From: Methylophilaceae bacterium
Lineage (GTDB): Bacteria; Pseudomonadota; Gammaproteobacteria; Burkholderiales; Methylophilaceae
Length of the DNA stretch: 64,000 bases
Direction: 5' to 3'
Assembly (NCBI GenBank): GCA_048595445.1
Contig: JBJPGD010000021.1
Location: 54,196 to 118,195 of the forward strand
The notes below the pieces were generated by a model. It ran no database searches and was not told the DNA's origin. It was given only the letters and a program-made list of their open reading frames with translations. Shown piece after piece: positions 1 to 64,000 of the stretch. The position numbers and the translations under genes are program-made. How positions within the stretch are numbered: the first letter of the stretch is position 1; the number at the start of each line of letters is the position of its first letter.

Positions 1-48
1 GGTTTGAAATTGGCAAAAACACACGGTGAAGAAGGCATGTTTGGTTAA
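1..48 (+). CDS. 3' end of an unidentified CDS entering from upstream (...GLKLAKTHGEEGMFG*)
   Basis: Frame +1 is open from base 1 to TAA at 46-48. Only 15 codons are visible, so the product is not identifiable. Confidence 0.25.
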   Translation, partial: GLKLAKTHGEEGMFG

Positions 49-66
49 TGCTAATTAAAAAGGTAA

Positions 67-732
67 ATGAAAATGAAACAATTTAGAAGCGTGTTAATGA
101 TTACAGCTTTATGCACCACGTTGCAAGCGTTTGCTGACACACAAGTTAATGTAGTGGGGTTGTTTAGTAATAAAGCGCTACTCATGATTAATGGCAGTGG
201 CCCACATAGTATGAGAGCAGGACAAACTAAAAACGGTGTTAAATTAGTCTCAGCCAATAGTAATGCAGCGACGCTAGTAATAGAAGGTAAGCGCCAAGTG
301 TTGAAAATGGGGCAAGCGGCCTCTGTCGGCGGTAGCAGCTCTGCATCTGGTGGCGGTGTTAATAGCCCGGTGAGTCTGTATGCAGATAGGGCTGGCCATT
401 TTTATGGAAAATTAACCATTAATGGCGCATCATTAAAATATGTAGTGGACACAGGTGCAACGACGGTTGCCATGAATAGTGGTGATGCAAAATATGCTAA
501 AATTGATTACACAAAGGGTCAAAAGGTTCGTATGTCCACAGCCAATGGTGTAATACCTGCTTATAATGTGAAGCTTAATACACTCAAGATTGGTACGATC
601 GTGTTAAATAATGTAACAGCCACAATAATAGAGGGGGGCTCTCCACCTGTTGTACTGCTAGGAATGTCTGCTCAAAATAGATTGGATGTTAGGCGCGAAA
701 ACTCCATCATGACGCTAACCAAAAAGTATTAG
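67..732 (+). CDS. secreted retropepsin-like (clan AA) aspartic protease
   Basis: Signal peptide MKMKQFRSVLMITALCTTLQAFA. Gly/Ser linker. Catalytic VVDTGAT motif in a roughly 110-aa C-terminal domain. Confidence 0.75.
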   Translation: MKMKQFRSVLMITALCTTLQAFADTQVNVVGLFSNKALLMINGSGPHSMRAGQTKNGVKLVSANSNAATLVIEGKRQVLKMGQAASVGGSSSASGGGVNSPVSLYADRAGHFYGKLTINGASLKYVVDTGATTVAMNSGDAKYAKIDYTKGQKVRMSTANGVIPAYNVKLNTLKIGTIVLNNVTATIIEGGSPPVVLLGMSAQNRLDVRRENSIMTLTKKY

Positions 733-750
733 GTGAAAAAATTAACAAAT

Positions 751-779
751 AAAAAAACGGGCTAATGCCCGTTTTTTTA
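751..779. terminator. bidirectional rho-independent terminator
   Basis: AAAAAAACGGGC-taat-GCCCGTTTTTTT hairpin between convergent genes. Confidence 0.7.
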
Positions 780-793
780 TGATGCAAAATTAC

Positions 794-997
794 TTATTTA
801 ACAACAAACGTCACTTTCAATACAACACGGTACTTAGTCACTTTTCCATCTTTTACTTTCACACTTTGGTCTTGCACCCAAGCGCTCGTAATTTCCTTGA
901 TGGATTCTGATGCTTTTGCTACACCGTTTGAAACCGCATCTTCAAAACTTTTATCACTTGAGGCGATTATTTCAATCACTTTTGCTACTGCCGACAT
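794..997 (-). CDS. dodecin-family small flavin-binding protein
   Basis: 67 aa. Pattern ...IEIIASSDKSFEDAV...KVKDGKVTKYRVVLKVTF is typical of dodecins. Confidence 0.7.
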   Translation of the reverse strand: MSAVAKVIEIIASSDKSFEDAVSNGVAKASESIKEITSAWVQDQSVKVKDGKVTKYRVVLKVTFVVK

Positions 998-1039
998 GTT
1001 TTTCTCCTTTTGTTGTAAATTAAGAATAATGGAACTTTA

Positions 1040-1258
1040 TTAGCTTAAATATTTGATGGCTAGATTCACTAAGGTTACCACAGTTAATACAAAGATGACG
1101 GCACCAATAATGCCAGCAATAATGGCCTGGCTAGGTTTTATTTTGGCCACATCATCTTCATAACCTTTTTGCCCTCTAACACCAATCATGCTCCATAACA
1201 CAGCCTTGATGACTTGAAATATTGAAGCTGATTCTTTATTAGTAGTTTGTTCTTGCAT
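1040..1258 (-). CDS. small membrane protein (DUF2970-like)
   Basis: 72 aa. Contains the WSMIGVRG motif and one C-terminal TM helix. Confidence 0.55.
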   Translation of the reverse strand: MQEQTTNKESASIFQVIKAVLWSMIGVRGQKGYEDDVAKIKPSQAIIAGIIGAVIFVLTVVTLVNLAIKYLS

Positions 1259-1293
1259 GGTGATCCTTTTGTAAGTTCTAACGAGTTATATTA

Positions 1294-2091
1294 TTAACTT
1301 CTTTTGTCATGTTCAATTAGCGCGTAAGCAGAGTGGTTATGAATCGATTCAAAATTCTCGCTTTCTACGACGTAGGCATCAATACGTTTTTCATCGTTTA
1401 GTGCAGAGGCTACATCGCGCACCATATCTTCAACAAATTTAGGATTGTCGTAAGCGCGTTCAGTCACATATTTTTCATCTGGGCGTTTTAATAAACCATA
1501 TAGTTCGCAAGATGCTTGTTTCTCAACTAAAGCAATAATATCTTCTATCCAAATAAAGTCATTGATGCGAGCAGTAATCGTCACATGTGAGCGTTGGTTA
1601 TGTGCGCCGTAGTCAGATATTTTTTTGCTACAAGGGCATAAACTAGTCACAGGGACTAGTACCTTTACCGTGATGCTAAATTCATCGTCTTTAATCTCGC
1701 CGATAAAGGTCACATCGTAATCTAGTAAGCTATTAACCCCTGATACCGGTGCAGATTTATTGACAAAGTAGGGAAAACGCATTTCCACATGGCCAGACTT
1801 CGCTTCTAGCCGCTGCACCATTTCTCGTAGTATTGTTTCAAAAGACTCGACTGATATTGCACGCTCATTCATTTCGAGAATCTCAACAAACCGAGACATA
1901 TGTGTGCCTTTGAAATTATGTGGTAAGTGCACATACATATCAAAAACAGCAACTGTGTTCTGCTCACCACCATTTTTATCCTTTACAACGACAGGGTGGC
2001 GAATGGATTTAATACCAACCTTGTCGATGTCTAAGTGACGCACATCTGGTGTGTTCTGGACATCTTCAAGTTTGTTTTTAGGCTGGGTCAT
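1294..2091 (-). CDS. folE2: GTP cyclohydrolase FolE2 (type IB)
   Basis: Motifs GTHMSRF and [19 protein letters not shown] chose the ATG at 2091 over the TTG at 2127 used by the ORF track. Confidence 0.9.
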
Positions 2092-2194
2092 AACAGAGAT
2101 TGTTCTCCAAAATTTAAAGTTATTCAATACAATTATTAATGGTTTACTTGTTTATAGCTGGTTTGAAATGGCTATTTTGATTGGCCATTTTTGT

Positions 2195-4060
2195 TTAGAG
2201 TAATGACAATTTTTTTTCAATGGCACGTGTAATCCCTGCACTATCAAGACCACATTCCGCAAGCATAGTTTCATGTACACCATGCTCGATGAAGGTATCA
2301 GGCAAGCCTAGGCATAGCATTGGCTTTGAAAGATTAAGCGCCTGCATCGCCTCCATTACCGCGGAGCCTGCACCACCCATCAAGCTATTTTCTTCCACTG
2401 TGACAATTAAATCATGCGTGTTAGACATTTCTGTAATCAGTTCAACATCTAAGGGTTTGATAAAACGCATGTTTGCTACAGACGCGTTAACTGTATCTGC
2501 AGCCTCTAAGCTTGGTGCAAGCATGCTACCAAAAGCTAAAATAGCTACTTTTTTGTCTTTTTTAATTGATGTTTGCCGAACTATTTCACCTTTGCCGATG
2601 GGTAGGGTCTCTAGTGCAGAAGAGATTGGTGCGCCTGTGCCTGTGCCGCGCGGATAGCGTACTGCTGCAGTGCCTTGGTAGTGGTGACCAGTTGTTAGCA
2701 TCTGTCTACATTCATTTTCATTGCTAGGCGCCATAATGACGATGTTTGGGATGCAACGTAGATAAGATAAATCAAAACTGCCAGCATGAGTAGGGCCATC
2801 TGCCCCGACTAAACCCGCGCGATCTATGGCAAAAAGTACGTTTAAGTTTTGTAATGCAATGTCATGAATCAGTTGGTCGTAAGCCCGTTGTAAAAACGTA
2901 CTGTAAATCGCAATAACAGGTTTTAACCCATCGCAAGCCATACCGCCAGCGAAAGTCAGTGCGTGCTGTTCTGCGATACCAACATCAAAATAACGATCTG
3001 GGTACTTTTGCTCAAAAGCGTTTAAGCCACTCCCATCACACATCGCGGGCGTAATGGCCACTAATTGATTGTCAATATCGGCCATATCGATGAGCCAGTC
3101 TGAAAACACTTGGGTGTAAGTTTTTTGTTCATTACCGGCATGTGCAACACCATTGCAAGGGTCAAATTTGCTGACACCATGATATTTGTTTGGGTCGTCT
3201 TCAGCGGGTTCAAAACCTTTACCTTTTTGCGTCACAATATGTAAAAATTGCATGCCGTTTAGTTCACGTATGTTATGTAACGTATCTAAAAGCGTATCCA
3301 TATTGTGCCCGTCTATTGGCCCAATATAATTAAAGCCAAACTCTTCAAAGAGTGTTCCGCCAGGGGTAACCATGCCTTTAGCATGTTCTTCTGCACGCCT
3401 AGCAAACTCTTTAACTGGCGGCACAATATCCAGCATGTGCTTGCCCGTTTTACGCACACGGTCATATAAACGGCCTGATAGCAGTTTGGCGAGGTAGTTG
3501 TTCAATGCGCCAACATTTTTAGAAATGCTCATGTCATTGTCATTTAAGATAACGAGTAGGTTGGCATTTGTTTCGCCAGCATTATTTAGCGCTTCAAATG
3601 CCATGCCCGCAGTCATGGCGCCATCGCCGATAATCGCAACGCTATGGCGATCAGAGTTTTCTTGTTTTGCAGCAACAGCCATACCTAACGCCGCAGAAAT
3701 AGAAGTGCTAGAGTGACCTGTACCAAACGTATCGTATTCACTTTCAGACTTTCTTGGAAAACCAGCAATGCCATTTTGTTTACGTAGATTGGCCATTTCT
3801 TCACGACGACCCGTTAGGATTTTGTGTGGGTAAGTTTGATGCCCAACATCCCACACAAGTTTATCGTCAGGTGTGTTGAATACATAATGTAAGGCAATGG
3901 TAAGCTCTACAACACCGAGGTTTGATGCTAAATGACCGCCCGTTTTTGAAACGCTATTAATCAAAAAGCTACGTAGTTCAGTAGCCAGTGTTTCTAATTG
4001 ATTACGTTCTAAGTGTCGCAACTCAACAGGGGAGTTAATAGTATGCAATAAGGAGGGCAT
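2195..4060 (-). CDS. dxs: 1-deoxy-D-xylulose-5-phosphate synthase
   Basis: 621 aa. ThDP motif [18 protein letters not shown]. Sits in the canonical xseB-ispA-dxs order. Confidence 0.97.
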
Positions 4061-4082
4061 AGATTAAGTGGTCGCTTCTCTT

Positions 4083-5006
4083 TTAGAAGCTACGCTGCGT
4101 GATGAAGTTGGCTAAGTGCCTCAAAAGGTCTGCTTCAGGGCCATAAAAAGACAAGGCTGCCATTGCATTGGCATGTAATTCATTGGCGAGCTCTTTTGCT
4201 TCATCTAAGCCTAAGATTGTGACATAGGTTGATTTGTTACTTTCAGCATCTTTGCCAGCTGTTTTGCCTAACGTTTCTGTGTCGGCTTCAGTATCTAAAA
4301 TGTCATCGACAACTTGGAAAGCTAGGCCAATTGACTTTGAAAAATGATCAGCTGCAGAAATTTTCTCTTCATTTTGACGGTATGCACTATAAGTGCCCAT
4401 TAACGTTGCCGCACGAATTAATGCACCTGTTTTATGAATATGCATTGTTTCTAGTTCGATCTTTGTTAAGGGAATGCCGACACTATCGATGTCTATCGCC
4501 TGACCCCCTGCCATACCACTGGAACCTGTTGCCAAGGCCAATATATGTAGCATTTTAATTTTTTGCGGGCTTCTAATATTAAGATCTTGAGAAATTAATT
4601 GAAAAGCTAAACTTTGAAGCGAGTCACCAACCAATAGCGCGATGGCATCCCCATATTTTTTATGCGTAGAAGCTTTGCCACGGCGTAAATCATCATCGTC
4701 CATGCACGGCATATCATCATGTACCAGTGAGTATGCGTGGATGAGCTCTACTGCAGCGGCAGCAGAGTCAACTTTTTCAGTATCTGCACCGCAAAACTCG
4801 CCTGCCGCATAAGCGAGCAATGCGCGTACACGTTTGCCACCACCTAGCGTTGCATATCGCATTGCCTCATGTAAGCGGGTTGGCTGGGTGTCTGTAGCTG
4901 GTAGGTGTTGATCTAAAACGCCCTCAATATGCAATTGCATACTGTCAACCCAAGTATTAAACGCTTGCGTTTGATTTTCTACTGTGGCTTCGGTAGCACT
5001 TGGCAT
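4083..5006 (-). CDS. ispA: (2E,6E)-farnesyl diphosphate synthase
   Basis: Two Asp-rich motifs, LVHDDMPCMDDDDLRRG and FQVVDDILD. Confidence 0.93.
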   Translation of the reverse strand: MPSATEATVENQTQAFNTWVDSMQLHIEGVLDQHLPATDTQPTRLHEAMRYATLGGGKRVRALLAYAAGEFCGADTEKVDSAAAAVELIHAYSLVHDDMPCMDDDDLRRGKASTHKKYGDAIALLVGDSLQSLAFQLISQDLNIRSPQKIKMLHILALATGSSGMAGGQAIDIDSVGIPLTKIELETMHIHKTGALIRAATLMGTYSAYRQNEEKISAADHFSKSIGLAFQVVDDILDTEADTETLGKTAGKDAESNKSTYVTILGLDEAKELANELHANAMAALSFYGPEADLLRHLANFITQRSF

Positions 5007-5012
5007 CTAGGT

Positions 5013-5249
5013 TTATTCTTTATCTTGACTAAACGTATTTAGCTGGTTTGTTTCAGAAACAATACGCACTTGCTGCTCGGCTTCAGTGAGTGATTGCTGG
5101 CATATTTTTAAGAGCTCTGCACCACGCTTGTAAGCAGTTAACGATTGCTCTAGTGGAAGATTTTCAGATTCCATTTGATTGACAATCGTTTCCAGCTCGG
5201 CAATAGCAGCTTCGTAGTTAGGCGGTGTTGCTAGGTTTTTATTTGGCAT
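5013..5249 (-). CDS. xseB: exodeoxyribonuclease VII small subunit
   Basis: 78-aa helical protein (FEAAIAELE-type N-terminus) located upstream of ispA-dxs. Confidence 0.9.
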   Translation of the reverse strand: MPNKNLATPPNYEAAIAELETIVNQMESENLPLEQSLTAYKRGAELLKICQQSLTEAEQQVRIVSETNQLNTFSQDKE

Positions 5250-5344
5250 ACTTGGTATTTTGCATGTTAGCGCGTCAAATTAACGTTGTCGTTAGTAGTG
5301 CTATTTTAACAAAAATTTCCAGCTGCTTGCGTGCTAAAAAACAA

Positions 5345-5998
5345 TCATTCAGTAATGGCACATAAAAACTTGCCAATTTCGCTAATCTCATCGATCGAGA
5401 CACTATGTGCGATTGGGTATTCATGCCATTGCACTTGATATTGCTCTGCTTGTAATTGTGCTAGCGAAACATGGCAGGTTTCCATGCTAATCACTTCATC
5501 ATGCGTACCGTGTGCCATCATGATTGGGGTGTGTTGGTTGTCTGGAGATTTTTCAGCTGAAAATGCTGATTTAAGTGGCAGATAAGTGGAGAGTGCTACC
5601 ACACCTGCTAAGGTTTTTTGATAGCGCAGCGCAGTATGTAAGGCAATCGCACCGCCTTGAGAAAAGCCTGCCAGTACGATTTTATCGCTAGGAATACCTT
5701 TAGCAAGCTCATTGCCTATTAAACGTTCAATATAAGCCTGAGATTCACGAATACTTGCTTCATCCTCAAGACTATCAAGCGTACGCCCCAAAACATCATA
5801 CCAAGCGCGCATTTCGACGCCATTGTTAATGGTGACTTTTCGGTAAGGCGCATGGGGTAGAATGAAGCGAAGGTGCGGTAGTTTTAACATTTCCACCACA
5901 GGAACGAAGTCATTACCATCTGCACCTAAGCCATGTAGCCAGATAACGCTGCCAGAAGGGTCGATGATATTTCCTATTTCAATTGGACTGTCGGCCAT
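5345..5998 (-). CDS. alpha/beta-hydrolase carboxylesterase/phospholipase
   Basis: WLHGLGADGNDF and nucleophile elbow GFSQGG. The ATG at 5998 gives about 217 aa; the ORF-track start at 6022 is a TTG. Confidence 0.8.
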   Translation of the reverse strand: MADSPIEIGNIIDPSGSVIWLHGLGADGNDFVPVVEMLKLPHLRFILPHAPYRKVTINNGVEMRAWYDVLGRTLDSLEDEASIRESQAYIERLIGNELAKGIPSDKIVLAGFSQGGAIALHTALRYQKTLAGVVALSTYLPLKSAFSAEKSPDNQHTPIMMAHGTHDEVISMETCHVSLAQLQAEQYQVQWHEYPIAHSVSIDEISEIGKFLCAITE

Positions 5999-6296
5999 CT
6001 CGTGTCTTTTTAATTGATTCAATCATGACGTTATTTTAGGTGATAATGAATCAATTTAATCAAAATTGTAATGATAAATTAACAAAGCCAATTGGCAGCC
6101 TGTGCAAGATGACGAAACCACCATATTAATTGCTTTAATTTAATGGTGGTTAACTTATACATTCACCATCTGAATATTGGCCATCTCAAATGTAGGTAGG
6201 GATGATAAAATGTTGATTGAAAGTGTTACAAACTACGCAACAGCTTACTGTCTCAGTAAGTATTAGGACTTTAACTTTTAAAAAGATAATTAATTC

Positions 6297-7373
6297 ATGG
6301 AACAACCAGTTGATGCTAACAAGCCCTTGATGGCGGGAAGAAAGCTGTTGGCGACTTTGTCGCCAATGAATAAGCTATCCACTAGCCGATTGGATGAATT
6401 AGCAGAAGTCGCCATTGTTGAGGAGGTTAGTAAAGATTTAGATCCAACGCGCCTAAGCGACCAAGTGCTGGAATCCCTTTACTTGGTTAAAGGTGATTTA
6501 GGTATTCGCTATGAAAATGGTAAAAAAATTGTATTACGTGGCGGTACGCCAGCGGCAAAACATCCTATCGCTTCAGAGCGCCTTAAGATTAAAGATACCA
6601 TCGCCATTTCACCGATTGAGATCACCCGTATCGATTTGGACTTGTTAGATATTATGCTGACATGGGATCAGATTTCTGGCGGCGCTCAAGCATCCAAAGA
6701 AAACGTGCCGCAAAGTGGTTTTAAAATAGATGGTGAACGCTTCAAAGCCTTTAAGCTTAAAAATAGCGTATTCGATAAAATTCCAGCGGCTAATATAGAG
6801 CGTTTATTTAGTTGCTTAACCAGTGTGGATGTTAAAGCAGGACAAACAATTATTACTCAAGGGCAAGAAGGAGATTATTACTACCTCATTCACCAGGGCA
6901 CCGCTGTAGTAAGCCGCATTATAGATGTCAGCCAGCCGCCAGTCTTGTTGGCTGAGATTACAGATAATGATACCTTTGGCGAAGAAGCCTTAGCATCAGA
7001 TACGAAACGTAATGCAACCATTAAAATGAAAACAGATGGCCAGTTGCTACGTTTGAAAAAAGAAGATTTTATTGAACTGTTGAAAACACCAGTGGTGAAT
7101 ATGGTGAATATGGAACAAGCAAAACAGCGTGTAGAAAATGGCGCAGTATGGATGGATGTTCGCTTTGAATCGGAATTTGAATATCACCATATTAATGGTG
7201 CGATTAATGCACCAATCCATGAGCTGCGTAATAAAGTAGATTGGCTAGATCAAGATAAAGAATACATTGTTTATTGCCAAACAGGGCGACGCAGCTCAGC
7301 CGCCGCGTTTATATTAGCGCAGTTTGGAATAAGTGCAGTTGTATTAAAGGGTGGCACCAGATCAAGCAGTTAG
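6297..7373 (+). CDS. cyclic-nucleotide-binding domain / rhodanese fusion protein
   Basis: cNMP-binding signature FGEEALASDTKRNATIKM. C-terminal rhodanese with active-site loop YCQTGRRS. Confidence 0.75.
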   Translation: MEQPVDANKPLMAGRKLLATLSPMNKLSTSRLDELAEVAIVEEVSKDLDPTRLSDQVLESLYLVKGDLGIRYENGKKIVLRGGTPAAKHPIASERLKIKDTIAISPIEITRIDLDLLDIMLTWDQISGGAQASKENVPQSGFKIDGERFKAFKLKNSVFDKIPAANIERLFSCLTSVDVKAGQTIITQGQEGDYYYLIHQGTAVVSRIIDVSQPPVLLAEITDNDTFGEEALASDTKRNATIKMKTDGQLLRLKKEDFIELLKTPVVNMVNMEQAKQRVENGAVWMDVRFESEFEYHHINGAINAPIHELRNKVDWLDQDKEYIVYCQTGRRSSAAAFILAQFGISAVVLKGGTRSSS

Positions 7374-7394
7374 ATATACGCCAAATTTAATAGC

Positions 7395-8891
7395 TTAGTT
7401 TCGTTGTGGGTTTTCAACACGCCTTTTCTGCATCCAAATACGTGGGATAATATTGCTTGAGGGTAGCGAGAAGGCTCTTTCATTTACTCTTATATGTCTT
7501 TGATTACTGGTTAAACCACGGTTCAATTCAGGAAATGTAGACCATACCATTGCGACTAATACGACAATAGCAAAAACAGGTCTAAATCTTAGTTTGTTTT
7601 TTGGTGCTATATTTCTAAGCTTATACCAATCACCTTCTGTATATTGACCAATCATTAACCCAATGACAGTAAACATTAGCACTTGGCTGATTGGCATAAC
7701 AATAACGCCTTCTACCAATGAGTATGCGCCATTGGCAATGATGGTAAAGAATAAGATGATTGAGAAGTTTGAATTTAATTTAGATGTGCCTTGCAGTTTA
7801 TTCTTATTAAAGCGTTTAAACCAATAGCGGAAGCTCAAAGCCACAATTGTGAGCATAATAAAAGTGGCAGGTAAGCCAAATTCAGCAGCAAGTTGAAGGA
7901 TGCTGTTATGAGGGTGTGTTCCAAATTGGTTGTACCAATAATAGTGCATAGGACCTACACCTAGTAATGGGAAGTTATCTATCATGACAAGCGATACTTT
8001 CCATAAATCAATACGATCCGAAGTCATTGTTCTAAACACAGTGCTTGTAGTGATGGCGGTAGATTGCATTGATGCAGCTGATGCTGCGATCCAAACTGGG
8101 ATCATTTTGAACAAAACATAATATGCAGTTAGCCCTGTTACTGCGCTAATTAGTTGAATGCGTAAAAATGGCCAAGCGGCATTTTTGTAGATAATAGCAG
8201 TTGTAACCATAGCAACCAACCAGCCTAATACAACGCCGCGAGATGCTGCGTAATATAGCAATACCCACCAGCTGGTAAGTGCAAAATAAAGCCACATGCG
8301 CGTTTTTTGCTTAAGGTTAAAAGCTAGTAGTGGCAAGCAAATAAGCCCTAAACTCCAGAGCTGGTATTGTTGGAATAAACGGACGTTAGTAAATCCGTCA
8401 AGCGGGTCCGGCCAAGCCAATGGTTTTTTGACCACCATAGCTGTGATATAGCCTACATAAAATGACAACATATATAGCAGAATGCTTGCCCATAGTGCAT
8501 AGATTAGTCGCCTTATGAATTGATCTTTATCCGCCCGGTAACAGTGGGCCACAAATAAAGCAAGATAACACAATGCCGCAAATACACAGGTTTCTATAAT
8601 TGCTTGCCTGGGAGATATTGCGTTAAAAGATGAAGTTATTGCCAGTACTAAGACCGCATAAAGCCCGATGCGGATATTTTTATTGATGGACAATAAATGT
8701 TGTGGGTTGGTGCTAGCATTACTTGCATTGATTAGTACTAAACTGAGTAAAATTAATTGTAATACACGTTTGCAGTCATGAAATTCAATATACTGTATAA
8801 AATGTATACTAGGCGATAATACAATTGTTGTTACGAAAGCTATAAAAATTAAGTGCTTCGTAGCAGATTGGAAAGTTAAAGGTTTTATCAT
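7395..8891 (-). CDS. O-antigen ligase (Wzy_C) family membrane protein, candidate pilin O-oligosaccharyltransferase (TfpO/PglL-like)
   Basis: 498 aa with at least 10 TM helices and a periplasmic loop carrying a GTHPHNS-type ligase motif. Lies directly downstream of pilA. Confidence 0.65.
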   Translation of the reverse strand: MIKPLTFQSATKHLIFIAFVTTIVLSPSIHFIQYIEFHDCKRVLQLILLSLVLINASNASTNPQHLLSINKNIRIGLYAVLVLAITSSFNAISPRQAIIETCVFAALCYLALFVAHCYRADKDQFIRRLIYALWASILLYMLSFYVGYITAMVVKKPLAWPDPLDGFTNVRLFQQYQLWSLGLICLPLLAFNLKQKTRMWLYFALTSWWVLLYYAASRGVVLGWLVAMVTTAIIYKNAAWPFLRIQLISAVTGLTAYYVLFKMIPVWIAASAASMQSTAITTSTVFRTMTSDRIDLWKVSLVMIDNFPLLGVGPMHYYWYNQFGTHPHNSILQLAAEFGLPATFIMLTIVALSFRYWFKRFNKNKLQGTSKLNSNFSIILFFTIIANGAYSLVEGVIVMPISQVLMFTVIGLMIGQYTEGDWYKLRNIAPKNKLRFRPVFAIVVLVAMVWSTFPELNRGLTSNQRHIRVNERAFSLPSSNIIPRIWMQKRRVENPQRN

Positions 8892-8999
8892 GATTTATTT
8901 GTGGTCTCTATTATTGCTATTGCAGTGCGCCGAAAATACTAACATGGATTCTTAGTTGTTACTTGAGTTGAACGTGTCTTTAAAGTATGAGTGGATAAC

Positions 9000-9026
9000 A
9001 AAAAAGAGGCTTAAAGCCTCTTTTTT
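9000..9026 (-). terminator. rho-independent terminator after pilA
   Basis: AAAAAAGAGGC-ttaaa-GCCTCTTTTTT. T-runs are available on both strands. Confidence 0.65.
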
Positions 9027-9064
9027 GTTAGTGCTAATATTACAGCTAATAAATAATTATAAGC

Positions 9065-9406
9065 TTATAGCGAACAACTACCGTCAGCGTAATCACAAGT
9101 TACCGTACCTGTACCACGAGCTGCATTGCTGAATGTACCTGTACCAGTAGATAAAGTTGTTGGTAGAGTGCCAGTATCGCAAGCACTTAGTGCACTAGTT
9201 GACAATAGGCTAGTGTCGTTATTTGCATTTGCTGCAGCCATGCCACGAGCGATTGCAGTTCCTTCAGCTAAGCAAGCTGTGTCTGCAGATTTCTCTGTAT
9301 AGCTTGCATATTGTGGTAATGCTACCGCAGCCAGAATACCGATAATCGCAATAACGATCATCAACTCGATTAAGGTAAAACCTTGTTGTACTTTTTTCAT
9401 GTTCAT
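9065..9406 (-). CDS. pilA: type IVa major pilin
   Basis: Class III leader [33 protein letters not shown]. Four Cys, including a C-terminal loop [15 protein letters not shown] lies 6-7 nt before the ATG at 9406. Confidence 0.9.
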
Positions 9407-9497
9407 TATAATTTCCTTTATTAAAAATAATTTAGTATTACTAGTTAAGTTAAAACACACTAGAAGTAGTTAATACCAGTGCTTGCATAGTAATTAG

Positions 9498-9512
9498 CAA
9501 TGGCTGTGCCAA
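9498..9512 (-). promoter_or_regulatory. sigma-54 (-24/-12) promoter of pilA
   Basis: The minus strand reads TGGCACagccaTTGC, an exact TGGCAC-N5-TTGC match, about 90 nt upstream of the pilA ATG. Confidence 0.75.
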
Positions 9513-9613
9513 CTTTTAGTTTTAGTTAGTTTTAGTTATTAAGATACTGAAAGTAAAGGAAAATATATTATTTTGTTGGGATTTTTGTAAGTATTTTAGG
9601 TGTTTTGAGTGAC

Positions 9614-9642
9614 AAAAAAGCGGAGATAATCTCCGCTTTTTT
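9614..9642. terminator. rho-independent terminator (downstream of the SRPBCC gene)
   Basis: AAAAAAGCGGAG-ataat-CTCCGCTTTTTT. Confidence 0.7.
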
Positions 9643-9780
9643 ACATAGTGTGACATTTTCTGTCACTGTTTGCCAATTTACTTTACCAAAATTTCCACCA
9701 TGGTTTTTTTACTACTGTTTTTTTACTTGCGCTGGCTTTTTCATCTGAAGCATTGGAAGTTGCGCTTGCCTCCGAGCTAG

Positions 9781-10302
9781 TTACTTTGAGCTATTAAGTA
9801 CCTTTTTAAGATTCTCTAAGCCTGGCTCGTAAGTTTCCGTTACAAACTTAATCGCTGCTGCATCATCTTGGCCTTCAGGGATAGGTGGGTTGTTAACGAA
9901 ATAGCGATAGTAGCGCTGGAAGAATCTAATGGTGCTTTCGCCTTTCTTTGGCCCCGCCTTAACAGAAATATAAGCGTTGTAATTGGAAAGTGGCGCACCA
10001 GTGACGAATTCCCACTTGATTTTCATGTCTTCATCATTAATGCTTTTTAGACGCTCGGTTACTTTGCCGCCGTTTTTTAGTGATATCACTCTTAATGTAT
10101 CTTTACCTTTTTTTGTTACCTTTGTACTTGCAACCGTTGGCATCCACGCATGTACATTGCCAAAGTCTTTAACCATGGCCCAAGCCTTGGCTGGTTCAGC
10201 TTTAACAACAATAGATTGGTCACTCTTGTACGGTGTTGGACCGTGAGCAAATGCGGTCATTGAGAATGCTGCCAGTGCGATTAATGCTAGAAACTTCTTC
10301 AT
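9781..10302 (-). CDS. periplasmic SRPBCC (polyketide-cyclase-fold) protein, MxaD-like
   Basis: Signal peptide MKKFLALIALAAFSMTAFA. About 150-aa mature domain with an SRPBCC-like pattern. Confidence 0.6.
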   Translation of the reverse strand: MKKFLALIALAAFSMTAFAHGPTPYKSDQSIVVKAEPAKAWAMVKDFGNVHAWMPTVASTKVTKKGKDTLRVISLKNGGKVTERLKSINDEDMKIKWEFVTGAPLSNYNAYISVKAGPKKGESTIRFFQRYYRYFVNNPPIPEGQDDAAAIKFVTETYEPGLENLKKVLNSSK

Positions 10303-10453
10303 GTATGGTCTCCCAAAAAATATTATAAATATATCTAAAACTAGATAGCCACTAGTGATATTTGAAGCGGACTTCTTATATTATAGATGACTTCATCATT
10401 AAAGACTACGCCAACAATAACGTATTGCAACAGCCTTAGGTTGACTTGCCGTG

Positions 10454-11437
10454 TTAATTGCCGCTTAGAATGAACTGTCCGAATGCGCGAGGTCTATCGC
10501 CAACGGCAATCGTGTTGATGACTTTGTTGCTATTAGTATCAATGACGGTGACATTGTTACTGCCCCAGTTTGCGATAAGTATTTCTTTGGTAATGGCATC
10601 GTAGCTAATGCCTTCTGGGGTTTCCCCCACTTCTAGTGTGGCAATGATTTTCTGGCTAGCAACATCAATAATAGAGACGCTCTCATCTAACGTATTGGTC
10701 ACATATAGGGTTTTATTGTCTGGGCTTGCTACAGCACAATAGGGATGGTCGCCGACTTCTACAGTACTTTGTTGCCATGTTTTGGTGCTGATAATAGAAA
10801 CCGTATTATCAAATACATTGACACTATATAAGGTGCTGCCATCCTTGCTAAGTGAAATGCCAAAAGGGTGCTCGCCAACAGCAATGCGTTTATCAATACT
10901 GAGCACTTTAGCATTGAGGACGACAATTTCATTTGAATCACGTACAGCGATGTATACCATTTGGCTATCGGGGCTAACGACAATGCCAGCAGGGGCTTTC
11001 TCGACAGTGACTTCATTCAGTATGCTATAGGTGTTTGGGTCTATGACGATGATGCGATTGCCATACCAATCTGCAACGTAAAGTTTTTTATCATCCGGTG
11101 CTAGGGCAATGCCTACAGGTGAGCCTTTGACAGGAATAGTGTGAATGACTTGATGTGATTGCATGTCGATGACAGAAATATTTGCGCTCTCAACATTGGT
11201 GATGAAAACGCGCTGCAATTTTTTTGACCCAGCGATACCGACAGGCGCCTTACCTACAGCGGTGGTGTGAATGATTTTTTGCTGATGGATATCAATAATA
11301 GAAACGGTGTTATCACCTTGATTGGTGACGTATGCAAAGCTGTTATTTGTGGCAGTGCCAGCACATGCACTTAGCATGAAGCATAGTGCCAAGCTTAACC
11401 CTGTCATTATTAACCTTAGCCGATTTGTAGCAAGCAT
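10454..11437 (-). CDS. YVTN-family beta-propeller repeat lipoprotein
   Basis: Lipobox LSAC. Seven repeats of roughly 40 aa of the form YVTN..(D)NTVSVID....v..ti.vG..P.Gia. Confidence 0.75.
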   Translation of the reverse strand: MLATNRLRLIMTGLSLALCFMLSACAGTATNNSFAYVTNQGDNTVSIIDIHQQKIIHTTAVGKAPVGIAGSKKLQRVFITNVESANISVIDMQSHQVIHTIPVKGSPVGIALAPDDKKLYVADWYGNRIIVIDPNTYSILNEVTVEKAPAGIVVSPDSQMVYIAVRDSNEIVVLNAKVLSIDKRIAVGEHPFGISLSKDGSTLYSVNVFDNTVSIISTKTWQQSTVEVGDHPYCAVASPDNKTLYVTNTLDESVSIIDVASQKIIATLEVGETPEGISYDAITKEILIANWGSNNVTVIDTNSNKVINTIAVGDRPRAFGQFILSGN

Positions 11438-11541
11438 ACAGACTCCTTTTGAAAGGGTATTATAGATTAAATTGAAGTGCTCCTTTCATTCGTGTCTAAA
11501 GTATGAAAAAATCATGGTAAATATTAGTTGGCAGTACAAAT

Positions 11542-12045
11542 ATGTTAGATCGTGACGGCTATCGTCCGAATGTGGGCATTATTCTGTGTAATGCCCAAAA
11601 TAAGGTGTTTTGGGGTAAGCGCATTAAGGAGCATGCGTGGCAGTTTCCACAGGGTGGCATTAATTTTAAAGAAAGCCCTGAAGAGGCGATGCATCGTGAG
11701 TTAATGGAAGAGGTCGGTTTGCGCCCTGAGCACGTGGAAATTTTGGGTCGCACCCGAGATTGGCTGCGTTATGAGGTGCCAACCAACTGGGTAAAGAGAG
11801 ACCTACGCAATAGCTATAAGGGTCAGAAACAAATTTGGTTCTTATTGCGCTTGGTCGGGCGAGACACCGATGTTTCATTAAGAGCAACTGAACATCCTGA
11901 GTTTGATGCTTGGCGCTGGAGTGATTATTGGGTGCCGTTAGAAGACGTGGTCGATTTTAAGCGAGACGTTTATAAGACCGCCCTAAATGAACTCGCTGTT
12001 TATTTGCATAGTAAACCTAAAGCCTCACACAAAAAGCAACATTGA
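11542..12045 (+). CDS. rppH: RNA pyrophosphohydrolase
   Basis: N-terminus [15 protein letters not shown]. Nudix box [22 protein letters not shown]. Confidence 0.92.
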
Positions 12046-12084
12046 GGTAAGCAAAGCCTGCACGGGCAGAAGAGTAGGGTTAAG

Positions 12085-12942
12085 TTAAAGACCTTTATTA
12101 CCCATTGCTTCGCCAAGTATGATTTTTTTAGCGGCTTGCCAAGTGGTATTAAAGCTTAAAGCATCTTTCTCAAAAAGCATGACCACGGTAGAGCCAAGTA
12201 AGAACTTACCCATTTCCTCACCTTGTTTCAAGGTAATGTTTTGATCAGCATATGTCCACTTTTGCATAGACTTACTACGTGGTGGGTTGATGATGCCGTT
12301 TTTGGTTTTATGCCAAACGGTTGCCATGCTGCCTACTATCGTAGCGCCGACTAACACCATCACAAAAGTCCCATGTGTTTCTGAACTAAACTCGCATACC
12401 ACACGCTCATTACGTGCAAATAAATTTGGTACATTTGCAGCCGTAGTGGGGTTAACTGAAAATAGGTCGCCTGGCACATAGGCCATACTCACTAGCCTGC
12501 CATCACAAGGCATATGGATACGATGATAATCTTTAGGGCTTAGGTATAAACATGCAAAACTGCCATTTTCAAATTTGTTGGCTAAAGGTTCGTTACCAGC
12601 TACTAGTGTTAGGGTGGCGTAGTCATGACCTTTGGCTTGAAAGATTTGATCCTTTTTGATGTTGCCAAACTGGCTGATGGCGCCATCTACTGGGCAAATG
12701 AAGTCAGCTTTTGCAAGAGGTCTTGCGCCAGGTTTGAGTAGGCGTGTGAAAAAGTCATTAAAGGTTTTATAGCTGCTAATGTCTGAATTAGCAGCTTCTT
12801 GCATATTCACTTGATAGCGCTTTACAAACCATGCAATGACTTTTGGCGTGAGTGATTTGCATTCTAAACTGGCAAGTTTGCCAGCAATAATCGTTATGAG
12901 TTGCTTGGGTGCAATGTGTTGTAAAAAGATAGCGAGTTTCAA
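12085..12942 (-). CDS. psd: phosphatidylserine decarboxylase proenzyme
   Basis: 285 aa with the LGST self-cleavage motif (FLLGSTVVMLF). TTG start. Confidence 0.9.
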   Translation of the reverse strand: MKLAIFLQHIAPKQLITIIAGKLASLECKSLTPKVIAWFVKRYQVNMQEAANSDISSYKTFNDFFTRLLKPGARPLAKADFICPVDGAISQFGNIKKDQIFQAKGHDYATLTLVAGNEPLANKFENGSFACLYLSPKDYHRIHMPCDGRLVSMAYVPGDLFSVNPTTAANVPNLFARNERVVCEFSSETHGTFVMVLVGATIVGSMATVWHKTKNGIINPPRSKSMQKWTYADQNITLKQGEEMGKFLLGSTVVMLFEKDALSFNTTWQAAKKIILGEAMGNKGL

Positions 12943-13007
12943 TGTCTGCTTTCGTTGCTAATGATTTCTGAGATGTATTTTACTTGAATGAGACGTTAAA
13001 AAAATAC

Positions 13008-13042
13008 AAAAAAAGCATAGACCAAAACGGACTATGCTTTTT
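13008..13042 (-). terminator. rho-independent terminator after ilvC
   Basis: The minus strand reads AAAAAGCATAGTCCgttttGGTCTATGCTTTTTTT. Confidence 0.6.
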
Positions 13043-13066
13043 ATCAGTAATACTTAAATTATTAAA

Positions 13067-14095
<1,029 letters not shown>

Positions 14096-14123
14096 TCAAT
14101 ACAAATGCTTATATTAATTTTGA

Positions 14124-14615
14124 TTATAGTTTGAGAATTCTGTCGCCACGTCCAATACCTGATGCGCCAGTTCGTACTGTTTCTAATATTGCGGCTTTGT
14201 CCAAGCTTTCTATAAAGGCGTCTAGTTTATGACCAGAGCCGGTTAGCTCGATAGTGAAGTTTCCGTCGGATACGTCGATAATGCGTCCGCGGAAAATGTC
14301 ACACATGCGTTTCATTTCTTCCCTGTGCGCGTTTGAGGCTTTTACTTTAATGAGCATGAGTTCACGCTCAATATGTTTGCCGTCGTTTAAATCCAGCACT
14401 TTCACCACATCAATCAGTTTGTTTAACTGTTTAATAATTTGCTCAATGACTGCATCATTGCCGCGGGTGACAATCGTCATGCGTGACAGGGTTGGATCTT
14501 CTGTTGTCGCTACCGTCAGTGACTCGATATTGTAACCACGTGCTGAGAATAAGCCTGCTACGCGTGAAAGTGCGCCAGATTCATTTTCCATTAATATTGA
14601 AATAATATGGCGCAT
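14124..14615 (-). CDS. ilvH: acetolactate synthase small (regulatory) subunit
   Basis: 163 aa. ACT domain beginning MRHIISILMENESGALSRVAGLFSARGYNIESL. Confidence 0.93.
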   Translation of the reverse strand: MRHIISILMENESGALSRVAGLFSARGYNIESLTVATTEDPTLSRMTIVTRGNDAVIEQIIKQLNKLIDVVKVLDLNDGKHIERELMLIKVKASNAHREEMKRMCDIFRGRIIDVSDGNFTIELTGSGHKLDAFIESLDKAAILETVRTGASGIGRGDRILKL

Positions 14616-16369
14616 TATGACTCCTTACCTGTAATCATTTCAGATAAGCCTTTACCATTTGGCACCATTGGGAATACATTTTCAGTTTGGTCTGTAATAA
14701 AGTCCATAAACACGAGGCGGTCTTTCAGTTTAGGGCTGAATGCTTCTTTTAATGCACCTTCAACATCTGCAGGATCGGTAATGCGCATACCAACATGGCC
14801 GTAAGCCTCTGCTAATTTAACAAAATCAGGCAATGCTTCCATATAAGATTCTGAATAACGGTTCTCATAGAAGAACTCTTGCCACTGGCGGACCATACCC
14901 ATATAGCGATTATTTAACGTAATTACTTTCAATGGCAGGTTGTACTGCTGACAAGTTGATAGCTCTTGGATGCACATTTGTATCGATGCTTCACCAGTAA
15001 TGCAGGCAACTTGCGCATCTGGGTGTGCTAGTTGTGTGCCCATTGCGTATGGCAAGCCAACCCCCATCGTGCCTAAGCCGCCAGAATTAATCCAGCGACG
15101 TGGTTGATCAAATGGATAGTATTGCGCAGTCCACATTTGATGTTGACCAACGTCAGAAGTAACAAACGCCTCACCTTTGGTCACTTCATAAAGCGTTTTA
15201 ACCACCTGCTGCGGTTTAATGAGTTTGTCATCTAATGTAAATTCGGAGAATTTCTTCGCACGCCAAGCTTCAATCTGTTTCATCCAGTCTGCTAAGACTG
15301 CTGTATTCTGTGTTGGCTTCTCTGTTTTGACCAAATCATTTAAGTCAGATAGGACTGATTTGACATCACCGACAATTGGTACATCAATCTTAACGCGTTT
15401 AGAAATAGATGACGGGTCAATATCAATATGAATAATGGTGCGTGGACGGCTCAAGAAGTGTTCTGGATTTCCAATAACACGATCATCAAAGCGCGCACCC
15501 ACTGCTAGCAATACATCACACTCTTGCATTGCCATATTAGCTTCGTAAGTGCCGTGCATGCCAAGCATGCCTAGCGACTGCTTATCTGTAGCAGGGTAGC
15601 CACCTAGGCCCATTAAAGTGCTGGTGGTTGGTATGCCTAGCGATTGAATGAATTGTGTTAGTTCTGGTGCGGCGTTACCCAATACCACACCGCCACCGCT
15701 ATAGACCATTGGGCGTTCCGCTTCAGCAAGTAGCTTAAGTGCTTTTTTGATTTGCCCAGCATGCCCTTTGGTCACTGGGTTGTATGAGCGCATCTCTATC
15801 GTCTTAGGATACTCAAACTTATTCAGTGTCGCGGTAATATCTTTAGGAATGTCCACTAAAACAGGGCCAGGCCTGCCTGTTGCCGCTACATGAAAAGCCT
15901 TTTTCATGACAGGTGCTATATCGTTGATGTTTTTAATCAAGAAGTTATGTTTGACGCATGGGCGTGTTATACCAACCGTGTCGCATTCTTGGAATGCGTC
16001 TTCGCCAATGGCGTATGTAGGTACTTGGCCGCTAATCACCACCATTGGAACGGAATCCATATAAGCTGTTGCAATGCCAGTTACAGCATTGGTTGCACCA
16101 GGACCAGAAGTAACCAATGCAACGCCCACTCTACCAGTAGAGCGCGAATACGCATCCGCAGCGTGTAACGCTGCTTGCTCATGACGCACTAGAATATGTT
16201 TGAATTTATCTTGTTGATAAATGGCATCGTAAATGTTAAGCACAGCGCCTCCAGGATAGCCAAATACAAATTCGACTTTTTCCTCGTGTAGGCACTTAAT
16301 CAGAATCTCTGCCCCAGTAAATTGAGGTGTCGTTTCTTGCTTATCGGTAGGGGTGGAAATCTGAGTCAT
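14615..16369 (-). CDS. ilvI: acetolactate synthase large subunit
   Basis: 584-aa ThDP enzyme (GGLGTMGVGLPYAMG). Its end overlaps the ilvH start. Confidence 0.95.
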   Translation of the reverse strand: MTQISTPTDKQETTPQFTGAEILIKCLHEEKVEFVFGYPGGAVLNIYDAIYQQDKFKHILVRHEQAALHAADAYSRSTGRVGVALVTSGPGATNAVTGIATAYMDSVPMVVISGQVPTYAIGEDAFQECDTVGITRPCVKHNFLIKNINDIAPVMKKAFHVAATGRPGPVLVDIPKDITATLNKFEYPKTIEMRSYNPVTKGHAGQIKKALKLLAEAERPMVYSGGGVVLGNAAPELTQFIQSLGIPTTSTLMGLGGYPATDKQSLGMLGMHGTYEANMAMQECDVLLAVGARFDDRVIGNPEHFLSRPRTIIHIDIDPSSISKRVKIDVPIVGDVKSVLSDLNDLVKTEKPTQNTAVLADWMKQIEAWRAKKFSEFTLDDKLIKPQQVVKTLYEVTKGEAFVTSDVGQHQMWTAQYYPFDQPRRWINSGGLGTMGVGLPYAMGTQLAHPDAQVACITGEASIQMCIQELSTCQQYNLPLKVITLNNRYMGMVRQWQEFFYENRYSESYMEALPDFVKLAEAYGHVGMRITDPADVEGALKEAFSPKLKDRLVFMDFITDQTENVFPMVPNGKGLSEMITGKES

Positions 16370-16508
16370 AAATCTTATCGTTATAGGTGTTTTGTACGAA
16401 CCCTAAACAATAACGGTTTGAGCATATTTGGTCAAGATTACAAACCAATTTAATGATTAAAACAACTTAAAGGTTCAATATCATTAATAGAGTAAAAGAG
16501 ATGAGAGG

Positions 16509-18287
16509 TCACTCATCTAAATGAGGAGCAATTTTAAGCACTTCTTCAATCGTTGTTGTGCCTGCAGCAACTTTTTCTAAACCGTTTAACATCATTGGTT
16601 GCATGCCTTCTTGATAAGCCAGCTTCTTAATTTCAGCTAACTCCGTGTCGGGCTTAATAAGCTTACGCAGTTTAGGAGAGATAGTCAGCATTTCATAAAT
16701 GCCGCTACGGCCTTTAAAACCGGTGTTTCGGCATTCTAAACAACCAACAGCTTTCTTGGCGGTTGTCGGCTTAGCTGCTTTAAATGGGCTTGTAGCTGCA
16801 TTCCACTCTGCATCAGAGATTTCAGTTGCGGTTTTACAGGCAGGGCACAGTGTGCGTACTAACCGTTGCCCCATGATGCCCAGCACAGTTGAATGGATTA
16901 AGTAAGAAGCAACGCCTAAATCCAATAAGCGCGTTACTGCGGACGGCGCATCATTCGTATGGAGTGTAGAAAGCACTAAATGCCCAGTAAGTGCAGCTTG
17001 GATCGCCATATCAGCAGTTTCCATATCACGTATTTCACCAATCATGATGATGTCAGGGTCTTGCCGCATCAGTGTGCGAATGCCTTGTGAAAAGTCAAGG
17101 CCAATGTTGGATGTGACTTGCATTTGATTGAATGCAGGTTCAATCATCTCGATTGGGTCTTCAACGGTACTCACATTGACTTCATCTGTCGCAAGCTGCT
17201 TAAGCGTAGAGTATAAGGTGGTCGTTTTACCTGAGCCTGTAGGGCCGGTGACCAAAATAATGCCGTTGGGGTGCTTAGTCCACTCTTTCCATAGCACGGC
17301 TTGTTTTTTTGAGAAGCCAAGCTTCACAAAGTCCTGCACAATGATATCAGGTGTAAACACACGCATGACAAGCTTTTCACCAAAGGCGGTTGGCATGGTG
17401 GATAAACGTAATTCAATCTCGGCACCGTCAGTATTCACTGTTTTAATACGACCGTCTTGGGGACGTCTTTTTTCAACCATATCCATACGACCAAGCAATT
17501 TAATTCTGCTGGTAATCGCATTCATGATGTTGGATGGTAATTGGTAGACCTGGTGTAATACGCCGTCAATTCTAAAGCGCATGACCCCCATGCCTCGACG
17601 TGGCTCTAAATGAATGTCACTAGCACGTTGTTCAAATGCGTAATTAAACAACCAGTCCACAATGTTGACGACATGCTGTTCGTTAGCGTCTAAATTTTTA
17701 TCTTTTCCTAGCTCAACAAGCTGTTCGAAATTTTGAACACCAACGACCTGTCCTGCTTTTGATAAGTTTGCTTGATTGATAGAAGAGGCTAAGTTGTAGA
17801 TTTCAGGAAGGTAGCGGCTTATTTCAAGCGGGTTAGCAACCACTAATTTAATGCTCTTGTCTAGAATACGTTCTAAATCGGGAATCCATTCCTTGTGGTA
17901 TGGGTCAGCTGTAGCAACAACGGCCTCACCACCTTTGATGGAAATCGGCATTATCTTTAATCGCTGAGCATATGCTTTTGAGACCATCTGTGATGCTGCG
18001 GTGAAATCTAACTTCAGTGGGTCAATATGATAAAAATCTAGGCCTGCTTCTTTGGCTAACCAGCGTGAAAGAAAGTCAGCATTTAAGACTTTATTAGGTG
18101 ACTGCAAGTCCTTCCATTTTTTTTCGCCAATAATGATAATCGGGTGTAGATTAGAGCTGTCTAACTTGCGGTCTTTATAGAGTTTTTCGGCTTTTTCTTT
18201 TTCAATTTTCCCGGCATTGACTAGCATGCGCAGAAACTCGCCTAGGTTAAGCTTATTTTTATTACTTACATTGCTTTGTTTTGCCAT
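16509..18287 (-). CDS. pilB: GspE/PilB-family secretion ATPase (probable type IV pilus extension ATPase)
   Basis: Walker A GPTGSGKTT. Tetracysteine CPAC...CLEC. N-terminal GSPII_E_N-like region. Adjacent to nadC, as in Pseudomonas. Confidence 0.75.
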   Translation of the reverse strand: MAKQSNVSNKNKLNLGEFLRMLVNAGKIEKEKAEKLYKDRKLDSSNLHPIIIIGEKKWKDLQSPNKVLNADFLSRWLAKEAGLDFYHIDPLKLDFTAASQMVSKAYAQRLKIMPISIKGGEAVVATADPYHKEWIPDLERILDKSIKLVVANPLEISRYLPEIYNLASSINQANLSKAGQVVGVQNFEQLVELGKDKNLDANEQHVVNIVDWLFNYAFEQRASDIHLEPRRGMGVMRFRIDGVLHQVYQLPSNIMNAITSRIKLLGRMDMVEKRRPQDGRIKTVNTDGAEIELRLSTMPTAFGEKLVMRVFTPDIIVQDFVKLGFSKKQAVLWKEWTKHPNGIILVTGPTGSGKTTTLYSTLKQLATDEVNVSTVEDPIEMIEPAFNQMQVTSNIGLDFSQGIRTLMRQDPDIIMIGEIRDMETADMAIQAALTGHLVLSTLHTNDAPSAVTRLLDLGVASYLIHSTVLGIMGQRLVRTLCPACKTATEISDAEWNAATSPFKAAKPTTAKKAVGCLECRNTGFKGRSGIYEMLTISPKLRKLIKPDTELAEIKKLAYQEGMQPMMLNGLEKVAAGTTTIEEVLKIAPHLDE

Positions 18288-18326
18288 AAATTATACTGAT
18301 TACTGTAATTGAGGTTTAGTTCAATG

Positions 18327-19196
18327 CTATTTGATTCTCATCGACAAATCAATGGCTTGAATGTTTTTTGTTAAAGCGCCAATTGAAATGCGATCGACAC
18401 CAGTTTCAGCAATGTTGCGTATCGTTGCTAAATTGACATTCCCCGATGCTTCTAACAGCGCCTTTCCTTGCGTCGATTGTACTGCTGACCGCATGTCCTC
18501 TAAACTAAAATCATCTAGTAATACGCTGGTTGCTCCCGCAGTTAAGGCTTCGGATAGTTCTGTTAGGTCTTCTACTTCAATTTGTATGCCTGCTTTAGTA
18601 TTAAGTGCAAAAGCTTGTTGCAATGCAGCTGAAACACTGCCCGCTGCAGTAATATGATTCTCTTTGATTAAGATACCATCATATAGTGCGATACGCTGAT
18701 TGAACCCTCCGCCGACAGTCACAGCATACTTTTGTGCTAATCGTAAACTAGGTATCGTTTTGCGTGTATCTAATACTTTTGCTTTAGTGCCTTCAATTGC
18801 TTTTACATATTGATGCGTATGTGTAGCGACAGCAGATAGGGTTTGTAAGAAATTAAGAGCGCAACGCTCAACACTTAATAGTGCGCGGCTATTGCCTTTG
18901 ATCTCACATAAGGTTTGATTTGGGCTTACTTGATCACCTTCTTCAATTTTCCAGTCGATGACGACGTCGGCATCTATCTGTTGAAAGCATGCATTTACCC
19001 AATCAATCCCACAAATGACCGCCTCTTCACGCGAGATAATCGTTGCGTGTGTTTCATGATTTTCAGCAATTAGTGATGCAGTTAAATCGCCAGAACCAAT
19101 GTCTTCAGCTAGTGCTTGCTCGACTTGCGCGTCTATTAACGCGTTAAATTGCTGGCTGCCGCGAGGGTATTGTTTTGCCAATAGAGGTAAGTTCAT
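18327..19196 (-). CDS. nadC: nicotinate-nucleotide diphosphorylase (carboxylating)
   Basis: QPRTase pattern. The ATG at 19196 (MNLPLLAKQ...) is preferred over the 22-codon upstream extension. Confidence 0.9.
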   Translation of the reverse strand: MNLPLLAKQYPRGSQQFNALIDAQVEQALAEDIGSGDLTASLIAENHETHATIISREEAVICGIDWVNACFQQIDADVVIDWKIEEGDQVSPNQTLCEIKGNSRALLSVERCALNFLQTLSAVATHTHQYVKAIEGTKAKVLDTRKTIPSLRLAQKYAVTVGGGFNQRIALYDGILIKENHITAAGSVSAALQQAFALNTKAGIQIEVEDLTELSEALTAGATSVLLDDFSLEDMRSAVQSTQGKALLEASGNVNLATIRNIAETGVDRISIGALTKNIQAIDLSMRIK

Positions 19197-19245
19197 AATT
19201 GCATTATAATGCAGTTGCAATTTAAAAACTTGGTAGTCATATAGT

Positions 19246-19857
19246 ATGAAACTCTTATACACCCCTAATAGCCCTTATGCCCGCAAGGTTCGTATTGTTG
19301 CGATGGAAAAGCACATCGACATTCAGCTTGAAGAAGTCGTGTTAGGTGCGCCAGATTCCCCCATTCTAAAATACAATCCGTTAGGTAAAGTACCCGTTCT
19401 GGTTTTAGATGATAACGAAGGCCTATATGACTCTCGTGTCATTATTGAATATTTGGATGCACGTACACCAGTTTCTAGACTTATGCCTAGTGAGTCCCGG
19501 TTAAGAATATCTGTAATACGCTGGTGTGCACTTGCAGATGGCATTTGTGATGCCTCGGTTGCCGTGATGCTAGAGCAGCGTAAGCAAGATGGTCAACAAT
19601 CTGAAGCGTTTGTCGAAAAACAAATGACTAAGGTTAAAAATGGCTTAGCGACTTTAAATACAGATATCAACAAAAAGAAATGGTGCGTTAATGAGACCTT
19701 TAGTTTAGCGGATATCGCGGTAGGCTGTATGCTAGGCTATATCGACTTGCGCTTTAAAAGCATGGGTTGGCAAAAAGCCTATCCAAACCTAGCAAAACAT
19801 TACACCATACTCAGTAAGCGTCCAAGCTTTAAAGCGACTGAACCAATTCCATCATGA
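19246..19857 (+). CDS. glutathione S-transferase family protein
   Basis: Thioredoxin-like N-terminal domain (MKLLYTPNSPYARKVRI...GKVPVL) plus a helical C-terminal domain. Confidence 0.85.
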   Translation: MKLLYTPNSPYARKVRIVAMEKHIDIQLEEVVLGAPDSPILKYNPLGKVPVLVLDDNEGLYDSRVIIEYLDARTPVSRLMPSESRLRISVIRWCALADGICDASVAVMLEQRKQDGQQSEAFVEKQMTKVKNGLATLNTDINKKKWCVNETFSLADIAVGCMLGYIDLRFKSMGWQKAYPNLAKHYTILSKRPSFKATEPIPS

Positions 19858-20619
19858 TTGAGTGTTAGCATCACTTGACGAAGACATTGCTGCATCGAGT
19901 TTTCTGAACGTGTCACGATGCATATTGCGAGAGTGCTTATTCCAACGTTTCCAATCTTTATCAAGATCATTTTTTAGACGTTCAGCAGTCATCATATCTC
20001 CTGTATTAGCAGCCCAAAGTGCATATTGTGCACGGACTTCGGCACTGCCAAACGTTTGGTATGCGTAAACAAACTCTTTTTGCGCACTGTCCTCATCATT
20101 ATTTTCTGCGTAACATTGCGCTAATAAAATACTTAATTGCTCAGGCCTAAACTCGGCATTTTTGTTTCTAATGTTTTGGAGCAGCTGTATTGCCTGCTGC
20201 GCTTCTTGGATATGAAATTTTGCTTTGGCCGCACCAAAGCAGACTTCCGAATCGCTAGCAAATGGCCCTTCTAAGCACGCATCAAATTCACTAGCTGCTT
20301 CTGCGTATTCCCCAGCATTATCCAGTGCAGCTGCCAAGCGCATTCTATTTTGAATGGTTGGGGTTAAGTCAAACGCCTGCCTTGCAGCTCGGAGTTCTTT
20401 TGTTGGGTCTATTAGTTGAATTGCTTTACTAGAAGCCTGTTTGACTCCGCGTTCCAGTTTCGAAGATGGTAGATATTCAGCAAAAAAATAGACAATGCTA
20501 CCCAGTAAAGGAAATGAGAAAAGGATGATTATCCAATACATTTGACGGCCATTTTTTAATGCATGCACTGCAAAAAATATGGCGATTAAAAAATGTAAAC
20601 CAAGTCCAACAAATGGCAT
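19852..20619 (-). CDS. PLDc_N-domain membrane protein with helical-repeat (TPR-like) C-terminal part
   Basis: Two N-terminal TM helices resembling the cardiolipin-synthase N-terminal domain (GSIVYFFAEYLP), followed by an alpha-helical soluble region. Confidence 0.5.
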   Translation of the reverse strand: MPFVGLGLHFLIAIFFAVHALKNGRQMYWIIILFSFPLLGSIVYFFAEYLPSSKLERGVKQASSKAIQLIDPTKELRAARQAFDLTPTIQNRMRLAAALDNAGEYAEAASEFDACLEGPFASDSEVCFGAAKAKFHIQEAQQAIQLLQNIRNKNAEFRPEQLSILLAQCYAENNDEDSAQKEFVYAYQTFGSAEVRAQYALWAANTGDMMTAERLKNDLDKDWKRWNKHSRNMHRDTFRKLDAAMSSSSDANTQS

Positions 20620-20633
20620 GCTAACTCCTTATC

Positions 20634-21728
20634 TTAGATTGCTTGCGTAATAATTCCACCGCCAAGGCACACATTGCTTTCATAAACAACAGCAGATTGG
20701 CCAGGCGTGATTGCCCATTGTTTTTGACCGAAGCGAATGTCTACCTCACTAGTATTGACTGCATCAATTTCACATGGTGCATCCGGCTGGCGGTAACGCG
20801 TTTTGGCTGCATATACCCAGTTTGTTTGTGGATCTTCTTCACTTATCCAATGTAATTGACTCGCCTTCAGGCCGTCATTGCGTAATAGCGGGTGTTCATG
20901 CCCTTGAACAACGATTAACTCGTTGTTTACCATGTCTTTGGCTGCAACAAACCAAGGCTCACCGGTACTATCTCGGCTACCGCCAATTTTTAAGCCCTGG
21001 CGTTGCCCAAGTGTGTAATACATCAAGCCATCGTGCTGGCCGATGGCTTTGCCTTCCGGTGTTTTAATGACCCCTGGATTTTTAGGTAGGTAACGTGATA
21101 AGAATTCCTGAAAAGGCCGTTCGCCAATAAAGCAGATGCCAGTAGAGTCTTTTTTCTCTGCATTAGCTAACCCTGCTTTACGCGCCATCTCGCGCACTTC
21201 ACGTTTTAAATATGTTCCCAATGGAAATAGTGTTTTACTCAGCTGCGCTTGATTTAATCGGTATAAGAAGTAACTTTGATCTTTGCTGCCATCATCCGCT
21301 TTCATTAATTGATAGCTGCCTTGTTTCAATGGATTTTCACGCACTTGTGCGTAGTGACCGGTCGCAATTAAATCTGCACCCATGTCCATCGCGTGATCTA
21401 AAAATGCCTTAAATTTAATCTCAGCATTACACAAAATATCTGGATTAGGCGTGCGGCCAGCTTTGTATTCGGATAAGAAATTTGTAAAGACTTTATCTTT
21501 GTATTCTTTGCTGAAATTGACGGCTTCAATATCAATGCCTAGCTTGTCCGCAACTGATACGGCATCAATTAAATCTTGCTTGCTCGCGCAGTATTCATCA
21601 TCGTCATCATCTTCCCAATTTTTCATGAAAAGACCAGTGACATCATAGCCTTGCTGCTTTAATAACATAGCCGTGACTGAAGAATCAACGCCGCCAGATA
21701 AGCCGACAATTACTTTTTGTTTACTCAT
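20634..21728 (-). CDS. mnmA: tRNA 2-thiouridine(34) synthase
   Basis: PP-loop GLSGGVDSS. 364 aa. Confidence 0.95.
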
Positions 21729-22231
21729 AAGTGTGTAATCGTTTCTAATGGATATTGTTTGCCAGCAAGATAGTCTTCAAAGCAAGTCAGCACTTGGGAA
21801 CTCCGCATAACAGCTTGTTTATCACGAATCTCATCTATGCTCATCCAGGTGGCCCTGAGAATACCATCATCTAGCGCTTGATCAGGGTAATGCGCACCGA
21901 CATTCCCAATAAATGCAAAACGCAAGTAGGTTGTGTCATTGTGGTCATGTTTCCAATGGTAAATACCTAGCAATGCGTCAGGGCTGAAGTCGTATGCGGT
22001 TTCTTCTAACGTTTCTCTAATCACAGCTTGTATGATGGTTTCATTATCTTCTAAATGGCCTGCTGGTTGATTGTAACGATTGCCACGACTGGTTGTTTCT
22101 TCTACTAATAAAAACTTTCCGTTTTTTTCAACAATCGCTGCGACAGTCGCATTCGGTTTCCACTGTTCTTTTTTAAAGGGCTCTTTTTTTAGGCGTTCTG
22201 TTTTCACATTGTGTGCTTTTGATGGATTCAT
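21725..22231 (-). CDS. NUDIX hydrolase
   Basis: Nudix box [22 protein letters not shown]. Overlaps the mnmA start by 4 nt. Confidence 0.85.
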
Positions 22232-22345
22232 TGTTATTTTACGCTAAGCTGAACTTTGCGGATATATCAATCATGACATGCACCGGAAGAGTTGGCAGTA
22301 CAAGAAGTGTTTGGTAATAATCACAGAGTCAATTAAAGTGTTGTC

Positions 22346-22939
22346 ATGGTCGCTAAAAAGAATACACAAATGGTCATTTTGGCCTCTAGAAGTCCTCGCC
22401 GTATAGAATTGCTAAAACAAGTTGGTATTGACTGTATTGTCTTACCATCAGATGTAGATGAGTCCGTTCTTCAAGATGAATCGCCAGTAGATTACGTCAA
22501 ACGCCTCGCTCACAAAAAAGTGTTGGTGACTGCAAACAGCATGAAGCGCGAATATTCGCATTTATGTGTGTTGGCTGCAGATACGACAGTCAGCCTGCAA
22601 GGTGAAATTTTAGGTAAGCCTGAGAACGATGCAGATGCATTTGAAATGTTAAAAAAACTATCAGCTAAAAAGCATGAGGTACATACCGCTGTGGCAGTCA
22701 GTTTCCATGGCAATACAAAAGTGATGTTGAGTTCCACAAATGTCGAGATGATGCGACTGACTGAGGATATGATTAATACCTACATCACATCTGCAGAGCA
22801 TAGAGATAAGGCGGGTAGTTATGGTATTCAGGGCAGGGCTGCCGCATGGGTGAAACATATTGAAGGTAGTTATTCAGGTGTCATGGGACTACCTTTATTT
22901 GAGACCGTACAACTGATCAATAAAATCACATCTACATAA
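22346..22939 (+). CDS. maf: Maf-family nucleoside triphosphate pyrophosphatase
   Basis: ILASRSPRRIELL N-terminus. 197 aa. The start may instead be the ATG at 22370. Confidence 0.88.
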   Translation: MVAKKNTQMVILASRSPRRIELLKQVGIDCIVLPSDVDESVLQDESPVDYVKRLAHKKVLVTANSMKREYSHLCVLAADTTVSLQGEILGKPENDADAFEMLKKLSAKKHEVHTAVAVSFHGNTKVMLSSTNVEMMRLTEDMINTYITSAEHRDKAGSYGIQGRAAAWVKHIEGSYSGVMGLPLFETVQLINKITST

Positions 22940-22962
22940 ATTACATTTTAAAAGAGTAAACA

Positions 22963-24423
22963 TTGGGACAAGAAATACTAATTAATGTAACACCGCAAGA
23001 AACACGAGTGGCGGTGTTAGAGCAAGGCGTTGCACAAGAACTACATATTGAGCGAAGTTCATCACTTGGTATTGTTGGTAACATCTATTTTGGAAAAGTG
23101 TGCCGTGTATTGCCAGGTATGCAATCTGCCTTTGTTGAAGTGGGCTTGCAGCGCGCAGCTTTTTTGCATTCTGCAGATGTCAAAGGCTGCCAAAACGAAG
23201 ATGAAACACAAACAGGAAAGCCGATACAAGAAGTGCTGCATGAAGGTCAATCGATCATTGTGCAAGTCATTAAAGAGCCTATTGGTACTAAAGGTGCTCG
23301 CCTGACAACGGAGATCAGTATAGCTGGACGCTTCTTAGTGTATTTGCCTCATCAAGAACATATTGGCGTATCACAACGAATAGAAGATGAAGCGGAGCGT
23401 GAATTGTTACGTAATCGTTTATTAGGCTTATTACCCGAAGATAGAAAAGGCGGCTATATTATTCGCACCATGTCTGAAACTGCAACAGATGAAGAGCTGT
23501 TGTCAGATATCGAATATTTACAAAAAGTTTGGGCAAAGATCCAAAAGGATAGTCAAACAGCCGGTGAACGCTCGCTAATTTTCTATGATTTAAGTTTACC
23601 TAGGCGTGTTTTAAGAGATATCGTCAATACAAACACTAGCTGTATTCGCGTTGATTCAAAAGAGACTTATACGCTCATGAAAGAGTTTGCTGAGTTGTAT
23701 GTCGTTAATGCACTCAAACCATTAAGTCACTATCAAGGTCAGCGGCCTATTTTTGATTTCTACAATATTGAAAAAGAATTTGAACTGGCTTTCCTACGTA
23801 AAGTGGGCCTCAACTCAGGCGGTTATTTAATTTTTGATCAAACAGAAGCGTTGACGACTGTTGATGTTAATACAGGTAGTTTTGTCAGTGGAAAAAACCT
23901 TTCCGATACTATTTTTAAAACCAATTTGGAGGCGGCGCAAAGCATAGCGCAGCAATTAAGATTGCGCAATTTAGGCGGTATTATCATTATCGACTTTATC
24001 GATATGGATGAGGATGCACAGCGTGAAAAAGTACTCGAAGAACTGGAAAAGGCGGTCAGTATTGACCGGGCACGTACGAATGTGAATGGTTTTACACAGC
24101 TAGGCCTAGTAGAAATGACGCGTAAGCGTACACGTGAAAGTCTGGCGCATTTGTTATGTGAGCCATGTGAAGTATGTCAGGGGCGAGGGGAATATAAGAC
24201 CGCACAAACGATTGCGTATGAAATTATGCGCGAGTTGTTACGTGAGTCGAAGCAATTCGAAGCTAAAGAGTTTAAGGTGATTGCATCACCATGTGTCATT
24301 GATTTGCTTCAAGATGAGGAGTCACAAAGCTTGGCTAATCTATCTGACTTTATTGGGAAACGCGTCGTGCTACAAGTTGATAGTCAATACTCACGCGAAG
24401 TGTTTAATATTGTTTGGAGTTAA
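22963..24423 (+). CDS. rng: ribonuclease G
   Basis: 486 aa with an S1 domain plus the RNase E/G catalytic core. Follows maf in the usual order. TTG start. Confidence 0.92.
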   Translation: MGQEILINVTPQETRVAVLEQGVAQELHIERSSSLGIVGNIYFGKVCRVLPGMQSAFVEVGLQRAAFLHSADVKGCQNEDETQTGKPIQEVLHEGQSIIVQVIKEPIGTKGARLTTEISIAGRFLVYLPHQEHIGVSQRIEDEAERELLRNRLLGLLPEDRKGGYIIRTMSETATDEELLSDIEYLQKVWAKIQKDSQTAGERSLIFYDLSLPRRVLRDIVNTNTSCIRVDSKETYTLMKEFAELYVVNALKPLSHYQGQRPIFDFYNIEKEFELAFLRKVGLNSGGYLIFDQTEALTTVDVNTGSFVSGKNLSDTIFKTNLEAAQSIAQQLRLRNLGGIIIIDFIDMDEDAQREKVLEELEKAVSIDRARTNVNGFTQLGLVEMTRKRTRESLAHLLCEPCEVCQGRGEYKTAQTIAYEIMRELLRESKQFEAKEFKVIASPCVIDLLQDEESQSLANLSDFIGKRVVLQVDSQYSREVFNIVWS

Positions 24424-24448
24424 CAAACAGGGCGTTTCGAAAGGGTTA

Positions 24449-25024
24449 TTAGAAAATAGCTACAAGACTTCTTTCTAATGTTGCAATAACGGATATGTTA
24501 AGCATCTGCAACAAAATAATGGCAACAAAAGGTGAGAAATCAATGCCACTCACAGTGGGAATGATTTTTTGAATAGGTCCAAGTATCGGTCGCGTTAGAC
24601 TATTCAATACGGGTGCAATCGGGGTGTTTGGGTTTACCCAGCTTAAAATAACTTGAATGAAAATAGCGTAGAAAAATATATCGAATACGGTGCGTACTAA
24701 CCCAAGCACGCTTAAGCCCAATACACTAGGCCAAACAGGTACATCAGCAACCGTTATCGGGAAGTCGCGCAACCAAAGTAAAGCCAGTTGCAGTAGAAGC
24801 TGTGTGATAAATGCGAGCACCAGTGTCGATAAGTCTGTTTTCTTCCAGCTAGGGATAAATCTACGTGCAGGTTTTACAGCAAAGTCGGTAAGTGCCATTA
24901 CTATCTGACCGACAGGATTGTGGAATGAAGTTTTAAATGCTTGCATTAAAAATCGTATTAAAAACATCATCGTTAAAATGTTTAGAATGGTACTCAGTAA
25001 AAAATGTGTAGCGGTTGAAATCAT
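24449..25024 (-). CDS. yggT: YggT-family membrane protein
   Basis: 191 aa, 4-5 TM helices. Sits in the yggS-proC-yggT synteny block. Confidence 0.8.
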   Translation of the reverse strand: MISTATHFLLSTILNILTMMFLIRFLMQAFKTSFHNPVGQIVMALTDFAVKPARRFIPSWKKTDLSTLVLAFITQLLLQLALLWLRDFPITVADVPVWPSVLGLSVLGLVRTVFDIFFYAIFIQVILSWVNPNTPIAPVLNSLTRPILGPIQKIIPTVSGIDFSPFVAIILLQMLNISVIATLERSLVAIF

Positions 25025-25065
25025 ATTGCCTGTTCTTTAATTGATTTAGTAGTTGGTATAGTTTT

Positions 25066-25878
25066 TTAGTTAATGTTGGCTAACTCATCGCCTAATGTAA
25101 TGGCGCGATGGTGTGCTTTCTCAGCAGCCAATTTAATGGCTGCTTTGACTTTCGAATTCTCTAAACTCATCAGACCTTGTTCAGTCGTGCCTTTTTTGGA
25201 GGTCACCTGTTCTCGTAATGTAGAAACTGGATTTTTGCTTGCATCAGCCAGTAAGCTAGCTCCTTTAAAAGTAGCAATGCTGAGTTGTTTTGCATCTTCT
25301 GCATTTAAGCCTAATGAAAGTGCTGCTTCTTCTAATGCTTCTATTAAGTAAAACACATAGGCAGGGCCACTGCCAGATATTGCTGTAACAGCATCTAGCT
25401 TATCTTCAGTATCTAACCATAAGGTTACGCCGGCAGCACTTAATACCTGGTCCGCCATTGATCTTTGTTGTTTTGAAACTTGTGGTAAAGCGTACAAGCC
25501 GGTGATGCCTGCTTGAATCTGGGCTGGCGTGTTTGGCATAGCACGTACGATGGTTTGATAGTTGTTTAGCCAAAAGCTTAAATCCTTAAGCCGCACGCCA
25601 GCCGCAATAGAAACGACTAGCTGTTTGCTTAATAATGGCGCAAGTGCTTTTGCTAATGTGGGTAATTGCTGAGGCTTAATGGCTAACACGATGGTTTCGC
25701 AATTGACAGTGTCAGCGAGATTGGTTGTGGTCAGTACGCCAAACTTTTCTTGCAGTGCATCCCTTTTGTTATCGTCAAGTTCTACGATAGTGATATCAGA
25801 CATGATGAAGTTTTGGCTTTTAAGCCCTGCCAGCAGAGCTTGCGCCATATTGCCGCCGCCAATAAATGCTAATTTCAT
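25066..25878 (-). CDS. proC: pyrroline-5-carboxylate reductase
   Basis: MKLAFIGGGNMAQALL Rossmann N-terminus at the ATG at 25878. The ORF-track upstream extension would overlap yggS. Confidence 0.92.
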   Translation of the reverse strand: MKLAFIGGGNMAQALLAGLKSQNFIMSDITIVELDDNKRDALQEKFGVLTTTNLADTVNCETIVLAIKPQQLPTLAKALAPLLSKQLVVSIAAGVRLKDLSFWLNNYQTIVRAMPNTPAQIQAGITGLYALPQVSKQQRSMADQVLSAAGVTLWLDTEDKLDAVTAISGSGPAYVFYLIEALEEAALSLGLNAEDAKQLSIATFKGASLLADASKNPVSTLREQVTSKKGTTEQGLMSLENSKVKAAIKLAAEKAHHRAITLGDELANIN

Positions 25879-25906
25879 GACTGTTTTCAATTCATTCTTT
25901 AAAGGT

Positions 25907-26593
25907 TTAAGTTTTAGTCCGTTCGCCAAAGATTGCGGAACCAATACGCACAATAGTAGCACCTTCTGCGATGGCTGCCACGTAGTCATTTGACATGCCA
26001 ATCGACAATGTGTCGATTTCAAAGCCGTTTTGCTGTAAGGCTGTATAGGCGTCTTTTACTATTTTAAATTGCATGCGTTGTTTTGCAATATCTTCTGTAA
26101 AAGCTGGGATAGACATTAACCCTCTGAATTTTATATTGGGCAGCATAGTGATCTCGCGCGCTAAGTCTTTTAATTCTTGCGTTTGAATACCGCTTTTAGA
26201 CGACTCCTCACTACTATTGACTTGAATGCAAATGTTCAAAGGAGGTAATGTGGGTGACCTTGCAATTGATAAGCGCTGTGCAATTTTTAACCTGTCTACA
26301 GAATGTACCCAGCTGAAGTGTTGTGCAATGAGTTGCGTTTTATTACTTTGTATTGGGCCAATAAAGTGCCATTCGATGTTGCAATCACCCAACAAACTTT
26401 TTTTGTTAATGGCTTCTTGCAAATAGTTTTCTCCAAATGCAGTTTGACCTGCCAGGTAAGCTTCTCTAAGCTTTTCAGCGCTTTGCGCCTTACTGACAGC
26501 GAGCAATTTAACGTTATCTTGGCGTTTCGCGCTTAATCTTGCTTGAAGAATATTTGCTTGAATAACTTGCAAGGAGTTAGCAATTATGGTCAT
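25907..26593 (-). CDS. yggS: YggS-family pyridoxal-phosphate homeostasis protein
   Basis: 228 aa with an alanine-racemase-N fold pattern (LLAVSKAQ...FGENYLQE). Confidence 0.9.
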   Translation of the reverse strand: MTIIANSLQVIQANILQARLSAKRQDNVKLLAVSKAQSAEKLREAYLAGQTAFGENYLQEAINKKSLLGDCNIEWHFIGPIQSNKTQLIAQHFSWVHSVDRLKIAQRLSIARSPTLPPLNICIQVNSSEESSKSGIQTQELKDLAREITMLPNIKFRGLMSIPAFTEDIAKQRMQFKIVKDAYTALQQNGFEIDTLSIGMSNDYVAAIAEGATIVRIGSAIFGERTKT

Positions 26594-26661
26594 AATTCAA
26601 GTATCTTAAAGAATATACTTTATGTAAAGTCTTAAGTATAAAATGACAACAGGAGTTAAAA

Positions 26662-27705
26662 GTGGATATTTCAGATTTGCTTGCCTTTTCAGTAAAAAAT
26701 AAAGCTTCAGACTTGCATCTGTCTGCTGGTCTGCCACCGATGATTCGTGTGCATGGAGATGTCCGCAAAATTAATGTGCCGACTATGGACCATACGCAAG
26801 TACATGACATGGTGTATGACATTATGAATGATGGGCAGCGCAAGGTATATGAAGAAACGTTAGAATGCGATTTCTCATTTGAGATCCCTAATCTTGCGCG
26901 TTTTCGTGTGAATGCATTTAATCATAACCGTGGCTCAGGTGCCGTTTTCCGTACCATTCCATCCAAAATTTTGACGTTAGAAGAACTTAATTGCCCAGCA
27001 ATTTTTAAAGATATTGCAGATACGCCACGCGGAATTGTGTTAGTAACCGGACCAACAGGTTCTGGTAAGTCAACAACGCTAGCAGCAATGGTTGATTATG
27101 TTAATGAAAATGAGATGGGGCATATCTTAACAGTAGAAGATCCGATTGAATTTGTACATATATCGAAAAAATCACTCATTAACCAGCGTGAAGTTGGGCC
27201 CCATACCTTATCATTCCAGAATGCTTTGCGCTCAGCATTACGTGAAGACCCTGATGTCATTCTAGTGGGTGAGATGCGAGATCTCGAAACGATTCGCTTA
27301 GCGCTTAGCGCCGCTGAAACAGGTCATTTGGTTTTTGGCACATTGCATACGAGTTCCGCAGCAAAAACAGTGGATCGTATTATTGACGTATTTCCTGCGG
27401 CAGAAAAAGAAATGGTGCGCTCAATGCTATCTGAATCCTTACGTGCGGTGATTTCACAAACACTATGTAAGACAAAAGATGAGCAAGGTCGCTGTGCAGC
27501 CCATGAAATTATGATTGGTACACCAGCTATTCGTAATTTGATACGAGAAAATAAAGTCGCACAAATGTATTCAGCCATTCAAACAGGGCAAAATATTGGC
27601 ATGCAGACCTTAGATCAAAACTTGCAAGATTTGGTTAGAAGAAACGTCATATCTGTAGCAGAAGCGCGTGGTAAAGCTGCAAATAAAGACTCTATTAATG
27701 GTTAA
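26662..27705 (+). CDS. pilT: type IV pilus twitching-motility (retraction) ATPase PilT
   Basis: MDISDLLAFSVKNKASDLHLSAG N-terminus. Walker A GPTGSGKST. AIRNLIRE motif. GTG start. Confidence 0.95.
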   Translation: MDISDLLAFSVKNKASDLHLSAGLPPMIRVHGDVRKINVPTMDHTQVHDMVYDIMNDGQRKVYEETLECDFSFEIPNLARFRVNAFNHNRGSGAVFRTIPSKILTLEELNCPAIFKDIADTPRGIVLVTGPTGSGKSTTLAAMVDYVNENEMGHILTVEDPIEFVHISKKSLINQREVGPHTLSFQNALRSALREDPDVILVGEMRDLETIRLALSAAETGHLVFGTLHTSSAAKTVDRIIDVFPAAEKEMVRSMLSESLRAVISQTLCKTKDEQGRCAAHEIMIGTPAIRNLIRENKVAQMYSAIQTGQNIGMQTLDQNLQDLVRRNVISVAEARGKAANKDSING

Positions 27706-27721
27706 TCGTTAGGAATTAGAA

Positions 27722-28858
27722 ATGGAACAAGGTCAAGCTGAGAAGTTTGTATTTGATTTGCTTAGAATGATGATAAGCAAAAAAGCATCAGATTTGTTTA
27801 TCACAGCGGGTTTCCCACCTGCGATGAAAGTAGACGGGAAAATGACACCTGTCAACTCTCAAGCGTTGTCACCACAGCAAGCGCGTGAAATATCTCGCTC
27901 GATTATGAATGATAAGCAAGCTGCAGAGTTTGAAGAAAGTAACGAATGTAATTTTGCTATTGGCCTTCCGAATGTAGCACGATTTCGTGTGAATGCATTT
28001 GTACAACGTGGATCTGTAGGATTGGTATTTAGGACAATTACTTCTAAAATTCCGGATATGGATGAACTCGGTTTGCCAGCAGTGCTTAAAGATGTTGCGA
28101 TGACTAAACGCGGCTTGGTTATATTAGTTGGTGGCACAGGTTCTGGTAAGTCAACTACTTTGGCGGCAATGGTCGGTTACCGTAATAAAAATAGCTACGG
28201 CCATATTATTACGATTGAAGACCCCATTGAGTTTGTGCATGACCATCAGAATTGTGTGATTACACAGCGTGAAGTCGGTGTTGATACGGATAGCTGGCAT
28301 ATTGCACTTAAGAATACTTTGCGACAAGCACCAGATGTTATTCTGATTGGTGAAATACGTGATAGAGAGACAATGGATTATGCCGTAGCCTTTGCTGAAA
28401 CGGGTCATTTATGCATGTCTACGCTGCATGCTAATAGTACTAACCAAGCATTAGATAGGATCATTAATTTCTTCCCTGAGGAACGTCGGCATCAATTGTT
28501 GATGGACTTGTCTTTAAATGTTCGTGCGTTTATTTCGCAGCGACTTGTTCCTAAGATTGATGGTATTGGTCGTGTGGCCGCAATTGAAGTTATGCTGAAC
28601 TCACCTTTGATCGCAGATTTAATTTTCAAAGGTGATGTGCATGAAATTAAATCAATTATTAGCAAGTCGAGAGAGATTGGTATGCAGACGTTTGACCAAG
28701 CATTGTTTGATTTGTATGAAGATGGAAAGGTTAGCTACGAAGATGCCTTGCGCAATGCAGATTCTGTGAATGATTTAAGGCTAAAATTCAAGTTGGAAGG
28801 TAAGGCATCTAAAGATAAAGATATCTCTTCTGGCCTGGATCATATGGGGATGGTTTAA
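27722..28858 (+). CDS. pilU: PilT/PilU-family type IVa pilus ATPase PilU
   Basis: Paralogue immediately downstream of pilT. Walker A GGTGSGKST. Confidence 0.9.
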   Translation: MEQGQAEKFVFDLLRMMISKKASDLFITAGFPPAMKVDGKMTPVNSQALSPQQAREISRSIMNDKQAAEFEESNECNFAIGLPNVARFRVNAFVQRGSVGLVFRTITSKIPDMDELGLPAVLKDVAMTKRGLVILVGGTGSGKSTTLAAMVGYRNKNSYGHIITIEDPIEFVHDHQNCVITQREVGVDTDSWHIALKNTLRQAPDVILIGEIRDRETMDYAVAFAETGHLCMSTLHANSTNQALDRIINFFPEERRHQLLMDLSLNVRAFISQRLVPKIDGIGRVAAIEVMLNSPLIADLIFKGDVHEIKSIISKSREIGMQTFDQALFDLYEDGKVSYEDALRNADSVNDLRLKFKLEGKASKDKDISSGLDHMGMV

Positions 28859-28888
28859 ACATTCAATTCAATGTAATGTGAACTAACT

Positions 28889-28919
28889 AAAAAAGCCGAT
28901 ATTGCTATCGGCTTTTTTG
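28889..28919. terminator. bidirectional rho-independent terminator
   Basis: AAAAAAGCCGAT-attgct-ATCGGCTTTTTT between convergent pilU and the OmpA-like gene. Confidence 0.7.
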
Positions 28920-28946
28920 TTGGCGCAAGAGTTGTTAATCTAGAAC

Positions 28947-29714
28947 TTATTCTATAGAAACTTCTACTCTTCTAGCTTCGTTTAAATCACCAGTACCCTC
29001 TACGCTTGCTGGCTTACGCATTTCAACTCTGTCTGCTTCAATACCAGCGCCTAAAATAGCATCATAAACTGATTGGGCGCGTTTTTTTGCTAACTGGATG
29101 TTTCTACTAAGACTGCCAGTGGGGTCATGGTAGCCAGAAACAACTGCTTTTGCACTTGGGTTGTTATTAAGCCAAGTGGTGATAGGGCCAAGCGTTGCTT
29201 GGCTATCAGCAGGTAATCTGTGTACACCGGTATCAAAATACAATTTTGCAGCAGCAGGAGCCATCGCTACAGGCGCTGCCATTCCCACAGTTATTTGATT
29301 GTCTACAGAAACATATGGGCCGAAAAACGCTTGTGCATCAGAACCTTTTTGCTGTTTAACTTCTTCAGAGTCAGCACTGCCAGTAAGGACAACAGAAGCG
29401 TCATCACCCTCGGCTTTAATACCACCACTCAGAAGTGCTTTAAGTGAATCTATGTTATCACCAGCCCAAGTGACCGTACTTGCATCACCCGTGCTTGTAA
29501 AATCATATTCACTAGCTGAAAAATTAAATACTTCAGTCACGATGCTAGTTTCTTCTATTGGCATTACTTCTGCTGCTGGCGCTGTTTCTACTGGAGCACT
29601 ACAACAAGTGTTGCTTGCGCCGTTGCCTGTGAGGTGCATCCAAAGCAGGATTAAGGCAAGTAGTAACGCAATAATCCAACTCCAGCGAGAATAACTCGAT
29701 TGATTGTTATGCAT
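28947..29714 (-). CDS. OmpA/MotB-like peptidoglycan-binding protein with N-terminal TM anchor
   Basis: C-terminal OmpA_C pattern (YFDTG...GYHDPTGS...N..LAKKRAQSV...RRVEV). N-terminal TM helix followed by NTCCS. Confidence 0.8.
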   Translation of the reverse strand: MHNNQSSYSRWSWIIALLLALILLWMHLTGNGASNTCCSAPVETAPAAEVMPIEETSIVTEVFNFSASEYDFTSTGDASTVTWAGDNIDSLKALLSGGIKAEGDDASVVLTGSADSEEVKQQKGSDAQAFFGPYVSVDNQITVGMAAPVAMAPAAAKLYFDTGVHRLPADSQATLGPITTWLNNNPSAKAVVSGYHDPTGSLSRNIQLAKKRAQSVYDAILGAGIEADRVEMRKPASVEGTGDLNEARRVEVSIE

Positions 29715-29730
29715 ATTTAGTCACCCTTAA

Positions 29731-30315
29731 TTATTTTTTAATGCCACCAGAAAGATCATCTTGTAACTTTTTGAGTTCTTTCCATTGGTTGTTAGCAGCA
29801 AGCTTTGCTTGTTTTGCCCAAGTGCTTGGGTTTGCCATACGGTAGCGCGAACCACCTTTATCCAAAATGGCACGCATCCGGGAAACTGGTGCAGTAGAAA
29901 CCTGTGTGAACGTTTTAAGACTATTGTTTTTAAATAGCTCATTAATCTTCGGCCCGATACCTTCGATTACAGTTAAATCATCAGCACTTTTGATTTTAAT
30001 ACCTGCGGCTCTAGCTGCTTTTAAGTCGATAGCAGCTTTTTTCGGCGCAGCTTTTGGTTTGGGCTTAGCCTTCGCTGGTGCAGCAGCTTTTTTAACGGGT
30101 GCTTTTTTAGGGGCGGGTGTAACGGCTTTTTTCATGACAGGAGCAGCCGCGACAGGGGTGCTAGCTACTTTGGCAGCTGGCGCTGGAGGTGGTGTTTGCT
30201 GGCTCACCGGTTCGACTTTTTTATTTTTACAGCATTTGCATAGCCAATAGTTAAGAAGCCATCCTAGTAATGCGCCAAGTAATAGCCACCATATACAACA
30301 TCCGAAAAAACTCAT
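29731..30315 (-). CDS. Cys-rich TM / Ala-Lys-Pro-rich / helix-hairpin-helix domain protein
   Basis: N-terminus FFGCCIWW...WLCKCCKNKK. About 70 aa of AKP low complexity. C-terminal DDLTVIEGIGPKINELF HhH motif. Confidence 0.55.
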   Translation of the reverse strand: MSFFGCCIWWLLLGALLGWLLNYWLCKCCKNKKVEPVSQQTPPPAPAAKVASTPVAAAPVMKKAVTPAPKKAPVKKAAAPAKAKPKPKAAPKKAAIDLKAARAAGIKIKSADDLTVIEGIGPKINELFKNNSLKTFTQVSTAPVSRMRAILDKGGSRYRMANPSTWAKQAKLAANNQWKELKKLQDDLSGGIKK

Positions 30316-30449
30316 TTTTACTCCCCAGTGAAATGAAAAATTCTAAAATAAATATTAAAACTTTAAGATTAGTACTATTACTGTCTTTTCATGGTACGTC
30401 AAGCCCATATTCTGGTAAAAAGTCTAATAATTGATTGAATTTACAATTC

Positions 30450-31733
30450 TTAATCTGGCTGGTTTTCGTAAGTAAGCTGACCGTTCAGGAGTGTGTAATG
30501 GACTTTACCAGTCACGTCCATATTAAAGAAAGGAGTATTTTTACCTTGGCTTTTTAGGTTGTTGGCACTTACCTTCCAGTCCGCATCAAGGCTAAAAATG
30601 GCAATGTCTGCGTTTGCCCCTAAACTAAGATGCCCACTGTTAATACTTAATATTTCTGCGGGTTGGATTGTAATTCTAGCAATGGCATCATGCAGCTTCA
30701 TCTTACTGTTATTTGACCATTTAAGTGTTAACGGTAATAGCAATTCTAAGCCTGTTGCGCCGGCTTCAGCTTCGGCAAAAGGGACTAACTTCGCATCATC
30801 ATCGACAGGCGCGTGATCGGAGCAGATGGCATCAATGACACCTTCTTTTAAGCCTTGGCATAAAGCTTCTTTGTCTCGCGCTGTGCGTAAAGGTGGTTTG
30901 AGGTGTGCCAGTGTATTGAAGTAACCTATGTCGTGCTCTGTTAAGTGTAAATGATGCGCGCTGACATCAGCCGTTATTGAGACGCCATTCCTTTTAGCTT
31001 CTTTTACTAGTGCCACGCCCTCAGCTGTGGATAGGCGGCAAAAGTGGATCTTAGTTTTAGTTTCTGCAGCGATGCGTAGGACGGATGCAATCGTTAAAGA
31101 TTCTGCCGCACTGGGGATTCCTTTTAGGCCAAGTCGGCCAGCGACTTCCCCATCGTGAGCAATGCCATCTTTTGCAAGAAATGGCTCTTCTGGACGTAAA
31201 AAAATGGTGTAACCAAAAGTGGCAGCGTATTCAAAAGCACGCCACAGCACCTGTGTGTCTACAATGGGGCTATTTGCTTGCGTGAAACCAACGCAGCCAG
31301 CCTCTGCTAGTTCACACATTTCGGTGAGTGTTTTTCCTTCTAGTTTCTGCGTAAGTGCACCGATTGGGTAGATGCGGGCTAAGTTGTGCTTCCTTGCTCT
31401 ATGTTTTAGCATTTCTACTAAGCCAGGTTCGTCTAGCACTGGGTCAGTGTCAGGTGGACATGCTAGGCTAGTGACGCCACCTGCTGCTGCTGCATGCAAT
31501 TCACTTTCGAGTGTCGCTTTGTACTCATCACCTGGTTCACGTAGTCTGGCGCTCAAATCAACAAAGCCTGGTGCAACCATTAATCCTGTCGCATCAATGG
31601 TTTGATTTGCAGAAAACCCTTTAGGCGCTTCACCAATACCGACAACTTGCCCCGCAGCAATATAAACATCTAGTTTTGCATCAACTTTATTTTTAGGGTC
31701 TATTAGATGACCATTTTTAATCAGTATTTTCAT
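30450..31733 (-). CDS. pyrC': dihydroorotase-like protein, probably the non-catalytic ATCase partner (PyrC')
   Basis: 427-aa amidohydrolase fold. The canonical DxHxH metal site reads [11 protein letters not shown], with no His-x-His. Overlaps the pyrB stop. Confidence 0.8.
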
Positions 31734-32683
31734 GCTGCGCCTCCTGCAAGAATCGCCATGACAGCCATTCTGATGGCGATGCCATAGGTGACTTGCGGCA
31801 AAATAACAGATTGCTTTCCATCTGCTACACGAGAATCTATTTCTACACCTCTATTCATAGGGCCCGGGTGCATCACAATAGCATCAGGCTTGGCAAAGCT
31901 TAGTTTTTCTGGCGTAAGGCCATAGGTTTTAAAATACTCTTGTTCGCTTGGTAGCATGGCCCCAGTCATACGCTCTTTTTGTAAGCGCAACATCATCACG
32001 ACATCAACATCTTTAAGACCAGCTTTCATATCATGGAACACCTTAACCCCTAGTTTCTCAACTTCTTTTGGTAACAATGTTTTTGGTGCAATTACCCGAA
32101 CTTCTGGCACGCCTAACGTTGTTAACGCGTGTATTTCGCTACGCGCAACACGTGAATGTAGCACGTCTCCAACTAAAGCAACGCGCAAGTTATGCAATTC
32201 TGGTTTATAGCGACGTATTGTAAATACATCTAATAAGCCTTGAGTAGGGTGCGAGTGTCGACCATCTCCAGCATTCACGACGCTAATATTTTCTGGCACA
32301 TGCTGAGCGATTAAGTGCGCCGCGCCACTTTGATTATGTCGCACGACAAACATATCGGCATGCATGGCAATTAAATTATTAACCGTATCTAAAATAGCCT
32401 CGCCTTTAGATTGTGATGATGTGCCAACATTCAGGTTGATAACATCAGCTGATAAGCGTTTAGCTGCAATTTCAAAAGTAGTGCGGGTTCGTGTGCTATT
32501 TTCAAAGAAAATATTACAAACAGTTTTGCCTCTTAATAAAGGCACTTTTTTCACATCTCGCTCTGCTACACCAACAAATGATTCTGCAGTATCTAATATT
32601 TGTAGCAAAATATTTTTCGGTAAGCCTTCAATGCTGAGTAAGTGCTTAAGTGCGCCATCACTGGTGAGTTGTGGGTTATACAT
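31730..32683 (-). CDS. pyrB: aspartate carbamoyltransferase catalytic subunit
   Basis: Motifs STRTR and HPTQ. Start is uncertain (ATG 32683, ATG 32692 or TTG 32713). Confidence 0.92.
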
Positions 32684-33191
32684 GGCTAACATCCCGGTCT
32701 TTTTCCAAAGCAAGGTTTAGCTTGCCTTGTGCATTTTGTGAAAGCTGGAAGCGTTGGTCGGGCTTAAGAAAAATATTTGCACCGACAATGTGTGGCTGAA
32801 TAGGTAGTTGTGCACCGCCGCGGTTAATCAACACAGCTAGTGTAATGCTAGCAGGGCGACCATAATCAAATAACTCATTGATGGCTGCCCGCGTGGTGCG
32901 CCCGGTGTAAAAAATATCGTCTATTAAAATAATATGTTTATCTTTTACATCAAAAGGAATGTTTGCAGGCTGCAGCTCATCTTTTAATCCACGTTTGGCA
33001 AAGTCGTCTCTATATAAAGCGGCATCTAATGTGCCGTAGGGCAGCTCTTGTTTGATATTGTCCAGCACGCGCTCCATTATCCAAACACCACCGCTATGGA
33101 TACCAATGACAGCAGTATCCGGCTGAATTAAATCGGCTATCTTGGCTGTTGTTTCTTCTAACAGCGTTTCTGGGTTTGGTAGTTGCATCAT
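32676..33191 (-). CDS. pyrR: bifunctional pyr operon regulator / uracil phosphoribosyltransferase
   Basis: PRPP-binding motif [12 protein letters not shown]. 171 aa. Upstream of pyrB. Confidence 0.9.
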
Positions 33192-33203
33192 TTATGTTGC
33201 CTG

Positions 33204-33665
33204 TTAGCGATCAAAATAAGATTGTAATATGACTTGTGCGGCTACTGCATCAATTAATGTTTTCTGTTCGCGCCCTTTTATCCCAATTTCTGATAATTGT
33301 TGGGAAGCCTCTACCGAACTAAGTCGCTCATCCATCATCATCACTGGTATGTCGAAACGGCCTTCCAGCCGTTGTGCAAACTTTTTCGCTAAGTGTGTTA
33401 TTTGATGTTCAGTACCATCCAAATAGGTTGGCAAACCAACAATCAGTAGTTTTGGTTGCCATTCAGCTAATAGTGCAGCGATTTCTGCAAAGCGTACGTC
33501 GTTGAGTTCAGAGTCGATAGTGGTCAGTGCGTTGGCTGTTTTGATCAAGGTTTCACCGGCGGCTACACCGATACGTTTTTCACCAAAGTCAAATGCGAGT
33601 ACTGTGCCTTCTATATCTGCGTAGCTGCGTTCCAGTATCGGTAAGTGGCTTTGCGATAACATCAT
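33204..33665 (-). CDS. ruvX: putative pre-16S rRNA nuclease / Holliday-junction-resolvase-like
   Basis: YqgF pattern LAFDFGEKRIGVA...DERLSS. Confidence 0.9.
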   Translation of the reverse strand: MMLSQSHLPILERSYADIEGTVLAFDFGEKRIGVAAGETLIKTANALTTIDSELNDVRFAEIAALLAEWQPKLLIVGLPTYLDGTEHQITHLAKKFAQRLEGRFDIPVMMMDERLSSVEASQQLSEIGIKGREQKTLIDAVAAQVILQSYFDR

Positions 33666-34249
33666 GCGTGTCCTGCGACATCAGATAAGTTGCTTAAGTT
33701 TAACCCCATCATTTCCATGGCGAGGTTGAATCTGTTTCCGGCAGGTGCGTCGAAAATAATTTGGTGTAGCGCTTCTGTTTTGCTTGTTTCTAGGTTTAGC
33801 CAAGCATTCAGCCCCATCTCTTCTTCAAGCTGCCCAGCTGACCAACCAGCATAGCCGATGGCGACCAACATTTTTTCTGGCGCTTCATTACTGGCAGCCG
33901 CATTCAAAATATCTTTAGAAGTGGTAAGCGCGACAGAGTCATTAATGGCAATAGTAGAGTCGTACTCTACATTGGTTGGGTTGTGCAGTATAAAACCACG
34001 ATCTTGTTGTACAGGGCCGCCGACATAGAGGTCATCACCTAATATTGAAGAGGGCTGTGCTGTTAATTTAAACTGTTCAAATAAGCTAGATACTTGATGC
34101 TCAGAAGGTCTGTTGACGATGATGCCCATGGCGCCATCTTCATTATGTGTACAGATCAAAGTGATTGTTTGAGAAAATTGCGGGTCAGTCATGCTAGGCA
34201 TTGCAATGAGAAACTGACCTGTAAGATTTAAATTTTCCAATGTTCGCAT
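33662..34249 (-). CDS. yqgE: YqgE/AlgH-family protein
   Basis: LIAMPSM.DP.F..T...ICTHNEDGAMGIIVNRP pattern. Overlaps ruvX by 4 nt. Confidence 0.88.
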   Translation of the reverse strand: MRTLENLNLTGQFLIAMPSMTDPQFSQTITLICTHNEDGAMGIIVNRPSEHQVSSLFEQFKLTAQPSSILGDDLYVGGPVQQDRGFILHNPTNVEYDSTIAINDSVALTTSKDILNAAASNEAPEKMLVAIGYAGWSAGQLEEEMGLNAWLNLETSKTEALHQIIFDAPAGNRFNLAMEMMGLNLSNLSDVAGHA

Positions 34250-34327
34250 TCTAGCATATTTTCAATAAACACAGACCAATCATGGTGTTAGGTTTATACC
34301 TTTAGCGTTCAAACTGTTGTTTTTAGG

Positions 34328-35431
34328 TTACAGTTTTTCGGCTTCAAGATACCCTGTGATTTCTAAACCAAAGCCATCCATACTTGGCATTTTGCGTGGT
34401 GTTGCCATAAGTTTCATCTTGCGCACACCCAAATCTAGTAAAATCTGCGAGCCAATACCGTAAGTGCGTAGCTCTTGGTTGTAGCGTATTGGTTCATCTG
34501 CATTTTCGATGCGTTCAATTAAATCCGTACTAGATTCACTATGATAAAGCAGCACCATGACGCCACTCTCAGCTTTCGAGATGGCTTGCATCGCATTTAA
34601 AGTGCTCCAGCTATGCGTTAAGCTACTGCTGTCTAAAAGGTCAAATACCGACAGTGGTTCATGTACACGTACCAGTGTCTCTTTATCAGGGTTAGGCTCA
34701 CCTTTAATAAGCGCCAAGTGTGTTTCTTTAGAAATTTTATCGCGATAAGCGATTAAATGCATTTTGCCGTACGGTGTTGTTATTTCACGCTCTATTGCGC
34801 GCTCGATAAGTTTTTCATTTTCACTGCGGTAACGAATTAGATCGGCAATCGTCCCAATTTTAATTTGATGTTGTGCGGCTATTTCAACTAAGTCAGGCAA
34901 GCGCGCCATTTCACCATCATCTTTTAGAATCTCACAAATCACACTGGAGGGATCTAGACCAGCGAGCGCAGCTAAGTCCGAGCCTGCTTCTGTATGGCCC
35001 GCACGCACCAGTACGCCACCATTCATTGCTTTGAGTGGGAACACGTGACCAGGGCTGACGATACTTTTTGCATTAGCATCTTTTGCTACCGCTGCTTGAA
35101 TTGTTTTTGCACGGTCAGCAGCAGAAATGCCTGTGGTGACTCCATTCGATGCTTCTATTGAAACCGTAAAGTTAGTGCCGAGACGTGTGCCGTTGTTATC
35201 CACCATTGGTGGCAGGTCTAGTTGATGACATCTTTTTTCATCAAGCGTTAAGCAAATTAAACCACGTCCATATTTCGCCATAAAGTTGATATTTTCAGCA
35301 GTAGCAAACTCAGCGGCAATGACAAAGTCACCTTCGTTCTCACGATTTTCATCATCCACTAAGATAACCATCTTGCCGCTTTTAATATCGGCAATAATTT
35401 CTGAAACAGGGCTGATTCTTTTTATTGGCAT
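34328..35431 (-). CDS. ribBA: 3,4-dihydroxy-2-butanone-4-phosphate synthase fused to a degenerate GTP-cyclohydrolase-II-like domain
   Basis: The N-terminal RibB domain is intact ([17 protein letters not shown]). In the C-terminal half, the RibA RVHSEC...C.C Zn motif is replaced by [15 protein letters not shown]. Confidence 0.88.
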
Positions 35432-35434
35432 TTA

Positions 35435-36031
35435 TTAACTTTCACTTTCCCACTGCTGTAAGCGTTCTACATAGCGTGCAATTTGATCTATTTCTAAATT
35501 CACCTGGCTACTGACATTGAGTTTACCAAGCGTTGTTTTTTCGATTGTGTGCGGAATGATGTTGACGGTAAATACATCTTTTTCAATCGTGTTAACCGTT
35601 AAACTGACGCCATTGATGCAAATAGAGCCTTTGCGTGCAATGTATTTTGAAATGGCATGCGGTGTTTTAATCGCGAGTAGCCAGCAATCATTAACCGGCT
35701 CGAGTCTCTCTACTAGCCCTACACCATCTATGTGACCACTAACTAGGTGGCCACCTAAGCTGTCATTTAGGCATAGTGCTTTTTCTAAATTGACATGGCT
35801 TTTAGTATCTAGCCCTACCGTTACGCTTAATGTCTCTTTAGAAACATTCGCTTCAAAGTGTGTTGCGCTAAGTTGAGTGGCCGTTAAGCAAACACCATTC
35901 ACAGCAATGCTATCGCCTTCTTTCAGGTCGGTTAGCTGTAAACCTGCTGCATTAATGCTGATTTTAATATCACCATTAGTAGATTGAATGGATTCAATTT
36001 GACCTAAGGCTTGAATAATTCCTGTAAACAT
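35435..36031 (-). CDS. ribE: riboflavin synthase
   Basis: [11 protein letters not shown]-terminus. Two lumazine-binding repeats. 198 aa. Confidence 0.92.
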
Positions 36032-36104
36032 ACCGCAATTTTAACAGTAGTAAGCGTTTTTTATTTAAGTATTCAATATTAGAAAGAGAGGCTTATTTAA
36101 AAGT

Positions 36105-36119
36105 TGGCATGGAGATTGC
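36105..36119 (+). promoter_or_regulatory. sigma-54 (-24/-12) promoter upstream of the first paralogue
   Basis: TGGCATggagaTTGC matches TGGCAC-N5-TTGC in 14 of 15 fixed/spacing positions. It lies 42 nt before the ATG at 36161. Confidence 0.65.
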
Positions 36120-36160
36120 TGCTTATGACTTAAGCAAGATGATTTAAAAGGAAAAGTAAG

Positions 36161-37813
36161 ATGTTAGCTAACGTATTAGAAACTGCAAGAAAAACAATCA
36201 AACATGGCGTTTTTACTCAAGACATTGAGTGGTTAGATACGCTGTCTGGGATGACAGAATTAGAATCGTTAATTACGATTAAAGATGAGTTGTCCAAAAT
36301 TGATTTTCTTGACCTTAAGCGTTTGGAAAGCAAGGTAGATTTTGTGTTAGAGGTTGACAAATCTACTTATAAAAAAGTTAAACATATAACACATAACTAT
36401 TTGATTGAATTAAAAAATAATAAAGAGTTAAAAAAAGACATTCAAGTTGTAGCATATGAATATCATAGACAGTTGTATGCAGCTTATTCGCAAATCCTAG
36501 ATGCCTATCAGGCGCAGGAAAAAGTAAAACTTAGTGCAAAGAAAACAAATTTACTATTAGCGCGTTATTTAAATGCAACATTCATGATGTCAAAATGGCG
36601 TTATTTTGACGATCAGTCTGCCCCTATAGGTGTTTGGGAAAATGTGCACAAAGTCATCAAGCTTGCCGAAGAATTGGCAATGATCAACCAACATATATTT
36701 TTATATGATTTCCAGATTAAAGAGACAAGTATTGCGACTATTTTAAAACGCGGGTTTATGGTTGATACCTTACATAAAGGAAATTATAGCCAATTAGAAA
36801 TCGAGTTGACTGATCGCATATTAAAAATATGGGCGTCAAACCCATTGATCGTCAATACTTATAAAGCGGATCGTTATCATTTCTTTATACAGTTAGAAGG
36901 TGATAAAGGGCCGGACAGAATGCGGATGAAAGAAAAGTTCAGCAACTGTCGTTACTGGAAGACCACACGGCTAATCGATTTAATGGAGGCATACTTATGT
37001 GCTGTCGATATGCAAAAACCGTTAAGAGAATTTGGCTTAGAAAAAATAGCGCCTAGTTCTGTTGTCTTAAAATTATTTAAGAAGTTAAGAGTGGATTGGT
37101 GTGTAGAAGGGTATTCACGTCAACGCAGAGTCGAAGAAAGAAATCAAAAGAACAGCTTATTAAATGTTAGTCATGGCCTCGATTCTATTCATCAGCGCTT
37201 AATGCGTATACAAGTGCAGCAGCAAAAAGAAGCCGCGAAAGACGCAGGATTTACTTTTGAGTTAAATGCGACGCAACAAAATAACGATGCACCACCAGCT
37301 CAGCCTGCAAGAGTGCTAGGGTCTGAAAACTGGTGGATGGTAGATGAAAGCAAAAGTGGCTTTGCCGTTGATTTTGGTAAAGAACCTGCAGATTGGGTTG
37401 AAACTGGCGGCTTGATCGGTTATAGCGAAATGGGCTATCAGAAAACTTTTAATATTGCAGAAATTAGAAGTGTCAGAAAACTGCCCAATGGCGCATACAG
37501 AGCCGGGTTTAAAAAAATCTCTCACAATGTTATAGCGGTGAAAGTTAGTCGTGTAGAAAAAACATCGATTGCGCAACCAGTATCAGGTTTTTATGTAGAC
37601 GAAGGCGAAGAGAGCATCAACTATTCTGATGAATTCACAGGGTTGCTGGTTGACGATGATGGCAATAATTTCTCTAAGCTACTGATGCCAAGAAAACGAT
37701 TTAAGCGTGGTGGTACCTTTAATGTCAATATTGATGGAGAAAATCAATTTATAACGGCAGGGAAAGTCATTACAAAACATAATGACTGGATACTTTTTGA
37801 CACGCTTATTTAG
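36161..37813 (+). CDS. uncharacterised 550-aa protein, paralogue A, with PilZ-like QRRxxxR...DxSxxG signature
   Basis: Long ORF with AAAGGAAAAG upstream of the ATG. Collinear with the next ORF. QRRVEER at residues 321-327 and DESKSG at 395-400. Confidence 0.7.
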   Translation: MLANVLETARKTIKHGVFTQDIEWLDTLSGMTELESLITIKDELSKIDFLDLKRLESKVDFVLEVDKSTYKKVKHITHNYLIELKNNKELKKDIQVVAYEYHRQLYAAYSQILDAYQAQEKVKLSAKKTNLLLARYLNATFMMSKWRYFDDQSAPIGVWENVHKVIKLAEELAMINQHIFLYDFQIKETSIATILKRGFMVDTLHKGNYSQLEIELTDRILKIWASNPLIVNTYKADRYHFFIQLEGDKGPDRMRMKEKFSNCRYWKTTRLIDLMEAYLCAVDMQKPLREFGLEKIAPSSVVLKLFKKLRVDWCVEGYSRQRRVEERNQKNSLLNVSHGLDSIHQRLMRIQVQQQKEAAKDAGFTFELNATQQNNDAPPAQPARVLGSENWWMVDESKSGFAVDFGKEPADWVETGGLIGYSEMGYQKTFNIAEIRSVRKLPNGAYRAGFKKISHNVIAVKVSRVEKTSIAQPVSGFYVDEGEESINYSDEFTGLLVDDDGNNFSKLLMPRKRFKRGGTFNVNIDGENQFITAGKVITKHNDWILFDTLI

Positions 37814-37912
37814 CATTGTTACGCCATTCTACTTTTTTGTAAGAACCACTTCTAGGTGGTGCGAAATTCACAATAAGCGTCATATATCATTAAATGAGAA
37901 AGCTTCTTCACC

Positions 37913-39571
37913 ATGTTAAATAATGTAATGCATCAGGTTAATCAAGTATTCAGCCATCAGGCTTTACAACCCGAGGTTAATTGGGATGATGATTTTTCTG
38001 GAATGACAGAATTAGAGGCTTTGATTAAAGTTAAAGATAGCTTGTCAACAATTAACTTGCTGCAGAAGGCGAGTCTAAAAGATAACGTGCAATATATCTT
38101 AGACCTAGATGAAAAGACCTACCGAAAGCTTCAGAATATTACACATAACTATTTAACTTCTGTGAAAGGCAATAAAAAGCTAAGAACGATGATTGAGGTG
38201 GCGGTATTTGAATACCTTAGGCAGCTGTATGCAGTATATACATGGGTTGTTTCAGATTGCCAGTATCAGAATCAATTAAATTTTGATGTGGAAAGAATCA
38301 ACCTTATTTTGGCGCGTTATTTAAACACTATATTCATGATGTCGAAATGGAATTACTTTGATGGCCGACCTGCTCCTCTCGGTACATGGAGCAATGTGCA
38401 TAGTGCCATTAAAGAAGCTGAAAATTTATCAGTCGTGAATAAGAATTTATTTTTATACAACTTTCAAAAGAAAGAGATCAGTATTGCAACAATATTAGAG
38501 CGAGGTTTCATGCTCGATACCTTGCAAAAAGAAAGCTACACCCCGCTACAATTAGAACTTGCCGATAGAGTATTAAAGACTTGGTCATCTAACCCAGTCA
38601 TATCAAAAGAGTTTCACAAAGATGAGTATCAGTTTTTTATTCATTTAGATGAAGATAACAAGCCGCAAAGACTACGCAATGCAAAGCAACACCCTAACTT
38701 TCGTTATTGGAAAACAGCTGCTACTGTTGATTTGATTGAAACATACTTATGTGCCGTTGATACAAGAAAATCGCTAGATGAATTTAATCTCGTCACAATG
38801 GCAGCAACTGAAGATATCGTAAATTTATTTAAAAAGTTACGTGTAGATTGGTGTGTAAAAGGATATAAGCGTCAGCGTAGAAAAGAACAAAGGGTTGCTA
38901 AACAAAATGTGATTCGAGTAAGTTTAGGTATTGATCAAATTTGTGCGATGAATAAAAAAAGTGTGCAAATTAATACTAATCTAACAGTTTCAGAAACACA
39001 GCATTACGATTCAAGCTTAACGTTAGCGAAAGGGAATACGCTGAAACAGCCCAGTGGCAATCAATTTGATCTGTCTGGGTTGCAGAGATGGACGATGTTA
39101 GAAGAAAGTGATAGTGGTTTCTCTGTGGAATTAGATGAGGGTATGAGCATTCTAATTCGGGCTGGCTCTTTGGTTGGTTATAACGCAATTGGAAATAAGA
39201 GCAGAATAGCGGTTGCCGAAATTAAAAATGTTAAGAAAAATAAGAATGGCACCTATAGGGTGGGGTTAAATAAAGTAGCGAGCAGCGTTATAGCGACAAA
39301 ACTTTCGCGCGTGCAAAAAAATTATAAACAAGAAGCCACCCCAGATTATTACGTTGACGACGGAGAAGGCAATTTAACCTTTTCCACCGAGTTTGCAGGG
39401 TTGTTAGTTAATGATGATATTGCAGGAAAACTTAGAGTAATAACTCCGCAAATGCAATACAAGCGTGCACAACGCTATCAAGTCAATATGTATGGTGAAA
39501 ATCATGTGGTACTCGCAGGAGAAGTGGTTAAGCGCAACCGTGATTGGGTGTGCTTTGAAATAATCGCTTAA
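37913..39571 (+). CDS. uncharacterised 552-aa protein, paralogue B
   Basis: About 42% identical to paralogue A (42 of the first 100 residues by hand count). QRRKEQR at residues 321-327 and EESDSG at 397-402. Confidence 0.7.
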   Translation: MLNNVMHQVNQVFSHQALQPEVNWDDDFSGMTELEALIKVKDSLSTINLLQKASLKDNVQYILDLDEKTYRKLQNITHNYLTSVKGNKKLRTMIEVAVFEYLRQLYAVYTWVVSDCQYQNQLNFDVERINLILARYLNTIFMMSKWNYFDGRPAPLGTWSNVHSAIKEAENLSVVNKNLFLYNFQKKEISIATILERGFMLDTLQKESYTPLQLELADRVLKTWSSNPVISKEFHKDEYQFFIHLDEDNKPQRLRNAKQHPNFRYWKTAATVDLIETYLCAVDTRKSLDEFNLVTMAATEDIVNLFKKLRVDWCVKGYKRQRRKEQRVAKQNVIRVSLGIDQICAMNKKSVQINTNLTVSETQHYDSSLTLAKGNTLKQPSGNQFDLSGLQRWTMLEESDSGFSVELDEGMSILIRAGSLVGYNAIGNKSRIAVAEIKNVKKNKNGTYRVGLNKVASSVIATKLSRVQKNYKQEATPDYYVDDGEGNLTFSTEFAGLLVNDDIAGKLRVITPQMQYKRAQRYQVNMYGENHVVLAGEVVKRNRDWVCFEIIA

Positions 39572-39635
39572 GATTTATATTAAAAAAATTCATATTGGTT
39601 GAAATCTTAACGGTATATGCTGTTAAGATTTCGCA

Positions 39636-40919
39636 ATGTCATTTTTCAGCAATTTTTTCTCAAAACTCCAGCTGCCTTATGAGCTGTTTGTCGGCTTCCG
39701 CTATACCCGCGCAAAACGTAAAAATCACTTTATTTCCTTTATCTCATTAACCAGTATGGTCGGTATTGCGCTAGGCGTTGCCGCATTAATCATTGTACTT
39801 TCTGTGATGAATGGCTTTCAATCAGAATTGCGCAGCCGTATTCTTGGTGTTGCTTCTCATATTGAAATTACTGAAAACAGTAACCGACTCGAAAACTGGC
39901 AAGACCTAGCCAATCAAGTTGATGCACTGCCTAACACGCAAGCAAATGCGCCATATGTAATGGCGCAAGGTATGCTGAGTTATGGTCAGGCTGTGCAAGG
40001 TGCATTAGTCCGGGGTATCTTACCAAGTGAAGAGGATAAAGTTGCTGATTTAGGTAAAAACATGCAGGTTGGACAACTTGCCGACTTGCGGGCAGGTGAG
40101 TTTAATATCATCCTCGGTGCAGATTTGGCGCGCTCATTAGGTGTCAATATTGGTGAAAAACTAGTATTGATGGCCCCGCAAGGTCAATTTACGCCTACTG
40201 GTGTTGTGCCACGTATTAAACAATTTAATGTAGTCGGCTTGTTTCAAATCGGCATGTATGAATATGATGCAGGTTTGGCGCTTATTCACATGAGTGATGC
40301 GGCTAAGCTCTACCGTATGGGTGATAAAGTTTCAGGGCTGCGTTTGAAAATTAATGACTTGTTTGATGCGCCAGCCATGACGGCCGAGTTAGGCAAAACG
40401 CTTACGCCATTAGGTGCGTACTATATTACCGATTGGACACAGCAACACGCGAACTTTTTTAAAGCGGTGCAGCTAGAAAAGCGCGTGATGTTTATTATCC
40501 TTACCTTAATTGTGGCAGTCGCAGCGTTTAATATTGTTTCAACCCTAGTGATGGCGGTAACCGATAAGCGGGCAGATATTGCCATTATGCGTACGCTAGG
40601 TGCTAGCCCACGTAGCATTATGCAAATTTTCATTGTTCAAGGAGCACTCATCGGGATTATAGGCACATTTTTCGGCGCACTTTTCGGGGTTGTGATCGCA
40701 CTGAATATTGACACCATCATCCCATTTATTGAGAACTTATTCCAAGTGCAGTTCCTAGCAAAAGATGTGTATTATATTAGCGAGTTACCTTCAAAATTAG
40801 AGTTGAATGATGCGGTTACAGTGATTCTTACTTCTATTGTATTAAGCTTATTTGCCACGCTGTACCCAAGCTATAAAGCCTCTCAAATCAACCCAGCGGA
40901 GGCTTTGCGTTATGAGTAG
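39636..40919 (+). CDS. lolC: lipoprotein-releasing ABC transporter permease
   Basis: 427 aa. [18 protein letters not shown]-terminus, large periplasmic loop and C-terminal FtsX domain. Confidence 0.9.
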
Positions 40920-41586
40920 CATTATCCGTTGTGAAGACTTAAAGAAAACCTATACCGGTTTAGATGTTGCCGTATTAAATGGTATTGATTTCAATGTAAA
41001 TAAAGGCGAGCAAATCGCTATTGTCGGCGCTTCTGGTTCAGGCAAAAGCACATTGCTCCACTTGCTAGGTGGCCTAGATACACCAACGAACGGCACAGTC
41101 GAGCTGCTTGGCAACAACTTAAGCAATATGTCTGAAGCGAGAAAAGGTCAAATCCGCAACGACTCCCTTGGCTTTGTATACCAGTTCCATCATCTGCTAC
41201 CAGAATTTACCGCCATAGAAAATGTCGCCATGCCATTATTGATTCGCCGTATGGAGCGTGAGCAAGCATTGGCCATGGCTAAATCTATGTTGGATAAAGT
41301 CGGCATGTCGCATCGTGTAGAACATATGCCAAGTGAGCTTTCTGGCGGTGAGCGCCAACGTGTCGCTTTAGCGCGTGCATTAGTAACTGAGCCAGCTGCT
41401 ATATTGGCCGACGAGCCAACAGGCAACTTGGATAGAGTGACAGCAGACCAAGTGTTTGACTTGTTGATTGAAATTAACGCAGTGTTGAATACTAGCCTAA
41501 TCGTTGTGACACATGACCTGACCTTGGCGAGTAAAATGCAAAGGCAATATAGATTAGAGGATGGTAAATTAGTGGCTTTTTCTTAG
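40912..41586 (+). CDS. lolD: lipoprotein-releasing ABC transporter ATP-binding protein
   Basis: Walker [10 protein letters not shown], signature LSGGERQR. The ATG at 40912 overlaps the lolC stop, so I rejected the ORF-track N-terminal extension. Confidence 0.93.
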
Positions 41587-41604
41587 CTTATCTAAAAACG
41601 TAAT

Positions 41605-41637
41605 TAAAAAAGGACAAGTGACACTTGTCCTTTTTTT
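41605..41637. terminator. bidirectional rho-independent terminator
   Basis: AAAAAAAGGACAAGtgacaCTTGTCCTTTTTTT. Confidence 0.75.
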
Positions 41638-41647
41638 AATGGCTTGC

Positions 41648-41953
41648 TTAGATGAAGTGTTTGATAAAAGTATAGCAGCCAGCTGCAGCAATGACTAAGC
41701 CAAACCATTCCATTGGTATCCAAAATAATGTGTGTTTGTTTTTTAGCTCTACTTCTTGGTTGGTTTCAGGGTCAACTAATACTTTACCTGGCTTACTGTT
41801 TAATTTTCTACCTACAAGATAAACTACAATTGCAGAAATAATTAATGCCGCTTCAGTTCCATAAGTCATTTCAGTACCGCCCATATCAAACAAGACCAGT
41901 AAAATAATGGGAATAAGCGCAGCTAAAAATCCAAACCCTTGCCAAACGATCAT
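41648..41953 (-). CDS. small 3-TM membrane protein, unknown function
   Basis: 101 aa. Strong SD GAGGAGAG 6 nt before the ATG. Hydrophobic segments. Confidence 0.55.
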   Translation of the reverse strand: MIVWQGFGFLAALIPIILLVLFDMGGTEMTYGTEAALIISAIVVYLVGRKLNSKPGKVLVDPETNQEVELKNKHTLFWIPMEWFGLVIAAAGCYTFIKHFI

Positions 41954-42163
41954 ACTTCTCTCCTCTTAACATGTAACATCATTATAGCTTTTTTGAACCA
42001 ATCATTATGATGGTTAAATGGCACTTCAAATACCAAAATTACTATACATTAATACACCTTATGCGTAAAACGTCACTAGAAAATAGAGACTGTTATTGGT
42101 TGGTTAAATAGCTCGTACCATTTTACGATTTTTGCTTAGCGGGTGGTGCTTTTTTAGCCACCT

Positions 42164-42604
42164 TTAAGTATTAGTCATCACAAAATAACTGATGACGATA
42201 TAGCGCATTAACTTACCTACCGTCACCAATATTAAAAACCAATGTAACCGAACACGAAAAATACCAGCAATCACGGTGAGAGGGTCGCCGATGATTGGCA
42301 CCCAAGCAAAACATAAAATAAACAAGCCGTATTGTTCAAAACGTCGCTTTGCATCTGTAAGATCATCCTCTGAAATGCGCAACCATTTTTTGATGACGCC
42401 TAAGCTAGCCCAGTAGCCTAAAGCATAATTGGTCAGAGATCCCAACACATTGCCAATGGTCGCAATTGTAATGAGTGCAATCGGCGATAAACCATTTAAC
42501 AATAGCGCGCCTAAAACAACTTCAGAACTCAAAGGCAAAATGGTTGCTGCTAAAAATGCAGAAACGAAAAGGCCGAAATAGCCGAATTCTATAAAACATT
42601 CCAT
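42164..42604 (-). CDS. YqaA/DedA (SNARE-associated) family membrane protein
   Basis: 146 aa. FLAATILPLSSEVVL...VPIIGDPLTVIAG pattern. Confidence 0.78.
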   Translation of the reverse strand: MECFIEFGYFGLFVSAFLAATILPLSSEVVLGALLLNGLSPIALITIATIGNVLGSLTNYALGYWASLGVIKKWLRISEDDLTDAKRRFEQYGLFILCFAWVPIIGDPLTVIAGIFRVRLHWFLILVTVGKLMRYIVISYFVMTNT

Positions 42605-42658
42605 GCTGATCAGTATTGACCGCTGGAATAATTTATTAGGTTATTTTCTAACATGAAT

Positions 42659-43228
42659 TTATATATTTCTACGATACAATGCAACAAGAATTAACACCAA
42701 ACAAGCGAACCCCATTACTGCTGGAAATAAAATTGTCGTTAATGAACAAACACTAAGCGCCGATACTACAACAAAATTACGCACCATAAAAATACCAAAA
42801 AAAGTTAAGTCTTCATCAAATGGGTGAGAATATACTTTTCTAATCGTCGGCATAAAGCCAATCGCATCAACGGCCGTTAGGATAACAATTGCCCATAGTG
42901 GATTGTTAGTTAAATACCAAAGTGGCAGAGATAACATTCCAGAAAGAAAGAATAGCCAATCCCACCTAGAGATAATAATTTCTGATTTTTTTACCCAAGC
43001 TACAAATGCAATGTAAATAGAAATAATGCCAGATAGGCCAATCGCTAAAACGCCAATCCCGCCACCACCTTCAACTTGTGCCAAAAATGCAATAAAAGTT
43101 GTTGAGCCCCAAATAATCCAAGAAAACACATGAGGTTTGGTTTTGCCTTTATTAATTGAAATGATGTAAGGGACAAAAGCCAATAGCGTTAAAGTGATAG
43201 CTAAAACACTCAAAAATTGTTGATACAT
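42659..43228 (-). CDS. multi-pass (6-7 TM) membrane protein, PQ-loop-like, unknown function
   Basis: 189 aa, hydrophobic throughout. Starts 19 nt after attC-like site D. Confidence 0.55.
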   Translation of the reverse strand: MYQQFLSVLAITLTLLAFVPYIISINKGKTKPHVFSWIIWGSTTFIAFLAQVEGGGGIGVLAIGLSGIISIYIAFVAWVKKSEIIISRWDWLFFLSGMLSLPLWYLTNNPLWAIVILTAVDAIGFMPTIRKVYSHPFDEDLTFFGIFMVRNFVVVSALSVCSLTTILFPAVMGFACLVLILVALYRRNI

Positions 43229-43246
43229 AACACCCTAAAATTAGTT

Positions 43247-43340
43247 GCTTAACGCCCGCTTAAACGGTGGAGCATATTGGCGCGGATTTTTGCAAAAATC
43301 GCGACAGTATGCGGAATCTGATTTGAGGCATTTGTTATAT
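43247..43340 (-). mobile_element. attC-like recombination site D (94 bp imperfect palindrome)
   Basis: The minus strand reads ATATAAC-AAATGCC...CGCGATTTTTGCAAAAATCCGCG...GCGGGC-GTTAAGC. It starts 5 nt after the stop of the 470-aa ORF. Confidence 0.55.
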
Positions 43341-43345
43341 AGTGT

Positions 43346-44758
43346 CTATTTAAATGGTCCGCAAACCAATGCTCGTTTTACTCCAGGTGTTAAAGTATCT
43401 ATGCCTTCGATTAATTTTTCTCTTCTAATTAGAACATCTGTAATTTGACTTGAATATTTTATAGCACTCTCTCTCATCATTCCCAACATTGGCCAGCCCC
43501 ACAATGCTGAAACTGTAACTTCCTCTTTAATAAAATGAGGCTCAGTTAAAAATGTGCAACTAAGTACAGATTCAACAGCACTTCTATTTGTCTCACTTCC
43601 GCCTACAAGATCAATCACAACTGAGCCTTTGGGAATTACTCTTTTTAGATGGTCATTACTTACAAGATAGGTTATACCTCTTAGTTCTCGCGGTAGTTCT
43701 GCACCATTTACAACCAAATCAACATCTTTTAACCAAAAATCTATCTTATCTTTAGCTGTTTGGGTGCGACCTAAAATATTGATATTTTTGAAGCCTTGAT
43801 TATATATTTCATGCATTGCGCCTTTTGCTACATTACCATAACCCAATACAACAACTTTTGCTTCACAGATATCTAATTGAGGTTTATTTTCTTTAAGTAG
43901 TTTAATCCCATACCTTGCACCTGCTTGTCCTGTTTCATGAAGGCACTGAATTCTTCGCAAGCCAAATTCAGAAGGTGTATGTGTTTTTCTATAATCAGCA
44001 ATTGCCATATCCCCACTTTTTAATACAAATTCATGAAGGTCAAAAATGTTAGAATTAGCCTCTTTTAATTTTTCAATTAATCTATTTAAATCGTTAAAAT
44101 CTTCACTGTCATAAAAATACAGAGTTTCACTACCTGTCTCTTTTAACTCTTCAAACTTTACATCTCTATGTAAAATATTTAGTGAATGGGGATTACGATT
44201 TCCTGCTCTTCTTACAGCGCCCGCTAATCTTTCATTTCGACCTATAATAAATATCTTTAGATTTCCAATTGTTTCATTATCAATAAAGCTTTTTAATGCT
44301 TCAGCCATCGCAGTTCGCGCTAATATTTGCTCATCGGTTTGGGCTTTAGGAGATTCAAGAATCTCTTCCATAGCGATAACATTTATTTGATTATCCTCAA
44401 GCATTTTTGCCCTATCTGGGAATGAATGAAAATGCGCCATACAAAACAGAGCGCAACCTTTTTTCATCTTAGATATAGACTCCAAAGATGGGCCTTTGAA
44501 TTTAATAATCATATCCTTACCTTTGTATATCTCATCTGCTTTTTGCATCACAGCACCATTTTTAAGATATTCTTCATCTTCAAAGTCCACACCTAGGCCA
44601 GCACCATATTCAACAAATACGTTAACCCCAACAGCTGTTAACTGTCCAACATCTTCTGGGGTTAAAGCAACTCTTTTTTCTAATCCACCTGGGTTTTCAG
44701 GAGATTCAATCTCTTTGACTAAAGCAATGTTTTTGAATGCTATTGATAATATTTTCAC
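43346..44758 (-). CDS. AlaDH/PNT-family-like NAD(P)-dependent dehydrogenase with a large internal insertion
   Basis: N-terminal KRVALTPEDV...VFVEYGAGLG..F.DEEY. Rossmann fingerprint VVVLGYGNVAKGAMHE near residue 300. 470 aa. GTG start. Confidence 0.6.
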   Translation of the reverse strand: MKILSIAFKNIALVKEIESPENPGGLEKRVALTPEDVGQLTAVGVNVFVEYGAGLGVDFEDEEYLKNGAVMQKADEIYKGKDMIIKFKGPSLESISKMKKGCALFCMAHFHSFPDRAKMLEDNQINVIAMEEILESPKAQTDEQILARTAMAEALKSFIDNETIGNLKIFIIGRNERLAGAVRRAGNRNPHSLNILHRDVKFEELKETGSETLYFYDSEDFNDLNRLIEKLKEANSNIFDLHEFVLKSGDMAIADYRKTHTPSEFGLRRIQCLHETGQAGARYGIKLLKENKPQLDICEAKVVVLGYGNVAKGAMHEIYNQGFKNINILGRTQTAKDKIDFWLKDVDLVVNGAELPRELRGITYLVSNDHLKRVIPKGSVVIDLVGGSETNRSAVESVLSCTFLTEPHFIKEEVTVSALWGWPMLGMMRESAIKYSSQITDVLIRREKLIEGIDTLTPGVKRALVCGPFK

Positions 44759-44815
44759 AATAATTCTTTTTCTATTTTATTATTGAATGCTGGGTTATTG
44801 GTTTCGTTATGTTTT

Positions 44816-45100
44816 TTATACATTGCCGAAGATTCTTGCAACGCACCGATTACAGCCCATTAAAGACACTATTAATGCCAAGGTGAAAAGCATAGCTAAC
44901 AATATGAAAAGTATGATTGTAATTCGTTCTTGTAATGATTTATTGCTTGAAAAATAAAATAACCCTGCGCTACCAACTAATTCACAAAGCGATAGCGTAA
45001 ACAATACAGGGCGCTTCCATTTCTTTTCAAGTATGTCACCCCAAAAACAGATAATATTTATAGTTTTGCAGGCTTGGCATGTTGAATTAATTTTTCTCAT
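44816..45100 (-). CDS. small 2-TM membrane protein, unknown function
   Basis: 94 aa with Cys-containing termini. Starts 16 nt after attC-like site E and is followed by an ACATAAC box. Confidence 0.45.
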   Translation of the reverse strand: MRKINSTCQACKTINIICFWGDILEKKWKRPVLFTLSLCELVGSAGLFYFSSNKSLQERITIILFILLAMLFTLALIVSLMGCNRCVARIFGNV

Positions 45101-45115
45101 GCTTCTATTTTATAA

Positions 45116-45202
45116 ACATAACGCCTGCTTCACCGGAAAAAGAAAGTTGCGTAGCGGAAGCAAAGCAGCTTTATTTTTTCCGCGTGTAAGTACTTGTTAG
45201 GC
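45116..45202 (-). mobile_element. attC-like recombination site E (87 bp imperfect palindrome)
   Basis: The minus strand reads GCCTAAC-AAGTACTTACACGCGGAAAAAATAAAG...CTTTCTTTTTCCGGTGAAGCAGGC-GTTATGT. The arms pair with single-base bulges. Confidence 0.6.
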
Positions 45203-45259
45203 ATCTGGCTCAATATGGCCCTTGGCTCCAGTATCCCGCTAGCAACCTCTCTGTCGTCG

Positions 45260-46011
45260 TCACGCATGCGTCCAGGTGACCTCTCCATCCCAGTCGCCCC
45301 AGCTGTGAATGGGACGAAGCCGTGTGAACGAGGTGCGGTCCGACAGGAGCCCCGCCTTATCTTCGTCTATACGAGTGCGGTGCGCACCGGGATGATAGGC
45401 CGCCTGCCGCATCCCCTCGTCCGAGTGCCAGAGCGACAGCGTGAAGCCGTCACGTCCATCGAAACCTCCGCGAAACGCGGACCGGCGTAGGTTTGATGCT
45501 TGCGCCCCGAAGGAATCCAACACCTCGACAACGCCCGCCACAAATCGCTTGATGCGCGGAAGGGTTGCAGCGTCGCGCGACGCGAACCCCGCGAGGTAAG
45601 GACGATCAGCGGCCCGCCCGGATCGACGGGGGCGGCACGGACGGCATCGCCATTCTGGAGATGCCCGCGCCAGTTGACCTCGCCGCGATGAGAGACCGGA
45701 ACGCTAAGGCAATGCCAAGCGGCTACGGTCTCTCCGAGCCAGGGCATAGCGTCACCCGGCGCGTCTACCATCGCCTCCGCGGCATCACGGCTGTGCCAGA
45801 TGCCCACGCCGCCCCAGATGTCGCTCACGCCGGTGATCATCCCGTCCGGGCCGACGGCGTAATGCGGCCCGAACAGCCAGCAATCAGGCCCGGCAACGGG
45901 CGGAAAGACCCGTTCGATGGACGAGACCGGCTCGGGAAAACGCAGGCGATGAAATGTAACCCAGTCGTGGTCATTCGTATCTGTCATTGAATTAGCCTTA
46001 AATAGCGACAT
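45260..46011 (-). pseudogene. high-GC foreign gene, frameshifted (CrtA/DUF3291-like small monooxygenase by recollection)
   Basis: Two overlapping minus-strand frames (46011 to about 45600, and about 45600 to 45260) join into one protein of roughly 245 aa. 62-73% G+C against about 28% in the flanks. AAGGAG lies 8 nt before the ATG at 46011. Confidence 0.6.
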
Positions 46012-46040
46012 TGTGAAGTCTCCTTTGCAGGTAGTCTGTG

Positions 46041-46104
46041 ATGTCTAACAGGGTTTATCAAACAGCGTGTCTGATAATGTTTTATATAAATTGGAAGTAG
46101 ACAT
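46041..46104 (-). mobile_element. attC-like site F (64 bp, more degenerate)
   Basis: The minus strand reads ATGTCTAC...TTATCAgacacgctgtTTGATAA...GTTAGAC. The consensus GTTRRRY box lies 32 nt before the ATG at 46011. Confidence 0.4.
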
Positions 46105-46466
46105 AGCAGAAACTCCTTTTTATTCATTGTTTTATATTCACTTTACTTGATAATTTTTTATTTATCAAGCATGTCTACTTTGCTTTTCTATTATCAATAT
46201 GTGGTGATGTCTGTTAATTGGGTAGTTGTTAAAATTAGGCTTATATTTATATATATATCAATGGTTTATTTATTTTCTTATAAATCGCGATATCAGACAA
46301 TTATTGAGGTGATAGAGGCAGTCTATACATCCCTAATTCAGTTATTCCTTTTTCTCCAGTTACTTTATAAACTTGTGCTTCTATGTACGGATGCGCTTCC
46401 ATTTGTCAGATTGCTATCTTTACAAGATAATGTTTTCTTGAAGTATAAAAATAATAAATTAACTAA

Positions 46467-48848
46467 ATGATAGTCTTTGCACTAGGCTTTGTCTTTGGCG
46501 CTTGGCTGTTACAACAGCAAGTGGCATTGCCTTCACTTTATTGGCTGCCGGTTATTGCGATTAGCCTTTTCCTGTTTGTTTTACTACGTCATTTTAGAGC
46601 ACCCCAATATTGTCGATTGCCAGCTGTGTTTATATCAGCAGGTTTGGTTGGTTTTTTCTATGCAGCATTATTTGCTACTTTGCGTTTAAATGATGAGCTG
46701 CCCAAAGCATGGGAACAGAAAAACATTGAGATAGTCGGTGTGGTTGCTACCATGTCAGAAGTCACCGCGCGTGGTGAACGTTTTCGATTTGATGTAGAGC
46801 AAGTGCTAACAGGTGATGCACAAGTGCCTAAGCATATTGGGCTAAGTTATTACAAACCTGGCGCTTGGTATCAATCGGCAGATACAGTCGATGAAATGGC
46901 ATTGCTGGCACCCGCAAAGTTCAAGGCAGGGGAACGTTGGCGGTTCACCGTAAGGCTTAAGCGGCCACATACCACAGTCAACCCACACGGCTATGATTTT
47001 GAGGCATGGGCGCTGGCACAGAATATCCGCGCCATGGGTTCCATACGTAGTAAAAGCGGCATGCACAAGATTTCAGGTTTTGTTTGGCGACCAAGTTATA
47101 TGGTTGAGTATTGCCGTGAGAAAGTTGGCAACCGCATTAGCCAGGTACTTGCCAATAAACCCTATGCTGGTGTTGTTCGTGGTTTGGTCGTGGGTGATGA
47201 TAGTCAAATTACGACCAAAGATTGGGACGTGTATTTACGTACAGGCACCAATCATCTAATGAGCATTTCTGGCCTGCACATCACAATGTTGGCAGGTCTG
47301 GCATTTAGTGTGATTGCCTTTTTATGGCGTCGCAACCCGCGACTGGCACTGCGTATGCCTACAAGACAAGCGGCAACGATAGGGGGTGCTTTGGTCGCCT
47401 TGCTCTATGCTTGTTTAGCTGGTTTATCCGTCCCCACACAGCGTACGCTCTATATGCTGATGACGTTTGCGGTCGCGTTATTGCTGAGTCGACGTGTGCC
47501 ACTATCACGCGTACTGGCAATTGCTTTGATGGTGGTCGTGCTATTGGATCCCTGGGCAGTCATCGCTCCCGGCTTTTGGTTGTCATTCTCTGCGGTAGCA
47601 GTGATTGCTTATGCCACCGTTAATCGATTAAAAATTAGACATTGGCTATTAGAGGCAATCAATACGCAATGGTCAGTGACGTTGGGCTTATTGCCATTTT
47701 TAATTTTAATGTTTGGGCAAGCGTCAGTTGTGTCACCGATTGCCAATGCGCTGGCTATTCCCATCATTAGTTTATTGGTCGTGCCTTTAGCTATTTTAGG
47801 TGCTTTATTACCACTAGATTTTATTTTGCATACATCACAAACAATACTTGAAATCTGTATGCATGTGCTCAATTGGTTAGCCAGTTCACCCTTCGCCACA
47901 TGGCAGCAGGCTGCTGCACCAATGTGGGCAATTGGGTTGGCCATGCTGGGCGTACTTTGGTTGTTGTTGCCACGCGGAATGCCACAACGTTGGCTGGGTT
48001 TAGTACTCATGCTACCAATGTTGTTTGTCGCTTTACCTAGGTTGGAAGAAGGGGAAATGAAAGTCACTGTATTAGATGTTGGCCAAGGCTTATCCGTCGT
48101 TGTGCAAACAGCAACGCATGCAATGGTGTATGACACAGGCCGACAATATAATGAGGAAAGTGATGCTGGCAGTAAAATTGTCGTACCTTATCTACGCAGT
48201 CAAGGCATTAAACAGCTAGATGCGATGGTGATTAGTCACGATGATAATGATCATAGTGGAGGGGCGGCATCAATGCTGTCACAAGTGCCGATTAATTGGC
48301 TAGCCAGCTCGTATGAGATGCCAGCCACTAAAGAGCTGATGCCCAGACAATTAAAGTGCTATGCTGGCCAAAAGTGGCGCTGGGATGCGATTAGGTTTGA
48401 AGTGCTGCATCCGAGCGTGCAAAGCTATCAGGACATTAATATTAAAGATAACAATCGAAGTTGCGTCATTAAAGTCACTAGCCGTTACGGCAGCATATTA
48501 TTGACTGGGGATGTGGAAAAAGAATCTGAGCAACTGTTATTGAAAACACACAAATATAAACTAGCTAGTGATGTGATAGTAGCGCCACATCACGGCAGTA
48601 AAACTTCCTCAACGGAAAGTTTTATTAAAGCGGTTAATGCCAAGCATGTTATTTTTACCGTAGGCTATTTAAATCGTTTCAAGCATCCTAAATCCACCAT
48701 CATTGCACGCTTCGCTAGCCGCGGGTCACAGGACTATCGATCAGACCATCATGGCGCAATTACATTAGATTTTATGCGTGACAACACGCTTAAAGTGAGT
48801 GCGGAACGTATAGTTAATAAAAAATACTGGTATGACAAATATTTATAA
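46467..48848 (+). CDS. comEC: DNA internalization-related competence protein ComEC/Rec2
   Basis: 793 aa. Multi-TM competence domain plus C-terminal metallo-beta-lactamase fold (ISHDDNDHSGG). Confidence 0.93.
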   Translation: MIVFALGFVFGAWLLQQQVALPSLYWLPVIAISLFLFVLLRHFRAPQYCRLPAVFISAGLVGFFYAALFATLRLNDELPKAWEQKNIEIVGVVATMSEVTARGERFRFDVEQVLTGDAQVPKHIGLSYYKPGAWYQSADTVDEMALLAPAKFKAGERWRFTVRLKRPHTTVNPHGYDFEAWALAQNIRAMGSIRSKSGMHKISGFVWRPSYMVEYCREKVGNRISQVLANKPYAGVVRGLVVGDDSQITTKDWDVYLRTGTNHLMSISGLHITMLAGLAFSVIAFLWRRNPRLALRMPTRQAATIGGALVALLYACLAGLSVPTQRTLYMLMTFAVALLLSRRVPLSRVLAIALMVVVLLDPWAVIAPGFWLSFSAVAVIAYATVNRLKIRHWLLEAINTQWSVTLGLLPFLILMFGQASVVSPIANALAIPIISLLVVPLAILGALLPLDFILHTSQTILEICMHVLNWLASSPFATWQQAAAPMWAIGLAMLGVLWLLLPRGMPQRWLGLVLMLPMLFVALPRLEEGEMKVTVLDVGQGLSVVVQTATHAMVYDTGRQYNEESDAGSKIVVPYLRSQGIKQLDAMVISHDDNDHSGGAASMLSQVPINWLASSYEMPATKELMPRQLKCYAGQKWRWDAIRFEVLHPSVQSYQDINIKDNNRSCVIKVTSRYGSILLTGDVEKESEQLLLKTHKYKLASDVIVAPHHGSKTSSTESFIKAVNAKHVIFTVGYLNRFKHPKSTIIARFASRGSQDYRSDHHGAITLDFMRDNTLKVSAERIVNKKYWYDKYL

Positions 48849-48930
48849 AGTCTAACTTGCCGAATAGGGCGCTTGTAAGCTAAAGTAACGTTAGTTTAGA
48901 TTTGTACGATTTAATTAAGGAGTTACCACT

Positions 48931-49536
48931 GTGTGGGAAATTATTATAGCTGCGGGCTGGCCGATTTGGCCGCTAATTTTTGCTTCAATTATCGCGTTAG
49001 CGATTATTGTTGAGCGTTTTTGGGCATTACGAACTGAAGTCGTTACGCCGAGTGGGTTGTTGTCAGAAATACAAAAATGGACTCAGCAAGAAGGTGTCAT
49101 TAACAAAGAAAGCCTTAGCAAGCTCGAAGGGCACTCATTGTTAGGCAGAATATTTTCTAGTGCATTAGCCAATGAGAAAAACTCAAGAGAAGTGACCAAA
49201 GAGGCGATTGAAGAAACAGGTCGTGCAGTTGCTCACAATTTAGAAAAGTATCTTTCTACGTTAGGCACAATTGCTACTGTAGCACCATTGCTCGGGTTGT
49301 TAGGTACGGTCATTGGGATGGTGGAGCTGTTTGGTGCGTTTACAAACTCTGGGCACGATGTTGCTCAATTTGCGCGTGGTATTTCAATAGCACTATATAA
49401 CACTGCCGCAGGTATTATTGTGGCTGTACCCGCGATGATTGCATACCGTTATTTCCGCAGCAAAGTAGATGCGCTATTAATCGATATGGAACAGCAGGCG
49501 ATTAAACTAGTTGAAATTCTACATGGTGAACGCTAG
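48931..49536 (+). CDS. exbB: MotA/TolQ/ExbB proton-channel family protein
   Basis: 201 aa, 3 TM helices, LGLLGTVIGM motif. GTG start. Confidence 0.88.
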   Translation: MWEIIIAAGWPIWPLIFASIIALAIIVERFWALRTEVVTPSGLLSEIQKWTQQEGVINKESLSKLEGHSLLGRIFSSALANEKNSREVTKEAIEETGRAVAHNLEKYLSTLGTIATVAPLLGLLGTVIGMVELFGAFTNSGHDVAQFARGISIALYNTAAGIIVAVPAMIAYRYFRSKVDALLIDMEQQAIKLVEILHGER

Positions 49537-49583
49537 TCCTAGAGATTATAAAGACTAGCTTGCTAAGTTAAAGGAACAGTAAA

Positions 49584-50003
49584 ATGAATTTTCAACGTGG
49601 AAGAAATCACGAAGAGCTAGAAATTAACTTTATTCCGTTAATTGATGTTTTGTTGGTGATTATTATCTTTTTAATCGTAAACGCGACTTTCTCTCGTACG
49701 AGCGAGTTGCAAATTAACTTGCCGACAGCCGAGGCTAATACACCGGAAGATAAGCCAGCTGTGATTACTGTCGACATTGACGCGCAAGGCCGTTATATGG
49801 TTGATGCGAAAGAGGCAGGGTCTAGCGTGGAAGAAATTAGTAATGCGCTGAGAGCCGCCGTAGGTGATGCGAAAGACCCAACAATCGTGATTAATGCGGA
49901 TGCTAAAACAACGCATCAGACTGTTGTTAATGTCATGGAAGCTGCTCGTATTGCTGAATACACGCACATTACTTTTGCGACACAATTAGGGTCTAGTAAT
50001 TAA
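49584..50003 (+). CDS. exbD: biopolymer transporter ExbD/TolR family
   Basis: 139 aa. INFIPLIDVLLVIIIFL TM helix plus periplasmic domain. Confidence 0.88.
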   Translation: MNFQRGRNHEELEINFIPLIDVLLVIIIFLIVNATFSRTSELQINLPTAEANTPEDKPAVITVDIDAQGRYMVDAKEAGSSVEEISNALRAAVGDAKDPTIVINADAKTTHQTVVNVMEAARIAEYTHITFATQLGSSN

Positions 50004-50041
50004 ACACACTATTTTCTTGATCTGTTTCTACAAGGTTTCTG

Positions 50042-51799
50042 ATGTCGAAACGCTCGCGTAAGAAACACGAACTCCCGCAGATACATAACGCTAAAGCTTT
50101 GTTTTTGCGTGTCTTCAGCTATGCCTGGCAGCATAAATATATCTTTGCAATCACCATTACTGCTACCACAGTTTTAGCCCTAAGCAATACGGCGTTTTTA
50201 GCACTAATAAAAAAAATAACGGATGAGGGCTTTGTCAGCCAGGCTTCATCACAAACTTTCTTATTACCAATGATGCTGTTTAGTTTGATGGTGGTGCGTG
50301 GCCTGATGGGATTTGTTTCGATGTACAGCATCCGTTGGATAGCGAGACGTGTTGTGGAAACACTCAGGAGGCAAGCATTTGGGCGGCTGATGCAAATGCC
50401 AGTGAGCTTTTTTGATGCACAGTCTACAGGGATCATGGTTTCTAAACTGACCTACGATGCCGAGCGGCTTTCCAGTGTTTGTACGCGTACTGCAATGAAT
50501 GTGTTGAGAGATGTACTAACGGTGATTGGTCTAGTCGCTTATATGCTTTATCTCGATTGGAGATTAACGCTAATTTTTGCGGTAGTCGCACCTTTTATGG
50601 TTCTATATTTAAGAAAAACAACACCAAAGTTACGTGCTAATGCCAAAAAAGTGCAATTAGCTGTCGGGGAAATGACTAAAGTTTCTGAAGAAGCTATTTC
50701 TGGTCAAAGAATCGTTAAAATTTTTGGCGCACAAAATTATGAACACGAACGTTTTTCAAACGTTGTGATTAATAATAGAAATTTAGAATTACGCTCAGCC
50801 CGTATCACGGGCTTAAATAGTTTTGTGATTGAGGTTTTAGCTGCGTTGGCATTGGGGCTGGTTGTTTATTACGCTTTAGGTCGTTTTTCTGTTGGAGAGT
50901 TTGCCGCTTTTATTGGTGCTCTATTGATGATGATTTCTCCAATCAAACATATCACTGCTGCGAATGAAGACCTTCAAATTGGCTTAGCAGCGGCGCAAAG
51001 TGTATTTGAAGTGATTGATTCACCAGTTGAAGCTGATGAAGGTGAGACCTCAATTGACGCTGTTAAGGGTGAAATAGAGTTTAAAAATGTCAGCCTACGT
51101 TATGAAGATGCGAAACGCTTAGCCTTAGATGATTTGAGTTTCACGGTAAAGCCAGGTGAGAAAGTTGCCTTGGTTGGGCGATCAGGCGGCGGTAAAACAT
51201 CCTTAGTTAACTTGTTGCCACGCTTTTATGAGTTACAACAAGGCTTGATTTTATTAGATGGGTTGGACGTGCGTGCATTATCACTTAAAGATCTACGTGC
51301 GCAATTTTCATTGGTAAGCCAAGATATTATTTTATTCAATGACACTGTTTTTAATAATATTGCTTACGGCACGCTTAGAGACACCAGTGAAGAAGAAGTG
51401 ATTAATGCGGCAAAGGCCGCTAATGCTTGGGAATTTATTCAACAACTGCCACAAGGCCTGCAAAATGAAATAGGGGATAGAGGTGTTCGCCTTTCTGGTG
51501 GTCAGCGTCAGCGCATTGCCATTGCACGTGCTATTTTAAAAAATGCACCTATTCTGTTATTAGATGAAGCAACTTCAGCATTAGATACGGAATCTGAACA
51601 GCATGTACAGGCAGCTTTAGATGTGCTGATGCAGAACCGTACGAGTTTAGTTATTGCCCATCGACTCAGTACGATTGAAAATGCCGATAGAATATTAGTG
51701 ATGGATAAAGGAAAAATTGTTGAATCAGGCACACATAAACAGCTTTTAAAAGCAAAAGGCTATTATGCAAAACTGTACCAAAAAGAGTTCAGCGAATAG
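50042..51799 (+). CDS. msbA: lipid A export ATP-binding/permease protein
   Basis: 6-TM ABC exporter. Walker A GRSGGGKTS, signature LSGGQRQR, Walker B ILLLDEATSALD. Followed by lpxK. Confidence 0.95.
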   Translation: MSKRSRKKHELPQIHNAKALFLRVFSYAWQHKYIFAITITATTVLALSNTAFLALIKKITDEGFVSQASSQTFLLPMMLFSLMVVRGLMGFVSMYSIRWIARRVVETLRRQAFGRLMQMPVSFFDAQSTGIMVSKLTYDAERLSSVCTRTAMNVLRDVLTVIGLVAYMLYLDWRLTLIFAVVAPFMVLYLRKTTPKLRANAKKVQLAVGEMTKVSEEAISGQRIVKIFGAQNYEHERFSNVVINNRNLELRSARITGLNSFVIEVLAALALGLVVYYALGRFSVGEFAAFIGALLMMISPIKHITAANEDLQIGLAAAQSVFEVIDSPVEADEGETSIDAVKGEIEFKNVSLRYEDAKRLALDDLSFTVKPGEKVALVGRSGGGKTSLVNLLPRFYELQQGLILLDGLDVRALSLKDLRAQFSLVSQDIILFNDTVFNNIAYGTLRDTSEEEVINAAKAANAWEFIQQLPQGLQNEIGDRGVRLSGGQRQRIAIARAILKNAPILLLDEATSALDTESEQHVQAALDVLMQNRTSLVIAHRLSTIENADRILVMDKGKIVESGTHKQLLKAKGYYAKLYQKEFSE

Positions 51800-51817
51800 G
51801 CGCTAAGGGGTCAACGA

Positions 51818-52804
51818 ATGCATGACCTAATCTTACGCGCATGGCACCATAAAAACGCTTTTTACTATCTGGTTCTTATTCCGCTTTCTTGGATATTCTC
51901 TATTCTTGCATCGCTAAGACGATGCGGCTACAAAATTGGCCTACTAAAGTCACATAAACTAGCTGTACCAGTTGTTATTGTAGGTAACATTAATATGGGT
52001 GGTAGTGGTAAGACACCTGTTGTGATGTGGCTAGCCGACCAGCTGAAAAAAGAGGGTTATCATCCGGGCGTGATTAGTCGTGGTTACGGTGTGAAAAATG
52101 GCCAGCCTGTTAGTGTGCAACAAGCTAGTTTGGCTGCGGAAGTTGGTGATGAACCGCTATTAATTGCAAGACGCTGTGATTGCCCGGTTTGGGTCGGGAT
52201 TAGCCGAGTTGAGGTGGGCAAAGCGCTAATTAAGGCGCATCCAGAGTGTGATGTCATTATTAGCGATGATGGTTTACAGCACTACCGTTTACAACGCAAT
52301 ATCGAGATAGTGGTAGTGGACCAGCAGACAGCAGCCGGACAGCGGCTATTACCCGCAGGGCCTTTGCGTGAGCCTTTAAGCCGCTTGCAAACAGTGGATG
52401 CGATTATTTGTCATGGTGAAAAAACAATATCTGGTGCATTTGAGATGCAACTCGAAGGCCAAACGTTTTATAATTTAAGTAACCCAGCATCAAAGGTGAC
52501 GTTAGCGCATTTTAAGAATAAAGTGGTTGCTGCATTGGCGGGCATCGGAAAGCCAGAACGTTTTTTTGATTATTTAAGCGGTTTAGGTTTGAATTTTAAA
52601 AGCTTAAGCTTTGATGATCATCATGCATTTACCGCTCAAGATCTAAACGACATAGAATGCGAAGCGTTAATCATGACGGAAAAAGATGCCGTAAAATGCG
52701 AGGCTTTTGCTAAGTCGCATCATTGGGTATTGCCAGTAGAGGCTAAAATGGATGTTGGGTTATTACCTTTATTGCTTAAAAAACTAAAGGCGGCTCAACA
52801 TTAA
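51818..52804 (+). CDS. lpxK: tetraacyldisaccharide 4'-kinase
   Basis: P-loop GNINMGGSGKTP. 328 aa. Confidence 0.93.
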   Translation: MHDLILRAWHHKNAFYYLVLIPLSWIFSILASLRRCGYKIGLLKSHKLAVPVVIVGNINMGGSGKTPVVMWLADQLKKEGYHPGVISRGYGVKNGQPVSVQQASLAAEVGDEPLLIARRCDCPVWVGISRVEVGKALIKAHPECDVIISDDGLQHYRLQRNIEIVVVDQQTAAGQRLLPAGPLREPLSRLQTVDAIICHGEKTISGAFEMQLEGQTFYNLSNPASKVTLAHFKNKVVAALAGIGKPERFFDYLSGLGLNFKSLSFDDHHAFTAQDLNDIECEALIMTEKDAVKCEAFAKSHHWVLPVEAKMDVGLLPLLLKKLKAAQH

Positions 52805-52834
52805 AGAAGTGATGAAAAATGGAGGTGCATGATA

Positions 52835-53017
52835 ATGGATGCTAAGTTATTAGCAATACTTGTTTGTCCTGTTACTAAAGGACCATTGATTTACAAGAAA
52901 GCTGAAAACGAGCTGATCTCAAAATCAGCACGTTTAGCTTACCCTATACGTGATGGCATTCCTGTACTGCTAGAGGATGAAGCGCGAAAACTTGATGCAG
53001 ACGAGAAGGTGGAATAG
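52835..53017 (+). CDS. ycaR: Trm112/YcaR (UPF0434) family protein
   Basis: [18 protein letters not shown]...[14 protein letters not shown]. About 60 aa. Confidence 0.85.
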
Positions 53018-53757
53018 TGTCTTTTAGAGTGGTTATTCCAGCGCGTTATGCCAGTGCGCGTTTGCCAGGAAAACCTTTGCTTGATATAGCTGGAAAGCCA
53101 ATGGTCATACGAGTGGCAGAACAAGCGAATAAAAGCGGAGCAGAAAGTGTAGTCATCGCTACCGACTTTGAAAAAATCATGCAAACCGCGCAAGAAAATA
53201 ATGTTGATGCTGTACTCACGCGTGTTGATCATCAGTCAGGTACCGATAGAATAGCCGAAGTTGCACAAAAGCTAAATTGGGATGACGATGAAATTGTGGT
53301 CAATGTACAGGGTGATGAACCACTGATAGACCCGCTTTTGATCCAAGAGGTCGCACTAACGCTGGCGCATAGCAAAGATGCTGTGATGGCAACTGCTTGT
53401 CATGCAATTAATGATGAGGCTTTGATACTAAACCCTAATGTCGTGAAGGTAGTGATGGATACAAATGGTAATGCTTTGTATTTCAGTCGTTCACCAATTC
53501 CGTATCCACGTGATGAGGAATGTAAACAGAATATTCAAGCACACCGCCATATTGGCATTTATGCTTATCGTGTTGGTTTCTTAAAACAGTATGCTAAGTT
53601 GAGTGTGACTGAGCTAGAAAAAATTGAGAGCTTAGAGCAGCTCAGAGTTTTGTATCACGGTTATAAAATTGCTGTATCAGTAACAGATAATGCGCCTGCT
53701 AGTGGCGTCGATACGCAAGAAGATTTGGATTATGTGCGGAGTGTTTTTACTGAGTAA
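53017..53757 (+). CDS. kdsB: 3-deoxy-manno-octulosonate cytidylyltransferase
   Basis: VIPARYASARLPGKPL N-terminus. 246 aa. GTG start overlapping the ycaR stop. Confidence 0.95.
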   Translation: MSFRVVIPARYASARLPGKPLLDIAGKPMVIRVAEQANKSGAESVVIATDFEKIMQTAQENNVDAVLTRVDHQSGTDRIAEVAQKLNWDDDEIVVNVQGDEPLIDPLLIQEVALTLAHSKDAVMATACHAINDEALILNPNVVKVVMDTNGNALYFSRSPIPYPRDEECKQNIQAHRHIGIYAYRVGFLKQYAKLSVTELEKIESLEQLRVLYHGYKIAVSVTDNAPASGVDTQEDLDYVRSVFTE

Positions 53758-53764
53758 GTGACAG

Positions 53765-53801
53765 TAGTGGTCTAAGTACCACGCCGACCACTATAATTTT
53801 T
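53765..53801 (+). terminator. possible terminator after kdsB
   Basis: TAGTGGTC-13 nt-GACCACTA followed by TAATTTTT. The loop is long, so this is a weaker call. Confidence 0.4.
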
Positions 53802-53809
53802 AGGAAGCG

Positions 53810-54166
<357 letters not shown>

Positions 54167-54182
54167 TTATTAAATTGTACTA

Positions 54183-55784
54183 CTAATTGAAGTTTAATTT
54201 ACATGTAATTGGATAGCGCCGGTCTTTACCAAAGCCACGTTGTGTAATTCTGACGCCTATTGGTGCTTGTCGGCGCTTATATTCGTTCCTATCAATCAAA
54301 CTTGTCACTCGCTTGATATCAGCTTCACTATAACCAAGCTGCTCGATTGCCTTAAGGCTTAGGTCATCTTCAACATAAGCTTGCATAATGCCATCTAGAA
54401 TTTCGTAAGGTGGCAAACTGTCTTGGTCAGTTTGGTCATCGCGCAACTCAGCACTAGGAGGGCGTGTAATAATGCGTTCTGGAATTACACGTGAGATGTT
54501 GTTTCGATAATTGGCTAGCTTATAGACCAATGTTTTTGGTACATCTTTAAGCAGCGAGAAGCCGCCAGCCATATCGCCATACAAAGTGCTATAGCCTACT
54601 GCCACCTCTGATTTGTTGCCAGTTGTTAAGACAATGCCGCCAAACTTGTTAGACAGTGCCATGAGTAATATGCCGCGAATACGGGCTTGTAGGTTTTCTT
54701 CTGTTGTATCTTCTGGTTTGCCTTCAAACTCTTCTGATAGCGCGTCTTTAAATCCTTCGAACAGAGACTTGATAGGGATGAGGCTGTAGTCAACATCGAC
54801 TAGTTTAGCCATTTCTACCGCATCATCGACACTCATGCTAGCAGTGTATTGCGATGACATCATCAACACTTTTACACGGTCTGCGCCGAGTGCATCAACA
54901 GCGATTGCAAGTGTTAATGCAGAGTCAATGCCGCCTGACAGACCAAGCACAACACTAGGAAAGCCATTTTTGTTGACGTAGTCAGTAAGGCCTAGTTTAA
55001 GCGCATTGTAAACCATCGCTTCTAAACTTAATGGCGAAATCAGCTTGGTTGCCAGTGGTTGTTTATCTTTTACTTCCACATAGCTTAGTGATTCTACAAA
55101 TGAAGGTAGTTGATGCGTGACCTCGGCTTGAGAATTCAATACAAAAGAAGCTCCGTCAAACACAAGTTCGTCTTGACCACCGACAAGATTGGTGTAAATG
55201 ATAGGCAGCCTAGTTTCTTTCACACGGTCACTGAACACTTCGTAGCGGGTACTGAGCTTATCCATGCGGTAGGGAGAAGCGTTTAGTGCGATTAAAAATT
55301 CTGCGCCAGCCAGCTTGGCTTGTTCTGCTGGTCCAGGCTCCCAGCCATCAGCACAGACCATGACGCCATACCGTGTATCCTCTAAATCAAACACTAATGG
55401 CTGATTGCCAGGCTCGAAATAACGCTCTTCATCAAATACGCTGTAATTAGGCAGCACCTGTTTATGGTAAGTGGATACAATTTCCCCATCTTGCAAAATG
55501 CTGGCGGCATTAAATAGCTGCTTATTTACTTGGTGAATATGGCCAATAATTACAGTCATATCAGGTAGCGTCTTAGCGATACGCGTTAATATTTTTTGAT
55601 TGGCATCAATAAAATCTTGTCGGAATAACAAATCCTCTGGCGGGTAACCACACAATGCAAGCTCTGGAGTAATGAGTAAACTAGCTCCGTGTTGTTTTGC
55701 TTCTGTAGCAAATTGAATAATTTTATCGGCATTGCCTGAGATGTCACCAACAACAGCATTAAGTTGAGCAATGGCGATTTTCAT
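54183..55784 (-). CDS. nadE: glutamine-dependent NAD+ synthetase
   Basis: N-terminal nitrilase-type glutaminase domain plus C-terminal synthetase domain with SGGIDS PP-loop. 533 aa. Confidence 0.93.
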   Translation of the reverse strand: MKIAIAQLNAVVGDISGNADKIIQFATEAKQHGASLLITPELALCGYPPEDLLFRQDFIDANQKILTRIAKTLPDMTVIIGHIHQVNKQLFNAASILQDGEIVSTYHKQVLPNYSVFDEERYFEPGNQPLVFDLEDTRYGVMVCADGWEPGPAEQAKLAGAEFLIALNASPYRMDKLSTRYEVFSDRVKETRLPIIYTNLVGGQDELVFDGASFVLNSQAEVTHQLPSFVESLSYVEVKDKQPLATKLISPLSLEAMVYNALKLGLTDYVNKNGFPSVVLGLSGGIDSALTLAIAVDALGADRVKVLMMSSQYTASMSVDDAVEMAKLVDVDYSLIPIKSLFEGFKDALSEEFEGKPEDTTEENLQARIRGILLMALSNKFGGIVLTTGNKSEVAVGYSTLYGDMAGGFSLLKDVPKTLVYKLANYRNNISRVIPERIITRPPSAELRDDQTDQDSLPPYEILDGIMQAYVEDDLSLKAIEQLGYSEADIKRVTSLIDRNEYKRRQAPIGVRITQRGFGKDRRYPITCKLNFN

Positions 55785-55787
55785 AAA

Positions 55788-56729
55788 TTAATATTTGCCA
55801 CCAGCATCTTTGATGAGTTTGACAATTTCAGGATTACCTTTTTTAAGCGCATATACATAAGCAGTAAGCCCGTATTTGTCACGCGCTTTTAAATTGGCTT
55901 TGTTGGCAAGTAACAGTTTCACCAGTTCAACAGAATTGTTATCAACTGCTAGTTGTAATATAGGCGTACCTTCAGCGTCTTTATGATTGATATTAGCACC
56001 ATTCTCAATCAGGACTTTAGCTGGTGCTGGTTGTGTTTTCTTGATAGCCCAAGTCAATGCCGTCCATTCTGCATTATCCTCAGTATTAGCATTTGCGCCT
56101 TGGTCAATGAGATGTTTCACTACTGATGCGTGACCTTTACGTGCGGCATAAATCATCGCTGTAGCACCTTGGCGGTCTCTTAGATTGCTGTCCGCACCAC
56201 TTTTTATCAGCACTTTAACGGTTGCCAAGTCACCACTTTTAGCTGCATACATAAGTGCTGTTTTGCCAGCATCACTACTACTGTTGGCATCAACGCCATG
56301 ATTAAGCATTAGTTCAACTGAATCACTGTGTCCCGAAGTGGCGGCCATACCAAAAGCACTCCAACCACTCGGGTCGCGAACTTTTGGATCCGCGTCATTT
56401 TTTAATAGGATTCTCATGGTTTCAATATGATCTCTTTTTGCAGCGAACATCAATGGCGTCCAACCACCATTATCTTTTGCGTTAACTTCGGCGCCTTTGC
56501 TAATTAATAATGCTACAACTGCTGCTTCATCTTTGCGTGCAGCGTACATTAAGGCTGTGATGCCGTCTTGATCTTTAGTATTAGGATTGACGCCACTTTG
56601 TAGCATAGCCTTAACGGTAGAGATGTCACCCTTAGAGGAGGCTGTTAGTAAGTAAGCAATGTCTTCAGCCCAACTAATCTGACTGAATAGCGATAAACAC
56701 AATAAAACTAATAAAGTATATTTTTTCAA
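55788..56729 (-). CDS. secreted ankyrin-repeat protein
   Basis: Signal peptide [21 protein letters not shown], then about 8 ANK repeats (G.T.LMYAA..G....V..L...GA..N). The TTG start overlaps the sucD TGA, and AAGGAAG lies 7 nt upstream. Confidence 0.85.
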
Positions 56730-57613
56730 AGTTTAACTTCCTTTATTTTTATCGCTTTCATCACTGCCTCCCCCAACCCCGCTGGCGATTTAGCGACCAC
56801 AGCACCTGCACTTTCAAGTGCAGAAATTTTATCTTCTGCGTGTCCAGAACCGCCAGAAATAATTGCGCCAGCATGACCCATGCGCTTGCCTTTTGGTGCG
56901 GTTAGGCCGGCGATATAAGCGGCGACAGGTTTAGTAACATGATGTTTAATATAGTCAGCAGCCGCCTCTTCATCGCCACCACCAATTTCCCCCACCATAA
57001 TAATGGCTTCAGTTTCTGGGTCGGCTTCAAACAGTTGTAGGCATTCAATAAAGTTCAGCCCTTTAATTGGATCGCCGCCAATGCCGACGCAGGTTGTTTG
57101 GCCTAGCCCAAGCGCAGTTGTTTGATGTACCGCTTCGTAAGTTAATGTGCCTGAGCGTGATACCACGCCAACTTTACCTCTTAAGTGAATGTTGCCCGGC
57201 ATAATGCCAATTTTACATTCATCTGGTGTGATAATGCCTGGGCAGTTTGGCCCAATTAATTTTGTACCATTGGCTTCTAATGCTATTTTAACTTTCAGCA
57301 TATCTAGCACTGGAATACCTTCTGTAATACACACCACTAACGCAATGCCCGCATCACTCGCTTCCAAAATAGAATCTGCAGCGAAAGGTGGCGGCACGTA
57401 AATGACGCTCGCGTTTGCTTGCGTTTCTTTTACTGCTTCACGCACAGTATTGAATACTGGTAAATCAAGGTGCTGCTGACCGCCTTTTTTTGGGGTCACG
57501 CCTCCGACCATTTGCGTGCCATAAGCAATGGCTTGTTCAGAATGAAAGGTGCCTTGTTTGCCAGTAAAACCTTGGCATAACACTTTTGTGTTTTTGTCGA
57601 CTAAAATACTCAT
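56726..57613 (-). CDS. sucD: succinate--CoA ligase subunit alpha
   Basis: [25 protein letters not shown]-terminus. Phosphohistidine loop GHAGAI. Confidence 0.97.
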
Positions 57614-58770
57614 GCTACCGCCTTTACAGCTTGTTCAGCAGCATCAGTTAAGTGTTCAGCAGAGATGATATTTAGCCCGCTTTCCCGCAACATTTTCTTA
57701 CCTAATTCAACATTTGTGCCTTCTAAACGGACGACAACAGGAATCGTCATTTCGACCTCTTTTACTGCAGTGATAATGCCTGTCGCAATGATATCGCAAC
57801 GCATAATACCACCAAATATATTCACTAAAATGGCTTGTACGTTTTGGTCAGCTAAAATAATTTTAAAGGCTTTGGTTACGGTTTCAGCGGTAGCGCCACC
57901 ACCAACATCTAGGAAGTTAGCCGGTTTGCCCCCGTGTAACTTAATCAAATCCATCGTTGCCATGGCAAGGCCTGCACCATTCACCATGCAACCAATATTG
58001 CCATTTAGCGCAATGTAGTTGAGGCCTGAGTGATGAGCTTCCGCTTCTTTTGCATCATCTTGTGACCAATCGCGTAACCCGGCTAAGGTTTTTTGACGAT
58101 AAAGCGCATTGTCATCCACCGTCATTTTACAATCTAGGGCAACTAAACCACCATCAGCAGTCACAATCAGTGGGTTAATTTCTAGTAATGCTAAATCATT
58201 TTCTGTGAAAAGCTTGTATAGGCCTTTCGCTAATTGAGTAAACGCAGCAATTTGGTCGCCTCCCAAACCTAATGCAAATCCGATATTGCGTGCTTGAAAA
58301 TCAACTAAGCCGTTTAATGGATCACAGACTTCTTGTAATATTTTTTCAGGTTGTGTTGCAGCAATTTCTTCAATATCCATGCCACCAGCGGATGATGCAA
58401 TCATTATTACGCGTTCCAGCGTACGGTCGACTAGCAATGATAAATAGAGCTCACGTGCAATCGGTAATGTTTGTTCAACAAGTACGCGATGCACTGGTTG
58501 GCCATCGGGAGCATTTTGGACGGTCACTAAGGATTTTCCTAGTAAACCGCCTGCAACGCCTTGTGCTTCTGATGCTGATGACACGACTTTAACGCCACCT
58601 GCTTTACCGCGACCGCCTGCATGTACTTGTGCTTTGACAACCCAAGTATCGCCAGGAATTTGTTTGGTGGCTGCTGCCGCTGATTTTTCAGACTGTACTA
58701 CTTCGCCAGTTGGTATGGCTATGCCGTAGCGTTGCAGTAGTTGCTTGGATTGATATTCATGTAAATTCAT
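57610..58770 (-). CDS. sucC: succinate--CoA ligase subunit beta
   Basis: [13 protein letters not shown]-terminus, ATP-grasp fold. 386 aa. Confidence 0.97.
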
Positions 58771-58854
58771 TGTTTAGATGGGTTTGTTGATTGGTTATAC
58801 CAAGTGGTATTTTCTCGCAAAAGCGGGGCTGAGGCTAGTAAAAAGCGCGTAAAC

Positions 58855-58886
58855 AAAAAAGCCACAGTGTTTAAACTGCGGCTTTT
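58855..58886 (-). terminator. rho-independent terminator after the CxxCH membrane protein gene
   Basis: The minus strand reads AAAAGCCGCAGTttaaACACTGTGGCTTTTTT, with one mismatch in the stem. Confidence 0.6.
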
Positions 58887-58906
58887 ATAGTTTGAAAGTA
58901 GTTAGA

Positions 58907-59677
58907 CTATAAATCCTGCTCCCAAGCATTGCCATATACTTTGCCATTTCTTGACAAAATAAACATTTGATACATGCTGGTAACCCACATAAAAGTAGAG
59001 GCGATGCTATAACCGATGCCGCCGATGATTGTCAAATAAGCAAAGCCGGGTGCTAGCTTAGTGAGCCACCATGACAAGATGTCTAAAATTAGGAACCCGA
59101 ATGGAAAAGCAATCGCCAGTATTTTAAGTTTTTTTGGTACACCAACTGCAAAGCTGAAAATAAGGCCAATAAAGAAGAAGATAAAGCTAATACCAAATAA
59201 GTGAATGTGTGAAATGCGCGTTAAGCTTTGGAAGCTTGCGCCATCGCCTGTCGCAGCCGCTTTTTGCACTTCTTCAAAGTTTGTAAAGTTAGGGATATTT
59301 GGCATGTTGCTGTGACAAACGACGCAGTTTTGTTCAAACACGCTTTTAAAGTGCGCATCCCAATCATCTTTTGGTGCACCTTTACGTACCCATTGAATAA
59401 TATCTTCGCGTACTTCGTCGGGCGCATTGGCTTTCATCGATCCGTTTAGCTTGCTTTCTAATGTGCTGTTTGCACGGTCGCCATAATAGCTATACACAAT
59501 ATCGTTCTTTGATAAGCCTACTTCGCCATCTGCCATGCCGTGCGTCATCATGATTTGTAAGCCAGCCATGAGTAAACCGACGCCAACCACTAGCAAATAG
59601 CCCGTAAAAAGCACTTTTACTGGGAGGGGCATGTTGGGGAGGTTTAACCATGTCATATTTGAAGGCGTAAATTTCAT
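58907..59677 (-). CDS. integral membrane protein with a periplasmic CxxCH (haem c-type) motif
   Basis: One N-terminal TM helix, a soluble loop of about 110 aa containing CVVCH, then 3 C-terminal TM helices. 256 aa. Confidence 0.55.
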   Translation of the reverse strand: MKFTPSNMTWLNLPNMPLPVKVLFTGYLLVVGVGLLMAGLQIMMTHGMADGEVGLSKNDIVYSYYGDRANSTLESKLNGSMKANAPDEVREDIIQWVRKGAPKDDWDAHFKSVFEQNCVVCHSNMPNIPNFTNFEEVQKAAATGDGASFQSLTRISHIHLFGISFIFFFIGLIFSFAVGVPKKLKILAIAFPFGFLILDILSWWLTKLAPGFAYLTIIGGIGYSIASTFMWVTSMYQMFILSRNGKVYGNAWEQDL

Positions 59678-59823
59678 TATTTATTCTCGTTTAATGTTGT
59701 ATGAAAAATGATAGCACTCAAGGCTACAATCCACCAAGTCAAAGAACAGCTTAATACTGATAACGGTGATGCGTTTGTGCTAACTGCTATAATTGCTTTT
59801 TATTCATTCTAATTGTTAATTCC

Positions 59824-60663
59824 ATGCGTTTAGTTGTTCAAGGCCGCGCCATTACTGTTGCGCATCTTACCCATATTCATCGTTTAATCGGCGGTAGTAC
59901 ACAGTTTATGCAGATAGGTGAGTATGCTTATTACCTACCCATTCATTCATCTGAAATAGAGGAAGTGAAAAACTTTTGTGTTGCACAACAGGTAGATTGC
60001 GCACTAGTGTCAGATAAGCAGCGATTAAGTGGTTTTGGTTTGTGTGTCATGGACATGGACTCTACCTTAATTGCGATTGAATGTATTGATGAAATTGCCG
60101 ATATGATGCATATCAAGCCGCAAGTAGCAGCAATTACAGGAGCTGCCATGCGAGGTGAGTTAGATTTTTCTGAAAGTTTACGTAAGCGGGTAGCTTTGCT
60201 GAAAGGGTTAGAAGAAAGCGCACTTCAACGTGTAATAGATGAGCGTTTAAAGTTCAATCCAGGTGCGCAGGAATGGGTAGCAGCTTGCAAAGCCAATAAT
60301 ATCAAAACCATGGTGGTCTCTGGTGGTTTCACCTTCTTTGCGAATCATGTGAAAGAAACCTTAGGTTTGGATTACGCTGTGTCTAATGTGTTGGATATTG
60401 TCGATGGGAAATTAACTGGTAGTGTTGTCGGCGATATTGTTGATGCAGAACGCAAAGCACAAGAGCTTGAGAAGTTGCGTGATGAGCTAGGTTTAAAAAC
60501 AGAACAAACCATTGCCATTGGCGATGGTGCGAATGATTTGAAAATGATGGATGTCGCAGGAGCAGGGGTGGCTTATCATGCAAAACCTATTGTGCAAGAA
60601 CAAGCGATGTATGCATTAAACTTTAACGGCTTAGATGGCATTATTCATTTATTTAATGCTTAA
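59824..60663 (+). CDS. serB: phosphoserine phosphatase
   Basis: HAD motifs VMDMDSTLI and GDGANDL. N-terminal ACT-like extension. Confidence 0.88.
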   Translation: MRLVVQGRAITVAHLTHIHRLIGGSTQFMQIGEYAYYLPIHSSEIEEVKNFCVAQQVDCALVSDKQRLSGFGLCVMDMDSTLIAIECIDEIADMMHIKPQVAAITGAAMRGELDFSESLRKRVALLKGLEESALQRVIDERLKFNPGAQEWVAACKANNIKTMVVSGGFTFFANHVKETLGLDYAVSNVLDIVDGKLTGSVVGDIVDAERKAQELEKLRDELGLKTEQTIAIGDGANDLKMMDVAGAGVAYHAKPIVQEQAMYALNFNGLDGIIHLFNA

Positions 60664-60673
60664 CGCCCAACAT

Positions 60674-61489
60674 TCAAAGCAACGCTAATTCTTCGTCAGT
60701 AAATCCAGCTTTTCTTCTGGCCTCCATATTAAAAGGCGGACGCATTTTTGGTGCAGCATATTCCACACGTAATGCCTCAAACGTTTTAATGGGGTCTAGT
60801 TTGCGTTGCTCGCAAATCCAGTTGTACCAGTGATTACCAATGGCGACATGGCCAATTTCATCACGTAAGATAATATCTAATATTTCTGCAGCGGCTATGT
60901 CTCCAGCTTGCGCTAGTTTGTTGCGTAAAGCTGGGCTAGCATCTAGCCCGCGCGCTTCCATCGTCCGGGGTACTAATGCCATGCGAGCAAGCACATCGCC
61001 TTTTGTCTTTTCTACCATTTCCCATAAAGCGTTATGCCCACTAAAACTGCCGTAAGCATAGCCCAGTGTTTGTAAGTGATTGCTCAATAGCGAGAAATGG
61101 TAAGCCTCTTCAGCGGCCACTTTCAACCAGTCAATATAGTATTGATCTGGCATATGTTCAAAACGCCAAATGGCATCTAACGCTAAGTTTATAGCATTAA
61201 ATTCTATATGTGCTAAGGCATGAACAAGAGAAGCGCGACCTTCGTCAGTACGCATTGAGCGTTTTTTTACTTCTAGTGGAGATACTAATTCAGGCTTATC
61301 AGGTCTACCAGGGATTTTTTTATTGGCCGAAATACTAATTTTAGTGCTACGACTCAGTTTGATTTGTTTTGCTGAGAAGGCTTTTTGTAGGGCAGAAACA
61401 CCTTCGGTTTTGCGGATATGGTTGTCAGAGAGCAGCCAATTCAGTGCGCTCTGACGAAGTTCAATTGGTTCTAAATAGCAGGTTTCCAC
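60674..61489 (-). CDS. ferritin-like DUF455-family protein
   Basis: 271 aa. Di-iron-type helices (HIEFNAINLALD, EARGLD, RDEIGHV). Confidence 0.72.
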   Translation of the reverse strand: METCYLEPIELRQSALNWLLSDNHIRKTEGVSALQKAFSAKQIKLSRSTKISISANKKIPGRPDKPELVSPLEVKKRSMRTDEGRASLVHALAHIEFNAINLALDAIWRFEHMPDQYYIDWLKVAAEEAYHFSLLSNHLQTLGYAYGSFSGHNALWEMVEKTKGDVLARMALVPRTMEARGLDASPALRNKLAQAGDIAAAEILDIILRDEIGHVAIGNHWYNWICEQRKLDPIKTFEALRVEYAAPKMRPPFNMEARRKAGFTDEELALL

Positions 61490-61505
61490 TAGGCTGATTC
61501 TAAAG

Positions 61506-62339
61506 CTATTTTAGCTTCATGAACTCTAGTGCGCCTGCTTTCATCACAGGGATTAATATGTATTTTCCATCTTTGCTTAATGCAATGTCAGCGGGACTTT
61601 TGAAATCACCTTTAACAATACGTGCGCTCCCTGCAGCTGAAAGGTAGATATAACCATTTTCCCAATCGCTGACATAAATTTTACCTTTTTTTGTTTTGAT
61701 GATGCCATCACCACCACCAAAGCCCTCTGCTATTTGCGTCATTTTCCCGGTACCAATATTCACTCGATATAAAATGCCAGAAGCAAAATCAACAGATAAT
61801 AAATTATTTCGGCCTTCAAATAATAAACCGTTAGGTGCTAGCACTTCTGGTTTGCTGCTATCAACGATGACGCTCACGACACCATCTTTTGCGATTTTAT
61901 AGATGGCACCACCAGAACTCAAATCACCACTATCACTCACATATAAATTGCCATATTTGTCTGCTTCCAGGTCATTTAGAAATTGCGGCGTAAAAGGAAA
62001 TGCCGTTTCTGCAGCATATACTTGCCAGTTACCATCAGGCATTACTTCTAGAATGCGCGTTTTGTCGGCGACATAAAGCTTGCTGTTAATGAGTGCTAAG
62101 CCTTTAGGGTCGTCGAAGCCCTTAGCAAATACGGATACTTTTCCATTCGCGCTTATTTTTTTAATTTGACCATCGCCATCTATATTAAACTCGTTAATTT
62201 CAGAAACGTACAGATCACCATTCTCGGCTTGTACGACAGATTCTGGCGTTAATAGCCCTGTAATTGTTTTTGAGTATAGTGATTTGGCTTCCAAGTTTGC
62301 GATATTTAACATGGCCAGCAGTATGAATAGTTTTTTCAT
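61506..62339 (-). CDS. secreted six-bladed beta-propeller protein (SMP-30/gluconolactonase/NHL-like)
   Basis: Signal peptide. Repeated ..G.LYVSD... blades (DLYVSE, KLYVAD, NLYVSD, KIYVSD). Confidence 0.6.
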   Translation of the reverse strand: MKKLFILLAMLNIANLEAKSLYSKTITGLLTPESVVQAENGDLYVSEINEFNIDGDGQIKKISANGKVSVFAKGFDDPKGLALINSKLYVADKTRILEVMPDGNWQVYAAETAFPFTPQFLNDLEADKYGNLYVSDSGDLSSGGAIYKIAKDGVVSVIVDSSKPEVLAPNGLLFEGRNNLLSVDFASGILYRVNIGTGKMTQIAEGFGGGDGIIKTKKGKIYVSDWENGYIYLSAAGSARIVKGDFKSPADIALSKDGKYILIPVMKAGALEFMKLK

Positions 62340-62359
62340 TTTTTTTGGTTCTCTATTTT

Positions 62360-62926
62360 TTAATAGTACAGCTTATCTAGCGGCAAGTTGTCTAAACTAT
62401 TGCATATCGTGCCCGCTTTAATTTGACTATTTTTATCTAAAGCCGCCAAAAAAGCTTGGTCAACGACTAATTTATCGATGACTTTATCTATCGCTTTTGT
62501 ATAGCTTTTGTCCATGTAAAAGTTTGGCGCCAACCCTAAGCTTCCATTTTGCCGTGCTTGTTTTTTAATGCGTGTGATGGGCTCTCCATTACTCGTATAT
62601 GCTCGTGCGATATACTCAGCGTGAAACACTCGCATTTGAGGGTTGTAAAACATATGCGGCTCTAGCAATAATACAACATCTGCCTCACTATTTTCTGTAC
62701 ACTCTTCCACCTTAGCAAAGCGCTTCTGCAATGATGCGATAGCTGCCTTTTCTGCTAAAGGCCCTTTCATATGCCAAACATCTAGGTATGGGTGTAATAG
62801 GTGTACAGGGTGTAGGTAGTGGGTTTTGGCAATGTGTAGCGCAACATTACCAGGCAATTGCGCTGCAAAAGTGAATGTGATGCAGCTAAAAAATATCAAT
62901 ACTGATTTAACAAGTAATTTTGACAT
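62360..62926 (-). CDS. secreted hypothetical protein
   Basis: Signal peptide MSKLLVKSVLIFFSCITFTFA. I see no recognisable motif. Confidence 0.45.
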   Translation of the reverse strand: MSKLLVKSVLIFFSCITFTFAAQLPGNVALHIAKTHYLHPVHLLHPYLDVWHMKGPLAEKAAIASLQKRFAKVEECTENSEADVVLLLEPHMFYNPQMRVFHAEYIARAYTSNGEPITRIKKQARQNGSLGLAPNFYMDKSYTKAIDKVIDKLVVDQAFLAALDKNSQIKAGTICNSLDNLPLDKLYY

Positions 62927-62944
62927 GGCGTTCCCCTTAAAAGG

Positions 62945-64000
62945 TTAAATGTTTTTATAAGCAATTCGGACAATATAACCGGTTCTATCATCCGTCACGT
63001 ACAGCGCGCCATCTGGGCCAACTGCAGCATCTACAGGCCGTCCCCATGCGCGATTATTTTTAAGCCAGCCCGTTACAAAATCAACTGCTTCTATTGGCTT
63101 GCCGGCACTAAACTTGATGCGGACTAGTTTATAACCACTCAGTTGCTCACGATTCCAAGATCCATGCAATGAGACAATGGCATCCTGTTTAAATTCACTT
63201 GGAAAGTGACTTTTGTCTAAAAAAGTAATGCCAATCGGCGTCGAGTGTGACGTTAAGGTGATAGCAGGCGGGGTTGTTGTTTTACAAAAACCATCTGGCC
63301 CAGGGAAGTTAGGGTCGGTGAACATGACGTTAGGGTTGTCTAAAGATTCCCAGCAGTGTGGCCAGCCATAATGGTTGCCACGCGTAATTAGATTGATATG
63401 TTCAGGCGGCAACTCATCATCGACCTTACCGCCTTTAGTGCTTGAGCGCATATCTGAACCATTATTAGTCGCGAACATTTCATTGGTGGTAGGGTGCCAA
63501 GCAAAACCTTGAGCGTTTCTTAATCCTCTAGCCCAAATTGGTGGTAGCGCATGTCTGCCAACAACAGGGATCGCGCCAGCTGGCTTTCCTTCTAATGTGT
63601 AACGTAAAATAGTGGCGCGTGTAGGACCACTTTCATTACATACGTTGCAGCTGGAGCCAACATTGATATAAAGGTGATTATCGGGCCCAACCTTGATCGT
63701 TTTGACGCTATGCCCACCCGTAGCTAAGTTGCTAATGAATGGTTGAGGAGCAGACCATTTGTCATTTTTTTTGGTAATTTTTACGACACCGTTTTGATTG
63801 GCTACCAATAAACTATCGCCTATAAACACTAAGCCATTGGGTCTGTCGAGACTACTGGAAACCAAAACAGAAGTCTCAGCGACACCGTCTTTATTAGCGT
63901 CCGGCACCATGAGGACTTGATTGTTTTTGACAGAGGAGACAAATAAATTACCTTTAGGGCCAAAGGCCATCATACGTGGTAGCACGTCTAATTTTGCAAA
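62945..64000 (-). CDS. PQQ-dependent sugar (glucose/sorbosone) dehydrogenase family protein, N-terminus outside the window
   Basis: sGDH-type beta-propeller pattern (PR.MAF.P.G.LFVS, GLRN..GFAWHP, GPDGALYVTDD). The frame remains open to base 64000. Confidence 0.8.
   Translation of the reverse strand, partial: FAKLDVLPRMMAFGPKGNLFVSSVKNNQVLMVPDANKDGVAETSVLVSSSLDRPNGLVFIGDSLLVANQNGVVKITKKNDKWSAPQPFISNLATGGHSVKTIKVGPDNHLYINVGSSCNVCNESGPTRATILRYTLEGKPAGAIPVVGRHALPPIWARGLRNAQGFAWHPTTNEMFATNNGSDMRSSTKGGKVDDELPPEHINLITRGNHYGWPHCWESLDNPNVMFTDPNFPGPDGFCKTTTPPAITLTSHSTPIGITFLDKSHFPSEFKQDAIVSLHGSWNREQLSGYKLVRIKFSAGKPIEAVDFVTGWLKNNRAWGRPVDAAVGPDGALYVTDDRTGYIVRIAYKNI

Follow-up and report, generated by a model that had tools for sequence, protein, structure and literature searches.

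In the 64-kb stretch of DNA analysed here (the window, to which all positions refer), two adjacent genes, A and B, probably encode paralogous FimW-family c-di-GMP receptors of pilus assembly that would be transcribed from a sigma-54 promoter and would go back to one old duplication. The ORF list agrees with an earlier note on this DNA in placing two collinear ORFs of 550 and 552 aa in the interval between ribE and lolC:

35435..36031, minus strand: Lum_binding/RibE-type gene, 5' neighbour of A
36161..37813, plus strand: fimW-like gene A, 550 aa (ORF list; precomputed PF27104)
37814..37912, plus strand: gap between A and B, 99 nt
37913..39571, plus strand: fimW-like gene B, 552 aa (ORF list; precomputed PF27104)
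39636..40919, plus strand: LolC-type gene, 3' neighbour of B

BLASTP aligns A and B with 43% identity over 551 columns (E 1e-175) and 2 gaps, of which the first falls near residue 349; this matches the earlier count of 42 identities in the first 100 residues without indels up to about residue 330, and the conserved N-terminal blocks quoted at the time are all found in both proteins. An 86-aa antisense ORF within gene A (37316..37576) was treated as spurious, and an Rfam scan of the A/B locus gave no match. In the related loci compared, the synteny of the A/B locus with ribE, lolCD and comEC is kept across the Methylophilaceae; these neighbours are housekeeping genes and uninformative on pili. 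The G+C content of the locus is 0.34-0.39 vs 0.42-0.47 in the immediate neighbours, but a foreign origin, which the lower G+C might suggest, was rejected because the synteny is conserved across the family.

The precomputed Pfam label PF27104 (FimW_N) is carried by both window proteins and by every listed homologue, close and distant, so the N-terminal part, which the earlier note could not place in any family, can be given a concrete assignment, namely to FimW-type c-di-GMP receptors. Judged by sequence, A and B are a duplicated pair of FimW-family proteins and thus new members of an already known family; this membership rests on the precomputed label, since the model is absent from the local Pfam copy. 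[quoted passage not shown] Several orthologues of A and B carry the JGI name 'cyclic-di-GMP-binding protein'. Among the precomputed labels, PF27125 (FimW_C) is recorded for neither the window proteins nor their close homologues; some distant members, which the family profile aligns over their full length, do carry it, often as a weak match. Scanning A and B with the local Pfam copy, NCBIfam and PADLOC gave nothing significant, and weak matches to DUF2536, a transposase N-terminal domain and BspB were judged to be noise. Methylophilaceae was the sole family reached by the genome-collection scan for homologues, and a search with the distant-member profile reached Sulfuricella, Sulfurimicrobium, Sulfurirhabdus, Sulfuriferula, Thiobacter and Burkholderiales; searches of the genome collection and with the family and distant-member profiles returned betaproteobacterial members only and no Pseudomonas sequence.

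The presence of a split PilZ signature in A and B is supported by two half-motifs together with the predicted fold, which are the basis of the PilZ assignment. The relevant features are as follows:

37124..37141, plus strand: RRVEER (R322 R323 ... R327), PilZ first half-motif of A, in the loop that leads into the first barrel strand (AF2)
37178..37318, plus strand: barrel insert of A, helix 340-362 and low-confidence loop 363-386 (AF2 secondary structure, pLDDT)
37343..37360, plus strand: DESKSG (D395 E396 S397 ... G400), PilZ second half-motif of A, at the second/third-strand turn (AF2)
38876-38893, plus strand: RRKEQR, first half-motif of B
39101-39118, plus strand: EESDSG, second half-motif of B

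The positions agree with those given before: QRRVEER in A and QRRKEQR in B both occupy residues 321-327, and (D/E)xSxxG follows some 70 residues on, as DESKSG at 395-400 of A and EESDSG at 397-402 of B (spacing 73-75). Both RRxxxR and [D/E]xSxxG are kept in 166/166 full-length close homologues, in which they lie 46-84 residues apart (median 75), well beyond the usual 20-30, as had been claimed. R320, R322, R323, R327, E396, S397 and G400 are invariant in an alignment of 77 sequences, and among distant members conservation reaches 90% or more at R323, R327, S411 and G414, and the half-motifs are mostly kept. The first position of the second half-motif is D or E here, vs D or N in the PilZ signature. 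In the full-length AF2 model of A (pLDDT 80, pTM 0.72), the strands of a predicted six-stranded C-terminal beta-barrel, with the signature at its N-terminal edge, lie within residues 328-468, those at 388-396 and 400-404 flanking the turn of the second half-motif, and a further beta-rich part follows at residues 485-549. In the AlphaFold model, a helix and a disordered loop separate the first strand of the barrel from the second, and it is this helix-plus-loop insert that sets the half-motifs so far apart.

When the predicted C-terminal fold was compared with the PDB by Foldseek, a check proposed in the earlier note, nearly all of the best matches were PilZ/c-di-GMP structures with probabilities of 0.9-1.0. 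Three matches had E < 0.001, all of them cellulose synthase BcsA (c-di-GMP-bound 4p00, E 1.3e-4); PA0012 with c-di-GMP matched with probability 1.0 and a target TM-score of 0.75, and the YcgR PilZ domain, MrkH, MotI, Alg44, MapZ and the helix-inserted PilZ protein XCC6012 were among the other matches. The Pfam PilZ model PF07238 had no match in A or B at E up to 10 or in eight relatives at E up to 1, hhalign of the family profile against MapZ (using a sequence in exact agreement with 5xly) gave no match (probability 0.1), and one single-sequence and two family-profile searches found no sequence relatives of A or B in the PDB. The insert of 45-60 residues is the likely cause of the miss by the Pfam PilZ model and hhalign.

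The unmatched Pfam PilZ model and the large barrel insert, which recalls the non-binding XCC6012, itself a fold match (3rqa, 3ph1), would also fit a barrel that acts as a PilZ-like adaptor without c-di-GMP binding, making purely protein-protein contacts in the manner of P. aeruginosa PilZ or Xanthomonas XCC6012. We consider this quite unlikely, given that the half-motifs are invariant in the 77 aligned sequences, present in all of the close homologues and largely retained in distant members, that the best fold matches are c-di-GMP-bound structures, and that FimW is described as c-di-GMP-binding in published work. The known non-binding PilZ proteins have lost RxxxR and/or DxSxxG.

The N-terminal part of A is predicted to form a well-folded domain:

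36161..37105, plus strand: helical FimW_N domain of A, residues 1-315 (AF2 domain model)

The model of this domain (pLDDT 88.5, pTM 0.88) has no significant fold match in the PDB, the best among the 50 matches listed having E 0.76. We infer that FimW_N may serve as a protein-interaction or localisation module. One distant homologue, P0363, bears the UniRef name 'Zorya protein ZorC EH domain-containing protein', which would make the N-terminal domain a ZorC-type EH-signature DNA-binding domain and A and B defence-related or DNA-binding proteins. This identity is effectively refuted: A and B have no PADLOC match, EH_Signature is not matched in P0363 and its relatives with the local Pfam copy, and neither family profile matches any PDB chain by sequence. 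ZorC, the structure of which is already solved, is also absent from the 50 fold matches listed, with the reservation that the searched PDB copy may lack it, and no ZorAB-like neighbours are seen, the neighbours being ribE and lolC.

Upstream of A lies the near-consensus -24/-12 element that had been described 42 nt before the first ATG:

36105-36120, plus strand: sigma-54 (-24/-12) promoter of A, TGGCATGGAGATTGCT, of the TGGCAC-N5-TTGC class, with the GC dinucleotide 42 nt before the ATG at 36161

The transcription start of A is predicted near 36131, and an AGGA ribosome-binding site precedes the ATG by about 9 nt. That A would be transcribed from a sigma-54 promoter conserved across the Methylophilaceae is strongly supported. 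In 63/63 evaluated loci the orthologous gene is preceded, at a distance of 55-80 nt, by a -24/-12 element, which is the only high-information block there between diverged flanks, and most by far of the 80 matches that the sigma-54 pattern has across 1.67 Mb of related loci fall at this single fimW-A position. These observations make a chance match, with transcription from an ordinary sigma-70 promoter, very improbable; no sigma-70-like site was found in the gap upstream of A. Exact matches to TGGCAYN5TTGCW number two in the 64-kb window, vs 0.41 expected; a chance origin could draw on the one-mismatch version, which is no commoner in the window than expected (7 found vs 9.8 expected). Transcription from the sigma-54 promoter about 40 nt upstream of A would therefore require RpoN and an enhancer-binding activator. 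No conserved enhancer-binding-protein site stood out upstream of A in the anchored comparison of the 63 loci, and the roughly 20 window ORFs scanned include no rpoN or activator gene.

The 99-nt gap before B had been described as free of such a promoter, which holds for a consensus element and not for the decayed copy found there:

37857-37872, plus strand: degenerate -24/-12 remnant TGGTGCGAAATTCACA before gene B, without the -12 GC

This remnant lies at -56 from the ATG of B, the distance at which intact second-gene promoters are found in relatives. The A-B gaps of relatives contain either an intact -24/-12 element at this distance or an operon-type spacing of 26-33 nt, the latter in the two nearest relatives (loci L005 and L025). 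The gap in the window contains no terminator (RNA fold z-score -0.88). Gene B keeps only a decayed promoter copy and is probably co-transcribed with A; having lost its own -12 element, it would most likely be read through from the A promoter.

The phylogenetic tree places the A clade and the B clade as sister groups of mirrored topology within one Methylophilaceae lineage. Identity within the clade is 56% for B vs 72% for A, and A keeps 135 of the 203 columns conserved in the single-copy clade; the residues of the binding motifs are all kept in both copies. On sequence grounds, A has stayed nearer to the ancestral single-copy gene and B is the faster-evolving paralogue, and the duplication appears as an old, single event in the ancestor of a Methylophilaceae sub-lineage. 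Clusters of FimW paralogues recur in Sulfurirhabdus and Thiobacter.

The earlier note had further seen a hint of a shared surface or motility regulon, observing that pilA uses the same class of promoter. A link to a pilus or surface regulon is supported by the FimW family being one of type IV pilus effectors, by the presence of pilA, an MshEN-bearing pilB, pilT and pilU in the window, and by the following element:

9496-9511, minus strand: the other exact sigma-54 match of the window, TGGCACAGCCATTGCT, which precedes the type IV pilin gene 9065..9460

The pilA and fimW-A promoters have an extended 12-mer, TAAAAGTTGGCA, in common; when the two upstream regions were compared for a common activator site, nothing emerged beyond this extended -24 flank and a single 11-mer whose significance is doubtful. 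The palindrome that lies upstream of pilA, GTGACAGAAAATGTCAC, is not matched in front of fimW, which points to a different activator. Together with the synteny, which joins the pair to ribE, lolCD and comEC and not to pil genes, and with distant members that adjoin esterase, cyclase, phosphodiesterase or FliL genes, this could mean that A and B are c-di-GMP receptors controlling a non-pilus function in the Methylophilaceae (a flagellar function, exopolysaccharide or competence), pilus control being specific to Pseudomonas. We hold this to be rather unlikely, as type IV pili are the target of the one family member that has been characterised, the window carries a full pilus motor gene set, and its pilin gene combines the same promoter class with the shared extended -24 flank.

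In the preferred reading, that of c-di-GMP receptors of pilus assembly, each protein would consist of the helical FimW_N domain of about 315 residues, an interrupted PilZ-type beta-barrel and a beta-rich C-terminal part. The structural model suggests that the RRxxxR loop and the [D/E]xSxxG turn clamp c-di-GMP, and, if the pair works like P. aeruginosa FimW, rising c-di-GMP may lead to dimerisation and polar recruitment, which would stimulate type IV pilus assembly. A more speculative proposal, to which we give a small share of the probability, draws on the co-evolution of A and B with mirrored trees and on the intact c-di-GMP sites in both copies: A and B would either assemble into an obligate heterodimeric receptor or divide the labour between them (for instance at opposite poles or with different c-di-GMP thresholds) and would form, with the RpoN-dependent pilA, a sigma-54 regulon for surface attachment in aquatic methylotrophs with small genomes, with FimW_N contacting the pilus machinery.

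The findings on A and B do not overturn current understanding and amount to a fairly ordinary addition to the family. In the literature we found no description of a deeply conserved sigma-54 promoter of Methylophilaceae FimW genes, of an old tandem FimW duplication in one lineage with the ligand site kept in both copies, of a FimW PilZ barrel with a helix-loop insert that hides the domain from standard PilZ models, or of a FimW_N domain without a solved structural relative. The well-folded orphan N-domain and the natural paralogue pair could help in studying the mechanism of FimW downstream of c-di-GMP.

Compared with FimW (PA4958), A and B share the family of the N-terminal domain, by the precomputed Pfam label, the C-terminal PilZ-type c-di-GMP signature, and the character of a soluble protein in a genome with type IV pili. 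They differ in forming a tandem pair in place of a single gene, in the missing record of a FimW_C (PF27125) match, in a conserved sigma-54 promoter that we found in no FimW paper, and in their surroundings: fimX adjoins fimW in P. aeruginosa, whereas no FimX-like neighbour was seen next to A and B or at any other locus examined, including those of distant members. With sigma-54/PilR-dependent pilA promoters, the promoter of A has class and spacing in common, and with the window pilA also the TAAAAGTTGGCA flank, but it lacks the pilA palindrome and an identifiable shared activator site. Canonical PilZ domains (PF07238; MapZ/PA4608, PA0012, YcgR, Alg44, BcsA) likewise carry RRxxxR before the first strand and [D/N/E]xSxxG at the second/third-strand turn, and the predicted barrel of A superposes on their c-di-GMP-bound structures; the MapZ stretch W-E-V-L-L-H-D-V-S-L-H-G-I-L-V has its resemblance in W-x-V-x-D-E-S-x-x-G-F-x-V, the local pattern here. 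In contrast, their half-motifs are about 20-30 residues apart, compared with 46-84 in the FimW-like family, and the domain of A and B goes undetected by the Pfam PilZ model and hhalign and is followed by the extra beta-rich part at residues 485-549. XCC6012 of Xanthomonas campestris (3ph1/3rqa; Foldseek probability up to 0.91) resembles the window proteins in having a PilZ barrel with an inserted helix; the c-di-GMP signature is missing from it and it is not known to bind the ligand, whereas the window proteins keep every signature residue and carry in addition the 315-residue N-terminal domain. The inserted helices of XCC6012 mediate oligomerisation, which fits the c-di-GMP-driven dimerisation reported for FimW.

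The two open reading frames, A and its tandem paralogue B, lie on the forward strand in the following setting.

Genes at the fimW-like pair
36161..37813, + strand: ORF A, 550 aa
37913..39571, + strand: ORF B, 552 aa
35435..36031, divergent from A: riboflavin synthase alpha-chain gene (ribE), domain assigned from syntenic loci
39636..40919, beyond B: lolC-type gene, domain assigned from syntenic loci

As an earlier note had proposed from the sequence, they form a tandem paralogue pair between ribE and lolC, 43% identical in BLASTP over 551 columns with two gaps only, the first near residue 349; all the conserved blocks quoted in that note are found in both proteins. The G+C content of the pair (window 36000-39000) is 0.34-0.39 versus 0.42-0.47 in the adjoining rib/pyr genes; synteny is nonetheless conserved.

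The note left the proteins without a family because A and B match nothing in the local Pfam-A, NCBIfam and PADLOC libraries. The family is, in fact, already known: in a large protein database the homologues of both A and B all have the precomputed Pfam label PF27104, named FimW_N in the contig record, distant members additionally carry PF27125 (FimW_C), and several orthologues bear the JGI name "cyclic-di-GMP-binding protein". By this precomputed label, A and B are members of the FimW family, named after PA4958 of P. aeruginosa, which has been described in publications as a PilZ-type c-di-GMP effector. An exhaustive search at E up to 1e-3 gave 733 clusters for the wider family, with named distant members in Sulfuricella, Sulfurimicrobium, Sulfurirhabdus, Sulfuriferula, Thiobacter and Burkholderiales. 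The pair represents new sequences of a known family; the note reasoned soundly, and the results support its interpretation.

Central to that interpretation was a PilZ signature in two separated halves. The first reads QRRVEER in A and QRRKEQR in B (residues 321-327 in both), the second DESKSG in A (395-400) and EESDSG in B (397-402). RRxxxR near residue 320 and [D/E]xSxxG near 395 are kept in 166/166 full-length homologues, spaced by 46-84 residues (median 75). R320, R322, R323, R327, E396, S397 and G400 are invariant in a 77-sequence alignment, and among distant representatives, a set with a mean column identity of 28%, the equivalent two arginines, serine and glycine retain a conservation of 90% or more. 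These residues are placed as follows in an AlphaFold2 model of A (pLDDT 80, pTM 0.72).

Predicted architecture of A (AlphaFold2 model)
Residues 1-312: helical N-terminal domain
Residues 322-327: arginine motif, within a loop
Residues 328-338: first barrel strand
Residues 340-362: inserted helix
Residues 363-386: low-confidence loop
Residues 388-468: rest of the barrel strands, with E396-S397-x-x-G400 at the turn between the second and third strands
Residues 485-549: further beta-rich part

The best PDB matches to this model in Foldseek are mostly PilZ proteins, with E <0.001 in only three, all of them cellulose synthase BcsA (top match 4p00, c-di-GMP bound, E 1.3e-4). PA0012 with c-di-GMP was matched with a probability of 1.0 and a target TM-score of 0.75, and MrkH, MotI, the YcgR PilZ domain, Alg44, MapZ and the helix-inserted PilZ protein XCC6012 were also among the matches. 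Motif conservation and predicted fold thus support the split signature, while profile similarity does not support it: PF07238 (PilZ) has no match by sequence in A, B or the relatives checked, family profiles found no PDB chains, and hhalign of the family profile against MapZ, whose sequence was checked beforehand, gave no match. The model supports reading the C-terminal part as a PilZ barrel split by an insert, with a candidate c-di-GMP site. That the insert conceals the predicted barrel from standard models is a modestly new point.

A very confident model of the isolated N-terminal domain, built from a deeper alignment (pLDDT 88.5, pTM 0.88), has no significant PDB fold match (best E 0.76); the nearest folds are 14-3-3-like helical proteins with TM-scores around 0.3 or lower. 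FimW_N would accordingly be an orphan fold, again modestly new. P0363, a distant homologue from Thiobacter aerophilum, bears the UniRef name 'Zorya protein ZorC EH domain-containing protein'. Neither sequence nor fold supports this identity, although a solved ZorC structure is perhaps absent from the PDB copy searched, and the name probably reflects an annotation that is very weak or was wrongly propagated.

Upstream of A, the near-consensus -24/-12 element TGGCATGGAGATTGCT is located at 36105-36120 (+), exactly as noted earlier, with its GC dinucleotide 42 nt before the ATG. The pattern TGGCAYN5TTGCW has two exact matches in the 64-kb window versus 0.41 expected from shuffling. Scanning one genome per species yielded 64 homologous loci, all from Methylophilaceae (Methylotenera, Methylophilus and unnamed MAGs). 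In virtually every one, TGG[C/T]A[C/T]-N5-TTGC precedes the first FimW gene, 55-80 nt from its start codon; the few apparent exceptions are explained by variants ending in TTGCG or TTGCC or by a wrongly assigned start codon. Anchoring 63 upstream regions on this element left aaagTTGGcAcGcAt.TTGCAAA as the only high-information block, between diverged flanks, and no activator-binding site emerged; of 80 pattern matches in 1.67 Mb of related loci (both strands), the large majority fall at this one position. This comparative conservation is strong evidence for a functional sigma-54 promoter, found family-wide upstream of fimW in Methylophilaceae. The point is modestly new: no publication connecting FimW with RpoN was found, and in P. 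aeruginosa the fimW promoter is not bound by the sigma-54 activator FleQ.

Two further sequences lie nearby. ATTTTAACAG (window 36032-36104 region), which immediately precedes the start codon of the divergent ribE, is shared by most loci, and AAGTATTCAATA, located 30-45 nt before the -24 element, is conserved within the window's own clade; both may be part of the ribE promoter/leader or a binding site. A very divergent member in one Methylophilaceae MAG (L067 6001-7584, 27% identity to A) has no upstream -24/-12 element.

An A-like gene followed by a B-like gene occurs in loci L004-L009, L012, L021 and L025; the remaining loci hold one copy at the same ribE-lolC position. In L004, L006, L007, L008, L009, L012 and L021 an intact -24/-12 element precedes the second gene as well, at -55 to -58, and L005 and L025 have an operon-like gap of only 26-33 nt. 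The window is intermediate: its 99-nt gap contains TGGTGCGAAATTCACA at -56, recognisably the same element with the -12 TTGC altered to TCAC. The statement that the second gene lacks an element therefore stands for an intact copy, but overlooks this decayed remnant. Neither a terminator nor a significant RNA structure is present in the gap, and B probably shares a transcript with A. In a neighbour-joining tree with Sulfuricella-type relatives as the root, the A and B clades, nested beside the single-copy Methylotenera/Methylophilus clade, are sisters with mirrored internal topology, which points to one old duplication. Of 203 columns conserved in single-copy genes, the A clade keeps 135 and the B clade 116, with mean within-clade identities of 72% and 56%; B evolves faster, the putative binding-motif residues being retained in both copies. 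The tandem paralogues and the decayed second promoter are likewise modestly new. Two or three FimW paralogues also stand together in some distant-member loci, around an Abhydrolase_2 gene in Thiobacter and Sulfurirhabdus (L068 906-4957 and L069 6056-12110), so paralogue clustering is recurrent in the family.

Other bacteria (L070-L074) encode FimW_N proteins of smaller size (478-511 aa, with a motif spacing of 44-54), flanked by xseB-ispA-dxs on one side and by genes for an esterase, a CHASE2 cyclase, a class II phosphodiesterase and a cNMP-binding/rhodanese protein on the other. In the window (2195..7373), dxs, ispA and the cNMP/rhodanese gene follow the same order as in those loci, without a FimW gene there.

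The window also encodes pilus components.

Pilus-related features
7395..8891, - strand: Wzy_C/O-antigen-ligase-like membrane protein gene, directly downstream of pilA
9065..9460, - strand: pilin gene (pilA), N_methyl motif
9496-9511, - strand: second exact sigma-54 element, upstream of pilA
16509..18287, - strand: PilB/MshE-type assembly ATPase with MshEN domain
26662..27705 and 27722..28858, + strand: neighbouring genes for two T2SSE ATPases, of the size of pilT/pilU and 7-9 kb upstream of the fimW genes, a block syntenic in Methylotenera

The exact TGGCAYN5TTGCW copy confirms that pilA uses the same promoter class, and both promoters have the extended 12-mer TAAAAGTTGGCA in common (9496-9511, -; 36093-36120, +). 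An 11-mer, AACAGTAGTAA, upstream of both genes (36043-36053; about 9709-9719, -) may have arisen by chance, the DNA being AT-rich. The pilA element is itself preceded, at a distance of about 140 nt, by a perfect palindrome, GTGACAGAAAATGTCAC (about 9650-9666, -), a candidate PilR-type enhancer site; nothing resembling it was found upstream of fimW. A ligase-like gene beside pilA is an arrangement typical of pilin glycosylation (TfpO/PilO-type).

Given pilA with its sigma-54 promoter, the PilB-type ATPase, pilT and pilU, a pilus-related role of A and B is plausible. MshEN is a known c-di-GMP-binding module, so pilus extension in this organism may have two c-di-GMP inputs. That A and B form a heterodimer is speculative. 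In P. aeruginosa, surface contact leads to a rise in c-di-GMP, upon which FimW dimerises and relocates to the cell poles, and type IV pilus assembly is stimulated, by a mechanism downstream of c-di-GMP that the literature reports as unknown. By analogy with FimW, c-di-GMP binding by A and B would bring about dimerisation and polar recruitment and so promote pilus assembly.

Follow-up and report, generated by a model that had tools for sequence, protein, structure and literature searches.

A very probable CALIN between lolD and comEC: integron cassettes without a nearby integrase in an uncultured marine Methylophilaceae genome

In the closest relatives of the Methylophilaceae genome considered here, lolD and comEC lie 12-55 bp apart, a spacing that marks about 41956-46445 of the 64-kb stretch of DNA that was analysed (the window) as an insertion. 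What kind of element fills this interval, and how might its genes have been assembled there? The original prediction read it as a cluster of attC-like sites and integron-type gene cassettes that lacks an integrase. In established integrons, IntI recognises the folded bottom strand of attC through its R and L boxes and extrahelical bases; the cut falls between the G and the TT of R'. We find that the lolD-comEC island is very probably a cluster of this kind (a CALIN), small and partly decayed, in which three integron gene cassettes occupy the ~4.5-kb insertion and two of them, those ending in sites E and D, retain an intact attC. Four lines of evidence bear out this central claim: covariance-model matches at D and E, the canonical attC geometry of both sites, the recurrence of the 470-aa cassette with a homologous attC in another genome, where homology breaks exactly at the G/TT crossover point (the slash here and below marking the cut), and the absence of the whole interval from relatives.

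To build our attC models we used the attCs of class 1 integrons, one metagenomic array of cassettes and the VCRs of Vibrio, and kept the sequence of the window out; because these models are home-made and their calibration was shortened, the E-values they return are rough. The final model, R3, searched across the 64 kb on both strands, gave only two significant matches. These are site E, 87 nt on the minus strand (45116..45202, read 45202->45116; 27.2 bits, E about 8e-5), and site D, 94 nt on the same strand (43247..43340, read 43340->43247; 25.2 bits, E about 3e-4); the next best match reached 12.7 bits. Both sites are where they had been predicted, and the sequences given for them (GCCTAAC...GTTATGT for E and ATATAAC...GTTAAGC for D) are present and are identified as attCs by R3 and by their geometry. 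On ~100 kb of related-genome loci R3 found no match at E<=1. Model R2 was calibrated on attCs absent from its seeds, scoring bona fide VCRs at 10-28 bits and arr-3 at 20-26 bits; it placed site E at 15.7 bits, the top match of the window, and, having no VCR seeds, missed site D. Model R1, made from six trimmed class 1 attCs and run with filters off, matched neither D nor E. We regard this last result as an artefact, since the maximum match length was ~66 nt and known long attCs came out truncated or lost. Full-length attCs aligned too poorly in MAFFT for a model to be made from them, and alignments made by cmsearch were used instead. Rfam holds no attC family and gave chance-level matches only in the region 40-48 kb. 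A strict RYYYAAC...GTTRRRY regular expression matched none of the three sites originally proposed (D, E and F). The predicted boxes do exist, but they are looser than had been described, with RYRYAAC for R'' of D, GTTRYRY for R' of E, and no AAC in F.

The internal layout of D and E follows that of the aadA1, aacA4, VIM-4, arr-3, cmlA5 and dfrA1 attCs: AAC, 5 nt, 3 bp, a bulge at the ninth nucleotide, the stem, 5-6 nt and GTT. Site E, which begins 57 nt past a stop codon and ends 15 nt ahead of the next start codon, consists of R'' GCCTAAC, spacer AAGTA, L'' CTT[A]CAC[G]CGG..., L' ...CCGGTGAAG, spacer CAGGC and R' GTTATGT. It outranks every other TAAC..GTTA hairpin of the window, its bottom strand folds with single-base bulges on the L'' arm (z = -2.7), and it ranks first for symmetric pairing among the TAAC...GTTA-bounded segments of 50-150 nt on both strands. 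Site D falls in the top group of the same ranking; it begins 5 nt past a stop codon and ends 18 nt ahead of the next start codon, with R'' ATATAAC, spacer AAATG, L'' CCT[C]AAA..., L' ...TTTAAG, spacer CGGGC and R' GTTAAGC. Its L box carries one mismatch and its full-length fold is not exceptional (z about -1.4).

Each site has a counterpart among well-studied attCs. Site E resembles the dfrA1 attC of class 1 integrons (TAACAAGT..., a bulge at the ninth nucleotide, ...CAGGCGTT), and box order and geometry are the same as in the dfrA1, cmlA5 and blaVIM-4 sites; in contrast to class 1 cassettes, those described here have AT-rich stems, no resistance genes and a chromosomal context. Site D shares with the Vibrio cholerae repeats its ends (TAACAAAYGCCTCAA... 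and ...GCGGGCGTTA), 5-nt spacers and a bulged C at the same position, and its termini TAACAAATGCCTCAAA... and ...TTTAAGCGGGCGTTAA nearly match the VCR primer sequences GTAACAAACGCCTCAAGAGGGA and AGCCCCTTAGGCGGGCGTTAA. VCRs are, however, ~120-130 nt long, and the central part of the 94-nt D is unrelated to them. Also unlike the sedentary chromosomal integrons of Vibrio, the host here is a betaproteobacterium and the array is not homogeneous, D and E differing outside the boxes. A blastn comparison of site D with plasmids found nothing.

The cassette that ends in D, cassette 3 (43253..44793, minus strand), consists of a 470-aa gene (43346-44758) with an AlaDh/PNT N-terminal domain followed by the attC. 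Alignments indicate that this copy lacks roughly its first 16 nt, which read TTATATATAAACAGAT elsewhere. Homologs of 90-93% identity have attCs at their flanks in unrelated metagenome contigs (L038, L039/L040 and L041) with varying neighbours, and the protein, which has no other domain, occurs at 90-95% amino-acid identity in MAGs labelled Methylophilaceae, Sulfurimonadaceae and Stahlbacteria. In L041 an attC stands on either side of the gene (93% identity), and the downstream attC is homologous to D over its full length; homology between the window and this contig runs through GGGCGTT, the crossover point, and then stops. At its 5' end the L041 cassette is bounded by GTTATAT, the exact complement of R'' ATATAAC.

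Cassette 1 (45122..46048, minus strand) is composed of a foreign GC-rich gene with one frameshift and attC E. The ORF pieces at 45260-46011 have 65% GC, a jump in composition relative to their surroundings, and reconstruction of the frameshift joins them into one gene. Its product, ~245 aa long, appears to derive from a GC-rich source and has a faint similarity to spheroidene monooxygenase. Homologs with 77-87% identity lie in or beside attC arrays, again with varying neighbours, in metagenome contigs L016-L024 and L025/L026.

Between these two lies cassette 2 (44806..45121, minus strand), which starts with TTATGT of the R' of E, carries a 94-aa ORF (44816-45100) and ends in the R'' remnant ACATAAC. 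This box had been predicted after the 94-aa ORF as the exact complement of GTTATGT; it exists and is such a complement, but it lies at 44812->44806, 3 nt past the stop codon, rather than at 44808->44802. Its interpretation as the R'' of the 94-aa cassette is supported by its position, as it stands where homology to the other 470-aa cassettes stops and where those copies have their 5' boundary GTTATAT. R3 found no match after the 94-aa ORF, and the rest of this attC is deleted, with only R'' remaining. We considered whether the 94-aa and 470-aa ORFs might form a single two-gene cassette running from R' of E to R'' of D, and set this aside because the other 470-aa copies begin at GTTATAT just upstream of the 470-aa gene. 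A scan of metagenome contigs for homologs of the 94-aa protein found none.

Upstream of the first cassette, the proposed third attC, site F, does not hold up as one. The imperfect inverted repeat TGTCTAC...GTTAGAC is present on the minus strand, but at 46043..46103 (46103->46043), slightly displaced from its predicted position, and we reject it as an attC: its quoted boxes have no adjacent L''/L' pairing, and R1, R2 and R3 all gave no match. Its GTTAGAC (46049->46043) may at most be the 5' junction of the first cassette, whose 5' limit is set provisionally at G/TTAGAC. The GCCTAAC of E does differ by one mismatch from the complement of this box, as predicted (6/7 positions match). The remainder of this end of the insertion is a non-coding leader of 29% GC upstream of the array (46050..46445, minus strand), absent from relatives; homology to relatives on the comEC side resumes at about 46446-46459. 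A promoter-like site in the leader (46217->46190) faces the cassettes, and the promoter scan as a whole was not above chance.

The original prediction counted six ORFs between lolD and comEC, a count that is correct; the GC-rich one is a single gene broken by a frameshift. As cassette cargo, three of the six are demonstrable; the others are not, since one is common to a relative and two have no attC either here or around homologs. The first of these others encodes a 101-aa membrane protein (41648..41953, minus strand) and lies outside the cassette array; NORP104 (L012) has its counterpart at the same locus between lolD and comEC (55% amino-acid and 71% nucleotide identity), and a terminator hairpin at 41606-41636 is common to this gene and lolD. 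A 189-aa membrane protein gene (42659-43228) and a 146-aa VTT/DedA-family gene (42164-42604) are inside the insertion, downstream of attC D (42164..43228, minus strand). Both are absent from relatives and have no covariance-model attC of their own, and no attC lies near homologs that share 83% and 64% identity with the 189-aa protein. We rejected a candidate attC downstream of the VTT gene (ATTTAAC...GTTAAGA, 42113-41975), whose arms are asymmetric and which no model matched. The array is not closed by an attC after these two genes, where the simple cassette-insertion model predicts one if both were cassettes.

Comparison with relatives shows a variable locus, in the form of presence or absence of the whole island; no cassette-by-cassette pattern was seen in the relatives compared. 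The entire island is absent from L004, L006, L007 and L011, and L012 has only the 101-aa gene. The island is marked neither by a tRNA gene nor by flanking repeats, direct or inverted.

A tblastn search with IntI1 of the 64-kb window and of L001, a part of contig JBJPGC010000001.1 that adds 10 kb on either side, returned nothing (best E = 15), confirming the predicted absence of intI from the window; "integrase-less" applies to these 64 kb and to the 10 kb on either side only. Beside the first cassette, a search for features of a complete integron yielded no IntI similarity, and promoter matches in the leader stayed at chance level; attI sites share no general consensus. CALINs are defined as two or more attCs less than 4 kb apart with no intI nearby (Cury et al. 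2016, PMC4889954). Sites E and D, both matched by model R3, are ~1.8 kb apart. A size as small as this is typical of CALINs, 1362 out of 2961 having two attCs (PMC4889954; bioRxiv 10.1101/2022.09.11.507474). Like other CALINs, the island has promoter-less ORFs in a common orientation, each with an attC after it, and its cargo is of unknown function rather than concerned with antibiotic resistance; PADLOC found no defence-system match in this cargo. It differs in having been called with home-made covariance models rather than with those of IntegronFinder, in that one of its three cassettes is without its attC, and in that the array shares a larger insertion with the leader and two non-cassette genes.

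Could the palindromes instead be REP-like elements or transcription terminators with AAC and GTT ends arising by chance? D and E do lie in intergenic gaps just past stop codons, the fold of D is unexceptional (z about -1.4), and the boxes stray from the strict consensus. Yet the 64 kb contain just two sites of this kind and the loci of relatives contain none; no T-run follows either stem, and the sole terminator-like match inside either site is a 5-bp stem in D that lies on the opposite (+) strand. Moreover, D moves with its gene in another genome, homology stopping at the GTT crossover, and conservation lies in the R and L boxes rather than in the stem. These observations already contradict such a reading, which we consider extremely improbable.

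More room for doubt surrounds the history of the array. It might be a piece, outlying or split off, of a complete integron whose intI and attI reside elsewhere in the genome, a functional satellite whose cassettes that integrase can still excise and reshuffle. About half of CALINs are found in IntI-encoding replicons (Cury et al., PMC4889954), and D and E are still good attC matches. We nonetheless judge this unlikely, given that neither the 64-kb window nor the extra 10 kb of L001 contains an IntI-like sequence, that the frameshifted cassette, the deleted attC and the mismatch in the L box of D are signs of decay, and that related MAGs have no attC at the same locus. Somewhat more plausible, if still tentative, is an origin at a secondary site, in which an integrase acting in trans would have inserted the cassettes at a GWT-type attG upstream of a pre-existing 189-aa gene. 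The junctions would then be CCCTG/TTAGAC on the left and GGGCG/TTAAGC on the right, and leader, 189-aa gene and VTT gene would formerly have been contiguous. Such a route has been demonstrated experimentally, small CALINs and SALINs have been ascribed to it (bioRxiv 10.1101/2022.09.11.507474), and it would explain the lone GTT box of F, the non-cassette genes directly after D and the missing intI remnant. In contrast, searching metagenome contigs with a 20-mer from the leader gave no match, and no "empty site" came to light; in addition, the leader, 189-aa gene and VTT gene are absent from all relatives, so that a secondary-site origin must assume their separate acquisition. Like the attG-inserted cassettes and SALINs of Loot et al. 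(bioRxiv 10.1101/2022.09.11.507474), the cassettes here lie outside an integron platform, and their upstream junction is no more than a site containing GTT, with neither attI nor attC features. They differ in that several cassettes are present rather than one, and in that the attG origin is only a proposal here and no empty site turned up.

For the CALIN itself, established integron biology suggests how the cassettes would have been added. Each would once have been a promoter-less circle with one ORF and one attC, integrated by an IntI tyrosine recombinase that must have been either supplied in trans or later lost; the route by which the cassettes arrived is likewise conjectural. On the minus strand the order is leader, cassette 1 with E, cassette 2 with R'' only, cassette 3 with D, the 189-aa gene and the VTT gene. 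The sequence comparisons document three parts of this mechanism, namely the attC architecture, the boundary at the crossover point and, from other genomes, the fact that these cassettes are mobile. We consider the array to be probably inactive and in decay, as there is no intI in the window, one cassette is frameshifted, one attC has been deleted and the L box of D has a mismatch; D and E could remain substrates if an integrase were supplied.

A CALIN between lolD and comEC is a known kind of element, found here in an uncultured marine Methylophilaceae genome, and its importance for the field is small: one more documented example, in this family. It does give a clean natural illustration of cassette bookkeeping, in which homology breaks at G/TT and an R'' box is left after deletion of an attC. 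Its cargo points to two cassette-borne protein families of unknown function moving between distant phyla, one represented by the 470-aa AlaDh/PNT-N-domain protein and the other by the ~245-aa product of the GC-rich gene. On a bolder view, which we think rather improbable, the 470-aa gene would be an unusually successful cross-phylum cassette, maybe with an uncharacterised, strongly selected function, and the array would be an attG-type capture in an integron-less marine methylotroph; if true, the array would exemplify in nature a genome-insertion route that until now has been demonstrated mainly in laboratory work. If the genome is truly without intI, the array would lend support to the idea that small CALINs arise by cassette insertion at ordinary genomic sites.

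The interval between lolD (plus strand, ending at 41586) and comEC (plus strand, starting at 46467) holds six ORFs, all on the minus strand: a 101-aa ORF, a 146-aa ORF with a VTT/DedA domain, a 189-aa ORF, a 470-aa ORF (43346-44758) with an AlaDh/PNT N-terminal domain, a 94-aa ORF, and a gene of 65% GC (45260-46011), split by one frameshift, in a neighbourhood of 29-45% GC. The lolD-comEC gap is 12-55 bp in the closest genomes available (L004, L006, L007 and L011, whose ComEC is 54-75% identical) and contains none of these ORFs; in NORP104 (L012) the 101-aa gene alone sits there. Nucleotide homology to the relatives ends at ~41588 and ~41955 and resumes at ~46446-46459, so ~41956-46445 is an insertion. 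lolD and the 101-aa gene are convergent, and a perfect 15-bp hairpin with A and T runs at its sides lies between them (41606-41636); it looks like a bidirectional terminator. At 20-40 nt upstream of the ATG of the 101-aa gene stand GTTAAGA in the window (41954-41990) and GGCGTTAGC in NORP104 (L012 4527-4600); both are R'-box-like but have no attC model match, and the likeness may be chance. Upstream of lolC (36161-39571) are two tandem paralogous genes of ~550 aa each with a FimW_N domain, a pair kept in relatives.

Three palindromes in the interval, D, E and F, had been proposed as attC sites. Rfam holds no attC family, and covariance models were therefore built from known sites only. A first model (R1), made from the trimmed arms of six class 1 attCs, recovered other plasmid attCs and the array in a metagenome contig (L025). 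With filters off its reported matches reached at most ~66 nt; D and E were not matched, a silence that is uninformative because anything longer was not reportable. The second model (R2), seeded with 14 full-length matches, ranked E above everything else in the window, at 15.7 bits and with exact boundaries, and missed D; calibrated on the cassette array of Vibrio sp. HDW18 (L037), it scored ~30 real Vibrio cholerae repeats (VCRs) at 10-28 bits and arr-3 at 20-26 bits, both outside its seeds. The third (R3), built from 35 sequences (class 1 attCs, the L025 array and VCRs), none from the window, returned exactly two significant matches in the 64 kb, both strands included: E (45202->45116; 27.2 bits, E-value ~8e-5) and D (43340->43247; 25.2 bits, E-value ~3e-4), where they had been predicted. 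These E-values are rough, the calibration having been shortened, and the bit-score gap to the third-best match in the window (12.7 bits) is clear. F was left unmatched, and R3 found nothing at E<=1 in loci from related Methylophilaceae and other betaproteobacteria.

The geometry of the sites agrees with this result. Six reference attCs from class 1 integrons in plasmid records (aadA1, aacA4, blaVIM-4, arr-3, cmlA5 and dfrA1) all have a 7-nt R'' box, a 5-nt spacer, a 3-bp L box and one bulged base, the 9th nt after AAC, followed by the stem, the L' triplet, 5-6 nt and GTT. Both D (AAC-AAATG-CCT[C]AAA / TTTAAG-CGGGC-GTT) and E (AAC-AAGTA-CTT[A]CAC / GTGAAG-CAGGC-GTT) fit this layout, with the predicted sequence and placement in gene gaps. 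F, whose coordinates become 46103->46043, lacks the layout, fails in its L boxes and is not an attC; nothing in it is attC-like besides GTTAGAC. The RYYYAAC...GTTRRRY-type boxes are present in looser form than claimed, the strict pattern matching none of the three. When every 50-150-nt segment of the 64 kb that runs from TAAC to GTTA, on either strand, is scored for how symmetrically its folded bottom strand pairs, E comes out first and D in the top group. The MFE fold of E's bottom strand has single-base bulges on the L'' arm (z = -2.7). The ends of D nearly match both published VCR primers, from which the ends of a VCR read GTAACAAACGCCTCAAGAGGGA and AGCCCCTTAGGCGGGCGTTAA (PMC6125998).

The exact complement of E's R' box (GTTATGT), ACATAAC, lies 3 nt past the stop codon of the 94-aa ORF, at 44812->44806 rather than 44808->44802, which is where other copies of the 470-aa cassette have their 5' boundary; homology to those copies starts ~16 nt beyond it. 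On the simplest reading, the 94-aa ORF, for which no relatives were found in metagenome contigs, would once have been its own cassette, and a later deletion would have taken the greater part of its attC together with the opening nucleotides of the cassette that follows. Upstream of the GC-rich gene, GTTAGAC complements E's R'' (GCCTAAC) at 6 of 7 positions, as predicted, and may be the start of cassette 1. The DNA beyond D consists of the 189-aa and VTT genes; R3 finds no attC there in the window, and none accompanies the homologs of the 189-aa protein in two other contexts. Cassette status is demonstrable for just three of the six ORFs.

Homologs of the 470-aa protein (71-95% identity) occur in MAGs labelled Stahlbacteria, Sulfurimonadaceae, Alteromonadaceae and Thermodesulfobacteriota, and in four independent contigs the gene lies among short co-oriented ORFs. 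Directly upstream of it are the last of four R3 attCs in L038 and the one R3 attC in L039/L040; in L041 an R3 attC stands on either side, the downstream one homologous to D from end to end, with a 10-nt loop indel. Identity between the two stops exactly at ...GGGCGTT, followed by AAGCAAC in the window and TCAATG in L041, and this break is the point of integron crossover. The cassette opens in both L041 and L038 with GTTATAT, which is exactly complementary to the R'' box ATATAAC. The protein's similarity to alanine dehydrogenase and transhydrogenase is confined to residues ~20-150 and scores far under the family cut-offs. Across loci L038-L043 it is 90-95% identical among MAGs assigned to very different phyla, in attC arrays there, and the cassette looks highly mobile.

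The protein reconstructed from the GC-rich gene has homologs at 77-87% identity and no Pfam family, and it faintly resembles spheroidene monooxygenase (20 bits vs a cut-off of 300). What lies upstream of one metagenome homolog, P0003, takes at least five different forms, and in L016/L019 this homolog comes after three R3-detected attCs; another, P0001, adjoins a seven-attC array with ParE and HicA cassettes. These contexts mark the 470-aa and GC-rich genes as mobile cassette cargo; the cargo matched no defence-system model. Before the start codon of P0003 (L016 2230-2585; L021 940-1015) lies the 5' half of the local attC, GTTCAACCATGCGCTGCAGCG, with a repeated palindrome, AATCACCAAAGGATGGAAAGGACCGGAGCGCGCTGGTGATG, upstream; the attC model found no attC directly flanking P0003 in L016 or L021. 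The single frameshift in the window's gene, near 45590 within a G-rich run in a genome of ~35-42% GC, could be a real pseudogene mutation or an assembly error. Two independent 2-kb contigs (L002 and L003; Logan SRR30938155/6) match the window without a difference, beginning within E and stopping within the 189-aa gene; the assembly break at E may stem from upstream content that varies or from a coverage drop over the GC-rich cassette. The L025 array (7825-12675 of the 614-kb metagenome contig Ga0491452_0000003, JGI 3300045968) is homogeneous and GC-rich (GCCTAAC...GTTAGGC), with ParE/antitoxin and HicA cassettes and no intI within the fetched 12.8 kb.

A tblastn search with IntI1 against the window and L001, covering the 64 kb and 10 kb on either side of the array, returned nothing (best E = 15), in keeping with the predicted lack of intI. 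The island has neither a tRNA gene nor flanking repeats, and AT-rich leader promoter matches are at chance level only. An integrase acting in trans may have inserted the cassettes at a secondary attG-type site, a route with experimental backing that has been suggested for small CALINs (bioRxiv 10.1101/2022.09.11.507474), although a search of metagenome contigs found no empty site; alternatively, the integrase may have been lost, or an integron platform may lie elsewhere in the genome.

With two attCs and no IntI found nearby, the element is a CALIN as published, that is, at least two attCs with no integrase nearby (PMC4889954). Both D and E are attCs, and what lies between lolD and comEC is a small cassette cluster, integrase-less and in partial decay; the original prediction was right in substance. 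CALINs are common and well described, and this locus adds one more.
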